Positions 1-64,000 of a stretch of DNA of 64,000 nucleotides are shown in pieces (position 1 is the stretch's first letter; every line of letters begins with the position of its first letter). Below the pieces are notes generated by a model. It saw only the letters and a program-made list of their open reading frames with translations. It was not told the origin of the DNA and searched no databases. The DNA is from Candidatus Binatia bacterium (GTDB lineage: Bacteria; Desulfobacterota; Binatia; UBA9968; JAJDTQ01): the NCBI GenBank assembly GCA_963666515.2, contig OY762897.2, positions 3,456,001-3,520,000 of the forward strand, in the 5' to 3' direction. A program made the translations under genes and the position numbers.

Positions 1-16
1 CGCCCGGTTGGCTGCG

Positions 17-988
17 TCAGACATCAATGAACAACTCGCGCAGGTCGGGTCGGCGCGAAATCAACCCCTGCGCCATGGAGTAGTCCAGGAATTTCTCCAA
101 CCCTTTTCGGTTGGCCTCGATGCCGTGGGGCCAGGGGTCGGGGCCGAGGACACCGGCGGCGCCGTCCACGTACTCGGAGAACCAGGGCAGCACCCCGGCC
201 GAGCTTACCCTCTCCAGCCGCTTGAAGAAGGCTTCCTTCTCCTTCCTGAGCACCCGCTCCACCTTGCGCGCGATGCCGAGGCCGTTCTCCAGGTGCTTCT
301 CCCTGATGGCCATCAGGTGCATGAGCGGAATGACGCCGTGCTTGCGGAAGTACTCCTTCTCCCGCTCCACGGGGTTGGGGAAGAGGCAGCGCACGGCGCC
401 GTCGGGCACCGGCGGCTTGGTCAGGTGGGCGTAGATCACCGCGTCGAACTTCTTCTCCAGCAGCCAGTCGAAGAGTCGCGCTTCCCCGCCGGCGTTCTCC
501 ACCTTGCCGGCGAGTTCCCGTGGCAGCCTGACGCGTTCCACCCGTCCGGCGACCCAGCGGATGTCCTCGGGCCGGACTCCGTAGTCGTCCTGCAGGATGC
601 CGCGAATCCACACCGCCGCGGTCATGTGGTAGTCCGGCACTCCCACACGCTTGCCCTTGAGCTGCTCGCCGCTCACCAGCCGGCTGCCCTTCCGCACGAA
701 CAGCGCCGAGTGGCGGAAACGCCGGGACGTGAAGATCGGGAACGCCTTGTAGGCGCGCCAACCCTGCTCCCGCATGATCGTGTAGCTCGAAAGCGACAAC
801 TCGGTGACGTCGTAGCGCGGCGACTTCAGCACCCGCCGGAACAGCTTGTTGGGCGGGTCCACGTAGTGCCAGCGAATGTCCAGCCCGTACGCCTGGTGGC
901 GTCCGCTCGTGAGCGCGCCGAAGAACGGGTAGTCGTTGCTGGCGAGGGTGAGGGGGATGTTCGAGCGTTTCGTCATGGTTTGGGTCAT
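17..988 (-). CDS. 4,5-dihydroxyphthalate decarboxylase-like protein (periplasmic-binding-protein fold, no signal peptide)
   Basis: Motifs YDVTELSLSSY, FPIFTSRRFRHS, GKRVGVPDYHMTAAVWIRGIL, DPWPHGIEAN. Start taken at ATG 988, which overlaps the upstream TGA (ATGA); alternative ATG at 976. Confidence 0.75.
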   Translation of the reverse strand: MTQTMTKRSNIPLTLASNDYPFFGALTSGRHQAYGLDIRWHYVDPPNKLFRRVLKSPRYDVTELSLSSYTIMREQGWRAYKAFPIFTSRRFRHSALFVRKGSRLVSGEQLKGKRVGVPDYHMTAAVWIRGILQDDYGVRPEDIRWVAGRVERVRLPRELAGKVENAGGEARLFDWLLEKKFDAVIYAHLTKPPVPDGAVRCLFPNPVEREKEYFRKHGVIPLMHLMAIREKHLENGLGIARKVERVLRKEKEAFFKRLERVSSAGVLPWFSEYVDGAAGVLGPDPWPHGIEANRKGLEKFLDYSMAQGLISRRPDLRELFIDV

Positions 989-1899
989 ACGATTCTCACG
1001 GTGTGGTGAAACACCTCGTTGACAAAGTTGTCCCACGTCTCGCCGTCGTGCGCCAGGTCGTCGAGGAGAAACACGTTGACGACGCCCATTTGAGCCAAGC
1101 GTGTCTTCATCTCGTTGGTGACGATGCCTGCCACCAGGACGTTGACGCATCCGGGCGGCGTTTCGTTGAAGCTCTTCTGCATGGCTCCGAGGCGTTCAAG
1201 CGCGCCCGCGGGGTCTTTGCCGCCCTTGACTTCGATGGTCGCTATGGTCCGTCCGTGCCGGGTGAACGATATGTCCGGCTCGGAGCCGTAGCGCATGGCC
1301 GTGTCGTCCGGCAGATGAAACAGCGCGGCGTCATCGGGGGAGGCGGCTGCCAGCGAACGATGCTGCAACCAGCCGAGAATCCGGTTCTTGATCAGGTTCT
1401 CGGCATCTTGTCCAATGATGTTTCGGAACGTGCCGTCCAGCCCGATGCCCATTGTGGCGAGAATGTTCCGGTATCCGTTCTCCAGGGTCCAGTTGGTGGA
1501 GCCGTCAATGATCGAAGAGATGACGGCGTTGTACAACCGGGCGACGTTCATGCAGTCCGTGAGGTTCAACGGCGACTTGTGGTCGCCGCTTTCCCAGGCC
1601 GCAACGGACCTCGCAATTTCCTGAACCCGTTTCTGCGACAGCAGGGAAATCCCCCGGTAGTACTGGGAGGTTTGAGGGTGGTCACGCAACGTCAACGGAT
1701 GAGCAAAGACAAGGTGCGGCGGCAACCTGCAGGACTCGACGTGCGCCCATGCCCGCTCGCTGATCATGAGGCCGTCCAGGGGATGGTAGTCCATCTCCGG
1801 GAGCTGGGCTATCGTTGCGCGAAGTTTCTCGTCCGTGCGTTGTCGCAATCTCTCCGCGATGGTCGTGGACCGCAAGACGGCGTCGTCGAACTTCGTCAT
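985..1899 (-). CDS. XcyI-family type II restriction endonuclease (PD-(D/E)XK)
   Basis: Nuclease core EPDISF...IEVKGGKDPAGALERLG; ATGA-coupled to the upstream methyltransferase. Confidence 0.75.
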   Translation of the reverse strand: MTKFDDAVLRSTTIAERLRQRTDEKLRATIAQLPEMDYHPLDGLMISERAWAHVESCRLPPHLVFAHPLTLRDHPQTSQYYRGISLLSQKRVQEIARSVAAWESGDHKSPLNLTDCMNVARLYNAVISSIIDGSTNWTLENGYRNILATMGIGLDGTFRNIIGQDAENLIKNRILGWLQHRSLAAASPDDAALFHLPDDTAMRYGSEPDISFTRHGRTIATIEVKGGKDPAGALERLGAMQKSFNETPPGCVNVLVAGIVTNEMKTRLAQMGVVNVFLLDDLAHDGETWDNFVNEVFHHTVRIV

Positions 1900-3326
1900 C
1901 CGCGGACCCACTTGTAGACGCACTTTCTGATTTCCCGTCTCCCGAAGCGCCCCATCTGTTGGCTGGAGTTGCCCTTTCCCGTAGGCAGCACCCAGATGTC
2001 CGTGCAGGTGAAGCCCGACTGCTCGGCAAAGTCGGAAAGAATGAAATCCACGGGAACTTCCTCGCCGTGATACTGGACGTTGTCGTTGACCATGATGACC
2101 GTACCGCCGGGACGCACGATACGACCCAACTCGGCGACGACCACGGCCATTTCAAGGAAGTATCCCTCTATCAGGCGGATGACGTGGCGGTTGCTCAGCT
2201 CATCCACGCACGCTCTCAAGTTGGCAAGAACCTCATGGAGCGCCGCCTGGTTCTCGTACATGCCCAAGGCGAAATTCAAGCAGTCGGCATCATCCCCGTA
2301 GGCGTGTTCGAGCCACTCGGCCTTGGTTCGGTTCTCTACAGTGGCGGACAACATCCGTTGCCGGAGGTCGGCGAAGCCCGCCCGGTCGAAGCCCAACCAT
2401 GCCAGCTCCAGCGCGTACGTCCTCGTGTAGTCGTACCGGTTGGCGTAGGGCGGAGAGGTAATGACCATGTCGAACCGCGAACCGGGCGTTTCGCGCAACA
2501 TCTCAAGGCAGGACCCTGCCAACAAGTCAGGCTTGCCGCCTCCGTACGCACGGTTGAGCAGCGGCATGTCGTCGGTCATTTGGGACAGGCGCCGCAAGAC
2601 GGCGCCGGCGAACGGCGCGATGGCCCCCTTGTCGACCCTGGAACGCAGTGAGCGGCCAGATCGGTAGTCCCACCGGAGATACTGGCCGTCCTTGCGCGTA
2701 TAGCTGACCTCTTCTAGGACGCTCATGCAGGCCAGGTTCAACAGTGACCGGATGGAGCCGTCTTCGCATTCGGAAACAAACTGGCGCGCCTTGGAGATCG
2801 CAGCCTCCGTTTCGTCAGGGAACGCTTTCTCCGTAATCGCAACATGGGGAAAGCCGTATCCTTCGGGAGCCTTCTGCGGAGACGAGAGGCGCCGGACCAA
2901 GGCCTCGGAGGCCTTCTCAAACGCGGCGCGCGATATGCCGTTCGCCGCATGGGCGATGCCCTGACCCACCAGCACTCCCACCGGCATGATTTCGATCCCC
3001 AGGGCCGAATCCGTCTGGCGGGCCGCTACCAGGGGAACCGTGCCGATACCGGCGAAGGGGTCCAGGACCGCGCTGGCCTGGTGTTCCGAAAGGAGGTTCT
3101 TGACCAGCGAACTCGAAAATCCCTCCTTGTACTTCATCCAGCGAAAGCCGGGAGCGTTGCGGTTGCCCTGGTAGGAGACCGTTCTCCGCGTGAAGATCGA
3201 CCGAGTGGAGATGCGGCGCGAGAAGCGCTCGTGAAGCCGCCGGCGCTGTTGATCCATGCCGCGTGCAGATATGGCGACTTGCTCCGCCTCCAAATCACGG
3301 AACAGGGGCAGCGACTCAGACGACAT
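1896..3326 (-). CDS. Site-specific DNA methyltransferase, probably N4-cytosine (alpha motif order)
   Basis: WMKYKEGFS, motif I LDPFAGIGT, then motif IV ITSPPY. Start at 3326 (ATG) or 3335. Confidence 0.85.
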   Translation of the reverse strand: MSSESLPLFRDLEAEQVAISARGMDQQRRRLHERFSRRISTRSIFTRRTVSYQGNRNAPGFRWMKYKEGFSSSLVKNLLSEHQASAVLDPFAGIGTVPLVAARQTDSALGIEIMPVGVLVGQGIAHAANGISRAAFEKASEALVRRLSSPQKAPEGYGFPHVAITEKAFPDETEAAISKARQFVSECEDGSIRSLLNLACMSVLEEVSYTRKDGQYLRWDYRSGRSLRSRVDKGAIAPFAGAVLRRLSQMTDDMPLLNRAYGGGKPDLLAGSCLEMLRETPGSRFDMVITSPPYANRYDYTRTYALELAWLGFDRAGFADLRQRMLSATVENRTKAEWLEHAYGDDADCLNFALGMYENQAALHEVLANLRACVDELSNRHVIRLIEGYFLEMAVVVAELGRIVRPGGTVIMVNDNVQYHGEEVPVDFILSDFAEQSGFTCTDIWVLPTGKGNSSQQMGRFGRREIRKCVYKWVRG

Positions 3327-3397
3327 CGCTTCCACCTTGCATCATGGTGCATCCATCCTGGATTTCCGAAACATCGCGTGACCCTTGAACCATGGAC

Positions 3398-3425
3398 AGT
3401 CTTGCACAGGTGGCGAAACCGTCAA
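3398..3425 (-). promoter_or_regulatory. Putative sigma70 promoter for the R-M operon
   Basis: Minus strand TTGACG-16 nt-AAGACT with an upstream TG, about 70 nt before the MTase start. Confidence 0.3.
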
Positions 3426-3441
3426 CCCCTCGATTTCATCA

Positions 3442-4344
3442 TCACCGCGCGGCGGCCGTTTCGGCCGAAGGCGTGAACCGGCTGCACCGTACCGCCTCAC
3501 CGATGTCGAACCGCATCAGGTCTTCGCCCACGAGCAGCGGGCCGTCGTAGGCGGCGCGGGTGGCGGGGATCAGGTCGGCGGCGGTGGCGTCGCCGAACAG
3601 CAGGAGGTGGGTGTAGACCGCAAGTCTCGGCTTGGTGCGCGCGAACACGACGCCGGCGTCCTCCGGGATGGTGTGGTTCCGGCGAATCCGCTCCAGGTTG
3701 GCCCGCTCCACGCCCCGGCCCATGCCGTGGGTGACCTCGTGCACCAACAGGTCCACGTTCTGCGAGTGGGCGATGAGATTCTCGTTGAACGTCGTGTCGC
3801 CGGACAGGACCGCGGAGCGTCCTTGATAGTCGATGCGGTAGCCGAGGGCGTCGAGCTGCTCGCCGCCGTGGTCGACCTCGAAGGCCGTGACCCGGACGTC
3901 GCCGGACTCGAAGACGAACCCTTCCGCGATTTCGGTGGATTCCAGTCGCACCCCCTCGGCGTTGTAGCTGTGGCTGCGGACGCGGATGTCGGTGGCGAAG
4001 GCGAGCGGCAGATGGTCGGCCATCTGGTCCGTCCCCTCCGGTCCCCAGACCCTGAGCGGCACGGTGCGCATGCCCCACGGCCGGCCGATCCAGCCGGTGA
4101 GCCAGAGATCGGCGAAACCCACGACGTGGTCCGAGTGGTGATGGGTCAGAAAAATGCCGGTGATGTCGCCGAAGGGAATCCCGAGCTGGTGCAGCCGTTG
4201 CAACGCGCCGCGTCCCGCGTCGAAGAGGAGCTTCTCATCGCCCACCTCCACCAGCGCGCTCGGCCCGAAGCGGTCGAGCACCGGCGGCGGCGCGCCGGTG
4301 CCGAGAAGTGTCACGCGAAATAGGTCGGTGGAGTTGTTTGCCAT
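3442..4344 (-). CDS. MBL-fold metallo-hydrolase (RNase Z/AtsA-like)
   Basis: TLLGTG, FDAGRG, THHHSDH, VDHG, SGDT, HE and HT motifs; GAGG upstream of ATG 4344. Confidence 0.85.
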   Translation of the reverse strand: MANNSTDLFRVTLLGTGAPPPVLDRFGPSALVEVGDEKLLFDAGRGALQRLHQLGIPFGDITGIFLTHHHSDHVVGFADLWLTGWIGRPWGMRTVPLRVWGPEGTDQMADHLPLAFATDIRVRSHSYNAEGVRLESTEIAEGFVFESGDVRVTAFEVDHGGEQLDALGYRIDYQGRSAVLSGDTTFNENLIAHSQNVDLLVHEVTHGMGRGVERANLERIRRNHTIPEDAGVVFARTKPRLAVYTHLLLFGDATAADLIPATRAAYDGPLLVGEDLMRFDIGEAVRCSRFTPSAETAAAR

Positions 4345-4358
4345 CACTCGTCCTCGGG

Positions 4359-4418
4359 CTACAATCGCGGGGCGCCCAATCTTATCCACAGGATGACGTG
4401 ATCATCGAGAAGAATCAC
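4359..4418 (-). pseudogene. Truncated VapC/PIN toxin remnant (MILLDDHVILWIRLGAPRL*)
   Basis: Hand-translated. GTG start overlaps the upstream TGA (GTGA). Resembles the PIN N-terminus MILLDTHxxLW and stops after 19 aa. Confidence 0.55.
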
Positions 4419-4954
4419 GGGTCACCGCTCCAAGTTCGACCTCCGTCGACCTCCCACTCCGCATCCATCGGCTCGATGATGTCTCCGAGTATCTCGATTC
4501 TCCCCCTGTCAATGCCGAACAGACTCTTCGGTTTCTCCCAGTCGGCAATGCCGCCGGGGACCACGCGAAACAGCGGATGCGGTGAGGGGGAGGTCACGGC
4601 AAGCAACTCTTCGTGTAAATCCGGCGCGCGTTTGGCCAGCTTGTCCATCAGATGGCGCCACTCGAAGTCAATCTGTCCCTGGGGCACGGCGATGCTCCGG
4701 TTGGTGCGGCGCCGCGCGATCTTGCCGGCGTCGAAGCGGTAGCCCCGCGCCACCGATTCCACGTGAACGGTCCGCAGGTACTGGGCGATGAAGGAGAGCG
4801 GTGAGGTCTGCGCGCGGAACCGGACCAACTGAGGATACCCGCGGTATCCTGTGGTCTTGCCCGCGATCACCGCCTGGGCGAGCAGGGCTTCCCGCCACAG
4901 CGCGACGAGTCCGCGTGAATCCAGGTACTTCGGATGGAGGCTCCACAGCCGCAT
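4415..4954 (-). CDS. Pyrimidine-dimer DNA glycosylase / T4 endonuclease V family protein with an extra antitoxin-like C-terminal tail
   Basis: Family N-terminus MRLWSLHPKYLDSRGLVALWREALLAQAV and the usual family end PHPLFRVVPGGIADWE, followed by about 40 extra residues. Confidence 0.85.
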   Translation of the reverse strand: MRLWSLHPKYLDSRGLVALWREALLAQAVIAGKTTGYRGYPQLVRFRAQTSPLSFIAQYLRTVHVESVARGYRFDAGKIARRRTNRSIAVPQGQIDFEWRHLMDKLAKRAPDLHEELLAVTSPSPHPLFRVVPGGIADWEKPKSLFGIDRGRIEILGDIIEPMDAEWEVDGGRTWSGDP

Positions 4955-5005
4955 GTCCTCATCATCACACCTGCGGGAGATTCGGGCAAGGCGCCGGCCG
5001 CCGTG

Positions 5006-5050
5006 CCGACCGGCGTATGGCAGACGCCGCTGCTTTCGTGATAGCCTGAT
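5006..5050 (+). repeat. 45-bp direct repeat, left copy (promoter-like)
   Basis: ccgaccggcgtatggcagacgccgctgctttcgtgatagcctgat; 44/45 identical to 8416-8460. Confidence 0.95.
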
Positions 5051-5186
5051 CAATGCAGGCTTGGAGTTCCGCCACCACAATCGCCGGCTCGCCCGACCTG
5101 ACCAACTCAAACTTGAAGCCTTCGACGATTCGGTAAATGGGGGTGGTGCGGCTGCGAGCGCGGGGACCGGACAACGATGGTGATCC

Positions 5187-7379
5187 ATGAGCATTGAGCG
5201 GCATTTCGATGTTCCTCTGATCGCGGAGATGGCGCTCAGGGAGAAGCAGATCCAGCAGAACTATCGCCCTATCATCGGAGTGCACAAGTGGTTCGCCCGC
5301 CGTCCGGGAACCTTGTTTCGCGGCCTGATCCTCTCGGAGTTCGCCGAGGATCGTCTGGAGGACACCTTCTTCCGGTCGAATGACCTGTCGGACTTCCGCA
5401 TCGCAGACCCGTTTATGGGCGGCGGGACGCCTCTGATCGAGGCGAATCGACTCGGCTGCGCAGTACAGGGTTTCGATATCAACCCGATGTCGGCATGGAT
5501 CGTCCGCGAAGAAATCGAGCATCTGGACGTCGGGGCCTATGTGCAAGCCGCGCGCGTTCTCATCGACGCGCTGCGTGCCGAAGTCGGCCAACACTACCGC
5601 ACATCGTGCCCCCTCTACGGCGAGGCTGACGTACCCGTGAAATCCTTCCTTTGGGTCAAGGTGCTGGATTGCGAAGCCTGTGGAAAGCGTTTGGACCTTT
5701 TTCCAGGCTACCTTCTCGCCGAGAACCGGCGCCATCCGAAAAACGTGCTGGTGTGTCCGGCCTGTGGCGATCTCAACGAGGTCGATGACCGCACGAGGCC
5801 CGGAGATTGCACGACATGTAAAACCGCCCTGATCCAAACCGGGCCTGCCCGCCGGGGGCGTTGCGCCTGTCCGAGTTGCGGGCACTCCAACGTCTATCCG
5901 GGACAAGCGCGGCACCCCCTCGATCACCGTCTTTTCGCCATCGAGTACTACAACCCCAAGCGTAAGGCGGGTCACAAGGGCCGTTTCTTCAAGAAACCTG
6001 ACGCCGAGGACTTGGCGCGCATGGCGGAAGCCGGGGAGCGGTGGAGACAGACGGCGCCCCGCTTTGTGCCGGACCAGGAGATTCTGCCTGGAGACGAGAC
6101 CGACAGGCTGCATCGTTGGGGGTATGCCCGCTACAAGGACATGTTCAATCCACGTCAGCTCCTCGGGCTGGAGCTGAGCTGCCGGCTGATCTCCGAAACC
6201 GGGAATCGCCGCATTCGCCATGCCTTGGCGACCAACCTTTCCGACCTGCTGCGATACCAGAACATGCTGTGCCGGTACGATGCCATGGCCCTGAAATCAC
6301 TGGATATTTTCTCGGTGCACGGGTTTCCGGTGGGTCTGGTGCAGTGCGAGTCCAATCTCCTGGGCATCGCCAACGGAGGCGGCTCGAATGTCGGGTCCGG
6401 CGGCTGGTCCAACATCGTGGACAAGTACGTGAAGGCGAAGCGGTTTTGTGACGCTCCCTTCGAGGTTCGACGCCGCGGCTCACGCAAGGTTACGGTCGCT
6501 ATCGATGGCGAGTGGATCGGCGAAACGCTTAACGGCAGCCGCAGGGACGTTGCCATTCGTTGCGCGGACGCTGCGGATGTCGAGTTGGCGCCGCGCAGCC
6601 TCGACGCCGTGTTCACCGATCCGCCCTATTTCGGCAACGTCCAGTACGGCGAACTGATGGATTTCTGCTATGTCTGGCTGCGTCGCCTGGTCGGCAACAA
6701 GGCCGAGGGATTCGACCGTCCGTCCACTCGTTCGCCGGACGAGTTGACAGGAAACGTTACCGAGGAGCGCGGCCTGGAGCATTTCACGGACGGGTTGTCC
6801 GCGGTCTATTCGCGCATGGCCGCCGGCCTCAAGTCGGGTGCGCCCCTGGTTTTCACCTACCATCACAACAAGCTGGAAGCCTACTACGCAGTCGGCGTGG
6901 CAATCCTCGACGCCGGCCTTGTCTGTTCCGCATCGCTGCCTTGCCCGGCGGAAATGGGCGGCTCGATCCACATCCACGGTAAAGCATCGTCCATCATCGA
7001 CACGGTCTTCGTATGTCGGATGTCGGGTGCGACTCCGCGGCGCTGGCTGTTCGAGACACCCGAGCAACTCGCTGACGTCGTAAAGGACGATTTGGAGCGG
7101 TTGGAAAGCGCCGGCAGAACACCCACCCATGGCGACCGGCGATGCATCGTCTTTGGCCACCTTACCCGAATGGCGGTCTGGAAGCTCCGCAAGCGATGGG
7201 ACCGTCGACTTCCCGCCAAGCAGAAGCTGGCGGCGTTCGCTGACGCAGTCTCCGCTTATGGCACGGCGGAGCAGCTTGTAGAGCGGGTAGCGACCGGCCG
7301 ACCGAAGACGCCGCTACAGGGCTCCTTGTACGTGGCAGACGCATCCGCAGAGGAGGAATTCAGTGCCGTTCCCTTTTGA
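5187..7379 (+). CDS. Adenine-specific DNA methyltransferase with Zn ribbons (DUF1156/COG1743-like)
   Basis: HKWFARRP, DPFMGGG (motif I), four CxxC pairs, TDPPY (motif IV). Confidence 0.85.
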   Translation: MSIERHFDVPLIAEMALREKQIQQNYRPIIGVHKWFARRPGTLFRGLILSEFAEDRLEDTFFRSNDLSDFRIADPFMGGGTPLIEANRLGCAVQGFDINPMSAWIVREEIEHLDVGAYVQAARVLIDALRAEVGQHYRTSCPLYGEADVPVKSFLWVKVLDCEACGKRLDLFPGYLLAENRRHPKNVLVCPACGDLNEVDDRTRPGDCTTCKTALIQTGPARRGRCACPSCGHSNVYPGQARHPLDHRLFAIEYYNPKRKAGHKGRFFKKPDAEDLARMAEAGERWRQTAPRFVPDQEILPGDETDRLHRWGYARYKDMFNPRQLLGLELSCRLISETGNRRIRHALATNLSDLLRYQNMLCRYDAMALKSLDIFSVHGFPVGLVQCESNLLGIANGGGSNVGSGGWSNIVDKYVKAKRFCDAPFEVRRRGSRKVTVAIDGEWIGETLNGSRRDVAIRCADAADVELAPRSLDAVFTDPPYFGNVQYGELMDFCYVWLRRLVGNKAEGFDRPSTRSPDELTGNVTEERGLEHFTDGLSAVYSRMAAGLKSGAPLVFTYHHNKLEAYYAVGVAILDAGLVCSASLPCPAEMGGSIHIHGKASSIIDTVFVCRMSGATPRRWLFETPEQLADVVKDDLERLESAGRTPTHGDRRCIVFGHLTRMAVWKLRKRWDRRLPAKQKLAAFADAVSAYGTAEQLVERVATGRPKTPLQGSLYVADASAEEEFSAVPF

Positions 7380-8394
7380 AGTCGACTTCGATGAGGTGCA
7401 ATCCAACCTCGACGGGTACGTCGATGCCGTTTTCGGGTGCTTGGAATCCGAGTTTCTGGTCATGCCCAAGGGAGAGGGTTTCGTCGAGTTCGCAACCTTC
7501 GAAGCCGGGTATGAAGCGCTGAAACGCGGCACCGGCGGTTTCCGGGAGGTCACGGCGGAGAAAGTGACGCCAGTCGTTTCCGAAATCCCGATTTCCTTGG
7601 TCGTCCTTCGTTGCATGCTGGGTTTTACGCCTCCGGAGTGGGCCTACTACGCAAGCCGGCACACCGGCCTGACAGTCACCCAGAGTGCGGCACGAACCAT
7701 CGACCGCAAGATTCGCATGCAACCCGATGCGAAGTTGCCGAAAAAAGGAACCGTGACGGAGCGGCGCATTCAAGCGCTGATTGCCGCAGCTTGCCATATC
7801 CTCCAGACGGGCGCTCCCGAAAACTCTCCGGACGAACTGCACAGGTTCGACAAGGCCGATACGAGGGCCGGGCTCACCAGCCTCCGATTGTTGGCGGAAC
7901 TGGGCGTTCCCTACTCCATCCTGCTTTACGAGCGTCTGCTCGGCCGGCCGTTTGCGGGACATCGGGACTCCATCAGCGAACTGGTCGGCAACGTCGTCGA
8001 GAACGCCATTGAGGACGTTCTGTCGCGCGCCGGTATAAGCGCTCGCAAGACCGGACGGGCAGAGAGTCTTCCAGGCTTCGACCAAGCCCCCGATTTCGTC
8101 GTCCCAAATGAGTTCAACCCGCAAGTCGTCATTGAGGCCAAGCTCACCGAAGACGACGGTACTGCCCGCGACAAGGTGACACGCGTCCAACATCTCGGCG
8201 CACTCAGCATGGAGGGTCAGCCGCCAGATCAGCCCAAGTTCGAAGTGGTGGCCTGCATCGCGGGACGCGGGTTCGGCGTTCGTCGTGAAGACATGAAGAA
8301 GCTGCTTCTCTCAACCAGGGGCAAGGTCTTCACTTTGCGGAACATGCACCAATTGGTCGACAACACGCGCCTTGCGGAGTTCCGCTCGCGATAG
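7363..8394 (+). CDS. Putative cognate restriction endonuclease (PD-(D/E)XK, possible N-terminal HTH)
   Basis: APDFVVP...VIEAKLTEDDGTARDK nuclease motif; overlaps the MTase 3' end by 17 bp. Confidence 0.7.
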   Translation: MPFPFEVDFDEVQSNLDGYVDAVFGCLESEFLVMPKGEGFVEFATFEAGYEALKRGTGGFREVTAEKVTPVVSEIPISLVVLRCMLGFTPPEWAYYASRHTGLTVTQSAARTIDRKIRMQPDAKLPKKGTVTERRIQALIAAACHILQTGAPENSPDELHRFDKADTRAGLTSLRLLAELGVPYSILLYERLLGRPFAGHRDSISELVGNVVENAIEDVLSRAGISARKTGRAESLPGFDQAPDFVVPNEFNPQVVIEAKLTEDDGTARDKVTRVQHLGALSMEGQPPDQPKFEVVACIAGRGFGVRREDMKKLLLSTRGKVFTLRNMHQLVDNTRLAEFRSR

Positions 8395-8415
8395 CGGCGT
8401 CCTTCAAAGCCCTCT

Positions 8416-8460
8416 CCGACCGGCGTATGGCAGACGCCGCCGCTTTCGTGATAGCCTGAT
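8416..8460 (+). repeat. 45-bp direct repeat, right copy, directly upstream of hpnC
   Basis: Matches 5006-5050 with one mismatch; contains extended -10-like TGaTAGCCT. Confidence 0.95.
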
Positions 8461-8501
8461 TTCAGGGTGCCACGAGCGGCGCCTTTACCCGTGACCACGC
8501 C

Positions 8502-9434
8502 ATGGCCGAGTCAGTTGCCATAGAGACGCCGTCCGGCAAGCAGGCGGCGGACGAGAATTTTCCCGTCGGGTCCTGGCTGCTGCCGGCGCGCCTGCGGCCG
8601 CACGTGGCGACCTTCTATGCCTACGCGCGGGCCATCGACGACATCGCCGACAACCCGGGCCTCGCGCACGACGACAAGATCGCCCGCCTGGACGGTTTCG
8701 CCAAGGCCGTCAGCGGCGACGGCGACGCCGACCCGGCCTTCCGCAAGGCCCACGAGATCCGCCGCAGCCTGGTGGAGACCGGGGTGACGCACCGGCACTG
8801 CGTGGACCTCGTCCGGGCGTTCAAGCAGGACGCCGTGAAGCTGCGCTACGACGACTGGGACGACCTGATGGGCTACTGTGACCTGTCCGCGGCCCCGGTG
8901 GGCCGCTACCTGGTGGACCTCCACGGCGAGTCGTCCGCGGCCTACCCGGCGTCCGACGCCCTTTGCAACGCGCTGCAGGTGCTCAACCATCTCCAGGACT
9001 GCGGCGACGACTACAGGTCGCTGAACCGGGTCTACCTGCCCCGGGACTGGATGGCCGCCGCGGGCGCAAGCGTCGAGGCCCTCGGCGAAACCCGTTCCTC
9101 CACCGCGCTGCGGCAGGTGCTGGACCGGTGCCTCGACCGGACCGGCGCCCTGCTGGAGCTGGCGGACACGTTGCCGGGACAGCTTCGCAACTCCCGTTTC
9201 GCCATGGAAGCGGCGGCCATCGTCGCCATCGCCCGGAAGCTCGGCGGGGAGTTGCGCCGGCGCGACCCCCTGGCGGAACGGGTGGTGCTGGCGAAGCCGC
9301 AGTTTGCCGCCTGCTGCGTGCGCGGCGCCGGCCGGGTGCTGCTCCGAAGGGCCTTGCGCCGGGACCGCCGGGCGGAACCGCCGCCCTCGCGCGCGGACCG
9401 GCGCGCCGCCGGACGTCACCCGACGCCCAAATGA
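8502..9434 (+). CDS. hpnC: Hydroxysqualene synthase HpnC
   Basis: ENFPVGS, DDIAD, SAAPVGR, LQVLNHLQD and RVYLP motifs; first gene of hpnCDE. Confidence 0.92.
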   Translation: MAESVAIETPSGKQAADENFPVGSWLLPARLRPHVATFYAYARAIDDIADNPGLAHDDKIARLDGFAKAVSGDGDADPAFRKAHEIRRSLVETGVTHRHCVDLVRAFKQDAVKLRYDDWDDLMGYCDLSAAPVGRYLVDLHGESSAAYPASDALCNALQVLNHLQDCGDDYRSLNRVYLPRDWMAAAGASVEALGETRSSTALRQVLDRCLDRTGALLELADTLPGQLRNSRFAMEAAAIVAIARKLGGELRRRDPLAERVVLAKPQFAACCVRGAGRVLLRRALRRDRRAEPPPSRADRRAAGRHPTPK

Positions 9435-9453
9435 CGATCCCGATGGGACGACC

Positions 9454-10329
9454 ATGATGGCGGCGCCGCACCCAGACTCCTCGACTCTCGATACCCTGGA
9501 GCCGTGGACCCACGTCCATCGCGTGGTGGCGCGGTCGGGCACGTCGTTCCTCTGGGGCATGAGGGTGCTGCCGGCGGAACGGCGGCGCGCCATGTACGCC
9601 ATCTATGCGTTCTGCCGCGAGGTGGACGACGTCGCCGACGAGCCCGGGGAGACCGCGGCAAAGAAACGGGGGCTGGCGGCGTGGCGGGAAGAGATCGCGC
9701 GGCTCTACGCGGGCGAGCCGGAGTGGCTGACCACGCGGGCGCTTTTGCAGCCGGTGCGCCGCTTCGACCTGCCGCGGGAGGAATTCCTCGCGGTCATCGA
9801 CGGGGTGGAGATCGACGCCGCGCCCACGGTCAGGATGCCGACCCTGGACGACCTGCTCGACTATTGCCGCAAGGTGGCGGGCGCGGTGGGCATGCTGTCC
9901 ATCCACGCCTTCGGCGTGCCCCGGGACCCCGGCTACCGGATCGCCGAGGCCCTCGGCAACGCCGTGCAGCTCACCAACATCCTGCGCGACGTGAAGGAAG
10001 ACGCGGCCATCGAGCGCCTCTACGTCCCCCTGGAGATGATGCGGCGGCACGGCGTGGCGGAGGGTCCCCCGAGCGCGGTCTTCAGCCAGCCGGGGCTTGC
10101 CGCGGCGTGCGCCGAGCTGGCCGATCTCGCGCGGGACCACTACGCCCGGACCGACCGGCTGCTGGTGCAGCTCGGATGGCGCCAGACGCGTCCCATCGTG
10201 CTGATGATGGCGGTCTACCGGGAGACGCTCCGGCGCCTGGAGGAACGGGGCTGGACGCGCCTCGACCGTCCGGTGCGGCTGACACGGGCGGGCAAACTGT
10301 GGGTCGCCCTGCGCTACGGGCTTCTCTGA
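9454..10329 (+). CDS. hpnD: Presqualene diphosphate synthase HpnD
   Basis: SGTSF, YAFCREVDDVAD, QLTNILRDVKED, RLYVP. Confidence 0.92.
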   Translation: MMAAPHPDSSTLDTLEPWTHVHRVVARSGTSFLWGMRVLPAERRRAMYAIYAFCREVDDVADEPGETAAKKRGLAAWREEIARLYAGEPEWLTTRALLQPVRRFDLPREEFLAVIDGVEIDAAPTVRMPTLDDLLDYCRKVAGAVGMLSIHAFGVPRDPGYRIAEALGNAVQLTNILRDVKEDAAIERLYVPLEMMRRHGVAEGPPSAVFSQPGLAAACAELADLARDHYARTDRLLVQLGWRQTRPIVLMMAVYRETLRRLEERGWTRLDRPVRLTRAGKLWVALRYGLL

Positions 10330-10342
10330 CGGCTTTCTCTCC

Positions 10343-11593
10343 GTGCCCCGGACTCACGTCATCGGCGCCGGCGTGGCCGGCCTCTCCACCGCGGTCGCGC
10401 TGGCGCGGGCGGGGCACTCCGTCACCCTCCACGAGGCCAGCGGCCAGGCCGGCGGACGCTGCCGGTCGTACTTCGACGCCAAGCTTGACTGCGCCATCGA
10501 CAACGGCAACCACCTGCTGCTCACCGGCAACGAGTCCACCATGCGCTACCTGGCGGACACCGGCGCCGCCAGCGAGCTGGTGGGACCGGCTTCGGCCTGC
10601 TTCCCGTTCCTCGATCTGCGCACCGGCCGGCGGTGGCGGCTCCGGCCCAACGCCGGCCGGCTGCCGTGGTGGATCCTCGACCCGCGCCGTCGCGTGCCCG
10701 GCACCCGGGTACGGGACTACCTGTCGGGACTCCGTTTCGCCGTGGCCGGCGCGGACCGCACCGTGACCGATTGCGTGGGCGACCGCGGCGAGCTGTTCGA
10801 GAAGTTTTGGGAGCCGCTGGCGGTAGCGGCCCTCAACAGCCCGGTACGGACCGGCGCGGCGCGGCTCCTGTGGCCGGTGCTGCGCGAGACCTTCGGGCGG
10901 GGCGAGGCCGCCTGCCGGCCCCGCATCGCCCGGACGGGCCTCTCGGGAACGTTCGTGGAGCCGGCGTTGGCGCTCCTGCGGCGTTGCGGCTCCGAAATCC
11001 GGTTCGGCGCCCGGTTGCGCCGCATCGCCCATGAGGGCGGCGCGGCCCGCGGTCTCGATTTCGGCGCCGGAACGGTGGCGTTGGAGGACCGCGACAGCGT
11101 GGTGCTGGCGCTGCCGCCGCCGGCCGCGGCGGACCTGGTGCCGGATCTGACCGTGCCGGACGAAAGCCACGCCATCGTCAACGCCCACTTCCGCTTGACC
11201 GAGCCTGCCGGCCTGCCGGAGGAGCTGCCGTTTCTCGGGCTGATCGGCGGCGCCGCCCAGTGGCTGTTCGCGCGCGGCGACGTGGCCTCCATCACCATCA
11301 GCGCGGCCGACGACGTGGTGGACGAGGAGGCCGACGTGATCGCCCGGCGAACCTGGCGCGACGTCGCTGCCGCCCTCGCCCGCGACCCGGACCCGTTGCC
11401 GCCCTACCGCGTCGTCAAGGAAAAACGCGCGACGTTCGCGCAGACCCCCGCGCAGGTGAAGCTCCGCCCCGGCACCCGCACCCGTTTCTCCAACCTGCAC
11501 TTGGCCGGGGACTGGATCGATACGGGGCTGCCCGCCACCATCGAGAGCGCCGTCCGGTCGGGCCACATGGCCGCCCGCGCGATCACCGGATGA
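10343..11593 (+). CDS. hpnE: Hydroxysqualene dehydroxylase HpnE (FAD-dependent)
   Basis: GAGVAG FAD motif, GGRCRS, DNGNHLL, EKRATF, AGDW...[12 protein letters not shown]. Confidence 0.92.
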
Positions 11594-11723
11594 CGCCCTA
11601 CCCGTGTTCCGAGCGGAGGGAGGCCGGTTCACCTCGAAGGGCGCCATCATTGACCCTCGTGTGCCCGTGCTGCATAGTGAAACGTATCGAAGAGCCGGTA
11701 CGGCGGGATCGGAGGGCTTCCCA

Positions 11724-12683
11724 GTGGCAAAGCAACCCCTGCGGGTCATCCTGGCGCAACCGAGAGGTTTCTGCGCCGGCGTGGTCAGGGCGGTGGACAT
11801 CGTCGAGCGCGCGCTCGACATCTACGGCGCACCGGTCTACGTGCGCCACGAGATCGTCCACAACAAGCACGTGGTGGACCGCTTGCGCGAGAAGGGCGCG
11901 CGTTTCGTCGAGAAGGTCTCCGACATCCCCAAGGGCGCGGTGACGGTGTTCAGCGCCCACGGCGTATCGCGGAAGGTGGAGGACGCCGCGGACACCCGCA
12001 GCCTCCAGGTCATCGACGCCACCTGCCCGCTGGTGAGCAAGGTGCACGTCGAGGCGCAACGCTACGCGCGGCAGGACTACGAGGTGGTCCTCATCGGACA
12101 CGCGGGACATCCGGAGGTGGAGGGCACCATGGGGCAGGTGCCGGGCACGGTGCACCTGGTGTCCGATCTGGCGGACGTGGCGGCGCTGAAGCCCGCGGAC
12201 CCGGCGAAGCTGGCCTACGTGACGCAGACGACCCTCAGCGTCGACGACACGCGCGAGATCATCGCCGCGCTGAAGGCGCGTTTCCCCGAGATCCGGGGCC
12301 CCGACGTGAAGGACATCTGCTACGCGACGCAGAACCGGCAGACCGCGGTGCGGCTTCTGGCGGCCGAGTCCGACGTGATCCTGGTCATCGGCGCCGACTA
12401 CAGCTCCAACTCCAACCGGCTGCGGGAGATCGGCGACGAGGTGGGGACCGCCAGCCACCTCATACCGGATGCCGGCAGCCTGGACCCTGCCTGGCTGGAA
12501 GGGACGCATACGGTGGGCATCACCGCCGGCGCGTCCGCGCCCGAAGATCTGGTGCAAGGGCTCGTGGACCGGCTCTGCGACATGTTCGACGTCACCCTGA
12601 CCGACCTCGACGGCATCGAGGAGAACGTCACCTTCAAGCTCCCGCGGGAACTCGTCGGCGTCGACCCCGCTATTCCCCGTTAG
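11724..12683 (+). CDS. ispH: 4-hydroxy-3-methylbut-2-enyl diphosphate reductase
   Basis: [38 protein letters not shown]; GTG start with GGAGG RBS. Confidence 0.95.
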
Positions 12684-13933
12684 AAGTTGTAGCTCAGGTG
12701 CAGCTCGACGAAGCTGTCGCGCCGAGTCTGGTAGGTGGCGACGTCCGCCCTGTCCACCGCCAGGAAGAATACGCTCTCGACGTGCAGCGACCAATGGTCG
12801 GAGAGGCGGCGGTTGAACTCGACGAACAGCGAACGCGTGGAATGGTCGGCGTCGGCCAGAAAGCTGGCGACGAGATCGGTGCTCTGGACGTCGTTGAACG
12901 CCAGGCGCGCGCCCAGGAAGATGTCGTTCTGGAAGACGTTGGTGGCGTTCTCCTTCCGCCCGTCGTAGTTCCACTCGGCGAGAAGGCTGAGGTCAAGGTC
13001 CGACTCGAAGATGGAGTTGAACGTGTACTCTCCGCCGGCGACGAAGGCCGCGTAGTCTTCTTCCCGCCCGACCTGGTTCGAGGCGCCGCTTCGGTGCAGG
13101 GCCTCGAGCTTCAACAGCCAGGACCCGATGGTGAGCTGGGCGTCCAGACTGAACTGGCGGGTCTGCTCGTAGTAGGGCGCCAGCAGCAGCTCGCCCTTCC
13201 GGTTCAGCCGAGGCGGCAGGCAGGCAAGGCAGGGCTCCCGGCTGGTGCCGTCGAAGACGCTCACGCCCAAGTCGAGGGGACCGAAGCTGTGGCTGTAACG
13301 AGCGGCCAGGTCCACGTGCCACTCTTCGGCCGAACTCTCGTAGAAGACGCGCTTTTCGTCCACCACGAATTGGCTGCGCAGGCGGCCTTCCCGGCCCGGG
13401 TAGGTGCGTTCCCGGTGATACGGAAGCGCGAAAAGTTCTGCCACCCCCCAGTCGCCGGACCAAGTCAGATGGGCCATGAGCTGGCCGAGCTTGGCTTCTT
13501 CGTTGGGATTCTCGATAAGGTCGGTCTGGTTGACGATATCCACCAGGTGGCGTGATTCCGCAACCCCCCAGAACACCCGGTCCGCACCGAGGCGCAACTC
13601 CCACTCGCCGTCGCCGATCTCGCCGAACACCAGGAAATAGGCTTCGCGCACGTCGAAATGGGTGCGGCGGGAGTCGCCGGCGTCGTAGCGGAAGAAGGGC
13701 GCGAGGGTGACGCTTCTGCCCTCGTCGTCCTCGGCGTAGAGCCTGGGCTCCACCACGACGCCGGAGGCGTGGGACTTCTGGCCGGGGTGGTCTTCGTCCT
13801 GGTAGTGCCACCGGCTCTCCAGGCCCACCCGTCCCGACACCTCGATCGCCGAGGCTCCTCCGGCGGCAAGGACCCAAGCCAGGACCAGGATCGTCCCGGC
13901 CGCGGTGATGAGGAGGAAGGGGCGCGTCATCAC
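12680..13933 (-). CDS. Putative outer-membrane beta-barrel protein of an MMPL/LolA-like transport module
   Basis: Signal peptide, amphipathic beta strands, FWGVAES motif, C-terminal LSYNF; coupled to the LolA-like gene. Confidence 0.75.
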
Positions 13934-14742
13934 CGTGCCCGTTTCAGGCCGGTCCGGGTGAAGTCCCTCTCATTGAGCTTGGTCCGGTACTTGAAATCCG
14001 TCCACGTCATCACCGTGCTCTTGCCCGTCAGGTGATTGACCATGGTCATCTCGTGCGCCTGCCAGTAGCGGTCCAGGTACTTCCGGTACTTGGCCATCGT
14101 CAGGGTCTTCAGGTGGGCATTCTTCCGGTCGAAGTAGTGGACCTTGCGGACCCGCAGCTCGTCCTTGTCCTGCCACACCACCTGGCGGCGATAACCCGAC
14201 CTCTTGGCGACCGGGAAGCGTTCCACGACCGTGCAGGTGGCGTCGCCGCAAGGCTCGTCGCGCAGGTACTTGTAGGTGAACCTTTCCACTTCCGAGCTGC
14301 CCATGTCCTCGTACGAGAACTCGCTGCCCATGAAGGAGCCGGAGCGATTCGACGAGCTGATGCGCTTGACCCGCTTGAGCGCCGGCAAGTAGAGCCACTG
14401 GTCGTCCGATTTCTCCTTGTGGGCGTGGACGAGGAAGGCCGTCCCCTTCACGTCCCGCGGCTCGTCGAACACGAACAGGCTCTTGTCGCCGTCTCCGGGC
14501 GCCTCCAGGACCTTGATGCGGGCTTGGCGCTTGCTCTCCTGCCCATGCTTGTTGCGCAGCACCATGGTCTGCTGCGCGGTGAAGTTGCCGAAACCCTTGC
14601 CCCTCTCGCGGGTTTCACGCGCGATCTTCAACCCCTTTTCCTCCGCGGTTTCAGCGTGCGCCGCCGGCGGCCCGCCCGCGGAAGCGAGCAGCGCCAGGCA
14701 GGAGAAGAGCAGCACCCATCGAACAGGCAGAACGTGCATCAC
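13930..14742 (-). CDS. Outer-membrane lipoprotein-sorting (LolA-like/DUF1329) periplasmic protein
   Basis: Signal peptide; family signature DDQWLYLPALKRVKRI...SFMGSEFSYED. Confidence 0.88.
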   Translation of the reverse strand: MMHVLPVRWVLLFSCLALLASAGGPPAAHAETAEEKGLKIARETRERGKGFGNFTAQQTMVLRNKHGQESKRQARIKVLEAPGDGDKSLFVFDEPRDVKGTAFLVHAHKEKSDDQWLYLPALKRVKRISSSNRSGSFMGSEFSYEDMGSSEVERFTYKYLRDEPCGDATCTVVERFPVAKRSGYRRQVVWQDKDELRVRKVHYFDRKNAHLKTLTMAKYRKYLDRYWQAHEMTMVNHLTGKSTVMTWTDFKYRTKLNERDFTRTGLKRAR

Positions 14743-17030
14743 GATTCCCTCCGGTCAAGGGCCATCAACAGAGTCGGTAAAAGCAGAAAATCACCCGCGA
14801 GCGCAAACAGAATGGTGCTGGTCACCATGAGCCCGAGGGCCCAGCTCACCTCGAACCCCGATGACGCGAAGACCAGAAACCCCGCGGACAACACCGCGGT
14901 GGTGACCCAAAGCGCGTGGCCGACGGTGCGGAAGACGGAGCGCACCGCCTCGGCGGCCGGGAGGCCCTCCCGGCGGGCCCTCAGGTACTTGCTGAGGAAG
15001 TGGATCGTGTCGTCCACCACGATGCCGAAGGAGATGGCGACCATCACCGAGGCCGCGAGCCCCACCTGGCCCACGAGCCAGCCCCACAGGCCGAAGGTCA
15101 TGATCGCGGGAAGGAAGTTGGGCACGAGGCTGATGAGGCCCAGGCGCACGCTCCGGAAGACCCCGATGAGAATGAACGAGATCAGCGCCATGGCGACGAT
15201 GGTGCCGCGCAGCATGCTCTCGATGTTGCGCTTGGACAGGTGGGCGAAGACCACGGTCAGGCCCGTCCCCTCGGTGGCGAGCTGCGGCGCGTTGGCCCGG
15301 AGCCAGGCCTGCCCGCGCGCGTCGATCTCCCGGTGTTCGCGAGCCGACGAGCTGGTGACCACGACGGTCATGCGCGTGGCGGACTTGCCCACGTCGATGC
15401 GGTCGTTCAGGTCGCTTCCGAACGGCAGCGAAAGCTCGTACAGCAGCAGGTACTGGGCGGCGAGCTCGGGATCGTCCGGCAGCCGGTAGAACGCCGGGTC
15501 GTCGTCGTGCATGTTCTTGTTCAGGCGCTTCATGATGTCCGGGAACGCCTGGACGTGGCTCACCTCGGGCTGGCTCCGGAACCATTCGGCGAAGGCGTCC
15601 ACCGCACGCAGGTAGGCCGGATCGGTGATGCCGCCTTCCCGTTCCGCCTTGAGCGAGTATTCCAGCGTGTTCAGGCTGGTGAGATTCTCGACCACGAAGT
15701 CCGTGTGGCGCCGGAACTCGTAGCGGTCGTCGAAGTACTTGGTCCAGTTGTCGGTCAGCTCGATGCGGGGGACGCCGGTGGCCAGGGCCAGCGTCACGAC
15801 GGCGACGGACCCCAGCAGCACCCTGCGGCGCGCCACCACGAAGCCGCCCAGGCGGTCGAAGAACGGGTGGCCTTCAGCGCGGGCGCGAGGCGCGCGCAAG
15901 GGCAGCAGCGAGAGCACCGCCGGCAGCAGCGTCAGGGTATAGAGGAAGGCGCAGCCCACACCGAAGGCCACGAAATTGCCCAGCACGTGGAACGGCGGCG
16001 AGTCCGAGGAATTGAGGCTGAGAAAACCGATGGCGGTGGTGGCCGCGGTCAGGAACACCGGCCAGGCGTTGGCGCGAAGGGATTCGGCGACGGCCTCGTT
16101 CCGGTCGGCGCCGCGGCTCATGGCCAGCAAGGCGGTGGCGACCACATGGACCGAGTTCGCCACGGATATGGCCATGACGATGATCGGCACGCCGGAATTC
16201 GCCGGGTTGAACACCGCTCCCATCCAGCCCGCGAGCCCCATGGTGCTGTTGACCGAGAACACCATGACGAGAACGATGGACACGGTGCCCCAGACCGAGC
16301 GCAGGAGAAACGCCGAGGCGGCCACGATGACCAGGAACACCACCGGGACCAGGGTGGCGAGATCGTCTTCCGTGGCCTCGGCGAAGGCGCGGTTCATGAC
16401 CACCAGGCCGGTCAGGTAGTAGTCGATGCCCGGATGCTTTGCCCGGGCCTTGTCCAGCAGGGTGCGGAGATAACCGGTAATCTCGATCACCGCGGGGTCG
16501 GAGTCTTCCGGAAGCACGAAGGTGATGACCAGTCCAGCCACCCGGCCGTCGCGGGAGACCAGGCGGCCGGCGGTCTCTGGAGAGCCCAGCGCGATGTTCC
16601 TGACCCGCGCCACTCCGGCGTCGTCCAGCGCCTGCGCGTCCTCCACCAGCGGCTCGACGATCAGGTCGTCGCCGTCCGCCTCGCTGTGGGTATAGTTGGT
16701 GAGGGAGTCGACCCGGGTGGAATGCGGCGCTTCCCACGCCGCCGCGGTGAGTTCCTCGACGGCGCCCAGGTTCTCGCGCGTGAACACCGTGCCCTGCCGC
16801 GGCGCGACCGCGATCAGCGCCGAGTTGGATGCGGAGTAGGTGGCTTCCAGGGCGTCGAACGCCGCGAGCTGCGGATTGCCTTCGCCGAAGAGAACCCGGT
16901 GCTCGTTCTTGACCACGACGTGGGGCGCACCCGCGGCCAAGGCCAGCATGACCAGGGTCGCGAGCCCGGCCACCAGCCACCGGTGACGCAGGACGGCGGC
17001 GATGTACGTGTCCAGTGAGAGAGAATTCAT
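14739..17030 (-). CDS. MMPL/RND-family lipid transporter
   Basis: Two repeats of TM + periplasmic domain + 5 TM; TTAIGFLSL and GIVVDDTIHF motifs. Confidence 0.9.
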   Translation of the reverse strand: MNSLSLDTYIAAVLRHRWLVAGLATLVMLALAAGAPHVVVKNEHRVLFGEGNPQLAAFDALEATYSASNSALIAVAPRQGTVFTRENLGAVEELTAAAWEAPHSTRVDSLTNYTHSEADGDDLIVEPLVEDAQALDDAGVARVRNIALGSPETAGRLVSRDGRVAGLVITFVLPEDSDPAVIEITGYLRTLLDKARAKHPGIDYYLTGLVVMNRAFAEATEDDLATLVPVVFLVIVAASAFLLRSVWGTVSIVLVMVFSVNSTMGLAGWMGAVFNPANSGVPIIVMAISVANSVHVVATALLAMSRGADRNEAVAESLRANAWPVFLTAATTAIGFLSLNSSDSPPFHVLGNFVAFGVGCAFLYTLTLLPAVLSLLPLRAPRARAEGHPFFDRLGGFVVARRRVLLGSVAVVTLALATGVPRIELTDNWTKYFDDRYEFRRHTDFVVENLTSLNTLEYSLKAEREGGITDPAYLRAVDAFAEWFRSQPEVSHVQAFPDIMKRLNKNMHDDDPAFYRLPDDPELAAQYLLLYELSLPFGSDLNDRIDVGKSATRMTVVVTSSSAREHREIDARGQAWLRANAPQLATEGTGLTVVFAHLSKRNIESMLRGTIVAMALISFILIGVFRSVRLGLISLVPNFLPAIMTFGLWGWLVGQVGLAASVMVAISFGIVVDDTIHFLSKYLRARREGLPAAEAVRSVFRTVGHALWVTTAVLSAGFLVFASSGFEVSWALGLMVTSTILFALAGDFLLLPTLLMALDRRES

Positions 17031-17075
17031 GGGTTTGGGAACGCTACCGGACGGGCGCTGCGGCTACAAGCACCG

Positions 17076-18230
17076 TCACCATTCGCTTTGCTTCGATGAG
17101 TGGACGTGGTCGGGCATCTTGTAGCTCAGGCCGCCCTCGTCGTACACCGAGATCTTGATCATCTGAGTGAAGTTTCCCGATCGTATGAGCTGGTCGCTCG
17201 TCAGCATCCGCTGAAGGCGTTGTTTCATCCGGAACAGGAACAGCGTCCCGATGGTGTTGGTCTTAGGGTACCGGAAGTGGTTGGCCAGTTTGTTGCCTAT
17301 GAGGGCGCGCGAAAGGCGCCGGGCCAGGGCCGTCACTCTCTTCTGCTCGTCCGGATCCTGGATATCCGCAACCTTCGGAATCGAGTCGATCAGCATGTTC
17401 GCCACGGCTGCGGCGTCCGCGTCCGGTTCGGGCTCGATCAGTCTGCCGATCCGGTACATTCTTTCCGCCGCGGGGCCGTCGGCATAGAGGATGGCGTCAG
17501 GTATTCCCATGAGATGGCCGGCATAACGCCAGACGGCCAGGACGCTGTCATACTCTTTCTTGCTGAACTTCGCGCCCAACAACGTCGCGTATTCGAGCAG
17601 AAGCCTGGAGAAAACGGAGATGGCGAAACCCAGGTGCGCGGCGCTTACCGGCGTGCCCCAGGCCTCATGGTCCCAGTCGTCGGATTTCGCCAGCAGGTTC
17701 CTGATCCGGGCGTGGACGAAGCGCACCCGGGTGGACAGCTTCCAGCCGTCGCCGTCGCGGTTGAGGCCGCCCGGGAAGAAGATGTCCAGGAGCTGGCGGT
17801 TGTTCTGCTGGAGGCGTCGTTCGGTCGCGCCCACCCGGCCGGTGATGTAGAAGGACTTCGAGATGAGCGTGGCAAAGCCTTCCACCAGCACGCCGGTGAC
17901 GAATGCCGCCAGCATGAGGTCCACGTTGGCGTGGAAGGCGCGTATCCCCGGACGAAAGGCGTCGTGGTCGAGCCAGGGGGGATCCTCGAGGTTCTCGAAG
18001 AAGTCGCGCAGGACTTGGGGCGCGTCCCGCAGAACTTCGTCGTGGTGCTCGATGCCGGCGCCCACGAAACGATGAAGGTGTGCCGGATTCAGCGAGGAGA
18101 GCTCCTCCATCACCGGGTCGAGCGCGGGGTCGCCGATGAGGGTGTGGCGGAGATAGTTGTCAGCCAGCGCTTGGTCGTACTGGCGGGCCTTGGCGTAGCC
18201 CGCGGTGTAGGCGGTCGGCGTCCGGTCCAT
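17076..18230 (-). CDS. MpaB/Lcp-type (DUF2236, rubber-oxygenase-like) heme oxygenase
   Basis: GDPALD, PPWLD, RVRFVHARIR (heme-ligand His motif), WGTPVS, VWRYAGHLMGI. Confidence 0.85.
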   Translation of the reverse strand: MDRTPTAYTAGYAKARQYDQALADNYLRHTLIGDPALDPVMEELSSLNPAHLHRFVGAGIEHHDEVLRDAPQVLRDFFENLEDPPWLDHDAFRPGIRAFHANVDLMLAAFVTGVLVEGFATLISKSFYITGRVGATERRLQQNNRQLLDIFFPGGLNRDGDGWKLSTRVRFVHARIRNLLAKSDDWDHEAWGTPVSAAHLGFAISVFSRLLLEYATLLGAKFSKKEYDSVLAVWRYAGHLMGIPDAILYADGPAAERMYRIGRLIEPEPDADAAAVANMLIDSIPKVADIQDPDEQKRVTALARRLSRALIGNKLANHFRYPKTNTIGTLFLFRMKQRLQRMLTSDQLIRSGNFTQMIKISVYDEGGLSYKMPDHVHSSKQSEW

Positions 18231-18247
18231 GGTTGCGCCCGTAAACG

Positions 18248-20143
18248 TCAGGCTACGTCCGCGTGGCCGGCGACGTGAGCGACCAGCTCTTTGGCTCGTT
18301 GATGGATCCCGTCCGCGGTCAAACCGTACTTCTCCCTGAGCAGATCCTGGGGACCCTGTTCGATGTACCAGTCGGGCAAGCCCAGACACCTGGTCGGCAG
18401 GTTGATGATACCCTTTTCGGACAATAGTTCAAGAACCGCAGATCCGAACCCGCCCATGGCGGTCGATTCCTCCACCGTGAGAAGGCACTTGACCTCCTTC
18501 GCCACCGCTGCGATCAGGTCGCCGTCAAGGGGCTTGACGAACCGCGCGTTGATCACCGCGGCGGAAATCCCCTCCTGTGCGAGCCGTTCCGCGGCGGCCG
18601 CGGCCTGGTGCACCGTCACGCCGATGGCCACCAGCGCGATGTCCGTGCCTTCCCGCAGCAGCTCGCCTTTGCCCAGGGGCAGCGCCTGCGGCATCGGGTC
18701 CATGTCCACCCCGAGGCTGGAGCCACGGGGATAGCGGACCGCCGCCGGCCGGTCGTAGCTGATGCACGACTTGACCATGTGCTGCAGCTCGTTCTCGTCC
18801 TTGGGGGCCATGACCACCATGTTGGGCACGTGCCGGAGGTAGGCCAGATCGAACGCCCCGTGGTGGGTGGTGCCGTCCTCGGCCACGAGCCCGCCGCGGT
18901 CGATGCAGAGCGTCACCGGAAGGTTCTGGGTGGCGACGTCGTGGACCACCTGGTCATAGGCCCGCTGCAGGAAGGTCGAGTAGATGGGGATCACCGGCCT
19001 CATGCCCTGTGCCGCCAGGCCCGCGGCGAAGGTCACCGCGTGCTGCTCGGCGATGCCGACGTCGTAGAGCCGGTCGGGAAAGATCTTCTCGAACGCGCCC
19101 AGTCCCGTCCCCTCGGACATGGCGGCGGTGATGGCGACGATGCGCGGGTCTTCCTTGGCAAGCTGGATGAGCGTGTTGACGGCGATGGCGCTGTAGGATG
19201 GCGTGGTGGACTTCTTTTTCGGCCTCCCGGTTTCGCGGTCGAACGGCGAGCTGGCATGGAACCACACGGGGTTGTCCATGGCCGGCCCGTAGCCCAGCCC
19301 CTTCTTGGTAACCACGTGCAGCAGCGTCGGACCTTCGAGCTTCAGGACGTTCTCCAGGGTCGGCAGCAGGTGCTCGAACTTGTGCCCGTCGATGGGTCCG
19401 AAGTACCGGAACCCCAGCTCCTCGAACAACAGCCCGGGCAGCAGCAGCCCCTTGACCAGCTCCTGGGCCCGGCCGGCCAGCCGCTGCACCTGGTCGCCGA
19501 TGTGCGGCATCCGGCCCAGCACCCGTTTCGTCTCTTCCGTGATGCGGTCGAAGAACTCGCCGGTGATGGTGCGGTTCAGATACGCCGAGATCGACCCCAC
19601 GTTCTTGGAGATGGACATCTGGTTGTCGTTCAGGATCACCAGCAGGTCTCTTTTCGATCCCCCCGCCTGCTGAAGCCCTTCCATGGTCAGGCCGGAGGTG
19701 AGGGCGCCGTCGCCGACCACGCAGACGACTTGGTGTTTCTGCTGCCGCTGCTCGCGGGCCTCCACGAATCCCACCGCAGCCGAGACGCCGGTGCCGGCGT
19801 GGCCGGCGTTGAAGGTGTCGTACTCGCTCTCCTCGCGCTTGCAGAAGCCGCTCAGCCCCTCGAACTGGCGGATGGTGTGAAACTGTTCCCGGCGCCCGGT
19901 CAAGAGCTTGTGGGCGTATGCCTGGTTGCTGGTGTCCCAGACGATGAGGTCCCTGGGCGTGTCCAGGAGGTAGTGGAGGGCGACGGTAAGCTCGACGACG
20001 CCCAGGTTGGAGGCGAGGTGCCCGCCGACATTGGATATGACCGAGATGATCTCTTCGCGAATCTCCTCGCAGAGCTGCGGAAACTGCTCCGGAGAGAGCT
20101 TCTTGAGATCGGCCGGCCGGCTGATCATGCTCAGAATCGACAT
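18248..20143 (-). CDS. dxs: 1-deoxy-D-xylulose-5-phosphate synthase
   Basis: GGHLASNLGVVELT, GDGA...LNDN ThDP motif, DVGIAEQHAV, DGTTHHG, RYPRG. Confidence 0.95.
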   Translation of the reverse strand: MSILSMISRPADLKKLSPEQFPQLCEEIREEIISVISNVGGHLASNLGVVELTVALHYLLDTPRDLIVWDTSNQAYAHKLLTGRREQFHTIRQFEGLSGFCKREESEYDTFNAGHAGTGVSAAVGFVEAREQRQQKHQVVCVVGDGALTSGLTMEGLQQAGGSKRDLLVILNDNQMSISKNVGSISAYLNRTITGEFFDRITEETKRVLGRMPHIGDQVQRLAGRAQELVKGLLLPGLLFEELGFRYFGPIDGHKFEHLLPTLENVLKLEGPTLLHVVTKKGLGYGPAMDNPVWFHASSPFDRETGRPKKKSTTPSYSAIAVNTLIQLAKEDPRIVAITAAMSEGTGLGAFEKIFPDRLYDVGIAEQHAVTFAAGLAAQGMRPVIPIYSTFLQRAYDQVVHDVATQNLPVTLCIDRGGLVAEDGTTHHGAFDLAYLRHVPNMVVMAPKDENELQHMVKSCISYDRPAAVRYPRGSSLGVDMDPMPQALPLGKGELLREGTDIALVAIGVTVHQAAAAAERLAQEGISAAVINARFVKPLDGDLIAAVAKEVKCLLTVEESTAMGGFGSAVLELLSEKGIINLPTRCLGLPDWYIEQGPQDLLREKYGLTADGIHQRAKELVAHVAGHADVA

Positions 20144-20177
20144 GATTCATCCTTCCATCGAGACGGACATGGGTATC

Positions 20178-20205
20178 TCATGATCACAAGATCATGATCA
20201 CAAGA
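20178..20205. repeat. Perfect 14-bp tandem repeat (tcatgatcacaaga x2), candidate operator
   Basis: Seen directly between the predicted dxs promoter and the dxs start. Confidence 0.8.
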
Positions 20206-20207
20206 AA

Positions 20208-20236
20208 ATTCTCACAGAGTTGGCATGGACTGTCAA
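20208..20236 (-). promoter_or_regulatory. Sigma70-type promoter for the dxs-oxygenase-transporter operon
   Basis: Minus strand TTGACA-17 nt-GAGAAT with extended TG. Confidence 0.6.
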
Positions 20237-20272
20237 CAAACCGGACGCGCAAGCCGCCCGCGCCTCACGGTC

Positions 20273-20302
20273 TTGACCCGCGGTGCCGCGGAACGCTATA
20301 CA
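20273..20302 (+). promoter_or_regulatory. Putative sigma70 promoter for cupin-eutA
   Basis: TTGACC-18 nt-TATACA. Confidence 0.35.
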
Positions 20303-20392
20303 GATGTTTCCTGTTTTTCGGGCTGGGCGACTGCCGGCCCGTTTTTGTTCCCCAAACACGACTTTCACCAATCCAATTCAAGGAGCGATACC

Positions 20393-21523
20393 ATGGGAGA
20401 AGACATCAGCGATGCGGTAGCAGAGAAGACCAAGTTCACCTACGACCACTGGATGGAGGGCCTCGGACTTCCGATCCACACGGGGTATTTCATCGGCGAC
20501 CTTCGCACCTGCGACCTGGAGTGGTGGGAAGACCGCAAGTGCAAGGCGGCCTTCATGCAGCTCATGGGTCAGGAAGGCGTCACCGGAGCCTGGATCCAGG
20601 AGATCGCCCCGGGAGAGTCGAGTCCGCCGGTACGGTTCGCCCTCGATGAGGTGTGCTACGTGGTCGAGGGCCGGGGCACCACCACGGTGTGGCGCGACGA
20701 CAACGGCACCAGGAAGACCTTCGAGTGGCAGAACAACAGCATGTTCATCGTCCCCCGCAACTACCACTACACCATCAACAACATGCAGGGCGACAAGGTG
20801 GTGCGGCTGCTGCACTACAACTACCTGCCGCTGGCCATGTCCTCCGTGGGAGACCCGGAGTTCTTCTTCGACAATCCCTTTTCCGGCCAGGACGTCATCG
20901 CCTCCGAGGAAGGCGAGTTCTACTCCGAGGCCAAGATGGTCACGGATTCGGGCAAGTGGAACGTGTGGAACCGGCGCGTCTACTGGTACGGCAACTTCTT
21001 CCCCGACATGAGGGCGTGGGACAAGCTCGACGAGAACAAGAAGCGCGGCGCCGGCGGCCACAGCGTGTTCATCGAGTTCCCCAACTCGGAGCTTTCCTGC
21101 CACATGTCGGTGTTCGCGGCGCGCACCTACAAGAAGGCCCACCGGCACGGCCCGGGCCGGGTCATCGTCATCCCCGCGGGCGAGGGCTATTCGATCCTGT
21201 GGGAAGAGGGCAAGGAGAAGATCGTGGTCCCGTGGCACGAGGCCAGCGTCTTCGTGCCGCCCAACAAGTGGTTCCACCAGCACTTCAACGCCGGCGCCAC
21301 GCCCGCGCGCTACTTGGCCTTCCATCCGCCCATGCAGTTCCACGGCTACGCGGAGAAGGTGGAGGACCGGGCCAAGGACCAGATCGAGTACCCGGACGAG
21401 GATCCCTTCATCCGGCAGAAGTTCGAGGAAGAGCTGGCCAAGCGCAACACCACGAGCCTCATGCACGAGGAAGCCTACACCAACCCCGACTACGAGTGGT
21501 CCAAGGGGATGGGAAAACAGTAG
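20393..21523 (+). CDS. Bicupin protein (gentisate 1,2-dioxygenase-like fold)
   Basis: KAHRHGPG and WFHQHFN metal motifs in the C-terminal cupin; AAGGAG RBS before ATG 20393. Confidence 0.8.
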   Translation: MGEDISDAVAEKTKFTYDHWMEGLGLPIHTGYFIGDLRTCDLEWWEDRKCKAAFMQLMGQEGVTGAWIQEIAPGESSPPVRFALDEVCYVVEGRGTTTVWRDDNGTRKTFEWQNNSMFIVPRNYHYTINNMQGDKVVRLLHYNYLPLAMSSVGDPEFFFDNPFSGQDVIASEEGEFYSEAKMVTDSGKWNVWNRRVYWYGNFFPDMRAWDKLDENKKRGAGGHSVFIEFPNSELSCHMSVFAARTYKKAHRHGPGRVIVIPAGEGYSILWEEGKEKIVVPWHEASVFVPPNKWFHQHFNAGATPARYLAFHPPMQFHGYAEKVEDRAKDQIEYPDEDPFIRQKFEEELAKRNTTSLMHEEAYTNPDYEWSKGMGKQ

Positions 21524-21550
21524 GTCCGAGGGAATCAGAGACGGCAAGCC

Positions 21551-23071
21551 ATGCACGACGACGCGGACAACCCCGAACACTTTCACCCGGGCCCCGATGC
21601 CATCGTGGAGGACATCGAAGGGGTCGAGATGTTCTCGCTCACCAGCGTGGGCATCGACATCGGCTCCTCGACCTCCCACCTGGTGTTTTCCCACCTGACG
21701 CTCCGGCGCGAGGGCGCCGGACTGTCGGCCCGGTTCCGGGTCACCGAGCGGGAGGTGCTGTACCGTTCTCCGATCATGCTGACGCCGTACAGCTCCGGGA
21801 CCCTCATCGACACGGCCAGGGTGGAGGACTTCATCCACGAGTCCTACCGCGTGGCCGGGTACACCCACGACGACATCGACACCGGCGCGGTGGTGATCAC
21901 CGGCGAGGCCCTCAACAAGGAGAACTCCCGCCCGATCCTCGAGTACTTCGCCAAGGACTCGGGCAAGTTCATCTGCGCCTCCGCGGGACCCAACCACGAG
22001 GCGCTGCTGGCGGCCTACGGCTGCGGCGCCGTGGACCTGTCCAAGTCCGCCAACGCCACCGTCCTCAACATCGACATGGGCGGCGGCACCACCAAGCTGT
22101 CGGTGATCCGCGACGGCACCGTCACCCAGACCGCGGCCATCAGCGTGGGCGCGCGCCTGATCGCCTTTGACGAGGACAACGTGGTGACGCGGGTGGAACT
22201 GCCCGCCACGTTCATCACCAGGGAGCTGGGCTCGCAGGTGGAGGTGGGTCAGACGGTCACCGACGACCTCAAGCGGGCGTTCGCCTCCTACATGGCCGAT
22301 TACCTCTTCAACGTCATCCAGGCGAAGCCGCTTTCCGACCTGGAGGAGCACCTGCTGGTGACCGACCTGCTGCCCGACTACCACGGCCTGGAAAGCATCG
22401 ACCACATCGTCTTCTCCGGCGGCGTCAGCGAGCACATCTACGACCACGAGGTCCCGTCCTACGGCGACGTCGGCCCGTTCCTGGGCAAGGAGATCCGCGA
22501 CCGCATCGACGAGCTGAACCGCGCCGACCTCGTCAAGGAGCCCGTCGAGGGTATACGCGCCACCGTCATCGGCGCCGGCGAGTACACGATCCAGGCCAGC
22601 GGCAACACCAGCTACATCTCCAGCGAGTCGCCGCTGCCGGTCTACGGCCTGCAGGTGGTCAAGGCGCTCATCGACGACGATTGCGACGTCCAGGGCACCA
22701 TCCGCACGGCGCTGGCCAAGTTCGACCTGGAGAGGTTCAAGCCGGGTCTGGCCCTGGCGCTGGGCCTGGAGGGCGTGCCCAACTACAAGTACATCCGGCG
22801 CGTGGCCGAAGGCATCGCCGCGGTGGTCAACGACGTGGACGAGTCGGCAGAGGGCGATCCCAACGTCTTCCTGATCCTCGACATGGACGTGGCCAAGTCC
22901 CTCGGCGGCATCCTCAAGGAAGAGCTGAAGGTCGCGCCCGAGGTCATCGCGGTGGACGGCATCGACGTGGGCGACCTGGACTTCATCGACGTCGGCAACG
23001 CCATGGGCGTCACCGAGGTCATCCCGGTCACCATCCGCTCGTTCATGTTTCCGGAGAGCCGGCTGGTCTGA
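21551..23071 (+). CDS. eutA: EutA-like reactivating factor (ASKHA ATPase)
   Basis: SVGIDIGSSTSHLVFS, DTGAVVITGEA, NIDMGGGTT, FSGGVS, IRATVIGAG. Confidence 0.8.
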   Translation: MHDDADNPEHFHPGPDAIVEDIEGVEMFSLTSVGIDIGSSTSHLVFSHLTLRREGAGLSARFRVTEREVLYRSPIMLTPYSSGTLIDTARVEDFIHESYRVAGYTHDDIDTGAVVITGEALNKENSRPILEYFAKDSGKFICASAGPNHEALLAAYGCGAVDLSKSANATVLNIDMGGGTTKLSVIRDGTVTQTAAISVGARLIAFDEDNVVTRVELPATFITRELGSQVEVGQTVTDDLKRAFASYMADYLFNVIQAKPLSDLEEHLLVTDLLPDYHGLESIDHIVFSGGVSEHIYDHEVPSYGDVGPFLGKEIRDRIDELNRADLVKEPVEGIRATVIGAGEYTIQASGNTSYISSESPLPVYGLQVVKALIDDDCDVQGTIRTALAKFDLERFKPGLALALGLEGVPNYKYIRRVAEGIAAVVNDVDESAEGDPNVFLILDMDVAKSLGGILKEELKVAPEVIAVDGIDVGDLDFIDVGNAMGVTEVIPVTIRSFMFPESRLV

Positions 23072-23663
23072 CCGCCATAGCCCGCACGAGACCGGCGCCA
23101 GCCAAATCCGCGGCCCGGCAGAACGCATTCGTTGCGCTGCCGGGCCGTTTTCGTTCGAGCGCCACCGGTGAGGCGCCGCCGGCGCACCGGAAGCCTTTCA
23201 CCTCGTTGAGCCAGTGGGGACGGTAGCGGTGCGAGCAGTCGCACGTCCCCATCGGCCCGCACAGGGCCTTGAAGGAATCGCCCTCCGTTCCCGCTTCGGT
23301 GGAAGTCCATTCCCAGACATCGCCGTGCTTGGTCAGGTTGCCGCCGTTGCATGCCGCCAGCCATTCGGCTGTCGTGGGCAGCCGCTTGCCTCCCGCCCAT
23401 TGGCAATAGGCCACCGCGTCGTGCCACGTCACCAGCACCACGGGGTCGGAGGCCGACCCTTCAGGGTGCGTGCCCTCCGTCCAGTGCTCCGGCGCGCCGC
23501 GGCCGGTGGCGTGGATGAACCGGCGGTATTCCTGGTTGGTGACCTCGGCCGGGTCAAGCACGTCGGCCAAGGCTTCATGCCCGCCCGCCAAGGCGGCGAG
23601 GACCAGCGCGAGGCTGAGGCAGAGAACCCGTGCGGTGGCGAATGAGCGAAGTCGGGAGTGCAT
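23043..23663 (-). CDS. Small secreted FGE-sulfatase (SUMF1/EgtB/PvdO) domain protein
   Basis: Signal peptide; [42 protein letters not shown], GFRC. Confidence 0.75.
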   Translation of the reverse strand: [206 protein letters not shown]

Positions 23664-23777
23664 GGCGCGCCCTCCTGTTGCAAAGGGTCTATCTGACGCT
23701 TCTCATATCTGGTCCTCCCCGGCAAGGCGCACTGACGCATGGCGCGGACATCTTGAGACGGCGCCGACATCCGTAAA

Positions 23778-23806
23778 CGTCATTCCGGCGAAAGCCGGAA
23801 TCCAGG
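23778..23806 (+). repeat. REP-like palindrome (GTCATTCCGGCGAAAGCCGGAATCCA)
   Basis: Hairpin attccggc-gaaa-gccggaat; same family as the elements at 37186-37310. Confidence 0.7.
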
Positions 23807-23915
23807 GGCGGCGCGGCGCGGGACGGTACACATCGATCCGAGCCTGTGTTATGCAGGATGGATCATTTTCGGGCTTATCGCACTTCAATTTCAACAACCT
23901 TCCCAGAGGTGAGCA

Positions 23916-26144
23916 ATGGCGGAAACACACAGCGTGGGGGTCCCCACACCCCGCATCGACGGTGAGCACAAGGTAAGCGGCAAGGCCAAGTACGCGGTGG
24001 ACGTGACGTTCCCGGACATGCTCTGGGGCAAGATCCTGCGTAGCCCCATCTCCTACGGCCGCATCAAGAGCATCGACACCCGCAAGGCCATGCAGGTGCC
24101 GGGGGTGGTCGGCATCCTCACCGGCGAGGACGTCGCCGGGCTGCGCATCGGCCGGCGCGTGGTGGACATGCCCATCGTGGCCGACGGCATCGTGCGTTTC
24201 ATCGGCGAGAAGGTGGCCGCGGTGTCCGCGGAGACCGAGGACGCGGCCGAGGAAGCCGCCGCGCTCATCGAGGTGGAGTACGAGGAAATGGACCCGGTGC
24301 TCGATCCGGTGGAGGCCATGGAGTCCTCGGCGCCGCTGCTGCACCCGGACGTCCACACCTACAAGGGGCTGCCGCAGAAGCTCGACGGCCCCACCAACCG
24401 GGTGATCTACGTCAACTGGGAAAAGGGCGACATCGAGAAGGGGTTCGAGGAGGCGGACGTCATCGTCGAGAACACCTTCACCACGCCCAAGGTCCACCAA
24501 GCCTACATCGAGCCCCATTCCTGCGTGGCCAGGACCGACCCGGAGACGGGCGCGGCCGAGATCTGGGCGTGCAGCAAGGTGCCCTACGGCATCCGCGGCC
24601 AAGTAGCCGCCGCGGTGCAGGTGGACCCCGAGTCCATCGTGGTGCATCCCTGCTACATCGGCGGCGACTTCGGCGGCAAGGGCGACTTCATGGACATCGC
24701 CCTGTGCTACTCGCTGTCGAAGAAGAGCGGCGGACGGCCGGTGAAGATCGTCATGGACTATGACGAGGAGTTCATCGCCGGCAACCCGCGCCACGCTTCC
24801 ATCATCAAGGTCCGCACCGGCGCCAAGAAGGACGGCACCATCACCGCCCATCACATGGACTTCATCTTCGACACCGGCGCCTACTGCGCGTTCAAGCCCA
24901 ACGGCATCCTCGGCGGACCGCAGAAGTCCCCCGGTCCCTACAACATGCCCAACACCTTGGTGGAAGAGCACATGGTGTACACCAACCAGGTGCCGTGCGG
25001 GCACATGCGCTCGCCGGGCGACCCGCAGGGCTTCTTCGCCAACGAGAGCCAGCTCGACCTGCTGGCCGAGGCGCTGGGCATGAACCCCGCGGACCTGCGC
25101 AAGAAGAACCTGCTGGAGGGGGTCCACGACTCGCCCGTGGGCGAGAAGGTCGACTACGTCGGCTCCAACGCGGTGTTCGACAAGGCCCTCGACGAGACCA
25201 GGTACTACGAGCCCCGGCCCAGGAACGTGGGCAAGGGCATCGGCTTGGTGCAGTGGTCGGTGAACGGCGGCAAGGGGCTGGTGCGGTTCCGGCTGGACGA
25301 CACCGGGACTCTGACCGTGTCATCGGCCATGCTGGACCAGGGCGTCGGCACCTTCACGCTGCTGGAGCAGATGGCGGAGCAGGAACTGAAGATCCCGGCC
25401 GAGAACATCCGGTTCGAGCACTTCGACACGAGCGCCGGCATCCAGGACTCCGGCTTGGGCGGCAGCCGCGGCACGAGGGTCTACGGCAACGCCGGCTACG
25501 ACGGCATCATGAAGACCCGCGACGAGTTGCTGGAGCACGGCGCCAACGCGCTGGACGCCCCCAGGGAAGACCTGGACCTCGCCGACGGACAGGTGGTGCA
25601 CAAGAGCGCCGGCCGCGGCATCAGCTACGCCGACGTGGTCAAGGCCAAGGGCTCGGCCATCGAGACCGAGGGGCTCTACGACGACACGTCCAAGGTGGCC
25701 GACGCCGCCATGTGCGCGCAGATCGCCGAGGTGGAGGTGGACCCCGAGACCGGCAACGTGGAGTTGAAGCGGCTGGTCACGAGCCACAGCACCGGCACCA
25801 TCCTGAACCCGCTCATGCACCAGGGCCAGATCGAAGGCGCTAGCATGACCGGCATCGGCTACGGCATGATGGAGCACCTGATGGTGGACGACGGCAAGGT
25901 CACCACCGCCAACTTCGGCGACTACAAGATCCCCACCATGCGCGACGTGCCGGAGCTGACCACCCTGCTTTCCGAGCACAAGCGCGGCCCCGGCCCCTAC
26001 AACAGCATGGCCATCGGCGAGACCGCCAACATCCCCACCGCGGGCGCCATCGCCAACGCCGTGGCCGACGCCTGCGGCGTCCGCATCATGTCGCTGCCGA
26101 TCACGTCGGAGAAAGTGTTCGAGGCGCTGAACCGGAAGAGCTAG
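23916..26144 (+). CDS. Xanthine dehydrogenase-family molybdopterin-binding large subunit (CoxL-like)
   Basis: KVSGKAKYAVD, HQAYIEPH, IGGDFGGK, GSRGT, GQIEGA, IGE...AIANAV. Confidence 0.9.
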   Translation: MAETHSVGVPTPRIDGEHKVSGKAKYAVDVTFPDMLWGKILRSPISYGRIKSIDTRKAMQVPGVVGILTGEDVAGLRIGRRVVDMPIVADGIVRFIGEKVAAVSAETEDAAEEAAALIEVEYEEMDPVLDPVEAMESSAPLLHPDVHTYKGLPQKLDGPTNRVIYVNWEKGDIEKGFEEADVIVENTFTTPKVHQAYIEPHSCVARTDPETGAAEIWACSKVPYGIRGQVAAAVQVDPESIVVHPCYIGGDFGGKGDFMDIALCYSLSKKSGGRPVKIVMDYDEEFIAGNPRHASIIKVRTGAKKDGTITAHHMDFIFDTGAYCAFKPNGILGGPQKSPGPYNMPNTLVEEHMVYTNQVPCGHMRSPGDPQGFFANESQLDLLAEALGMNPADLRKKNLLEGVHDSPVGEKVDYVGSNAVFDKALDETRYYEPRPRNVGKGIGLVQWSVNGGKGLVRFRLDDTGTLTVSSAMLDQGVGTFTLLEQMAEQELKIPAENIRFEHFDTSAGIQDSGLGGSRGTRVYGNAGYDGIMKTRDELLEHGANALDAPREDLDLADGQVVHKSAGRGISYADVVKAKGSAIETEGLYDDTSKVADAAMCAQIAEVEVDPETGNVELKRLVTSHSTGTILNPLMHQGQIEGASMTGIGYGMMEHLMVDDGKVTTANFGDYKIPTMRDVPELTTLLSEHKRGPGPYNSMAIGETANIPTAGAIANAVADACGVRIMSLPITSEKVFEALNRKS

Positions 26145-26153
26145 CCGGCCAGA

Positions 26154-26228
26154 CCGCAATACAGAAGGGGCGGAACGGATTCTCGCAGCAATGCCTGCGA
26201 GGATACATTCCGCCCCTTTTGCTTGCGG
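26154..26228. terminator. Long interrupted hairpin, probable bidirectional terminator
   Basis: Nested stems ccgcaa/ttgcgg, aaggggcggaa/ttccgcccctt and ctcgcag/ctgcgag between convergent genes; tttt follows the main stem. Confidence 0.6.
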
Positions 26229-26265
26229 CGTTCTTTACCTGTCCGCGAAGCAGCAACTTCAATAC

Positions 26266-27090
26266 TTACGAATCCAGTTCCGGCACGCGGCGCACGACTA
26301 CACGCCAACTCGGGTCTCTTTCAATGGGCTTGGGGGCGAAAACCGGGTCCATCGCCTCGGTCGGGTCAAGCTCAACCCACCCACCGGACAGACTGCCCAG
26401 CGTGTTTCGCATCGGCATGACCTTGTCGGAGTATCCGTGTCTCTCGAGCAGATAACCGAGGCGCCGAACCACTGACCTTGCAAAGATTTTTGACAGAACT
26501 GCCAGTTTTTCGGCGTCGATCTTGCCGGCAAGTTCGACCAATATCGGGGTCACGTTGTCGAGTCCGCCGACCGTAGGCGCGTAACGCAGCAGGTCCAGGG
26601 CCGTCAATTCCGGTGACGAAACCTTCATGTAGCCGGTAGCCGTCTTGTGTTCCTCTACCCCGCTCCAGATGCTCGCAAGGTCCCTGCGGTAGTGGAATGA
26701 AATCATGGCACGCCCCGCCCGCAATCTGGTTAGTTGCTTGTCGGTCACGACCTGGAACTCCATGATCGCCTGTGGGGATGAACCAAGCAAATCTGATGCC
26801 TGGACCAGCCCGACATAGTAGTCGCGTCCTGCGAACCGCATCAGGTCGTCGATGTACCAGGACGCAGGGGGTGCCCCCCACGCAAGAAACTGCGGCGGCA
26901 CGGTCACGTAGAAGCCGTGCCGGGGCTTGATCAAGCGCCCCTGTCGCTGGAGTCGCTCCGCCGCGTCGAGAAAGGCGCCGTGGCTGACCCCGATGGCCTG
27001 CATTGCCTCCTCGCTCGGGAACACGACACGACCGGACGCAAGTAGCCACGTCGTCCACAGCCGAAGAGATGTCTGGCGCTGCTTTAGCAT
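26266..27090 (-). CDS. AbiEi-family type IV antitoxin (no partner toxin adjacent)
   Basis: GFYVTVPP, YYVGL, QVVT, VSSPELTALDL, RRLGYLLE and W-V-V C-terminus. Confidence 0.8.
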   Translation of the reverse strand: MLKQRQTSLRLWTTWLLASGRVVFPSEEAMQAIGVSHGAFLDAAERLQRQGRLIKPRHGFYVTVPPQFLAWGAPPASWYIDDLMRFAGRDYYVGLVQASDLLGSSPQAIMEFQVVTDKQLTRLRAGRAMISFHYRRDLASIWSGVEEHKTATGYMKVSSPELTALDLLRYAPTVGGLDNVTPILVELAGKIDAEKLAVLSKIFARSVVRRLGYLLERHGYSDKVMPMRNTLGSLSGGWVELDPTEAMDPVFAPKPIERDPSWRVVVRRVPELDS

Positions 27091-27127
27091 ATTGAAATAT
27101 CCGCTAAATTCGCGGATATTTCAATAT
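27089..27127. promoter_or_regulatory. Perfect 16-bp inverted repeat abutting the abiEi start (operator)
   Basis: atattgaaatatccgc-taaattc-gcggatatttcaatat. Confidence 0.8.
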
Positions 27128-27181
27128 TATAATAGCGGGTTTGTCCATGGCCCGCTACATCAATTGGGAGGGATCTGAGCG

Positions 27182-27634
27182 TCACACTGGGCTCGTGTCA
27201 CAGATGCACAGTACAATTTGCAGAACTTCGTTCCGCAGCCTGTAGCCGGCTTGGCGTGCGACTTCACGGTTTTCTTCTTCCACTGGAGTCCCTGATTCGG
27301 TCAAGTACCATTTCAGTTCGAGCACGAGCGTATCCAGTAGCTTCTGTGGACTAGTTGAATTCACTGTAAATTGGCTGTGCAAATCAAGCAGGTGCTGAAC
27401 TTCATTGGAAAGACGGCGGAGTGCCAGTGTACAGTCCTCCAACGAGTGGGCATCGACGGCCTCGGTAGTTAGCTTGTGAATTTGCCGGGTTACCTCCTGC
27501 AAGTAGCTGAACACCAATACGTCCCTGTGATTCCTCCTTCTAATAGTGGTGTTGACCCAATATCCCACGCCGAGAATCGCGGCAGCGGTGATTGCGGGAG
27601 GGAACAACACAGTCCACCAGGGGCAATTGGTCAT
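27182..27634 (-). CDS. Hypothetical protein with one N-terminal TM helix and a helical domain
   Basis: Hydrophobic WWTVLFPPAITAAAILGVGYWV followed by RRR; ATGA-coupled to the upstream gene. Confidence 0.7.
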   Translation of the reverse strand: MTNCPWWTVLFPPAITAAAILGVGYWVNTTIRRRNHRDVLVFSYLQEVTRQIHKLTTEAVDAHSLEDCTLALRRLSNEVQHLLDLHSQFTVNSTSPQKLLDTLVLELKWYLTESGTPVEEENREVARQAGYRLRNEVLQIVLCICDTSPV

Positions 27635-27987
27635 TTTGACTCTCCCGGTATAAATGGAGGGGTTTTTTCCTCTTCGCCATAGTGAATGTAGTGCATGATT
27701 TCGCGAATCAACATTGGTTCACTGGTGCATTTGATCTCAATCGTTTTCTGCACATGCTTAGTTCCGCGTTTTCGTACAAGACCACCAAAAGCCTCTTCCA
27801 AAAAGGAGGTCGGGTAACCGAATCTCGCTCCGTCCATATCCACCATCAGGCTTTCCCCGCGCTTCGCTGCCTGATCAAAGGCGGGGATGAGATGGTCGTC
27901 GCGGAATTCTTCGCCAGATCCTGGGCCTTGCCATCTGTACCTTGGCCCAGGCAACGAGGTCATTTTATCCATTGTGCGCAATTCCAT
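27631..27987 (-). CDS. STAS-like domain protein (DUF4325)
   Basis: GPRY...SGEEFR...VDMDG..GYPTSFLEEAFGGL signature; start uncertain (27963-28008). Confidence 0.8.
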   Translation of the reverse strand: MELRTMDKMTSLPGPRYRWQGPGSGEEFRDDHLIPAFDQAAKRGESLMVDMDGARFGYPTSFLEEAFGGLVRKRGTKHVQKTIEIKCTSEPMLIREIMHYIHYGEEEKTPPFIPGESK

Positions 27988-28972
27988 CCTTTGCCCCCTT
28001 TTTTCCAACGGCCATCCATGTGAGGACCGTGCCGCGGAGATGCTCTTTTGCTTTTCGGAAGACCATCTTGTCTATCCTACCCGTTGCCCTCCCTGTTCTG
28101 ACGCAGAGATTTTGCAAGAGACCGGCATCTGCATCACGCCGCATCCGAGGGAGCCCCAAACCGCGCCCCCTTTCACCAGTAGAGGATCCCAATGAACCCT
28201 CGAAGGCATCTTTGATGAGCCGATCTGGGCCATATCCCAAAAGGGACAACCCCTTGAACTTGAGCCATGATTGCGCCTCTGTGCTGCCGCAGATTCCCAC
28301 CCCTTCGTCAACAAAGGCAAAGTGGGCAATGCCGTTGTTACACCATACGCCGGCGATCCACGGTACCTCGTGTGTCTCCCCTTTGAGGGTGGCATGATTT
28401 CGGGTGTTGGTCATGCATTCCACTAGATTTTGCCAAATGGCTCTAGCCTGCTCTGGCTCTACTTCAATTCCTCGATTCGCGAAGTCCACCAGTTCCTCCG
28501 CAATTTCAGCGGCTACTTCGTGTTGTTGTCGTCTTCGCCAAGACCCGCGCGGACTCGGCAATCGTCCATCTTGCAATTTGAATCCGCTGAAGAAGCCCGA
28601 TTCTAGGAATTCGCTTGCGACGGTCTTATTCGCTGGCAGGTTCCCTCTCACAAGGGAACGGCTGCTCGAATGAGTAAGACTTGCAGCAAGGTAAATGGCC
28701 CCGGCCAAAGTGAACCCAGTCAATCCACTTATGTCTACAAATACCGGTCTGTCATTTTTTAAGTGTTGGCGAATCTTTTCACAATTGGCTACCGTGGCAG
28801 AATCGTCCTCAACAGGGTCTAGGTTGCCTTCGAAAACTACCGGTGTCGGCTGTTGTACAGCTACTTCAACGCGCGAACGTCGCGCAGTCGGTCGTCGACG
28901 CCGGTGCTCGAGTTTCAAACGGTGGCGTTCCAGATTCGCCGACCAGTCCCGAGTAGAGAACAGCTTCTTCAT
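27965..28972 (-). CDS. STAS-like + GHKL/HATPase (anti-sigma-kinase-like) protein
   Basis: N box VECMTNTRNHA, G1 FVDEGVGI, G2 RGRGLGL, G3 GT; N-terminal VFVDISGL STAS-like strand-helix. Confidence 0.75.
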   Translation of the reverse strand: MKKLFSTRDWSANLERHRLKLEHRRRRPTARRSRVEVAVQQPTPVVFEGNLDPVEDDSATVANCEKIRQHLKNDRPVFVDISGLTGFTLAGAIYLAASLTHSSSRSLVRGNLPANKTVASEFLESGFFSGFKLQDGRLPSPRGSWRRRQQHEVAAEIAEELVDFANRGIEVEPEQARAIWQNLVECMTNTRNHATLKGETHEVPWIAGVWCNNGIAHFAFVDEGVGICGSTEAQSWLKFKGLSLLGYGPDRLIKDAFEGSLGSSTGERGRGLGLPRMRRDADAGLLQNLCVRTGRATGRIDKMVFRKAKEHLRGTVLTWMAVGKKGAKDGIAHNG

Positions 28973-29093
28973 TGACCAAGAGAACGGCCGCAGGGAATTA
29001 GAGGAAGGCCGGGCGCCGGCTGTCGCCGTTTCAGGTGTACAGCGGATTCCCTATTGGGAGATGCCCCCACTGTGGACAGACGACTCATTATGC

Positions 29094-32000
29094 TCAAGCG
29101 GTCATCATCTCCTTCAGATAGTCGTACTCGTCGTTGCGTTCCGGGAACAGGATATGCTCGTTCGCGAAATCCGACCGGCTTGGGTTGCCGTACCATCGCT
29201 TCCGCAGCTTCTCGTAGGGCGTCTCCGAAACGATATAGGAGTCCAGTGTCACGGTATCTGGCCCTGAGCCTTTGCGCATTGCTTCGGAAAGCAGTCGCAA
29301 TCGCTGGTATAACCGTACCTTGTCACTATGCTCTGGTGCATCCTCATGCACCATACCGTGCGGCTCCACGAAGACAATTCGCTGGGCGGCGGCCGTCTTT
29401 ATCCAGAGGATGAAATCGGGGTAGAAGCCGCTGTTCTCGAAGAACCCCACTCCCGCGCCCCTACCCTGGTTCCGCAACAGGAACACCTCCGTTTCGTGCG
29501 GGCTGGCACTCTGACGTTTATCCCAGTACTCTTTCAGGTCCTTCACGAATCTCTGCTCGCTCTCCGTCAGTCCCGGCGGGGACATCTTCAGCGGCTTGTC
29601 ACGCTTCTCCACCAGCAGCGGCTGATAGAGGTGACGGTCGAAGTAGATGCGCGGCAGGCTGTCGCGGTCATTCTCGTACAGCGCTTGGCAATCGGCGATG
29701 AGGTGTTCAATCTCTTCGATCAACTCCTGCTCCGACCTCGACACTCCCACAATGTACCTGCCCTGATCGTCGGCAACATTGAATCTGAAATTGGGATCAG
29801 TCTCATCGAGCGTCTTGTAGACCATATGGCTGGATTCCCATCCCTCGCGACTGTGCCGGTAGAGCCTTTCCGCGTACTGCTTGAGTATGCCGGTCACCAC
29901 GTTCTGCAGCCGCTCCCACTCCGCGGCACGGTCCGGGTTCGTCAGGGACTCCTCAGCGACCAACCTATAGACGGAAGGCTTGGTGGCCTCAATGATCTCC
30001 TTCAGCACGGCGGGACGCACTGCCAAATTGTCCATTCCCTTCCGCTCCTTGTACTCCATCAGGGAAAGGTACACTTTGTCCCAGTCCACCAGAGCCAGAT
30101 TGTCATGCGGTATCTCTCTCTCGACGCCGGAACTCGCGCTAATGTCCTCCATGCCCGACTCGTCGGCGTCCAGCGATTGCACTTTCACCGATACATCCAT
30201 GAACACGGGCCGCACGTTATTGACACGCTCCAGCATGATCTCCGTTTCGGTCTTGAAGTCTCGCCGGTCGTCCACCTTGGGAATGATCAGACCTTTGTCC
30301 AGGAACTCGTGGTTAGGCCGGATGAACAGCGGCAACTCCAGCAGCCCCTCGACCGGCACGCCTTCCCGTTCCAGATAATCTCTGAACTGGGCCATGTAGT
30401 TGGCGCGGACGGCGAAGATGTTCAGGGTCTCCAGGAGACCGATCTGCTCGGGGTGGTCCCCATCCAGAGCCGAGCTGCGCTTCAGCGTCATATCCTGCCC
30501 ACGCAGACGCACCCCGCGCCCGAAGAGCTGAATTATCTGTGACCCTTCGTTCTTGCCGATGTTGAGCAGGCCCATGTTGGACACGCGCCAGGAATTCCAA
30601 CCCTCGACGAATTTGCGAGAGCCGATCAGCGTCTCTATGGTCGTGCCCGGCTTCCCGATCTCGTCAAACAGCGAGCCCGACATGGCGTCCTCTTCAACTG
30701 TGATGCCGGCGTCGTCGCTCCCGACCAGATTCTTGAACTTGGCTGTATCTCCGATGTAGATCAGCCCGAAATAATCTTCCGATCCGCTCGCCTTCAACCC
30801 CAACTCGCCTTCACTCCCGCGTATGTCCGCTATGCGAAGTCCTCCTCCCGACGGAGCGTGCAACGTCCGCGCGAGTATGTCCTGATACACGGCCGGTGCG
30901 CTCGCCCCGTCTCCGTTGCGCAGGTACGGGTACTGGTCCTCGAAAACGTCATTGCCGTGCTCGTCGGTCAGCCCCGACTCGCCTTCCAGAAGCCGCGTGA
31001 TGGTCTCGGTCGCCCACGCGCCGTCCGACAGCGTACGATGCAGAAACCGCGCTACGGTAAGCATGTCGCTGCGCTCTTGTCCTCCCTCGGTTCGGACAGC
31101 GTTGACGCTGCTGCCGACGAACACCCAGAGCGGCTGCTCCAGGTTGTAGGGACGCAGCTCGGCGACCTGATGGGCAAAAACAAGCTGCTGCTCGTAGAAC
31201 GACAGCAGGTTGGCCAGCAACAGCGTGTCTGTCCGCTCCGTGGTGGTCTCCTGGCGAAGATTGAGAATGCGGAAGTCTTTGCCGTAGCCGTCCTCGTAGA
31301 AGTAGCGGTAGGAGTAGTCGAACGCGATGACCTTGCCGTACTCTGTCATCAACTCGTCGTTGCGCGCGGCCGTCAGTGCTTGACCGAAAGTCGCGCTGTA
31401 CTCGAACGTAAAACCGGTCTCACCCAGCGCGTCCCGCACCTCCCGCCATGCCTCGCCCCCGGAACCCTTGTGCCCCTCGTCGACAAAGATCAGGTTGTTG
31501 CCCTCGAAGACTTCCACCGGCACGCTCACGCCCTGGCCGCGCTTCTCGCTCACCAGCTTGGTTATCTCGGTAACCCGGACCGTATCGGCTTCCGTCCCGA
31601 ACAGCCCGCTCTCGTTCAGATCGAAACGCCGCGCGGGGACGCCGGATGCCGTGAACTCGTCCAGATGCTGCTGGCTCAACCCCTCGTTGGGAGTTATCAA
31701 CAGGATGTTGTCCAGCGGTTCCCGGTTGTAGTGGAGGTACTGCCGGTAGTTCAGGTGCATCAACAGCGTTTTGCCGCTGCCCGTCGCCATCCAGAACGCC
31801 AGCTTTTTCAGGTCGTTGGCCTCATACCGTTCCAGACTCCGGCTGCCCCTTCGGTTCGAGTTGAGCCTGGCAATGTGTTTGTTCAGGGACGCCAGAAGCG
31901 CGGCGGCGCTATGACTGTACCGATCAAGGAAGATCTCCGTGTAGAGGGCTGCCAGGTACTGGAAGTAGCGCAGCGTGACTGGCTGGGCCCGGCCCTCGTT

Positions 32001-32273
32001 CATCGCCGCCAAATGCTCGCGGATGTTGTCGTCGTAGCGCCGCAAGTCTTCCGTGGAAATCTCTGCATCGACCCGTGCCGCCAGTCTCCGATAGACGTCG
32101 CTACGCCCTTCACCGTCGAAACCCTCTTTGCCCGGCCTTGTGTCGTCGAGCAGTTGCTTGGTGTCCGCGTAACCCAGCAGATTGTGAAGCCACGACAGTA
32201 GTGTCAGCCGCTGCTCAAGTTGAGAGTAGGAGGGGGCGGTGTTAGGGCGCGGCTTTGCGCTTCGTCGAGACAT
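29094..32273 (-). CDS. res: Type III restriction enzyme Res subunit (helicase + nuclease)
   Basis: MATGSGKT, VDEGH, YSATF, QLFGRGVRL, C-terminal FYPDFILW...VEPHG. Confidence 0.9.
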   Translation of the reverse strand: MSRRSAKPRPNTAPSYSQLEQRLTLLSWLHNLLGYADTKQLLDDTRPGKEGFDGEGRSDVYRRLAARVDAEISTEDLRRYDDNIREHLAAMNEGRAQPVTLRYFQYLAALYTEIFLDRYSHSAAALLASLNKHIARLNSNRRGSRSLERYEANDLKKLAFWMATGSGKTLLMHLNYRQYLHYNREPLDNILLITPNEGLSQQHLDEFTASGVPARRFDLNESGLFGTEADTVRVTEITKLVSEKRGQGVSVPVEVFEGNNLIFVDEGHKGSGGEAWREVRDALGETGFTFEYSATFGQALTAARNDELMTEYGKVIAFDYSYRYFYEDGYGKDFRILNLRQETTTERTDTLLLANLLSFYEQQLVFAHQVAELRPYNLEQPLWVFVGSSVNAVRTEGGQERSDMLTVARFLHRTLSDGAWATETITRLLEGESGLTDEHGNDVFEDQYPYLRNGDGASAPAVYQDILARTLHAPSGGGLRIADIRGSEGELGLKASGSEDYFGLIYIGDTAKFKNLVGSDDAGITVEEDAMSGSLFDEIGKPGTTIETLIGSRKFVEGWNSWRVSNMGLLNIGKNEGSQIIQLFGRGVRLRGQDMTLKRSSALDGDHPEQIGLLETLNIFAVRANYMAQFRDYLEREGVPVEGLLELPLFIRPNHEFLDKGLIIPKVDDRRDFKTETEIMLERVNNVRPVFMDVSVKVQSLDADESGMEDISASSGVEREIPHDNLALVDWDKVYLSLMEYKERKGMDNLAVRPAVLKEIIEATKPSVYRLVAEESLTNPDRAAEWERLQNVVTGILKQYAERLYRHSREGWESSHMVYKTLDETDPNFRFNVADDQGRYIVGVSRSEQELIEEIEHLIADCQALYENDRDSLPRIYFDRHLYQPLLVEKRDKPLKMSPPGLTESEQRFVKDLKEYWDKRQSASPHETEVFLLRNQGRGAGVGFFENSGFYPDFILWIKTAAAQRIVFVEPHGMVHEDAPEHSDKVRLYQRLRLLSEAMRKGSGPDTVTLDSYIVSETPYEKLRKRWYGNPSRSDFANEHILFPERNDEYDYLKEMMTA

Positions 32274-35200
32274 CAGCCCGTCGCTCCGGCGAACATCCTC
32301 GCCTTGAACAGCGGTTCCACCGGCTTGGCGTCGCGAATGACCGAGTCACCGTTGACGTACAGCGTTTCCGTACCGTCACTCAGACCGCTTTCCGCGACAA
32401 ATTGCCGATCTCGCGCAAAGTCTTCCTGCGTCCAACCCTCGGTATCGCGCCATACGACCGTCACGTCGCGTCCCGGCGCCTCGTGTGTCTCCCCGCGATA
32501 TACGAGGTAGCGCCGTCCGCCGTCGTCGTACACTCGCCGCGTGTGGACATGCAGCCCCAGCAGGTAGGCGAAGGTCTCCGGCACGTCTGCCGTCTGCTCT
32601 CGCGTGTTGCCGTTGGCGTGGGTGCGCAGCCGGTAGTCGAACGGCCGAGTCAACTTGGCTGCATTTAGCAGCGTCTCACTCTGCTTGGTTTCCCACTTCA
32701 GCATGTACTTGAGCAGGTAGCCGTCGATGCGGTCCTCCAGATTCAGCCGCCCCGCCTCCTCATCGAATCCGATACTATCCAGCGCGTCCTCATAGGACTC
32801 CAACCGCATGTACTTGATGATGCGGGGCGACCGTTGCACCTCTTCCGGCGTGGCATTGCGCTTGGGTCTGCCGTCCTTCCACTCGGGCGTGAATGCTACC
32901 TTCTTGATGCGCGGCAGCAGCACCGTATCGAAGTACTGACCCATCTCCACCAGAACGAACCTCCGCCTGCCGCCGTCCTCCCGGTTTAGGTTAATGACGG
33001 CGTGGCCAGTGGTGCCGGAGCCGGCGAAGTAATCGAGGCAATGCCTACCGGGTTCTACGCGAGAAGCCAAAATAGCGTCACCGACAGTATGCACGGACTT
33101 CGGATACGGAAAAGGATTATGTTTGCCGATTATGTCCCCGAGCAGATTTGCACCCAGAATTCCAGCGTTATATCGAGAGTCAGTCCAATTGCTAAAGAGG
33201 GCTGGAGTTTTATCCTCGGTAGCGATCAACTGGTATATGTTTCCGTTGTCACTACACCCCAATTTGCCGTCACGGAGCAACGACAAGCACGACTCATAGG
33301 ATCGGCGCCAGACTCGTTCTTCACTAGCCGCTCCTAGCGGATACACCCTGGTATATCCTTCTCCGGTATTGCCGGTTGGGTAGTCGGCAATTTCGACTGC
33401 GGGAGGCGGCTCTAGCCCCTTCACTTCATTGGTATTAGTATCGACCAACACGGCATAAAAGCTATTTGGACGCGCATAACGAAAGTTGCTCTCCGCAGTA
33501 CCGCTACGCTTGAACGGACGGCGCTCAATATCTTGTTTGGTCATGCGTCCCGCCAGCGTCCGATTCGATGTTCTTTTTACACAAGTGAGCATGTATTCGT
33601 GGGTAGTTGATAATGTTGTCGCTTTCCCACCTTGTGGATGGTGGTTGACGATTATCATTTCGCGGCGTAGGGACGGAAAACGCTTATCGACCAATTCACA
33701 AAGGTCAACCATCTGGAAATCATCGATAGCGATGTACGACGTTGGATCGTCAGCGAGCAACGGCATTACAGCAGAGATCCGGTTTTCCATCAAGGTGAGC
33801 CACGATGAGCGTAGGTATCCGTTTCTGTATAGGATTTCTGAATCCCCGGTATTGTAAGGTGGGTCGATATACAGACACTGAACGCTGTTGCCAAACCTCT
33901 CGTCCATCAGCCGGAGCGCCTGCCAATTCTCGCTGTGAACAAGAAGGCCATCGGTCATGTCGTCGATGTCGTCGAAGGACGCCACAAGCCGGTCGGTAAA
34001 TTCGGCGTCGAAATGGCGTGTATCGAGGGACAGTGTGGGCTGTGATTGCAGGAACGACGCTGAGCGATCGGCGCCGTCGATGCCCATCAATTCCTGCCAC
34101 TCTTCCCACTGTGCCGCATTGACGGCAATCTCCGGGTAGAAGTCTGGATCGACGTTCCCCATCGTAATGCAGTACTGCGTCTCAACGACGAACTTGCGCT
34201 TCTCCCAGAGCATCTTCTGGAAACCTTCGATCTGGGCCAGGAAGTCGATGATGTCCCTGCCGACGGACTTGATGAGGCGCATCTGCTGGAACCACCCGTC
34301 CGCGGCGTACTCGCCCGCTGCCTCCAGATTGTCCAGGTTCAGCACCTCGTTCTTGAGGTAGAAGTCCAGCTCCCGTGAGAGGAAACCGTGCAGATCCTTG
34401 TGGATGAAGAAGTCCGAATCGTTGCGCCGGATGTACTGGCGCAAGTGGTGCTCCAAGTGGCTGACCGGCTCGCCGTTCCCGTTACGCCGCCGCTCCGGAG
34501 TCAGCGCGGGCAAGGCCTCCGGTACAGCCTTCAACCGCTGTGGAATCTCGATGACGGCGTCGGCGATGATCTTGTCCTGTTGGTGGTTCCTCTGGCCGTG
34601 CCGGCTTTTTTCTTTTACAGTCAGCGGGCGATATTCGAAGGGAATCGTGACAGACCGGGCAGTTTCATCCCAGTCCGTTTTCTCAACCAGCGGCAGGAAG
34701 AACCGCCTGTCACCCTTGACATTGTTCTGCTCGACGTTAGCGGCTTCGAGCCTGAAGCGCACCGACACGCCGTTGGGCGCCTTCCAGTCGTAATTGTGGA
34801 AGTGCTCGCCGGTCTTCACGTAGTACTGGTCGCTATTCGCCCAGTGGAGATAGACCTCCTCACCGTTGTAGGGAATCGCGTACCGCTCATTGCGAGAGTA
34901 CCTCCGTCTGGAGATGAAGTCCCCATCCTGGTAGTACCGGCTGAAGAAGGTGTACAGGTGGTTGTAGGTGTCGGACTCAACGGCCTGCCGGCTACGCCGA
35001 TACTCCGCGGCCGCCTTGGCGTCCAGGTATTCCCGCCCGACCGGCGTGTCCGCGTAGGCGGTGCTCAACTCGCCGTCGGCATCCAGCGCGCGGCTGCCCA
35101 GATTCGCCACCACTTTCTGGCGGGCCTTCTCCAGGTTGGCCGTCACCCGTGCCTCCCGATCAAGGGCCCCCTGGTCCAAGTCGCCGGCGATGCGCGCGGG

Positions 35201-35359
35201 CAACCCCTCGCTGATGAACCTCTCGATGGCATCCCGCTTGTGGTTCATGATGCGGTAGATGCCGAAGTCCAGGTCCGCGCAGTCGAACTGGAACAGCTCG
35301 CGCAGCAAGCCTTGGAATTTCAGAAGGTGAGTTTCGCTGGCGGCAGATTCGCTGGTCAT
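32273..35359 (-). CDS. mod: Type III R-M Mod subunit (m6A methyltransferase)
   Basis: DLDFGIYRI N-terminus; IDPPYNTG precedes DYFAGSGTT (beta order); coupled to res. Confidence 0.9.
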   Translation of the reverse strand: MTSESAASETHLLKFQGLLRELFQFDCADLDFGIYRIMNHKRDAIERFISEGLPARIAGDLDQGALDREARVTANLEKARQKVVANLGSRALDADGELSTAYADTPVGREYLDAKAAAEYRRSRQAVESDTYNHLYTFFSRYYQDGDFISRRRYSRNERYAIPYNGEEVYLHWANSDQYYVKTGEHFHNYDWKAPNGVSVRFRLEAANVEQNNVKGDRRFFLPLVEKTDWDETARSVTIPFEYRPLTVKEKSRHGQRNHQQDKIIADAVIEIPQRLKAVPEALPALTPERRRNGNGEPVSHLEHHLRQYIRRNDSDFFIHKDLHGFLSRELDFYLKNEVLNLDNLEAAGEYAADGWFQQMRLIKSVGRDIIDFLAQIEGFQKMLWEKRKFVVETQYCITMGNVDPDFYPEIAVNAAQWEEWQELMGIDGADRSASFLQSQPTLSLDTRHFDAEFTDRLVASFDDIDDMTDGLLVHSENWQALRLMDERFGNSVQCLYIDPPYNTGDSEILYRNGYLRSSWLTLMENRISAVMPLLADDPTSYIAIDDFQMVDLCELVDKRFPSLRREMIIVNHHPQGGKATTLSTTHEYMLTCVKRTSNRTLAGRMTKQDIERRPFKRSGTAESNFRYARPNSFYAVLVDTNTNEVKGLEPPPAVEIADYPTGNTGEGYTRVYPLGAASEERVWRRSYESCLSLLRDGKLGCSDNGNIYQLIATEDKTPALFSNWTDSRYNAGILGANLLGDIIGKHNPFPYPKSVHTVGDAILASRVEPGRHCLDYFAGSGTTGHAVINLNREDGGRRRFVLVEMGQYFDTVLLPRIKKVAFTPEWKDGRPKRNATPEEVQRSPRIIKYMRLESYEDALDSIGFDEEAGRLNLEDRIDGYLLKYMLKWETKQSETLLNAAKLTRPFDYRLRTHANGNTREQTADVPETFAYLLGLHVHTRRVYDDGGRRYLVYRGETHEAPGRDVTVVWRDTEGWTQEDFARDRQFVAESGLSDGTETLYVNGDSVIRDAKPVEPLFKARMFAGATG

Positions 35360-35460
35360 AACGCCATTGCTCCCTTACGGCGTCAACTCTATCTTGTCAG
35401 GGATGGAAGAAACTCCACATTCATCAATATATGTCGGCAAGAATGCGCGATACTTTAGCG

Positions 35461-35850
35461 CTAGTGCAGCGACCGTGCCTCGCCGAGCACGAACTCGGCG
35501 ATCTGGGCGTCGAAGCGATCGCCGCCGGCGGTGACCATCTGGTAGGTGCCGTGCATGGTGCCGTAGGGGGTGGAGAGGGGGCAGCCGGAGGTGTACTCGA
35601 AGGACTCACCTTCCTCCAGCACCGGGCTCTCGCCCACCACGCCCGGTCCCTTGACCTCCTCCACGTGGCCGGTGGCGTCGGTGATGATCCAGTGGCGGCT
35701 GACGAGTTGCACGGTTTCCGAGCCGTCGTTGCTGATCTCCACGGTGTAGAGATAGAACCAGCGGTTGTGCTCGGGGAATGAACGGTTGGGGTCGTATTCG
35801 GTGGTGACTTCGACCCGGACCCCGCGTGTGACCGCCTTCGAGCTACCCAA
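35461..35850 (-). CDS. apaG: ApaG protein
   Basis: VQLVSRHWIITD, GPGVVGE, FEYTSGCPL. Confidence 0.95.
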   Translation of the reverse strand: MGSSKAVTRGVRVEVTTEYDPNRSFPEHNRWFYLYTVEISNDGSETVQLVSRHWIITDATGHVEEVKGPGVVGESPVLEEGESFEYTSGCPLSTPYGTMHGTYQMVTAGGDRFDAQIAEFVLGEARSLH

Positions 35851-35868
35851 GGGAACCTCCCTCTTCGT

Positions 35869-37116
35869 TCACTTCGATTCCCCGCACACCGACAGGATGG
35901 TGAGCGCGTACACCTTGGTGGCGGCGACGAGATCGTCGATCTTCATGGCGCGATTGCGCGCCTGGCTGATGTCTTCCCTCTGGCGGGGCGGCCCGTAGCA
36001 CACGGCCGGAATCCCCGTCTCGTTGAACATGTTCATGTCGCGCCACATGCTGATCTCGGCCGAGGGCGGCGCCGGGGGATCAGCGCCCATGACGTCGCGG
36101 TGGGCTTGGTCGATGGAGTCGATCAGCATGTCGGCGTTCCGCGCCACGTGCCCCCTGGAATACTGGTAGACCGACACCTCCGAGTCGAAGTCCAGGGTCG
36201 CCATCACCGCTTCGATCTCGCGCCTAATGGCCTGCGGATCGGTCTTGGGCACGATGCGCACGTCGTAGTAGATGTCGCAGTAGCCGGGGCCGCCCCGGGT
36301 CGCGGCCACCTGGGCCTTGGGGATCATGGTGCCGCCGGGGAACTCGAAGCGCGCCTTGTGCTCATAGTCGATGGCCCATTGTTCCAGCGCGATGACCGCG
36401 TGGGCCATCTTGATGTAGGGGTTGGGGTGGGCCCGCAGGGACTCGCCCCTTTCCAGCCGCGGGGTGTACAGCTCGCGGCCCTTGCAGCGGATCTTGAGCC
36501 AGACCGCGCCGCACTCCCCCATGATGATCCCGAATCCGGAGGTCTCGCCGACGAGGGCGTAGTCGGCGGTGACGCCTCGGTTGACCAGCCACCAAGCGCC
36601 GAAGCCCTCGCCCGGGAAGTTTACGCCCTGGGTGTCGTCCACCGACGGCTCGCCGGTCTCGGTGGCCACGCCGGTGACGTAGAGGTCGCCGCCGAGCACC
36701 ACGCCCGCCTTGTTGAGCGCCCTGGCCGCGATCATGAAGGCGCAGAGCTGGGCCTTGTCGTTGATGAGGCCCTTGCCGAACATCAGGTCGCCGTCCACCC
36801 ACGCCCCTTCCATCCGCACGTCCGCCTCGGAGGCGTCGGCGGATAACTCGGGGCCCGTGTCCATGTGGGCGTTGAGGATGAGGCTCGATCCGCCGCCCGC
36901 GCCCCGGATCAGGCCCACCGCGTTCACGCTCTCGTCGGTGATCCACTGGAGCCAAGCCTCGATGCCGTTGCGCTTGAGCCATGCCACGGTCGCTTCGCCG
37001 AGCGCTCTTTCCCTGGCATGAGGGCTGGGGATGTTGCCCAGCTCCAGGCACAACTGGACGAGATCCTCGCGGTCCTGTTCGATGATTTCCTTGAGGCGCT
37101 GTGCGGTATCGATCAT
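35869..37116 (-). CDS. M20/ArgE-DapE family metallo-hydrolase (atypical)
   Basis: LILNAHMDT, GKGLINDK, VGETS, WRDMN; start 37116 or 37128. Confidence 0.75.
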   Translation of the reverse strand: MIDTAQRLKEIIEQDREDLVQLCLELGNIPSPHARERALGEATVAWLKRNGIEAWLQWITDESVNAVGLIRGAGGGSSLILNAHMDTGPELSADASEADVRMEGAWVDGDLMFGKGLINDKAQLCAFMIAARALNKAGVVLGGDLYVTGVATETGEPSVDDTQGVNFPGEGFGAWWLVNRGVTADYALVGETSGFGIIMGECGAVWLKIRCKGRELYTPRLERGESLRAHPNPYIKMAHAVIALEQWAIDYEHKARFEFPGGTMIPKAQVAATRGGPGYCDIYYDVRIVPKTDPQAIRREIEAVMATLDFDSEVSVYQYSRGHVARNADMLIDSIDQAHRDVMGADPPAPPSAEISMWRDMNMFNETGIPAVCYGPPRQREDISQARNRAMKIDDLVAATKVYALTILSVCGESK

Positions 37117-37185
37117 GCCCCTATTCATACTCGACGGCCAGATTCCCTGCAAGGAACGTGCGCGTCAGCGTTGGCCCAGCCGTGA

Positions 37186-37310
37186 TGGGCCCCGGATCAA
37201 GCTTGCCCTGGGCTTGACCCGGGGCCCGGGGTGACGCTTTCCGTCATTCCGGGCTTGACCCGGAATCCAGACGCCCGTTCTCTGGACCCTGGATCGTGTC
37301 CGGGGTGACG
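37186..37310. repeat. Cluster of REP-like palindromes
   Basis: gtcattccgggcttgacccggaatcca plus degenerate inverted copies ending ccggggtgacg. Confidence 0.7.
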
Positions 37311-37382
37311 TTATGGTGAAGGACCGTGGTCGCTACCGCAAGTTGAATCTGTTACAGGTCTCGGACAGTAGGAGGTGGTAGC

Positions 37383-38360
37383 GTGGCCAGGCAACGACCG
37401 AATTCACGGATGAAGCGGGTCAAGGCGATGCTGGAGATCGCCGCCGGCGCCTACGGCGACCGCAAGCTCGACCTGGGCGTGGCGCTGGACGTCTCCATCC
37501 GCTCCAGCGACGAGGAGGACAACATCTTCCCGCCGCTCCGGCTCGGCGTCCACGGCGAGCTCATGGGCGGCATGAAGGCGCCCATTGAGGTGGGAAAACG
37601 CCGGGTCGATGTCTCCCACGTGAACCCGTCGGTCATCGCCACCATGGCTTACCGCGGCAAGGGTTTCTACAAGGAACCGCTGCCCCTGCGGGCGCTGGCG
37701 TGCTTTCCTTCCTGGGACCGCATCGCCTTCGTCGTCTCGGCCGAGTTGGGAATCCGCTCGGTGCGGGACATCGTCCGGAACAAGATACCGTTGACCGTGT
37801 CTACCCGGGCCTCGGGAATCGACAACTCCACCGCCTACGCCATTTCCAACATCATGTCGCTGTACGGTCTGTCGTTCCGGAAGATCGTCCGTTGGGGCGG
37901 CAAGATCGACGAGTGCGCTCATCCCTCCTCCCCCAAGCGCATCGAATCCATCAAGGCGAGACGCGTGGACGCGGTATTCGATGAAGGGTTGCCGACCAAA
38001 TGGCTGGAGGCCGCTCTGGAGAACGGCTACGAGGTGCTCCATCTCGACGAGGACGTGATCCGGGGCATGGAGGACCTCGGCTTCAAGCGAGCCGTGATAC
38101 CCAAACGACAGTTCCCCGGCCTCAAGGAAGACGTCCGCACCGTGGACTTCAGCGGCTGGCCCATCATCACGCACAAGTGGCTGAGCAAAGACATGGCCTA
38201 CTCGCTGTGCGAATCCATCTACCGCCGCCGCCGCGATATCCCGGTGGACGCCGCCCGTCTGAACATACGGGAGGTCTGCCGCGACACCGACGCCGGCCCG
38301 CTGGGCATCCCGCTGCACCCCGGCGCGAAGCAGTTCTACAAGGACAAAGGGTTTCTATAG
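37383..38360 (+). CDS. TAXI-family solute-binding-fold protein lacking a signal peptide
   Basis: PLRALACFP, VDAVFDEG, TVDFSGWP, IPLHPGAKQFYKDKGFL; AGGAGG RBS with GTG start. Confidence 0.75.
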   Translation: MARQRPNSRMKRVKAMLEIAAGAYGDRKLDLGVALDVSIRSSDEEDNIFPPLRLGVHGELMGGMKAPIEVGKRRVDVSHVNPSVIATMAYRGKGFYKEPLPLRALACFPSWDRIAFVVSAELGIRSVRDIVRNKIPLTVSTRASGIDNSTAYAISNIMSLYGLSFRKIVRWGGKIDECAHPSSPKRIESIKARRVDAVFDEGLPTKWLEAALENGYEVLHLDEDVIRGMEDLGFKRAVIPKRQFPGLKEDVRTVDFSGWPIITHKWLSKDMAYSLCESIYRRRRDIPVDAARLNIREVCRDTDAGPLGIPLHPGAKQFYKDKGFL

Positions 38361-38527
38361 GCGCAACAGCTGGCGGGTGAGTGATTTGATTGGTATAAGG
38401 TACAGACTTGCCGGCATTTCACACGCGGTCCGTTGAAGGATCTTGGCAATGCGCCGAGCCGCTGAAACACTGCATGACGGCAGGCATGGCTCGTCCATTG
38501 ATCACCGAACTAAAAGGAGGAGCAAGT

Positions 38528-38857
38528 ATGACGAGAACTACCGCATTGTTGGGGTTTGCCCTGGCACTTGTGTTCCTGGTCTCGGCGTGTGCAACACCGA
38601 AAGTGGTCAGTGTCCAGAAAATCGGTGACGACGACCTGAATTGCCAACAGATCAAAGAGCAGTTTGCCGAGGCCCAGGATTTCGAAAGAAAGGCGCGAAG
38701 AGAGAAGGGTGCAACGGGGACAAATGTCGCGGCAGTGGTGTTCTTCTGGCCAGCCTTGCTGGCGACCTACTCGAACATTGAAGAAGCCGTGAACGCTGCG
38801 AGGGATCGGCAGGACCGTCTCCAGAAGCTCGCGGCAAAGAAGGGCTGTAAGATTTGA
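38528..38857 (+). CDS. Small lipoprotein, unknown function
   Basis: Lipobox VSAC; AGGAGG RBS; paired Cys (LNC...KGC). Confidence 0.75.
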   Translation: MTRTTALLGFALALVFLVSACATPKVVSVQKIGDDDLNCQQIKEQFAEAQDFERKARREKGATGTNVAAVVFFWPALLATYSNIEEAVNAARDRQDRLQKLAAKKGCKI

Positions 38858-38973
38858 ACTGCTCTTGCACCAAGTACCCCTATAACGATCTCTGACGGAA
38901 AGATCCCGGATTTCCGGCAGTTGGCGGGAGAATAAGGGAAGACGACGCGTAGTGCGCCTGTACCGTCGTGTGG

Positions 38974-39348
38974 TCAGTCTCTGGCCACGGTCAACGTCAT
39001 GCGATGGCCCTGGACCACCCGGATCTCGGCGCCCGCGGGGATTGCTGCCGCTCCCGTTTCGGTGCGCGCGCGCCACAACTCGCCGTTGACGTAGACGTAT
39101 CCGTTGGGATCGAGGGTGTCTCGCGCGACGCCGCGCCGGCCCACGAGGCGGGCGGCGCCCGTGGCTTCGAGTTGGTAGGCCCGGCGCAGGAACGGATAGA
39201 AGATCACGTCCTTCAGCACCACCACGCCCAGCACGGTGAGGGCCACCCACACCGGCAGCCCCAGCCACGCGTGCAGCACGGCCACCAGGACGGCCGTGAG
39301 GGCCCAGCCGGGAACCTGAAACAGATAGTAGCGGGTGATGGTCCGCAT
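38974..39348 (-). CDS. NfeD-family protein (TM + OB fold)
   Basis: Two TM helices, then GYVYVNGELWRAR and LTV. Confidence 0.8.
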   Translation of the reverse strand: MRTITRYYLFQVPGWALTAVLVAVLHAWLGLPVWVALTVLGVVVLKDVIFYPFLRRAYQLEATGAARLVGRRGVARDTLDPNGYVYVNGELWRARTETGAAAIPAGAEIRVVQGHRMTLTVARD

Positions 39349-39425
39349 CGGGGTCCAGGAGGCCGTCCGAGTCGTCCGGAGCCTGCCGCGAGACGGTATT
39401 CGATGACCCGGGCCGGCCTCTCGAA

Positions 39426-40406
39426 CTACATGGCGCCGGCGAAGAGCCGCAGGGTCTCGCCGCGGTCGGCGTCGCCCACGTTGTACGGAATGATCGCCAC
39501 CTGGTTGATGGCGCTCTGCTTCAACTCCGCGACCTTGGCGCTGCACTCGTCGGGGGTGCCGGCGACGGCGAACTTGTCCACCAGCCAGTCCGGGATCACG
39601 CGGGCCTGGGCGGCGAGCGGGTTCATGTGCTGGTAGTAGTTGTAGGCTTGGTGGATGTCGTCCAGCACCTTCTGCTCCTGCTCGTCCAGGGTGAAGGGCA
39701 GCGGGTGGGCGATGACCCGGGCCACGTGGGCCTTGACCGCGTCCTTGGCTCCGGGGCCCTCGGAAACGGCGCACGGCACCCACAGCACCAGGTCGATGTC
39801 GGAGAGCTTGCGGCCCGCGGACTCGGCTCCGGCGGCGATCCGTTCCACGGCTCTCTCGATGGCGCCGGAATCCACGCCCACGAGGATGATCACGCCGTCG
39901 GCAATCCGGCCGGAAAGCTCCAGCATCTTGGGGCCGCTGGCGGCCGCGTAGAACGGGATCTTCCGGTTCTGGGCGAAGTTGAGGTGTATCTTGCTGCCGC
40001 TCTCCAGCTCGGCTTCGCCGCCCTCGATGACCGCCCGCATCTGCGCCACCGCCGCCTCGAACTCCGACAGCCGCGCCTGCTTCCGGCCCATGGTCTCCAG
40101 GGAGCTGTCGCCGAGGCCGATGCCCACGGCGAACCGCCCGGGCGCCATCTCGTCCAGGGTCGCATAGCCGCTGGCCAGCACCGAGGGGTGCCGGGTCACG
40201 GGGTTGGTGACACCGGTGCCGATGATCACCTTCGAGGTGGTGAGCGCCACCGCGGCCATGTTGACGAAGGCCTCGCGCCAGATGAGGTGCGAGTCGCCGA
40301 CCCAGATGTGGCTGTAGCCCAGATCCTCCGCCTGTTTGCTGAGCTGGATGATGCGCGACATGGGTTCCGTGGGGAACATGCCCACGCCGTACTGTAATGT
40401 GCTCAC
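39426..40406 (-). CDS. LLM-class (Mer-like) flavin/F420-dependent oxidoreductase
   Basis: AEDLGYSHIWVGDSH, GTGVTNPVTRHP, GIGLGD, GRIADG. Confidence 0.88.
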   Translation of the reverse strand: MSTLQYGVGMFPTEPMSRIIQLSKQAEDLGYSHIWVGDSHLIWREAFVNMAAVALTTSKVIIGTGVTNPVTRHPSVLASGYATLDEMAPGRFAVGIGLGDSSLETMGRKQARLSEFEAAVAQMRAVIEGGEAELESGSKIHLNFAQNRKIPFYAAASGPKMLELSGRIADGVIILVGVDSGAIERAVERIAAGAESAGRKLSDIDLVLWVPCAVSEGPGAKDAVKAHVARVIAHPLPFTLDEQEQKVLDDIHQAYNYYQHMNPLAAQARVIPDWLVDKFAVAGTPDECSAKVAELKQSAINQVAIIPYNVGDADRGETLRLFAGAM

Positions 40407-40534
40407 CGAGCAACCTCCTTGGGCGACAACCGCTTAGTCATACCGGCCTCACGCCCGCCTTTGTCAACGTTTACGACAGGTTATGGTCATACTATCCAAG
40501 ATCCGACCCCCACGGTCCCCGCGGCGGCCGTTTT

Positions 40535-41704
40535 CTACTCGCTGATGATCACCCCTCGTTCCGGCGGCGGCGTCTGCTGGCTGCGGCCCGCCACGGTCAG
40601 TTCGCCGTCGATCATCACCACCGAGATGCCCGGCAGGTCGCCCTTGGCGAAGGAATCCAGGGCGTCCGTGGACACCGAGCCGGTGATGCGGTCCATGATC
40701 ACCAGGTCCGCGGGCCTGCCCTCGGCGATGATGCCCAGGTCCAGGCCGTGGGCGCGGCCGGTGTTGCCGGTGGCCATGGCCACGGCGTGTTCCGGGGCGA
40801 TGCCGCCCAGGGAGGCGAGGAAGCATATCTCCCGCAGGATGCCCCGTGGCACCACGCCGGTGCCGCCCGGCGTGTCCGTGCCCACCAGCACCCGGCTCTC
40901 GGCGCCGTGCTCCCGGACCGCGTCGGTCAGCACCATTCCCATGCGCAGGTTGCCGGAGGTGCAGATCTCGACGTAGTACTCCGTCTCGGCCACGATGCGG
41001 CGCAGGTCCTCCTCCGGCATGGGGATGGGGCCGCCTGTGCTGTGGCCGATGACGTCGGGGTCGATGGCCTTGACGATGTCCACCCCCGCCACTTGGCTCA
41101 CGCCGGAACGGGAGACGCCGCCGGAGTGGATCTTGACCTTGATGTCCCGCGCCCGGGACCACTTCACGTATCGCTCGGCCTCGCCGGTGGGCAGCAGGCT
41201 GTAGTCGTAGAAGATGAACTTGACCAGGCGGATGCCGGCCTCGGCGATGGTGTCGAAGTCCTTCTCCTCCAGGCCCGGCACCAGCAGCAGCGTGCCGCCG
41301 TGCACCCGCACGCCGGTGGGGCGGAAGTTGTCCCAGCAGCGCTTGGCGACGATGGCCAGCGACACCGCGCACAGCGGGTCCGGCGGCAACGGCAGCCCCG
41401 GCACGTGCAGCTCGCCGGCGGAAATGATGGAGGTGACGCCGCCGTGCATGTAGTGGGTGATCCAGCCCATGGAATTCTGCGCCGGCGTGAAGTTGCCGAA
41501 GGTGGGGTGGGAGTGCGAGTCGATGAGACCGGGGACCACCGTGGTGCCGTTGGCGTCGATGGTGCGGTCGGCGTTGCCGCCCAGGCCGTTGCCGATCTCC
41601 TGGATGACGCCGTCGGCTACGAAGACCGAGTCGGCGTCCCGGAGCGGCTCCTCCAGCATCCCTGTTGCCAGCGTACCGATGTTCTTGATCAGAGTGGTGG
41701 ACAT
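40535..41704 (-). CDS. Amidohydrolase, enamidase-like
   Basis: PGLIDSHSH, HGGVTSIISAGELH, HSGG, GTDTPGGTG, GRPADLV. Confidence 0.82.
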   Translation of the reverse strand: MSTTLIKNIGTLATGMLEEPLRDADSVFVADGVIQEIGNGLGGNADRTIDANGTTVVPGLIDSHSHPTFGNFTPAQNSMGWITHYMHGGVTSIISAGELHVPGLPLPPDPLCAVSLAIVAKRCWDNFRPTGVRVHGGTLLLVPGLEEKDFDTIAEAGIRLVKFIFYDYSLLPTGEAERYVKWSRARDIKVKIHSGGVSRSGVSQVAGVDIVKAIDPDVIGHSTGGPIPMPEEDLRRIVAETEYYVEICTSGNLRMGMVLTDAVREHGAESRVLVGTDTPGGTGVVPRGILREICFLASLGGIAPEHAVAMATGNTGRAHGLDLGIIAEGRPADLVIMDRITGSVSTDALDSFAKGDLPGISVVMIDGELTVAGRSQQTPPPERGVIISE

Positions 41705-41770
41705 ACGCTTGAGGCCCTTCTCGGCAAGATTCCAGATTGAGGACCGTAGCACAGAAGCCTGCGAAATTCA

Positions 41771-41842
41771 GGGGGCGACCGCAGGTCGCCCCTACACATG
41801 CTCCAGCGATGAACCTCATGCAGGGGCGACCCGCGGTCGCCT
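41771..41842. repeat. Pair of GTAG-type REP palindromes (GGGGCGACC...GGTCGCCCC)
   Basis: ggggcgaccgcaggtcgcccctac and gcaggggcgacccgcggtcgcc in opposite orientation. Confidence 0.7.
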
Positions 41843-42603
41843 CAGTGCGACAGTATCTGGCTCAGGAACAGCTTGGTGCGGTCGGACTTCGGGTTGTTGA
41901 AGAATTCGGTCGGGGTGTTCTGCTCGACGATCTGGCCCTCGTCCATGAAGATCACGCGGTCGGCCACCTGGGAGGCGAAGCCCATCTCGTGGGTCACCAC
42001 CAGCATGGTCATGCCGGACTCGGCCAGGTCCACCATCACTTCCAGCACCTCCTTGATCATCTCGGGGTCCAAGGCCGAGGTGGGCTCGTCGAACAGCATG
42101 ACCTTGGGGCGCATGCACAGCGAGCGGGCGATGGCCACGCGCTGCTGCTGCCCGCCGGAGAGCTGGCCGGGATACTTGCCGGCCTGGTCCGGGATGCGCA
42201 CCCGTTCCAGGTATTCCATGGCGATGCGCTCGGCCTCCGCCCGCGGCAGCTTGCGCACCCACATCGGCGCCAGCGTGCAGTTCTCCAGCGCGGTGAGATG
42301 GGGGAACAGGTTGAACTGCTGGAACACCATGCCGACCTCGCGGCGGACGACGTCGATGTTCTTCAGGTCGTGGCTCAACTCGGTGCCGTCCACGGTGATG
42401 GAGCCGCTCTGGTGCTCCTCGAGCCGGTTGATGCAGCGGATGAGCGTGGACTTGCCCGAGCCGGACGGGCCGCAGATGACGATGCGCTCCTGCGGCGCCA
42501 CCTCCAGGTCGATGTCGCGCAGGACGTGGAACGAGCCGAACCACTTGTTGAGGCCGGTGATGCGGATGATGGCGTCGCCCGCAGGCGTTTCGGCGGTGGG
42601 CAT
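41842..42603 (-). CDS. aapP: General L-amino acid ABC transporter ATPase
   Basis: [32 protein letters not shown]. Confidence 0.88.
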
Positions 42604-42615
42604 GGTGCGGTCTCC

Positions 42616-43728
42616 TTACCGGCGCGTGGTGTCCAGGCGCCGCTCCAGCTTCATGGAGTAGCGCGACATGGAGAAGCAGATGACGAAGAAGAACAGCGCC
42701 GCGAACAGGAAGGTCTCGTGATCGACCTTGCCGATCCAGTCGGGATGGGTCTGCAGCAGCCGCGCCTGGCCGAGGATGTCGAACATGCCGATGATGATCA
42801 CCAGCGTCGTGTCCTTGAACAGGCCGATGAACGTGTTGACGATGCCGGGGATCGAGACCTTGAGGGCCTGGGGCAGGATGATGAAGCGCATGGCCTGCCA
42901 GTAGCCGAGCCCCATGGCCTGCGCGGCTTCGTACTGGCCCTTGGGGATCGCCTGGAGACCGCCGCGGATGACCTCCGCCATGTACGCGGAGGCGAACAGG
43001 GTGATCATGATCATGACCCGGGTGAGCTGGTCAAGGGTCACGTCCGGGGGCAGGAACAGTTGCAGGATGACGATGGCCACGAACAGCAGCGTGATCAGCG
43101 GGACGCCGCGGATCACCTCGATGAACGCCACCGACACGACCCGGACCGCGGGCAGGCGCGAGCGCCGTCCCAGCGCCAGCAGGATGCCCACGGGCAGCGA
43201 CAGCGCGATGCCGGCGAGCCCGGCGATGACGTTGAGCATGAAGCCGCCGAACTTGTCGGTGCCGACGCCGTCGAGACCGAAGCCGCCCAGCAGCAGGACC
43301 CCGGCCAGCAGCGGATAGGCGGCGGTGAACCAGCGCCCGTAGCGGGCGCCGGGGAGGCGCTCGAACAGGACGTAGGCCAGGGCCGGGGCCAGCAGCACCA
43401 GGGCGATGTTGACCCGCCAGCGCAGCTCCGCCGGGTAGAAGCCGTAGATGAACTGGCCGATGCGCTGGTCGAGCCACGCCCAGCACGCGCCCACGCCGGC
43501 GCAGTCGTTGCCCACGACGCCGCTGAAATCCGCCTCCAGGAACGCCCAGCGGAAGAACGGCGGCAGCGCCAGCGCCAGCACCGCGACGGACGCCGCGGTG
43601 AGCGCCAGGTTGAGCCCGCTCGAGAAGAGGTTGGCCCGCAGCCACCCGAACAGCCCCACGGTGCTTGCCGGGGGCGGCCGCTGCGGCAGCAGCTCGGCCT
43701 GGAGTCGATGGAAGGCGCGGACGCTCAT
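42616..43728 (-). CDS. aapM: General L-amino acid ABC transporter permease
   Basis: RGVPLI, AEVIRGGLQAIPKGQYEAA, FKDTTL; ATG 43728 overlaps the aapQ stop. Confidence 0.85.
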   Translation of the reverse strand: MSVRAFHRLQAELLPQRPPPASTVGLFGWLRANLFSSGLNLALTAASVAVLALALPPFFRWAFLEADFSGVVGNDCAGVGACWAWLDQRIGQFIYGFYPAELRWRVNIALVLLAPALAYVLFERLPGARYGRWFTAAYPLLAGVLLLGGFGLDGVGTDKFGGFMLNVIAGLAGIALSLPVGILLALGRRSRLPAVRVVSVAFIEVIRGVPLITLLFVAIVILQLFLPPDVTLDQLTRVMIMITLFASAYMAEVIRGGLQAIPKGQYEAAQAMGLGYWQAMRFIILPQALKVSIPGIVNTFIGLFKDTTLVIIIGMFDILGQARLLQTHPDWIGKVDHETFLFAALFFFVICFSMSRYSMKLERRLDTTRR

Positions 43729-44912
43729 CGTTCCACCAGCGCGATCGACGCGTTGTACCAGTTCATGAACGCCGACGTGAGCAGGCTCAGGGTGAGGTAG
43801 AAGGCCATGTAGATGGAGATCACCTCCAGGGCCTGCCCGCTCTGGTTCAGCACGGTGTCGCCGATGGAAACGATGTCCTGGTATCCGATGGCGACCGCGA
43901 GGGAGGAGTTCTTGGTCAGGTTCAGGTACTGGCTGGTGAGCGGCGGCACGATCACGCGCAACGCCTGGGGCAGGATGATCTTGCGCGTGGTGAGGCCCCG
44001 GCGCAGGCCCAGGGCGCCGGCGGCCTCCACCTGCCCCCGGCTCACCGACAGGATGCCGGCGCGCACGATCTCGGCGATGAACGCGCCGGTATAGGTGGAC
44101 AGCGCCATCCACAGCGCCACCAGTTCCGGCGTAACGTTGAAGCCGCCGCGCAGGTTGAACCGGCCCATCACCGGCGCGTCGAAGGTCACCGGCTGGCCGG
44201 CCGCGAACCAGGCCGCCAGCGTTGCGCCGGCGATCAGGGCCAGCGCGCACCAGCCCGAGGGAAAGGTCCGGCCGGTGCGCTGCTGGCGCGCCCTCGCCCA
44301 GCGGGCCACGGCGAAGGCCGCGACCACCCCGGCCAGCAGCGCCGCCAGCACCAGCGTCGCACCATCCCCGAAGACCGGCCACGGCATCCGCACCCCGCGG
44401 TTGTTCAGGTAGACGGCGTCGGCGAAGGCGAGGCTTTGACGGACCTTCGGCAGCGCCAGGATGACGACCCACCAGAAGATGATCTGCAGCAGCAGCGGGA
44501 CGTTCCGGGTGAACTCCACCCAGGCGCCGACGATCCGGCTCACCAGGAAGTTCCGCGACAGCCGCGACACCCCGGCGAGAAAGCCGATGACCGTGGCCGC
44601 GGCGATGCCGAGGACGGCCACGACGATGGTGTTGAGGCCGCCGACGATGAACGCCCGGCCGTAGGTGGAGGTGGACTGGTAGTGGATGAGCCGCTGGTTG
44701 ATGTCGAAGGAAGCGGTGTCGAACAGGAAGCCGAAGCCCGAGGCCAGGCCGGCGCGCTGGAGGTTGGTGGCGGTGTTGGAGACGACGACCGCGGCCAGCA
44801 GGATCAGCCCCAGGACCAGCAGAATCTGCCAGAGCACCCCGCGCGCCCGCTCGTCGGTCCACAAGCGGCTGAGACGCAGGGTATTCGACCTGTCGGGTTC
44901 AACGGAAGGCAT
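43725..44912 (-). CDS. aapQ: General L-amino acid ABC transporter permease
   Basis: RNVPLLLQ, AEIVRAGI...GQVEAA, TKNSSLAVAIGY. Confidence 0.85.
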   Translation of the reverse strand: MPSVEPDRSNTLRLSRLWTDERARGVLWQILLVLGLILLAAVVVSNTATNLQRAGLASGFGFLFDTASFDINQRLIHYQSTSTYGRAFIVGGLNTIVVAVLGIAAATVIGFLAGVSRLSRNFLVSRIVGAWVEFTRNVPLLLQIIFWWVVILALPKVRQSLAFADAVYLNNRGVRMPWPVFGDGATLVLAALLAGVVAAFAVARWARARQQRTGRTFPSGWCALALIAGATLAAWFAAGQPVTFDAPVMGRFNLRGGFNVTPELVALWMALSTYTGAFIAEIVRAGILSVSRGQVEAAGALGLRRGLTTRKIILPQALRVIVPPLTSQYLNLTKNSSLAVAIGYQDIVSIGDTVLNQSGQALEVISIYMAFYLTLSLLTSAFMNWYNASIALVER

Positions 44913-44961
44913 GGACGCAGAGCCCGCGGCTCGGAGCCGCCTGAGGGCTCCCTCGTGGCCG

Positions 44962-45011
44962 CGTTCCCCGGCCCCGCTCCCGTGCCGGTCGAAAGCGGGG
45001 CCGGAGGAACG
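44962..45011 (-). other. Intercistronic stem-loop after aapJ
   Basis: cgttcc-ccggccccgct ... agcggggccgg-aggaacg inverted repeat. Confidence 0.55.
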
Positions 45012-45023
45012 CCGCCGTGCGGT

Positions 45024-46061
45024 CTACCGGAACGGCGGCGCGTAGAGGATGCCGCCGTCTTTGTAGAGCGCGTTCAGCCCTCGCGCGAGCCCCAGCTTGG
45101 TCTTCGGCCCGAGGTAGCGGTCGAAGATCTCCGCGTAGTTGCCTTCGGCCGCAATGGCGCGGACCGCCCACTTGGCGTCCAGGCCCAGCATCTCGCCGAA
45201 GCTCCCTTCCTTGCCGAGCATGCGTTTGGTCTCGGGATTGTCCGAGCCCTCCGCCATCTTCGCCACGTTGGCCTGGGTGACGCCGTTCTCCTCGGCGATG
45301 ATCAGCGCGTTCAGGACCCAGCGGGCGATGTCCGCCCACTGGTCGTCACCCTGGCGGACCAGCGGACCCAGCGGCTCTTTCGAGATGATCTCGGGGAAGA
45401 CCATGTGCTTGTCGGCATCCGCGAAGGTCGCCTTGGTCGCGGCCAGGCCCGATGCGTCGGTCGTGTACACGTCGCAACGCTCGGCCTCGTACGCGGCGCG
45501 CGCCTCGGCGTTGGTCTCGATGGGCACCGGCTCGTACTTGATCTTGTTGGTGCGGAAGAAGTCCGCCAGGTTCAGCTCGGTGGTGGTGCCGGTCTGGATG
45601 CAGACCGAGGCGCCGTCGAGCTGTCTGGCGCTCTTCACCCCCAGCGCCTTGCGTCCGATGAAGCCCTGGCCGTCATAGTAGTTGACGCCGATGAAAGTGA
45701 AGCCGAGGTTCACGTCGCGCGACAGGGTCCAGGTGGTGTTGCGGGACAGGACGTCGATCTCGCCCGACTGAAGCGCCGGGAAGCGGTTCTTCCCGGTCAG
45801 GTTGACGTACTTGACCTTGCTCGCGTCACCCATCACGGCCGCGGCAAGGGCCTTGCAGTAGGCCACGTCGAACCCGGTCCAGTTGCCCTTGTCGTCGGTG
45901 AAGGCGAAGCCGGGCAGCCCGGTGTTGATGCCGCAGGAAAGCTGGCCGCGCTTGCGGACGTCGTCCAGCGTCCCGGCGACGGCATGGGACGCCGCCACGG
46001 CCACCACCAGCACCGCGGCCGCGAGGCTCCGCGAAAGCCCTCGTACAAGATTTTTCCTCAT
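45024..46061 (-). CDS. aapJ: General L-amino acid ABC transporter substrate-binding protein
   Basis: Signal peptide; RFPALQSGEIDVLSRNTTWT, ISKEPLGP, GNYAEIF, YAPPFR. Confidence 0.9.
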   Translation of the reverse strand: MRKNLVRGLSRSLAAAVLVVAVAASHAVAGTLDDVRKRGQLSCGINTGLPGFAFTDDKGNWTGFDVAYCKALAAAVMGDASKVKYVNLTGKNRFPALQSGEIDVLSRNTTWTLSRDVNLGFTFIGVNYYDGQGFIGRKALGVKSARQLDGASVCIQTGTTTELNLADFFRTNKIKYEPVPIETNAEARAAYEAERCDVYTTDASGLAATKATFADADKHMVFPEIISKEPLGPLVRQGDDQWADIARWVLNALIIAEENGVTQANVAKMAEGSDNPETKRMLGKEGSFGEMLGLDAKWAVRAIAAEGNYAEIFDRYLGPKTKLGLARGLNALYKDGGILYAPPFR

Positions 46062-46215
46062 GACTGAAGCCCTCCTCTTTTGAGTTTTCACTAAACGGAC
46101 ACCCTACAGATACATTAACGATATCGTCGCCTCCGTTATCTGGCAAGTGGTCCACAACGTCGTGATCGAGCGGGCCGAGGACCGTTCGGCCCGCGCGGCA
46201 ATCGGGATCTCCACC

Positions 46216-46926
46216 TCAACCTCCCAGGTACGCCTGCTTCACCGCGGGGTCGGCCAGCAGGTCCGCGGACTTCCCCTCCAGCACCAGGCTGCCGTTCTCC
46301 AGCACGTAGCCCCTGCCGGCGAACTGGAGCGCGAGCTGCGCGTTCTGCTCCACCAGCAGAATGGTGGTGCCTTCCCGGTTGATCTCCTTGAGGGCGTCGA
46401 ACACGCTCTTCATCATCAGCGGGGCCAGTCCCATGGAAGGTTCGTCCAGCAGCATGAGCTTGCGGCCGCTCATGAAGGCCCGGCCCACCGCCAGCATCTG
46501 CTGCTCGCCGCCGCTCAGGGTGCCGGCCTTCTGGTGTTCCCGTTCCGCGAGGCGCGGGAAGATGGACAGGACGCGGTCCATGTCCTGCCTGACGCCGCTG
46601 TCCCTGCGGGCGAAGCAGGAGAGCCTCAGGTTCTCCATCACCGTGAGGTTGTCGAACAGGCGCCGCCCCTCGGGCACGTGGGAGATGGCGAGCTGGCTGA
46701 CCACCTTGTCCGCGGGGTATCGCAGCAGGTCCTCGCCCCGGTAGGTCATGCGCGTCCCCGCCTCCACCGGCACCATGCGCGAGATGGCCAGCAGCGTGGT
46801 GCTCTTGCCGGCGCCGTTGGCGCCGATGATGCAGACGCTCTCGCCCTCGTCGATCTCGAAGCTGACCCCCTGCAGGGCGCGGATGCGGTCGTAGGAGACG
46901 CGCAGGTTTTCGACGGACAACAACAT
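46216..46926 (-). CDS. livF: Branched-chain amino acid ABC ATPase
   Basis: GANGAGKS, VPEGRR, LSGGEQQMLA, DEPSMGLAP. Confidence 0.85.
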   Translation of the reverse strand: MLLSVENLRVSYDRIRALQGVSFEIDEGESVCIIGANGAGKSTTLLAISRMVPVEAGTRMTYRGEDLLRYPADKVVSQLAISHVPEGRRLFDNLTVMENLRLSCFARRDSGVRQDMDRVLSIFPRLAEREHQKAGTLSGGEQQMLAVGRAFMSGRKLMLLDEPSMGLAPLMMKSVFDALKEINREGTTILLVEQNAQLALQFAGRGYVLENGSLVLEGKSADLLADPAVKQAYLGG

Positions 46927-46931
46927 GGCCG

Positions 46932-47702
46932 CTACGTCTCGGTGGCTCCCAGGTAGGCCTCGATGACCCTGGGGTTGTTCTGTATCTCCTCGGGCGTGCC
47001 CTCGGCGATCACCTCTCCGAAGTCCAGCGTCTGGATACGCTCGCACAGCTCCATGACGAACCGCATCCGGTGCTCGATCAGGAAGATCGCCAGGTTCAGC
47101 TCCCGGTGCACGCGCCGGATGATCTCCATGATCTGCACCAGCTCGTCGGGGTTCATGCCCGCGGTGGGCTCGTCCAGCAGCAGCAGCCGGGGCTCGGTGG
47201 CCAGCGCCCGGGCCATCTCGACCCGGCGCTGGGCGCCGTAGGGCAGGTTGGGGACGGCCTGGTGCGCCAGGTGGCGGATGTCCAGCATCTCCAGCAGGGC
47301 CAGGGCCTTGTCCTCGATCTCGCGCTCTTCCCGGTGCCGCCGGGGCGTGCCCAGGCAGGCGCCGAGGAGGCCGTAGCCGATCCTGGAGTAACGGGCCATC
47401 TTCACGTGCTCCAGGACGTTCATGTGCCGCCACAGCAGCAGGTTCTGGAAGGTCCTGCCGATGCCCATCGACGCGATGCGGTGGGGCGGAAGGCCGCTGA
47501 TCCGCTCGCCGTCGAGGTAGATGTGGCCGCGGGTGGGGTTGTAGATGCCGGTGATCAGGTTGAAGATCGTGGTCTTGCCGGCGCCGTTGGGTCCGATGAG
47601 CCCGCGGATCTCGCCGGGCTCGATGGCCAGCGCGTAGTCGTGGACCGCGCGCAGGCCGCCGAACTGGTGGGTGATATTGTCAACCTTGAGGAAGGGCATC
47701 AC
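46932..47702 (-). CDS. livG: Branched-chain amino acid ABC ATPase
   Basis: GPNGAGKT, RTFQN, LPYGAQRRVE, DEPTAG. Confidence 0.85.
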   Translation of the reverse strand: MMPFLKVDNITHQFGGLRAVHDYALAIEPGEIRGLIGPNGAGKTTIFNLITGIYNPTRGHIYLDGERISGLPPHRIASMGIGRTFQNLLLWRHMNVLEHVKMARYSRIGYGLLGACLGTPRRHREEREIEDKALALLEMLDIRHLAHQAVPNLPYGAQRRVEMARALATEPRLLLLDEPTAGMNPDELVQIMEIIRRVHRELNLAIFLIEHRMRFVMELCERIQTLDFGEVIAEGTPEEIQNNPRVIEAYLGATET

Positions 47703-48966
47703 GTTCCCTTTCCGGGTCCGTCTTCGGCTTGAGGATGGCCTCGGGGTCGAACTCCTTGAAGGCCACCAGCCCCGTGGGCCGGTAGATCATCACCAGGATG
47801 AGCAGCAGCGGGATGATGATCCACTTGAAGATCTCCAGCGGGCGCAGGGCCTCGCCGAGAAGGTTGATGCCAACGGCGCCGATGATGGAGCCGTAGACCG
47901 AGTTCAACCCGCCGAAGTAGACCATGGCCAGCACCTCGGCGAGCTTCTGGATGCCGAAGGTTCCCGGGTTGACGTATCGCAGCACGTGGGCGAACAGGCC
48001 GCCGGCCACCCCGGCCCAGAAGGCGGCGAACAGGAACCCCACCATCTTGGTGAAGCGCGTATCCACGGTCATGGCCGTGGCCGCCATCTCGTTGTCCCGC
48101 ACCGCGTTGAGCGCCTTGCCGAGGGTGGAGCGGACGAAGTTGTTGATGACCCAGACGCAGGCCACCGTCCACAGGAACACGGTGGGCAGCCCCGCCCAGT
48201 CCGGCTGCCCCCCCAGCCCGCGCGCCCCGCCCACGATCTCCAGGTTCTCGATCAGGCTCTTGACGATGAACATGAACGCCAGCGAGATGATGGCGAGGTA
48301 GTCGCCGCGGGTGCGGAACGAGGGGATGGCCACCACCAGGGCGCTTACCGCGGCCACCAGGCCGCCGACGACCAGGATCACCGGGAACAGGAACGGCCCC
48401 AGTACGGCCGGCAGCAGGGCGGAGCCGAATACCCTGTGGCTGGTGAAGAGATCGATGGTCAGCACCGAGGCCACGTAGGCCCCCACCGCCATGAAGCCGG
48501 GATGGGAGCACGAGAACTCGCCCATGTAGCCGTTGATCACGTTGAGGCTCAGGGTGACCATCACCGCGATCAGGGTGAAGCGGAGGACCAGGTCCCGGTA
48601 GTCGCTCAGGCCGGACCACATCTCCAGCGTGACGTAGAAGAGGCCGAGATGGACGGCCGCGGAGACCGCCAGCGGGAAGGCCAGCAGCCGGCCTGCAGCC
48701 AGGTTGGCGAGGGCGGCGGTGAAGCGGGCGATGACCGCGATGGGCACGGCGTAGATCAGCAGCACGTACAGCGCGGCGCCGGGGAACAGCAGGGGTTTCT
48801 TGAGCGCGGTGACAATGCCGAAGAGCACCGGGATCTTGGGCAGGCCCAGCGAGTGGGCCAGGAGCGTTCCCACCTGGATCTCCAGCACCACCGCGACGAA
48901 CCCGCCGGCCAGCCAACCGAGGAGGGGCACCCGTGAGAACCCGCGCATCATTTCAGCCGCATCCAT
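47680..48966 (-). CDS. livM: Branched-chain amino acid ABC permease
   Basis: GYMGEFS, RGDYLAI, AVRDNE, GGLNS. Confidence 0.82.
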   Translation of the reverse strand: MDAAEMMRGFSRVPLLGWLAGGFVAVVLEIQVGTLLAHSLGLPKIPVLFGIVTALKKPLLFPGAALYVLLIYAVPIAVIARFTAALANLAAGRLLAFPLAVSAAVHLGLFYVTLEMWSGLSDYRDLVLRFTLIAVMVTLSLNVINGYMGEFSCSHPGFMAVGAYVASVLTIDLFTSHRVFGSALLPAVLGPFLFPVILVVGGLVAAVSALVVAIPSFRTRGDYLAIISLAFMFIVKSLIENLEIVGGARGLGGQPDWAGLPTVFLWTVACVWVINNFVRSTLGKALNAVRDNEMAATAMTVDTRFTKMVGFLFAAFWAGVAGGLFAHVLRYVNPGTFGIQKLAEVLAMVYFGGLNSVYGSIIGAVGINLLGEALRPLEIFKWIIIPLLLILVMIYRPTGLVAFKEFDPEAILKPKTDPERERDALPQG

Positions 48967-48988
48967 GGCAAAGGCAACCGCGGCGCCG

Positions 48989-49912
48989 TCACAGCCTCAG
49001 CCGCGCGCTGTAGGGCTCGCCGAAGAAGCCGTGCGGCCGGACCACGAGGATCAGCAGCACGATGGAGTAGGCGATCAGGTCGCGCAGGCTCGAAGGGAAG
49101 ATCATGGCCGTGAAGATCTCGATGAAGCCGAGCAGGAAGCCGGCCAGCGTGGCCCCCATGACCGAGCCCCTGCCGCCCAGGATCGCCGCCACGAAGGCCT
49201 TCCAGCCGAACGTGATTCCCATGTAGGGGTCCAGGACCGGGTAGGCCAGGGCGTAGAGTATCCCGGCCGCGGCGGCCAGCGCCGAGCCCAGGGCGAAGGT
49301 GAGCGCCGCGATGCCGTTGATGGACACTCCCATCAACGGCACCGCCACGTAGTCGAACGCCATCGCCCGCATGGCCAGGCCCCACTTGGTCTTGCGCACG
49401 AACAGGTGCATCCCCGTGGCCAGCAGCAGCGCCACCACCACGATGAGTATCTTCGTGTTGGTGATGAAGACGCCGCCCATCTCGTAGACCGTGGTGTCGA
49501 TGAGGGACGGGAAACGGATGCGCCGGGCGCCGAGCAGGGCCAGGTTGCCGGTCTCCAGGATGATGCCGATCATCAACCCGGTGATGGCGGCGGAGGCGCG
49601 CGGCGCGGCCCGCAGGGGCCGGTAGCCGATGCGCTCCACGAGCATGCCGACGAACGACGTCAGCACCATGGCGAGCAGGATGGTCAGGATCAGGATCAGC
49701 CAGGGCGGCAGCGCCAGGGCGCCCTGGGCGGCCATGGCGATCAGCACCGCGGCGACGCCGACGCCGATGTAGGCGCCCACCATGAAGATGTCGCCGTGGG
49801 CGAAGTTGAACAGCATCAGGATGCTGTAGACCATGGAGTAGCCCAGCGCGATGAGGGCGTAGAAGCTCCCCCACTGCAGGGCGTTCACCAGGTTCTGGAG
49901 AAACAGCGCCAT
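48989..49912 (-). CDS. livH: Branched-chain amino acid ABC permease
   Basis: YALIALGYSMVY, NFAHG, GLAMRA, KAFVAAILGG. Confidence 0.85.
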   Translation of the reverse strand: MALFLQNLVNALQWGSFYALIALGYSMVYSILMLFNFAHGDIFMVGAYIGVGVAAVLIAMAAQGALALPPWLILILTILLAMVLTSFVGMLVERIGYRPLRAAPRASAAITGLMIGIILETGNLALLGARRIRFPSLIDTTVYEMGGVFITNTKILIVVVALLLATGMHLFVRKTKWGLAMRAMAFDYVAVPLMGVSINGIAALTFALGSALAAAAGILYALAYPVLDPYMGITFGWKAFVAAILGGRGSVMGATLAGFLLGFIEIFTAMIFPSSLRDLIAYSIVLLILVVRPHGFFGEPYSARLRL

Positions 49913-49922
49913 CGGCTACCGG

Positions 49923-49959
49923 CCCGGGAGCGAGGGCGGGACGCCCTCTCGCTCCCGGG
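49923..49959 (-). other. Intercistronic stem-loop after the LIV binding-protein gene
   Basis: cccgggagcgagggcg-gga-cgccctc(tc)gctcccggg. Confidence 0.55.
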
Positions 49960-49983
49960 GGATGACTCGGAACGGTTGAGCCG

Positions 49984-51153
49984 CTACGGGCAGACGGACT
50001 TGTAGAACTCGAACTGGCCCTTGTCGCTGATGCGGACGATGACCGCGCACTTGATGGGGTCGCCCTCCGGCGTGAAGGTCATGTTCCCGGTGATGCCGGC
50101 GAACTTCTTGATGCCGGCCATGGCGTTCTTGACGGCTTCACGGTCCTTCTTGAGGTCGCCGGTGAGCCCGCCGGTGGCCTTGACCGCGGTCGCCACGATG
50201 CGCAGCGAGTCCCAGGTCAGGGCGGCGACGTCGTCGGGCACGTAGCCGTGCTTCTTGTTGTAGCGGTCGATGAACGCCTTGGTGGCGCCGGTGGCTCCCG
50301 CAGCCGCGTAGTGGGTGCTGAAGAAGGCCCCGTGGCAGTCCTTGCCGCACAGTTCCACCGTCTCGGCCGAACCCCAACTGTCGCTGCCCACGATGGGGCT
50401 CTTCAAGCCGAGCTGGCGCGCCTGCTGCACGATCAGCGCCACCTCGTTGTAGTACTGGGGCGTGAACAGCACCTGGGCGCCGGAACCGCGGATCTTGGTG
50501 AGCTGGGAGCTGAAGTCGGTGTCCTTGGTGGTGAAGCTCTCGTAGGCCACCACCGAGCCGGCGCCGTGGAGCTTCTCCCAGGCTCCCTTGAAGAACTCCG
50601 CCAGTCCCTTGGGATAGTCGCTGGCCTGGTCGTACAGCACCGCGGCTTTGGTGAACTTGAACTCGTTGGTGATGAAGTTCGCCAGCACCGGCCCCTGGAA
50701 CGGATCCAGGAACGGCGCGCGGAAGACGTACGGCCGGTCCTTGGTGGTGTTGGGGTTGGTGGACCACGGACTGATCATCGGGGTTGCGCGGTCCTGCGAG
50801 ACGCCGCCCGCGGGCACCGCCTGCTTGGACGACTGCGGGCCGACGATGACCAGCACCTCGTCCTCGGTGATGAGCTTGGTGGCGGCCTTCACCGCGGACT
50901 CGGCCTTGGCCTCGTTGTCCTCGATGACCAGCTCCACCTTGTGCTTCTTCTTTCCGGCTTCGAGGCCGCCGGCGCCGTTGACGTCGGCCAGCCACATCTC
51001 GGCCGCAAACTTGGAGCCCTCGCCGACCTTCGGGATGTCGCCGGTCAGCGGGATGTTGAGGCCGATCTTGATGGTCTGCGCCGAGACGCCCAGGGACAGG
51101 GCGAAGACGGCTGCGATACACGTCGTGACGGACAACAGAGCCTTCCGTTTCAT
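49984..51153 (-). CDS. Branched-chain amino acid ABC substrate-binding protein (LivJ/K family)
   Basis: Signal peptide; IKIGLNIPLTG, YVFRAPFLDPFQG, DFSSQLTKI; AGGAGG RBS. Confidence 0.88.
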   Translation of the reverse strand: MKRKALLSVTTCIAAVFALSLGVSAQTIKIGLNIPLTGDIPKVGEGSKFAAEMWLADVNGAGGLEAGKKKHKVELVIEDNEAKAESAVKAATKLITEDEVLVIVGPQSSKQAVPAGGVSQDRATPMISPWSTNPNTTKDRPYVFRAPFLDPFQGPVLANFITNEFKFTKAAVLYDQASDYPKGLAEFFKGAWEKLHGAGSVVAYESFTTKDTDFSSQLTKIRGSGAQVLFTPQYYNEVALIVQQARQLGLKSPIVGSDSWGSAETVELCGKDCHGAFFSTHYAAAGATGATKAFIDRYNKKHGYVPDDVAALTWDSLRIVATAVKATGGLTGDLKKDREAVKNAMAGIKKFAGITGNMTFTPEGDPIKCAVIVRISDKGQFEFYKSVCP

Positions 51154-51227
51154 GGCTATCCTCCTTCCGCTGCATCCCAAAGTTGAAAAAATCCTATCAC
51201 TCTTGCCCCACAGGCACAACGTTGTTT

Positions 51228-52580
51228 CTAACGCCGTTCCTCCGGGATCAGGCCGCGGGGCGCGAAGCGCAGCGCCAGCAGCAGCACCAGCCCCATGACC
51301 ACCAGGCGCATATGGGCGGCGCTCTGCATGAGGTGGTTGCGGACCGGGCTGTCCGGGGACAGCGGCGAGGTGATGATTTCCATCAGCCACAGGCCCAGGG
51401 GCTCGGCTTCGACCCAGAAGTACCACACCACGAAGCCGCCCAGGACGGCGCCCCAGTTGTTGCCGGAGCCGCCGACGATGACCATGACCGAGACCAGGAA
51501 GGTGAAGCGCAGCGGGTGGTACGTGATGGGCGTGAACTGTCCGTCCAGGGTCGCCAGCATGGCGCCGGCGACGCCGATCACCGCCGAACCCAGCACGAAG
51601 ACCTGCAGGTGCCGGGCGGTGACGTGCTTGCCCATGGCCGCGGCCGCGGTCTCGTTGTCCCGGATGGCCCGCATCATCCGTCCCCAGGGCGCCCGCAACG
51701 CCGCTTCGGACAGCCACAGCAGGACCGCCAGCACCAGGACGAAGAGCCCCGCGTAGCAGAGCTTCACCACGATGGACGACAGGTCCACCTGCGACACCCC
51801 CAGGCTTGCGGCCCACTCCCGGAACCACGCGGCGTTCTGCAGGTCCACCTCGTAGGGCACCGGACGGGGCAGGCCGGTGACGTTCTTGACCCCCCGCGCG
51901 AGCCACTCCTCGTACTTCAGGAAGGCGACGATGATCTCGGAGATGCCCAGGGTGGCGATGGCGAGGTAATCGGAACGGAGGCCGAGGCTGATCTTGCCAG
52001 CGGCCCAGGCCGCCCCCGCGGCCAGCACGCCGCCCACGAACCAGGAAAGGACGATGGGAAGGCCGAAGCCGCCGAGGTAGCCGGTCCTGGACGGATCCAC
52101 CGCCTCGATGGCCCGCACCGCGGGCTCGAACACGGCTCGGGCGGCGAAGTAGCCGCCGGCCACCACCAGGGCCACGGCCAGCTTGCGCCAGGCCGGGTGT
52201 CGGACCCGCCGGTAGACCATCACCGCGGCCGCCGCGGCGAGCAGCCCCATCGCCAGCGCCGCCACCACGCCGGCGCCGCCGGCCTGCCACGCCGCGGTCA
52301 CCGGCGGCATGGAGACCAGCACCCCCGCCAGCCCGCCCAAGGCAGCGAAGCCCATGACGCCGGCGTTGAACAGGCCGGCGTAGCCCCACTGGATGTTCAC
52401 CCCCAGGGTCATGATGGCCGAGATCAGGCACAGGTTCAGGATGGCGAGCGCCAGCGACCAGCTCTGCGCCACACCCACGAGGCAGATGAGCGCCGCCATG
52501 GCGGCGAACAGGGCCGTCTTGCGGGGAGGCCGCAGCGTCCGGCCGACGCGGACCGGCAAGGGCGCGGGACCTTCGCTCAT
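51228..52580 (-). CDS. Branched-chain amino acid ABC permease (LivM family), second operon
   Basis: QWGYAGLFNAG, LRSDYLAIATLG, RAIRDNE, VGGSGNNWG. Confidence 0.82.
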   Translation of the reverse strand: MSEGPAPLPVRVGRTLRPPRKTALFAAMAALICLVGVAQSWSLALAILNLCLISAIMTLGVNIQWGYAGLFNAGVMGFAALGGLAGVLVSMPPVTAAWQAGGAGVVAALAMGLLAAAAAVMVYRRVRHPAWRKLAVALVVAGGYFAARAVFEPAVRAIEAVDPSRTGYLGGFGLPIVLSWFVGGVLAAGAAWAAGKISLGLRSDYLAIATLGISEIIVAFLKYEEWLARGVKNVTGLPRPVPYEVDLQNAAWFREWAASLGVSQVDLSSIVVKLCYAGLFVLVLAVLLWLSEAALRAPWGRMMRAIRDNETAAAAMGKHVTARHLQVFVLGSAVIGVAGAMLATLDGQFTPITYHPLRFTFLVSVMVIVGGSGNNWGAVLGGFVVWYFWVEAEPLGLWLMEIITSPLSPDSPVRNHLMQSAAHMRLVVMGLVLLLALRFAPRGLIPEERR

Positions 52581-53590
52581 GACGACTTCCCGCTGAAGAC
52601 CCCGGTGGGCTTCACCAGCAGCACCACCACCAGGATGAAGAACGACACGGCGAACTTGTAGTCGGTGGACAGGAACTGCACCAAGCCGTCCGGCCGCCAG
52701 CCCTCCGGTCCCAGGTAGGCCAGGAACTTCCGGTAGGGATAGGTGAGCAGGACCTCGGAGAAGGCCACCACGAAGCCGCCGACGATGGCGCCCAGCGGGT
52801 TGCCGAGGCCGCCGACGATGGCCGCGGCGAAGATGGGCAGCAGCAGCGACAGGAAGGTGAACGGCTTGAAGCTCTTGTCGAGGCCGTACAGCGTGCCCGC
52901 CACCGCGGCGAGGGCGCCGACGATGAGCCAGGTGACCGCCACTACCCGCTCCGGGCTGACGCCGGACAGCAGCGCCAGGTCCTCGTTGTCCGAGAACGCG
53001 CGCATGGACTTGCCGGTGCGCGTCCTCTCGAGGAACCAGAAGAGCGCCGCCACCAGCACCACCGCCACCACCACGCTGAGGGTCTGGGTGGTCTTGATGG
53101 CGAGGCCCTCGGACAGCCCGGTGAACGCCTTGAACTCCCGCACCGTGAGCAGGAAACGGGCGCCGTCGGTGAAGACCCGGTCGGCGGGGCCGACGACGAA
53201 GCGGATGAGGCCGTTGATGACGAACATCACTCCCACGGACACCACCAGCAGCATCACCGGCGGCGCCTTGGTGCGCCGGTAGAACCGGAAGACCCAGCGG
53301 TCCGTCAGCACGCACAGCCCGGCGGTGACCGCCATGCCCGCGGGCAGCGCCAGCAGCGCCGTGGGCAGCGGCCCGAGGCCCACGCCCCAGGATTGCAGCA
53401 GCCAAGTGCCGAGGATGGTGATCATGGCGCCGAACGCCATGATCTCGCCGTGGGCGAAGTTGGAGAAGCGCAGGACGCCGTACACCAGCGTGACCCCCAG
53501 CGCGCCCAGGGCGAGCTGGCAGCCGTAGGCGGTGGCCGGGACCACCAGGAAATTGCTCAGGAGCACCACCGCGTTGACGACGTCTTCCAA
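52577..53590 (-). CDS. Branched-chain amino acid ABC permease (LivH family), second operon
   Basis: FSNFAHG, GKSMRAFSDN, FAAAIVGG. Confidence 0.82.
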   Translation of the reverse strand: MEDVVNAVVLLSNFLVVPATAYGCQLALGALGVTLVYGVLRFSNFAHGEIMAFGAMITILGTWLLQSWGVGLGPLPTALLALPAGMAVTAGLCVLTDRWVFRFYRRTKAPPVMLLVVSVGVMFVINGLIRFVVGPADRVFTDGARFLLTVREFKAFTGLSEGLAIKTTQTLSVVVAVVLVAALFWFLERTRTGKSMRAFSDNEDLALLSGVSPERVVAVTWLIVGALAAVAGTLYGLDKSFKPFTFLSLLLPIFAAAIVGGLGNPLGAIVGGFVVAFSEVLLTYPYRKFLAYLGPEGWRPDGLVQFLSTDYKFAVSFFILVVVLLVKPTGVFSGKSS

Positions 53591-53593
53591 CGG

Positions 53594-54294
53594 TCATCCT
53601 CCGAGAAACGACTTGCGGACCTCGGGGTTGGCCAGCAGCGTCTGACCGGTGCCGGTAAAGCGGTTGCGGCCCTGCACCAGCACGTAGCCCTTGTCCGCCA
53701 GCTCCAGGGCCTGGCGCGCGTTCTGCTCCACGATGAGGACGGCAACGCCGCTGCGGGCGATGTCGAGGATGCGCTCGAACAGTTCGTGGGTGACGATGGG
53801 CGACACGCCGGCGCTGGGCTCGTCGAGCATGAGCACGCGGGGCCGGTTCATCAGCGCCCGGCCGATGGCCACCTGCTGGCGCTGGCCGCCGGACAGCTCG
53901 CCGGCGGGCTGACGGCGCTTGTCCCGGAGCGCCGGGAACAGCCCGTAGACTTCGTCCAGGGTGCCGGAGATGTCGTCGTCCCGGACGAACGCGCCCATCT
54001 CCAGGTTCTCGTGGACGGTCATGGAGCGGAACACGTTGTCCGTCTGCGGCACGAACCCCATGCCCTTGCGCGCCCGCGCCTGGGGCGCCAGCGCGGTGAT
54101 GTCCTCGCCGTCCAGGCGCACCGCGCCCGAACGGAGCTGCAACAGGCCGAAGAGCGCCTTCATGGCCGTGGACTTCCCGGCGCCGTTGGGACCCACCACC
54201 ACGGTGATCTCGCCGCGCTCCGCGGCGATGGCGCAGCCCCGCAGGATGTCCGGGCCGCCGTAGCCGCCGGTCAGCTCCTCGCCTACCAGCAGGC

Positions 54295-54298
<4 letters not shown>
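53594..54298 (-). CDS. ABC ATPase (LivF family), second operon
   Basis: GPNGAGKS, LSGGQRQQVA, DEPSAG. Confidence 0.85.
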
Positions 54299-55077
<779 letters not shown>

Positions 55078-55093
55078 CGGCGTGGCTGGGCAT

Positions 55094-55125
55094 GCGGCGG
55101 GAAGGGCCGAAGCCCTTCCCGCCGC
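55094..55125 (-). other. Perfect 14-bp stem with cUUCGg tetraloop after the binding-protein gene
   Basis: Minus strand gcggcgggaagggc-TTCG-gcccttcccgccgc. Confidence 0.75.
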
Positions 55126-55148
55126 GGACTGCCGGACTGTCTGCGAGG

Positions 55149-56339
55149 CTACCGGTACTTGACCGTCTCGAACTTGCCGCCCTTGATGACGATCTGGCGG
55201 TAGCTGCCGGCGCTCTCACCCGGTCCGATCAGCTCCACCGCAGAGGCGCCGACGTAGTCCACGTCGCCGCCGCCGGCGAGGATCTTGAGCGCCTTGGCCA
55301 GCTCGCCCGGATAGATCTTCTCGCCGGGAGCGTTGGCCACCGACATCACCTTGTCCTTGAGCTTGCCGCTCTCGGTGGACTTGGACGCCTGCATGGCCAG
55401 CATGATCAGGGCGGCCGCGTCATACGATTCGCCCACGAAGGGGGAGTCCGCCTTGACGTTGGCCGCCTTGGCGAGATCCATGAACCTGGCCGCTCCCGGA
55501 CTGTCGGTGCCGGGATGGGCGCCGATGGAGCCTTCGAGGCCCTTGCCGATGGCCTTGACGATGGTATCGCCGATCATGCCGTCGGGCAGGTAGAACTTGT
55601 CGAAGGCGCCGGTGTCGAGGGCGCCCTGGATGATGCCCTTGCCGCCCTGGTCGAGGTAGCCGGCCACGATCAGGATGTCGCCGCCCGCGGCCGCCAGCGC
55701 CGCCACTTCGGCGCTGTAGTCGCCCTTGCCGTCCTCATGGGGCGCGGAGATCGTGATCTTGCCGCCGCGCTTCTTCACGTTGGCGGCGATGCTGTCCGCC
55801 AGACCCTTGCCGTAGTCGTTGTTGGTGTAGGTCAGCGCGGCCTCCTTGATCCCCGCCTCTTTCAGGATGTCCGCGACCACCTCGCCCTGGCGGGCGTCGG
55901 ACGGCGCGGTGCGGAAGAACAGGCCGTTGTCCTCGATGGTGGACAGGGACGGCGAGGTGGCCGACGGCGAGATCATCACGATGCCGTTGGGCTTGGCCAC
56001 GTTCTTGAGCATGGCGGTGGTGACGCCCGAACAGTCGCCGCCGACGATGGCGTTCACCTTGTCCGAGGTCACGATCCGCTCGGTGGCCGCCGACCCGGCC
56101 GCGGCGTCGCCGCAGGTGGAATCGGCGCGCACGGAGACGACTTTCGTGCCGCCGAGCAGCGCCCCGCTGTCGCTGACTTCCTTCATCGCCATCTCGGCGC
56201 CGGCCGCCATGGCCGGGGTCAGCGACTCGATGGGTCCGGTATAGCCGAAGACCACCCCCAGCTTGACGTCGGCGGCCAAGGCCGCTCCCGCCAGCGTGGA
56301 AACGAAAAGGAACAGAGTACCGGCAATCAGCTTTCTCAT
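55149..56339 (-). CDS. ABC substrate-binding protein (LivJ-like), second operon
   Basis: Signal peptide; ISPSATSP, FFRTAPSDARQG, NNDYGKG. Confidence 0.88.
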   Translation of the reverse strand: MRKLIAGTLFLFVSTLAGAALAADVKLGVVFGYTGPIESLTPAMAAGAEMAMKEVSDSGALLGGTKVVSVRADSTCGDAAAGSAATERIVTSDKVNAIVGGDCSGVTTAMLKNVAKPNGIVMISPSATSPSLSTIEDNGLFFRTAPSDARQGEVVADILKEAGIKEAALTYTNNDYGKGLADSIAANVKKRGGKITISAPHEDGKGDYSAEVAALAAAGGDILIVAGYLDQGGKGIIQGALDTGAFDKFYLPDGMIGDTIVKAIGKGLEGSIGAHPGTDSPGAARFMDLAKAANVKADSPFVGESYDAAALIMLAMQASKSTESGKLKDKVMSVANAPGEKIYPGELAKALKILAGGGDVDYVGASAVELIGPGESAGSYRQIVIKGGKFETVKYR

Positions 56340-56439
56340 GGCTTCCTCCCTTCAGGCCGTTTTTCAGGCACACCCCGTTGGAACTCCCTTGAACCCGATC
56401 GTACGCCCATCTGACGTTTATCGTATGCCCATTCCCGTT

Positions 56440-57882
56440 TCAGATCAAAGGGTCCTGAAGCTGCTTCACCCCGTTGAGCGCCGCGATCTTGTAGGCCTCG
56501 CCCATTGTGGGGAAGTTGAACACGTTGTCGATGAAGTAGTCGATGGTGCCGTTGTAGCTCATCACCGCCTGCCCGACGTGGATCAGCTCGCTGGCCTGAT
56601 CGCCGATGATGTGCACGCCCATCAGGTGCCTGCCGTTGGGCTCGAACAGCAGCGCCAGCATGCCGTGCGGGTCGCCGATGATGCCGGCCTTGGTCACCTC
56701 CTCGTAGGTGGCCACGCCCTTGGCGTAGGGGATGCCCTTGTCGTCCAGCTCCTGCTGCGTATAGCCCACCATGGCGATCTCCGGGATGGTGTAGACGCAC
56801 ATGGGGAAGGGGGCCTTGCGCCCGCCCGCCCGGCGCCCCAGGGCGTAGCTGGCGGCCATGCGGCCCTGCTCGCTGCTGGTGGACGCCAGCGCCGGAAAGC
56901 CGACGACGTCGCCGGCGGCGTAGATGCTCGGGACCGAGGTCTGGAACAGCTCGTTGACCTTGATGAGGCCGTGCTCGGTGGTCTCCACGCCCACGTCCTC
57001 CAGCCCCAGCACCTTGGAAGCCACCTCGCGGCCGCTGGCCACGATCACCGCGTCCGCCTCCAGAACCCGGCCGTCGGCGAGGGTCACCCGCGCCCTGTCC
57101 TCCTCCCCGGACATCCGCTCGATCCGGTCGTACCACGTGCCCCAGACGAACTCGACGCCGTAGTCTTCCATGCGCCGGACCAGCATGTCCACGATGGAGC
57201 GTTCGGCGAAGGTCAGGAAAGTACGGTCCCGCTGGATCAGCGACACCTTGCAGCCCAGCACCGCGAACGCCGAGCCGTATTCCGCGCCGATGACGCCGGC
57301 GCCCACGACGATCACCGATTCCGGCAGAGTCGTGCGCTTGAACTCCAGCGTGAACACGGAGTCGGAGTCGAAGATGACCTCGTTGTCGATGGGTATGTCG
57401 GGCACGAAGCGGGGCCTCGACCCCGCGGCGATGATGATCTTGTCCGCCTTCAGGGTCATGGAATCCATGGGATTCCTGAGCACCCAGGCGTGCACCGAGT
57501 TGGGACCGTCCAGGGTGGCGTGGTAGCCGCGGAAGACGTCGATCCGGTTGCGGTCGCGGTAGACCTGCAGCCGCTCCTCCATCGCCGCCACCCGCCGCTC
57601 CACCACTTTCCGCACCCGGACGAACAGGTCCGACAGGGTGATGTCTTTCTTTTCCGTGAAGTCGGTGCCGTAGAAGGGGCGCTGGCGCACCCCGCGCAAG
57701 TAGATGATGGCCTCGCGCAAGGTCTTGCTGGGGATGGTGCCGGAAAGGAGCGTGATGCCGCCCAGCGTCTCCTGCCGCTCCAGGACGGCGACTCTGGCGC
57801 CCAACTCACACGCCTGAATGGCGGCCGTGTAGCCTGCAGGACCGCTGCCGATGACGATGACGTTGTAGTCGAAAGCCTGCAT
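56440..57882 (-). CDS. sthA: Soluble pyridine nucleotide transhydrogenase-like flavoprotein
   Basis: GSGPAG, GTIPSKTLREA, GAGVIGAEY, AGDVVGFPALAS, FNFPTMGEAYKIAALNG. Confidence 0.8.
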   Translation of the reverse strand: MQAFDYNVIVIGSGPAGYTAAIQACELGARVAVLERQETLGGITLLSGTIPSKTLREAIIYLRGVRQRPFYGTDFTEKKDITLSDLFVRVRKVVERRVAAMEERLQVYRDRNRIDVFRGYHATLDGPNSVHAWVLRNPMDSMTLKADKIIIAAGSRPRFVPDIPIDNEVIFDSDSVFTLEFKRTTLPESVIVVGAGVIGAEYGSAFAVLGCKVSLIQRDRTFLTFAERSIVDMLVRRMEDYGVEFVWGTWYDRIERMSGEEDRARVTLADGRVLEADAVIVASGREVASKVLGLEDVGVETTEHGLIKVNELFQTSVPSIYAAGDVVGFPALASTSSEQGRMAASYALGRRAGGRKAPFPMCVYTIPEIAMVGYTQQELDDKGIPYAKGVATYEEVTKAGIIGDPHGMLALLFEPNGRHLMGVHIIGDQASELIHVGQAVMSYNGTIDYFIDNVFNFPTMGEAYKIAALNGVKQLQDPLI

Positions 57883-57964
57883 GGATGCCGTGTCCGCGCC
57901 GTTCAAGAAACTCCATAGCAGATAGCGCGCCGATATGACACGGATACGGCCCGGAAGGGCCGGG

Positions 57965-58714
57965 CTACGGCGCGTTCAGGGCGCGGTAGACCAGCATGAG
58001 CCCGGTGAACACCAGCAGCACGAGGACGGCGCGGTTGAAGGTCTGCTGGCGGATGCGGTCCTGCGCCTTGAGGCCCAGGTAGAAGCTCGCCAGGATGAAC
58101 GCGGTGACGAACAGCGAGAGCTTCAGCGCCTCCGCGGTGAACAGGCCCCAGGTGGAGACGGCGATCACCTGCCAGAACTTGGCCATGATCATCGCCGTGG
58201 AGATGGCCTTCACGAAGTCGGCCTTGTCGAGCCGGAGGCCGTGGAGGTAGAGCGCCATCACCGGCCCCATGGTGTTGGTCAAGCCGAGAAAGAACCCGCC
58301 CACGAATCCCATCACCGGCGACATGAACCTCTCCGCGCGCGCGGGCGTGTCGAGGGTGAACGCGAACAGCCCGGCCCCCGAAAAGAGGATGACGACCGTC
58401 CCCAGGATCAGGTTCAGCACCCACAGGGGGAGCTGGGTCAGCTCCCAGGTGCCCAGGAACACACCCGCCAGCGCGAACAGGAACATGGACGAGAAGCGCC
58501 GCAGGGTGGCGGTGGGGATGCCGCGGCGGAACATCAGGCCCAGGTCCATCACCACGCTGGGAAGCAGCAGCACGACGATGGCCATGCGGATGTCGAGCAG
58601 CAGCGTCAGCATGGGGGTGGCGATGAGCGGGAACCCCATGCCGGTGGCGCCCTTGACGAAGCCCGCGAAGAAGATGGCCGCAGCCACGAGGGCGAGGGTG
58701 GGGTCAAGGGTCAC
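57965..58714 (-). CDS. TauE/SafE family exporter
   Basis: AGFVKGATGMGF motif; about 8 TM helices. Confidence 0.85.
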   Translation of the reverse strand: MTLDPTLALVAAAIFFAGFVKGATGMGFPLIATPMLTLLLDIRMAIVVLLLPSVVMDLGLMFRRGIPTATLRRFSSMFLFALAGVFLGTWELTQLPLWVLNLILGTVVILFSGAGLFAFTLDTPARAERFMSPVMGFVGGFFLGLTNTMGPVMALYLHGLRLDKADFVKAISTAMIMAKFWQVIAVSTWGLFTAEALKLSLFVTAFILASFYLGLKAQDRIRQQTFNRAVLVLLVFTGLMLVYRALNAP

Positions 58715-58717
58715 GAA

Positions 58718-60346
58718 TCAAGGCTTCCACCGCTTCTGCACGTCCTGCAGCCGCTCGCCCCGTTCCACGGGCACGGCGCGCTCGTCCAGCTTGGCGCCGA
58801 TGCGGTGGTGCTCGCCCTGGACCGCCAGGGCGGCCTCGTCGTCCAGCTCCGGCGGCCACAGGCCCAGGGAGTAGCCGTGCCAGGGGTTGCCGTACTTCAG
58901 TTCCGGCATCCCCAGCTCGTCCCAGAGCTTCCGCGCCCGCTCCATGTACTCCCGGGTGGGCAGCGACACCGGCGGGAACTCGGCCTTCTTGGTGGCGTCG
59001 ATGAGCAGGGAGGAGTCCTCGCTGTCGTAGTCGCCGGCGTGGCCGTGCAGGCGCACCAGGTTGATGGGCGAGTGCACGGTCTGGCGGCCCTCGATGATGC
59101 GCACGTCCTTGTGCGGCTGCGAGCGGTGGCAGATGGCCCAGTTGACCGCGGCGAAGTTCTCCGGGTCGATGTCGTCGTCCACCGCGATCACCACCTTGCC
59201 CAAGTCGTAGCGGAAGCCCAGCACCGCCATCATGGCCTGCCACGGGTCCAGCTTGTGGGTCTTGCGCATCTGCACCACCACGAACTGGCGCAGGTTCACC
59301 AGCGGCTCGTGCATGCCCACCCGAACCACGCTCTTGAGGTTGCAGTGGTTGCGCAGATGGTCCAGCACCAGCGATTCCCAGCCCCGGTGCTTGATCTTGC
59401 TGCTCTCGCTGGGCGTCACCTGGCTGAGCACGCCCACATAGTGGGGGTTCCTGCGGTGCGTGATGCAGGTCACCTCGAACACCGGGCTCAGGCTGCGCGG
59501 GTCCATGTAGCCGTGGGACTCGCCGAAGGGGCCTTCGGGCTCCAGCACGTCGGTGCGGATGTAGCCCTCGATGACGATCTCGGCGTTGGCCGGCACCTCC
59601 AGGTCCACGGTTTCGCACTTCACCAGCGGCATGGGCCGGCCCAGGATGGCGCCGGCCACCCCCAACTCGTCCACCCCGTAGGCGATCTTCTGCACCGCCA
59701 CGTAGGAGAGGCACGGCACCGCGCCGATGACCCCGGCCGCGGGCAGCGGTTGTCCCAGGGCGCTGGCCTTGTTCCAGTGGATGGCCAGGTCCTGCTGGGC
59801 GCTGATGAGGTAGACGCCGGTCTTGGTGGGGGACTTGATCTGGCCGCGGTAGTTGCCGACGTTGCGGATGCCGGTGTCCGGGTCCTTGGTGATCCAATGG
59901 CAGGCGGTGAAGTACGGCCCGTTGTCGAACCCCGGCGTCGAGATGGGCACCGGGAACTCGTCGAGGCCGCCGTGCTCCAGCAGCCCGTCGCCGACGTGGA
60001 TCTCCTCCTTGACCGGGCCCGTCTCCACCAGCTCCGGCGCCAGCGGCGCGGCCACCGCCGCCGACCACTTCTCGAAGCTCTTGCCCGGCTCGCAGCCCAT
60101 GCCCAGGGCGTAGATGGCCTCGTTGGACGCCAGCGCCCCCAGCACCACCGGGGTCTCGTAGCGCCGCCCCTTGGCGTCCACCACGTTCTCGAACAGGAAC
60201 GCCTTGCGCTCGTGGTCCGGCAACCCCAGGAACTGCCACCGCACCAGCGGATGCAGCTCCGTGTCCTTGTCTACCGGCGCAGCCACCCGCGTGAGCAGGC
60301 CCTGGCGGTCGAGGAGGTCGAGGTATTCTCGGAGGTCGTGGTACAT
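58718..60346 (-). CDS. UbiD-family prFMN-dependent (de)carboxylase
   Basis: YHDLREYL, NVGNYR, AEIVIEG, catalytic EGPFGE, VDDDIDP, IDAT. Confidence 0.9.
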   Translation of the reverse strand: MYHDLREYLDLLDRQGLLTRVAAPVDKDTELHPLVRWQFLGLPDHERKAFLFENVVDAKGRRYETPVVLGALASNEAIYALGMGCEPGKSFEKWSAAVAAPLAPELVETGPVKEEIHVGDGLLEHGGLDEFPVPISTPGFDNGPYFTACHWITKDPDTGIRNVGNYRGQIKSPTKTGVYLISAQQDLAIHWNKASALGQPLPAAGVIGAVPCLSYVAVQKIAYGVDELGVAGAILGRPMPLVKCETVDLEVPANAEIVIEGYIRTDVLEPEGPFGESHGYMDPRSLSPVFEVTCITHRRNPHYVGVLSQVTPSESSKIKHRGWESLVLDHLRNHCNLKSVVRVGMHEPLVNLRQFVVVQMRKTHKLDPWQAMMAVLGFRYDLGKVVIAVDDDIDPENFAAVNWAICHRSQPHKDVRIIEGRQTVHSPINLVRLHGHAGDYDSEDSSLLIDATKKAEFPPVSLPTREYMERARKLWDELGMPELKYGNPWHGYSLGLWPPELDDEAALAVQGEHHRIGAKLDERAVPVERGERLQDVQKRWKP

Positions 60347-60620
60347 GGAGAAGAAGTATCCGGCTCAGGCTTGGCTAAGCGGGTTCACACACTTGACGGA
60401 TCGAAAGCGTCCAGTTCACGGTTCTCGCACCGGACTATACGCGATTTTCCGAACCGTGATCAATGGAGGCGGGATCGAGGTTATCTTACCGGCGCCACCC
60501 GGTCACCAGATCCGGTCTTGGCATCCCAACAAGCGCTTGGTAGAAAACCGAAAGGGGGCGCCCCCCTGGCTCTGCCCAAGACGAACGGCGCAAGCCAAAC
60601 GGCACCTGACGAGGGAGTGA

Positions 60621-62174
60621 ATGGCGGAGGAGATCAAGACCTCGGAGCAGAAACTCGCGGAGCTCGAGGCCCACGTCCTCCAGGGCGACGCCCGGGCGGT
60701 GGACAAGCAGCACGGCGAGGGCAAGCTCACCGCCCGGGAGCGCATCGACAGGCTCGTGGACCCGGGCTCCTTCACCGAAGAGTTCATGCTGGCCGAGACC
60801 CAGTGCACGGACTTCGGCATGGCGGAGCGGCGGCAACCCACCGACGGGGTGGTTTGCGGCTTCGCCCGCATCGACGGGCGCCCGGTGTACCTGTTCGCCC
60901 AGGACCGCACGGTGCTGGCGGGGGCGGTGGGCAGCGCCCACGCCGACAAGATCGCCAACGGCATCCGCACCGCCCGCTCGCTCGGGATGCCGTGCATCGG
61001 CCTCTACGACTCGGTGGGCGCGAGGATCCAGGAGGGGCTGAGCGTCACCACCGCCATCGGCCGGATCTTCTTCGAGAACAGTATCGCGTCCGGCGCCGTG
61101 CCGCAGATCTCGGCGGTGATGGGGCCGTGCATCGGCGTGGCCTCCTACTCGCCGGCGCTCACCGACTTCATCCTCATGGTGCGGGGCACCAGCCAGATGT
61201 TCATCACCGGCCCGCCGGTGATCAAGGAGGTGCTGGGGGAAGAGGTGACCATGGAGGAGCTGGGAGGGGCGCACATCCACTCCGAGGTGTCGGGAGTGGC
61301 GGACGTGGTGAGCGCGGACGACGAGGCCTGCCTGGCGCAGATCCGGGAGCTGCTGGGGTTCCTGCCGGCCAACTGCAACGAGCCGCCGCCGCGCCGGGAG
61401 ACGGACGACGACCCCGAGCGGCGCCTCGACGGCATCGAGGAGCTGGTGCCCGACGACAAGCGCAAGCCCTACGACATCGTCAAAGTCATCAAGGCGATGG
61501 TGGACGGCGGGGAGTTCCTGGAGCTGAAGCGCCGGTTCGCGCGCAACCTGGTGATCGGCTTCGGGCGGCTCGACGGCTACCCGGTGGGCTTCGTGGCGAA
61601 CCAGCCCATGTTCCTGGCCGGCAGCCTGGACGTGGACGCCTCCGACAAGGCGGCGCGCTTCATCCGCTTCTGCGACGCCTTCAACATACCCATCGTCACG
61701 CTGATGGACGTGCCGGGGTTCTTTCCGGGCCGGCAGCAGGAGGAGCAGGGCATCATCCGGCACGGCGCCAAGATGCTCTACGCCTACGCCGAGGCCACGG
61801 TGCCCAAGATCACCATCGTGCTGCGCAAGGGCTACGGCGGCGCCAAGCAGGCCATGTGCACCCGCGAGATGGGCGCCGACCAGCTCTGGCTGTGGCCCGG
61901 GGTGGAGCTGGCGGTCATGGGCGGCGGCGGCGCCGTCAACGTGCTTTACCGGCGCGAGATCGCCGCCTCCGACGACCCGGAGCGCACCCGCCGGGAGAAG
62001 ATGGCCGAGTTCAACGAGCGCTTCAACGGCCCCTTCGAGGCCCTGTCCAAGCAGTTCTCCCAGGCCGCCATCCAGCCCGCGGAGACCCGGGCGCGGCTGA
62101 CCCGCACGCTGGCGCTGCTGCGCGAGAAAAAGGAGACCCGGCCCGCCAAGAAGCACGGCGTGATGCCGGTGTAG
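60621..62174 (+). CDS. Acyl-CoA carboxylase carboxyltransferase (PccB-like beta subunit)
   Basis: GKLTARERI, DSVGARIQEG, ELGGA, ANQP, DVPGF, RKGYGGA, KKHGVMPV. Confidence 0.9.
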   Translation: MAEEIKTSEQKLAELEAHVLQGDARAVDKQHGEGKLTARERIDRLVDPGSFTEEFMLAETQCTDFGMAERRQPTDGVVCGFARIDGRPVYLFAQDRTVLAGAVGSAHADKIANGIRTARSLGMPCIGLYDSVGARIQEGLSVTTAIGRIFFENSIASGAVPQISAVMGPCIGVASYSPALTDFILMVRGTSQMFITGPPVIKEVLGEEVTMEELGGAHIHSEVSGVADVVSADDEACLAQIRELLGFLPANCNEPPPRRETDDDPERRLDGIEELVPDDKRKPYDIVKVIKAMVDGGEFLELKRRFARNLVIGFGRLDGYPVGFVANQPMFLAGSLDVDASDKAARFIRFCDAFNIPIVTLMDVPGFFPGRQQEEQGIIRHGAKMLYAYAEATVPKITIVLRKGYGGAKQAMCTREMGADQLWLWPGVELAVMGGGGAVNVLYRREIAASDDPERTRREKMAEFNERFNGPFEALSKQFSQAAIQPAETRARLTRTLALLREKKETRPAKKHGVMPV

Positions 62175-62342
62175 GAAGACGCTGATGAGGTTGTGCGGGC
62201 GCCATCAGGGCGCCATCTTGCTGGCCGGGCTAAAGGAACCAAGTTGCGTGCCGAGTTATCATTGTATGAACGCACTTGACATCGGCGGCGTTTCCTGGTG
62301 CTGTATTTCTGGAACAACCGTCCATCATGGCGGGCCACGACC

Positions 62343-62564
62343 ATGAGCCTGATCGTTTCCGAAGTCTACGATGCCCTGATCGAAGCCGGGAGTTCCCCTG
62401 AGAAGGCAAAGGCCGCGGCCTCCGCCATCCCCGTTACCGAGCACCTGGCGACGAGAGAGGACATCGCAAGACTCGACAAGAAGATCGCGGTTCTCAATAT
62501 CGCGGTGTTCAGCTTCGGCCCGGCCATCCTCGCCTTGCTGGTGAAGCTGACTTTCTTCCCGTAG
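62343..62564 (+). CDS. Small hypothetical coiled-coil protein with C-terminal TM (DUF1640-like)
   Basis: EVYDALIEAG...AKAAA, LATREDI, hydrophobic C-terminus. Confidence 0.65.
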   Translation: MSLIVSEVYDALIEAGSSPEKAKAAASAIPVTEHLATREDIARLDKKIAVLNIAVFSFGPAILALLVKLTFFP

Positions 62565-62576
62565 GTCGGTCAGGCC

Positions 62577-63044
62577 CTACTTCCGTCCTGTCTCCCGTTG
62601 CGTCATGATCGCCAGCCGGGTGAGGCCGGCGGAGCGGGCGGCGTCCATCACTTCCACCACCACTCCGTGAGGCACGCGGCGGTCCGCGCGGATGAGCACC
62701 TGCGGGTCGCGGCGCTGTCCGGCCGTCGCGCGTTGCTCGCCGGTCCCCGGTTGTCCGGCTATCCGTTGCCGTGCGGTTTCCCGGAGCCTCGCGGCCAGCG
62801 CCGGGAGGGCCACCCGCTCCCCGTCCACACGGACCTCGCCCTCCGGCGTGACGAGGATGCGTATGTCGCCGTCCTCGCGCTCCACCTGCGGGGCGGAGGC
62901 GTCGGGCAGGTCCACGGTGATGCCGGGATTGGCCAGGAAGTTCATGGACAGGGCGAAGAAGATCAGCAGGTTGAAGATGGTGTCCACCACCGGCGTCATG
63001 TCGATGAAGCCGCCCGCCGGGGTTCTGCGTGGCCGGAAGTCCAT
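62577..63044 (-). CDS. exbD: ExbD/TolR family biopolymer transporter
   Basis: IDMTPVVDTIFNLLIFF; LIRADRRVPHGVVVEVMD. Confidence 0.85.
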   Translation of the reverse strand: MDFRPRRTPAGGFIDMTPVVDTIFNLLIFFALSMNFLANPGITVDLPDASAPQVEREDGDIRILVTPEGEVRVDGERVALPALAARLRETARQRIAGQPGTGEQRATAGQRRDPQVLIRADRRVPHGVVVEVMDAARSAGLTRLAIMTQRETGRK

Positions 63045-63045
63045 G

Positions 63046-63702
63046 TCAGTCGGTGTGCCCGTCGGCGCCGGCCCGGTCCGCCTCGGGACCGGCCGAGTCC
63101 ATCTCGGGACTGACCAGGTCCATGAAACGAGTGCACAGCCGCTCCATCTCCAGGATGAGGGCGTTGGCCTTGTTCAACAGGTAACGGTGCATCACGATGG
63201 TGGGGATGGCCACGCTCAGCCCGGCCAGGGTGGTGATCAGCGCCTCGGATATCCCGCCCGCCAGGGTGGCCGGGTTGACCGCGCTCTGGGTGGAGATCAC
63301 CGAGAAGACCTCGATCATGCCCGAGATGGTTCCCAGCAGGCCGAGCAGCGTGCTGACCCCGGCGATGGTCCCGAGGGTATCGACGAACCGCTCCAGCCCG
63401 GCCGCCTCCTGGCGCCCAGCCTCTTCCAGGTGTTGTTTCATGACGTCGCGACGTTGCGCCGATACCCGCAGCCCGGCCGCCAGCACCCTGGCGACGGCCG
63501 CCGGGCTCCGGTCCAGCAACTCCAGGGCCGCGGGCAGGTCACGGCCGGCCACCAGCGCCTCGGCCCGCCGCACCAGGTCTGCGGGGGCCACCCGCTGCCT
63601 TCTCAGGCTGAACAGCCGCTCGACGAAGATGGCCAGCGCCGTGATCGAGCACAGCAGGATCGGGACCATGAAGAACCCGCCCTTGCCGAGGAATTCGAGC
63701 AT
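63046..63702 (-). CDS. exbB: MotA/TolQ/ExbB proton channel
   Basis: LLGLLGTISGMI; GGISEALITTLAGL. Confidence 0.85.
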   Translation of the reverse strand: MLEFLGKGGFFMVPILLCSITALAIFVERLFSLRRQRVAPADLVRRAEALVAGRDLPAALELLDRSPAAVARVLAAGLRVSAQRRDVMKQHLEEAGRQEAAGLERFVDTLGTIAGVSTLLGLLGTISGMIEVFSVISTQSAVNPATLAGGISEALITTLAGLSVAIPTIVMHRYLLNKANALILEMERLCTRFMDLVSPEMDSAGPEADRAGADGHTD

Positions 63703-63858
63703 GAGCGGCCAATATCATTTATTCTTGACTTCGGGTAAAGGCTGCACTAGAATCCTTGATCGACAGGATCTTGACTCAGGAAGACAAGATATTTGAACTG
63801 GACTTCGTTCGTACATGAATACTATCGTAGGCCATCGCGAGTTGTAACGCTCGGTAGT

Positions 63859-63999
63859 TTAAGCGACGAGCTTCGCCTCATCGCAAATGGCATCGAGGTT
63901 CCTGGTGATGGCGGCAAAGCGCCGATGGGTCTTGGTATTGCCGCTCACGGCGTCGGGCGCAAGATGGGCCAGGCCGGGGCGAAGGATGCGGTTGTAGAC
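63859..63999 (-). CDS. 3' end of a gene cut by the window edge, possibly a transposase-like protein
   Basis: Hand-translated ...VYNRILRPGLAHLAPDAVSGNTKTHRRFAAITRNLDAICDEAKLVA*. Confidence 0.45.
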   Translation of the reverse strand, partial: VYNRILRPGLAHLAPDAVSGNTKTHRRFAAITRNLDAICDEAKLVA

Positions 64000-64000
64000 A

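Follow-up and report, generated by a model that had tools for sequence, protein, structure and literature searches.

The window, a stretch of 64,000 nucleotides, belongs to a genome of a Candidatus Binatia genus which is 98.35% complete. The locus under study consists of nine genes, all of them real, intact and under purifying selection (Table 1). On the forward strand hpnC, hpnD, hpnE and ispH follow each other and converge on a reverse-strand run consisting of dxs and the genes for an MpaB/Lcp-type oxygenase, an MMPL transporter, a LolA-like protein and a putative outer-membrane barrel. Within this run 17 nt separate dxs from the oxygenase gene and 45 nt the oxygenase gene from the MMPL gene; the MMPL and LolA-like genes overlap by 4 nt, as do the LolA-like and barrel genes. 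The convergent stop codons of ispH and the barrel gene share the sequence TTAG at 12680–12683, and this together with the profile matches bears out the convergent nine-gene layout with overlapping stops that the first-pass annotation had described. The longest open reading frame of hpnD starts at 9304; the TIGR03465 match begins at residue 75 of this long frame, and the ATG at 9454 or 9457 is the likely start. Likewise the longest frame of ispH starts at 11604 and the likely start is at 11724. A candidate promoter with an extended −10 element is found 65 nt before dxs. It agrees with the consensus at 10 of 12 positions and is the best of three sites between 8300 and 20500 (shuffled sequence gives 0.7 ± 0.9 sites); if functional, it would drive the five-gene reverse-strand run. 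A terminator scan yielded 10 sites with 6.3 ± 2.6 expected by chance, and none of these was used.

Table 1. Genes and promoter candidate of the locus (positions within the window)
Feature	Position	Strand	Evidence
hpnC, hydroxysqualene synthase	8502..9434	+	TIGR03464 271.3 bits, cut-off 250.45
hpnD, presqualene diphosphate synthase	9457..10329	+	TIGR03465 315.4 bits, cut-off 278.6
hpnE, hydroxysqualene dehydroxylase	10343..11593	+	TIGR03467 397.9 bits, cut-off 283.05
ispH, last MEP step	11724..12683	+	NF002188 477 bits, cut-off 420
putative outer-membrane beta-barrel, 417 aa	12680..13933	-	predicted model; signal peptide; C-terminal Phe
LolA-like periplasmic carrier	13930..14742	-	PF17131 211.7 bits
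MMPL/RND inner-membrane transporter, nearest HAE3 type	14739..17030	-	PF03176, two stretches
MpaB/Lcp-fold haem oxygenase, 384 aa	17076..18230	-	PF09995 66.7 bits, cut-off 23
dxs, first MEP step	18248..20143	-	TIGR00204 829.8 bits, cut-off 466
sigma70-like promoter candidate TTGACA-17-GAGAAT, extended -10	20208..20236	-	consensus match only

The three adjacent genes hpnC, hpnD and hpnE each score above the curated NCBIfam cut-off and show low dN/dS values in comparison with congeners (0.23–0.28 against seven congeners for hpnC, 0.16–0.27 for hpnD and 0.15–0.24 for hpnE). Enzymes of these families together yield squalene, and by analogy HpnCDE of the locus likely do the same. For dxs we find one match per genome, so that the locus copy is the sole dxs of this genome. 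The only other LytB-family gene of the genome is 24–25% identical to ispH of the locus. Both genes are the housekeeping copies and not extras. Given that the genome has a single dxs and that its main ispH is the one at the locus, we reject the idea that extra copies boost the isoprenoid flux, which the first-pass annotation had proposed.

When bacteria make squalene, this is usually taken to point to hopanoids, sterols or C30 carotenoids. The first-pass annotation had seen no squalene–hopene cyclase, CrtN/CrtI desaturase or other hpn gene in the window; this holds, and a search of the whole 98.35% complete genome for shc/osc found no match either. The squalene–hopene cyclase profiles TIGR01507 and PF13243 gave no match in this genome, and a cyclase above cut-off is present in none of the 28 genomes of the genus. 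Genome-wide, neither a squalene epoxidase nor an oxidosqualene cyclase turned up, HpnH had no match and HpnA none above cut-off. For CrtI/CrtN/CrtP the best genome-wide match reached 66.5 bits (TIGR02734, cut-off 238.1); two weak CrtI-like genes near C1:1533393-1535839 (54–67 bits) lie among unrelated oxidoreductases. Elsewhere CrtI/CrtN exceeded the cut-off in 5 of 77 other genomes, all five being congeners. For this genome we therefore reject hopanoids (no SHC, HpnH or HpnA above cut-off), de novo sterols (epoxidase and oxidosqualene cyclase not found) and C30 carotenoids (no CrtN/CrtI above cut-off) as the fate of squalene. The genome does hold sterol-tailoring genes away from the locus, namely for a methyltransferase, a P450, a Rieske enzyme and an ERG4/24 reductase, and next to them a gene for an MMPL protein 62% identical to that of the locus.

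The oxygenase is encoded by a single-copy gene (dN/dS 0.10–0.17 against congeners). Its score above the cut-off and its globin-like Lcp fold place it in PF09995 (MPAB_Lcp_cat), and the predicted structure superimposes on LcpK30 (PDB 5O1L/5O1M) with Z 30.0 and an rmsd of 3.6 over 339 aligned residues. The N-terminus (MDRTPTAYT...) has no hydrophobic leader in a simple hydropathy scan; lacking a signal peptide the enzyme should act inside the cell. We find a subfamily signature of E117, R139, Q142, N143, H173 and H199, in which R139 and H173 are the equivalents of Lcp R164 and H198. All 44 close sequences and 29 of 31 at mid distance have the proximal His173. Among the close sequences Lcp T168 is replaced by N143 in 43 of 44 and the distal K167 by Q142 in all 44; at the position of the Lcp catalytic base E148 the sequence alignment places Ile, and 43 of 44 share E117, which precedes it by six residues. 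Threonine 168 is 99.6% conserved in Lcps and a T168A Lcp retains only 2% activity, so the chemistry of the oxygenase may differ. Cleavage of an alkene by Lcp, MpaB or Nro1 gives an aldehyde and a ketone, and from fold and residues we predict haem-b binding and O2-dependent alkene cleavage for the oxygenase as well. Among proteins of 673–2000 aa none was seen to join the oxygenase to a synthase or a transporter, which is weak evidence; one of seven long or odd family representatives scanned carries cNMP and methyltransferase domains, and the ESM Atlas returned generic MpaB clusters only.

The MMPL protein has 10 hydrophobic segments in a simple scan, a dN/dS of 0.13–0.19 against congeners and its best match to TIGR00921 (157.6 bits, below the cut-off of 351.9). 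Against the BstA profile of the BstABC sterol transporter it reaches 26.6 bits, the cut-off being 1400. The LolA-like protein matches PDB 3BK5 (E 5e-83) and in part DUF1329 (37.5 bits), PF17131 being far better. The barrel protein has no Pfam match, a hydrophobic N-terminus and the C-terminal end ...HLSYNF. Its model (pLDDT 86.3) shows about 18 long strands, and the fold search led to OccD3 (Z 23.7, rmsd 2.8, 292 aligned residues), tied with other Occ porins; the matches listed are tied 18-strand porins with no DUF1302 structure among them. Several of 120 listed homologues carry PF06980, and the barrel may be distantly DUF1302-like. Modelling predicts a complex between the LolA-like protein and the barrel. 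It scores 0.85 compared with 0.01 for the best of three controls, at least 92% of the contacts are shared between runs, and the partners have a pLDDT of at least 89. The mark used for such scores is reached by 116 of 157 solved pairs and 2 of 215 mismatched pairs.

The reading we prefer, to which we give about an even chance, is that the locus is a conserved and horizontally shared cassette that cuts squalene at a C=C bond and exports what results. HpnCDE would make squalene, and the cytoplasmic Lcp-fold haem enzyme, with squalene as its presumed substrate, would cleave one C=C bond with O2. Enzymes from other parts of the genome may then oxidise or reduce the aldehyde; the cassette contains no aldehyde dehydrogenase gene. 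The MMPL pump, the LolA-like carrier and the porin-like barrel would take the product, presumably in the outward direction, to the outer membrane or the outside. A terminal cut, as made by fungal MpaB, would give acetone and a C27 aldehyde, an alternative cut methylheptenone and a C22 aldehyde, and a cut at C10=C11 geranylacetone and 5,9,13-trimethyltetradeca-4,8,12-trienal; we favour none of the three positions.

Within the genus the oxygenase–transporter module lies between dxs and ispH in 14 of 27 congeners, with oxygenases 73–87% identical to ours, and four further congeners have an oxygenase paralogue of about 50% identity inserted at the locus. The nine-gene layout is the same in eight of nine Binatia-type loci and in genome G003. 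In G028 a synthase–prenyltransferase fusion lies on the strand of the module, and G023 has no hpnE and an oxygenase paralogue head-to-head with a synthase. In congeners without the module dxs and ispH adjoin each other. Probably the cassette replaced the native dxs and ispH in this genus, and both genes now anchor the locus after module loss. Oxygenase and LolA-like protein are both present in 19 of the 27 congeners, both absent in 6 and discordant in 2, which points to the oxygenase product as the cargo. Five congeners, however, retain hpnCDE without module, cyclase or CrtI, and no relaxation of the selection on these genes was seen where the module was lost, dN/dS being unchanged (0.15–0.21 versus 0.15–0.22 in the comparison of module-less with module-bearing congeners). 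Squalene is thus useful without the oxygenase. This leads to an alternative that we consider unlikely, though a serious one: the cargo could be squalene itself or an uncleaved squalene oxide or alcohol, delivered to the outer membrane, the host or symbionts owning an epoxidase and a cyclase, as part of a sterol pathway shared by the community. It would explain that G012 retains the LolA-like protein and the barrel without oxygenase and MMPL, that our genome has sterol-tailoring genes and no epoxidase or cyclase, and that a long epoxidase-cyclase-type frame occurs in only 6 of 49 carrier genomes outside the Binatia. The altered distal residues of the oxygenase and the epoxide route proposed for MpaB' would also agree with it, as does the enrichment and mobility of bacterial squalene synthase and steroid genes in sponge microbiomes described in the available parts of two studies (PMC9531527, PMC10070321). 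Against uncleaved cargo stands, besides the co-occurrence of oxygenase and LolA-like protein, that all characterised family members in the examined parts of the literature cleave an alkene.

A synteny search in other genomes did find the linkage of the oxygenase to isoprenoid genes, contrary to the possibility that no other genome would have it. We surveyed neighbours within 10 kb of 54 oxygenase loci from outside lineages. Squalene-synthesis genes are present at 13 of these loci (at one only as a 58-aa hpnE piece), ispH at 10, any isoprenoid gene at 18 and the full transporter at 20; under generous assumptions 0.78 loci each are expected by chance for squalene-synthesis genes and ispH (0.5% and 0.9% per 21-kb window in this genome), the loci being non-independent owing to kinship and transfer. 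At 36 loci no isoprenoid gene lies within 10 kb, and at 27 no gene of the transporter reaches the threshold applied. The linkage is seen in six other lineages, with varying gene orders and via two different squalene routes. An acidobacterial locus pairs the oxygenase with HpnCDE; the other loci mostly have a single-gene synthase, for which TIGR01559 was the best match in 10 of 10 tested, always below its cut-off. The squalene supply would thus appear to have been swapped and the oxygenase kept as partner. A JGI metagenome scan added only two short loci. The linkage is not due to chance. A mobile oxygenase–transporter block that happened to insert between two housekeeping genes would agree with the adjacent dxs and ispH of module-less congeners and with the transposases near many outside loci; we regard it as largely refuted and most improbable, since the linkage recurs with non-orthologous synthases in six lineages as well as in G023 and G028, and since the module is found on both sides of the midpoint root of the genus tree.

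A squalene/phytoene synthase-family gene is present in 48 of the 49 non-Binatia carrier genomes, compared with 8 of 14 controls. In 27 of the 49 there is no cyclase match, in none is CrtI/CrtN above cut-off, and 19, which do have a synthase, have neither cyclase nor sterol-cluster P450. These 19 genomes argue against the possibility that the oxygenase cuts the side-chain C=C bond in sterols or in some other prenylated lipid, own or from host or neighbours, the squalene link merely reflecting a shared triterpenoid island. The terminal isopropylidene group of a prenyl chain is the same group as that of the sterol C24=C25 bond. According to the available part of its description fungal MpaB cuts exactly this group on a ring-borne prenyl chain, and the MMPL protein has weak sterol-sensing-domain matches. 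In favour of such a substrate, too, sterol-tailoring genes adjoin the oxygenase at 3 of the 54 loci, and of 79 genomes tested 41 have the sterol-cluster P450. Squalene synthases, however, are neighbours at 13 loci, an epoxidase-cyclase gene lies beside none of the oxygenase loci, and we judge such a substrate quite improbable. Less probable still, in our opinion, is a role of the module in taking up external polyisoprenoids and breaking them down as food, with the synthesis genes as mere neighbours. Lcp and Nro1 are catabolic, DUF1302/DUF1329 sets are present in catabolic islands, and in Thalassolituus an MMPL-LolA fusion and a porin are induced on a long-chain (C28) alkane, which fits uptake. 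Yet the linkage to synthases, ispH and dxs is repeated in several phyla, the module is part of one predicted transcript behind dxs, and among the clusters scanned no beta-oxidation or acyclic-terpene-utilisation neighbours recur.

Our data support a functional link between squalene synthesis, oxygenase and transporter, as judged from gene neighbourhoods in six other lineages, the two squalene routes and the lack of a competing cyclase or desaturase; of the first-pass interpretation this part stands and the flux boost does not. Beyond this we suggest, with some doubt, that cyclisation and desaturation are not the only fates of squalene in bacteria and that there is a third: an enzymatic "ozonolysis" by a dedicated subfamily of haem oxygenases, after which seco-squalene aldehydes, acids or alcohols leave through a dedicated envelope conduit. 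The system would have spread by transfer through at least seven lineages of sponge microbiomes. Since many uncultured bacteria combine squalene synthesis with the same oxygenase and transporter and have none of the three usual routes, the cassette suggests a purpose for their squalene that can be put to the test; cleavage and export would be an undescribed fate of this lipid. If true, such bacteria would be the source of seco-squalene lipids, for example of the C17 acid 5,9,13-trimethyltetradecanoic acid, which sponge phospholipids are reported to contain, or alternatively of compounds acting on sterol synthesis of the host or of neighbours. This bears on who makes the isoprenoid lipids and biomarkers of sponges. 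The analysis also names a candidate squalene-cleaving enzyme, which would be useful as a biocatalyst in the production of geranylacetone or seco-squalene aldehydes, and it provides, for the common and poorly understood triad of MMPL, PF17131 and barrel, an initial hypothesis on the cargo.

A description of this combination was not found in the literature searched (mostly open-access, main text only), and the systems most similar to it differ in several respects. Hopanoid hpn clusters with HpnN share hpnCDE and an RND lipid transporter with the locus, and ispH is often found in them. Our genome, however, has no SHC, HpnH or HpnA above cut-off, and the MMPL protein reaches 101 bits with the HpnN profile (cut-off 751.85). 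Conversion of squalene to C30 carotenoids is likewise independent of a cyclase, with interchangeable HpnCDE and Sqs routes (PMC9907078), but requires CrtN/CrtP, for which this genome has no match above cut-off. The steroid clusters of sponge symbionts resemble the cassette in host-class range, horizontal spread and enrichment of squalene synthase, but as far as the available parts of the papers go (PMC9531527, PMC10070321) they are built around epoxidase, cyclase, CYP51 and ERG24, none of which is in the cassette, and do not mention an MpaB/Lcp enzyme. The transporter resembles AmeABCD of Castellaniella, a HAE3-related system exporting terpenes, and the DUF1302-DUF1329-YCF48-RND sets in having a pump nearest the HAE3 type, a periplasmic protein of the LolA superfamily and a barrel. 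AmeABCD-type sets move apolar terpenes. The locus differs from them in having three parts, PF17131 instead of a full DUF1329 and a smaller barrel; a YCF48/COG4447 gene is absent from the run (no room and no match), and a canonical four-gene set including YCF48 (L109) is present elsewhere in this genome. As to the oxygenase, LcpK30 has the same fold and the same arginine and histidine; the locus enzyme, too, is predicted to be a haem-b alkene oxygenase acting on isoprenoid chains. Sequence identity is 16–17%, N and Q stand in for T168 and K167, and the setting is one of biosynthesis and transport instead of rubber degradation. Lcps are secreted by Tat export; the locus enzyme has no secretion signal. 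The t-anethole oxygenase (PDB 8S1J; Z 19.0, rmsd 3.2, 258 aligned residues) and Nro1 of Gordonia also cleave C=C bonds according to the parts of their descriptions available, but they are catabolic, shorter, 10–13% identical and act on non-terpene substrates. Fungal MpaB/MpaB', compared here by family and description, belongs to the same Pfam family and, in the part of its description available, MpaB is a biosynthetic enzyme that works inside the cell and cleaves an isoprenoid C=C bond to give an aldehyde. Its substrate in mycophenolic acid biosynthesis is a farnesylated phthalide, whereas the oxygenase of the locus has no recurring prenyltransferase–aromatic partner and is instead partnered with squalene synthesis.

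All nine gene positions proposed for the cassette by the first-pass annotation were confirmed: hpnC-hpnD-hpnE-ispH (+) converges, with stop codons overlapping in TTAG, on a minus-strand run. In profile searches HpnC, HpnD, HpnE, IspH and Dxs each scored above the curated NCBIfam cut-off, and dxs is followed on the minus strand by genes for a PF09995 oxygenase, an MMPL protein, a LolA-like protein (PF17131) and the barrel, which has 417 aa and matches no Pfam family. Since the spacing is tight (17 nt, 45 nt, then two 4-nt overlaps) and a promoter-like TTGACA-17-GAGAAT site, a consensus match only, lies 65 nt upstream of dxs, these five genes are likely transcribed as one unit. Pairwise dN/dS against seven congeners is 0.07-0.32 across all nine genes. 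Features in and around the window and at other loci are collected in the table; the double-cupin/EutA-like pair listed there adjoins dxs throughout the genus, and the genome encodes 13 cupins of this kind along with 4 EutA-like proteins.

The source genome G000 (4.67 Mb, two contigs, 98.35% complete) was searched as a whole. As in the window, where the first-pass annotation had seen no squalene-hopene cyclase (SHC), neither SHC nor oxidosqualene cyclase was matched; squalene epoxidase and HpnH were not found in the genome, HpnA matched below cut-off only, and no CrtI/CrtN exceeded the cut-off (best 66.5 versus 238.1 bits). A boost of isoprenoid flux through extra gene copies is rejected, because the cassette dxs is the sole copy and its ispH the main copy, so that no extra MEP genes are supplied; a second LytB-family gene, 24-25% identical to this ispH, is present across the genus. 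FPP-forming synthases are encoded away from the cassette. The oxygenase is single-copy, and its closest relatives are in records labelled Ca. Binatia, Deltaproteobacteria, Syntrophobacterales or Thermodesulfobacteriota.

For other lineages, 64 loci were reduced by nine of Binatia type and one distant Actinomadura locus to 54 loci in 49 genomes. Their oxygenases are 48-73% identical and carry the labels Alpha- and Gammaproteobacteria, Acidobacteriota, Nitrospirales, Latescibacterota, Longimicrobiales/Palauibacter, Rhodothermales, Dehalococcoidia and Multivorans, some being unnamed; the labels intermix in the oxygenase tree, the pattern expected from transfer. The linkage suspected from the window recurs: squalene-synthesis genes lie within 10 kb of the oxygenase at 13 of the 54 loci, spread over six lineages, one of these loci having just a 58-aa fragment of hpnE. 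Within the same distance we find ispH at 10, dxs at one, any of these genes at 18, the full transporter (MMPL, LolA-like protein and barrel) at 20 and any part of it at 27 loci. For synthase or ispH 0.78 loci are expected by chance; of random 21-kb windows of G000, 0.5% contain a synthase gene and 0.9% ispH. Binomial P values overstate the significance because the loci are not independent. Against these counts, a chance neighbourhood would be a most improbable explanation. More telling is the swap of the squalene route: one acidobacterial locus reads hpnCDE-oxygenase-MMPL-LolA-barrel on one strand, and elsewhere a single-gene synthase stands in, the ten tested all scoring best, below cut-off, with squalene synthase TIGR01559. 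A PF00494 gene is present in 48/49 carrier genomes versus 8/14 controls. In the carriers, for which completeness is not given, cyclase had no match in 27 and weak matches only in four; CrtI/CrtN above cut-off occurred in none of the 49, and 19 lack both a cyclase and the sterol-cluster P450.

A recurrent module near the oxygenase, seen at 8-12 loci from several phyla, combines genes for STAS, SpoIIE phosphatase, anti-sigma kinase, binding protein and histidine kinase; it may control the cassette or move along with it. Two loci have a flavin amine-oxidase-family gene inserted among the oxygenase and transporter genes; it is HpnE-like, far below cut-off, and a candidate tailoring enzyme. In Dehalococcoidia (L038, L040, L045, L046 and L081) the oxygenase follows a different, MmpL3-like MMPL gene, without LolA-like or barrel genes.

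Within the genus hpnE exceeds the cut-off in 25/27 congeners versus 0/33 genomes from other genera of the order. SHC does so in none of the 28 genus genomes; three have matches near E 1e-80, the one examined being an epoxidase-cyclase fusion. Fourteen of the 27 congeners carry the oxygenase (73-87% identical) with the transporter at the same locus, four a paralogue of about 50% in reverse orientation, one a decayed module and one LolA-like and barrel genes only; seven lack the module, five with and two without hpnCDE (match coordinates alone gave the states in G004, G009, G016, G020 and G025). In G027 hpnCDE lies about 34 kb away. In a midpoint-rooted tree of seven flanking genes from 20/28 genomes, without outgroup, the five module-less hpnCDE genomes share a clade (support 0.91) with one module-bearing and the decayed genome, which favours loss. 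After loss dxs and ispH are still adjacent. Since hpnCDE is intact in these five, with unchanged dN/dS, strict coupling to the module is disfavoured. Compared with other genera of the order, the dxs and ispH of this genus reach only 50-55% identity, whereas at an alphaproteobacterial locus an ispH of 83% identity adjoins oxygenase and transporter, and G028 keeps a dxs remnant ahead of the oxygenase; we infer from this that the cassette brought its own dxs and ispH, displacing native copies. The single-contig, 98% complete congener G011 (L089) retains ispH and hpnCDE, but dxs is matched neither at the locus nor anywhere else in its genome.

The oxygenase model (pLDDT 86.6) matched LcpK30 in a fold search with Z 30.0 (rmsd 3.6, 339 aligned), followed by t-anethole oxygenase (Z 19.0) and matches of 9 or less; no leader peptide was found in the protein. 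Lcp activity requires R164, T168 and H198 (part of PMC6311187). R139 and H173 correspond to R164 and H198, whereas N143 replaces T168 and Q142 replaces K167. All 44 sequences of at least 45% identity share Q142, H173 and H199, while E117, R139 and N143 are each conserved in 43 of them; 60 distant sequences mostly have E-T at 142-143 and D at 199. E117 is a candidate catalytic base. By this signature the oxygenase is placed in a distinct subfamily rather than Lcp proper. In the wider family MpaB/MpaB' yields an aldehyde by cutting the terminal prenyl bond (10.1101/524025, PMC6900556) and Nro1 cleaves nitrile rubber (PMC12724181, citing Purwani et al.), as far as the accessible texts go.

We give roughly even chances to squalene made by HpnCDE being cleaved at a C=C bond with O2 by the oxygenase and the polar fragment being pumped outward. 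The MEP pathway would feed FPP through the synthases encoded elsewhere, HpnCDE would form squalene in the inner membrane, the oxygenase would cut one double bond with O2, and the transporter would pump and carry the polar fragment outward. A cut at C10=C11 would, from the structure of squalene, yield geranylacetone and 5,9,13-trimethyltetradeca-4,8,12-trienal; the aldehyde dehydrogenase of L116 is a candidate oxidiser of such an aldehyde. The saturated acid of this skeleton appears in the title of a 1993 sponge-phospholipid paper referenced in PMC5706045 (seen in part), a lead and not evidence for squalene cleavage. Taxon names and the class list in the accessible part of PMC9531527 suggest that the carrier lineages are sponge symbionts. 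That squalene itself, or an oxide formed without cleavage, is the cargo, possibly feeding a shared sterol pathway, is rather unlikely. Distinctly unlikely is a sterol or other prenyl lipid as substrate. Sterol-tailoring genes flank the oxygenase at 3/54 loci, epoxidase-cyclase at none of the 54.

The barrel is modelled as an 18-strand-type porin (pLDDT 86.3), its fold match to OccD3 (Z 23.7) being level with those to further Occ porins, and the LolA-like protein matches PDB 3BK5 (E 5e-83). The two are predicted to bind each other: their complex scored 0.85 (best of three controls 0.01), with at least 92% of contacts agreeing between runs and partner pLDDT of at least 89. The score mark, reached by 116/157 solved and 2/215 mismatched pairs, applies only roughly because own alignments were used, and a similar solved complex could explain the score. 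Predicted contacts include both barrel termini, which in such porins lie on the periplasmic side. On direction, precedents in the accessible texts point both ways: AmeABCD exports monoterpenes (PMC6394551) and cofit DUF1302/1329 sets are proposed exporters of a wall component (10.1101/072470), but an MMPL-LolA fusion with a porin is induced on C28 alkane (PMC6304351), which would fit uptake. We consider it highly improbable that the module serves uptake and catabolism, and keep outward transport of a cleavage product as the preferred reading.

Elsewhere G000 has sterol-tailoring genes without sterol synthesis (neither epoxidase nor cyclase), including a lone ERG4/ERG24 reductase. The GPP34-P450 fusion, matched in 41/79 genomes tested, is provisionally called sterol-cluster type because its homologue adjoins an epoxidase-cyclase fusion in G021, the label coming from this neighbourhood and not from a specific profile; that pair faces a DUF1329-YCF48-MMPL-MMPL run. 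G000 also holds a canonical DUF1302-DUF1329-YCF48-RND set (L109) and a YcaO-desaturase-halogenase cluster (L106) that includes another LolA-like/barrel pair and may encode a lipid-peptide hybrid pathway; similar YcaO clusters in G015 and G016 (L097, L098) contain sterol-methyltransferase-like genes together with an oxygenase paralogue of 37% identity.

Coordinates of the oxygenase, its neighbours and related loci
Feature	Location	Content
Oxygenase	window 17076-18230 (-)	384 aa counted from the ATG at 18230
Cupin pair	window 20225-23071	double-cupin and EutA-like genes
Restriction-modification/defence-like flanks	window 1-8394 and 26266-32273	XcyI-like nuclease, N6/N4 methylase, DUF1156-like protein, AbiEi antitoxin, ResIII helicase
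Sterol-tailoring genes, G000	L107:9429-16044 (C1:3077428-3084043)	MMPL paralogue (62%), GPP34-P450 fusion, sterol C24-methyltransferase, KshA-like Rieske enzyme
ERG4/ERG24 reductase, G000	C1:1215964	
YcaO cluster, G000	L106:326-18375	fatty-acid-desaturase/GlnE fusion, YcaO, C39 ABC exporter, MMPL, LolA-like/barrel pair, halogenase
Epoxidase-cyclase locus, G021	L104:8261-13818	1152-aa fusion of squalene epoxidase with oxidosqualene cyclase, adjoining GPP34-P450
Synthase fusion, G028	L099:3070-5055	squalene synthase-polyprenyl synthase, 661 aa, immediately after barrel gene
Aldehyde dehydrogenase	L116:5441-8531	immediately 3' of polyprenyl synthase gene
Flavin amine-oxidase-family gene	L052:13590-14939 (Nitrospirales); L111:186-1544 (metagenome contig)	
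Dehalococcoidia locus	L081:5461-12121	dxs and ispH on flanks of oxygenase, as in window
STAS-SpoIIE module	L038, L040, L050, L052, L054-L058, L060, L073, L079	

In the literature searched we found no description of squalene genes together with such an oxygenase and transporter, although the supplementary gene tables of PMC9531527 and PMC10070321 may list the genes unnamed; these papers, in their accessible parts, already describe steroid clusters of sponge symbionts. Known bacterial fates of squalene are cyclisation and C30 carotenoids, and squalene routes have been noted not to go with cyclases in every case (PMC9907078, PMC7306690, in part). All parts of the cassette come from known families and it follows a make-modify-export logic; that its reaction is new is plausible.
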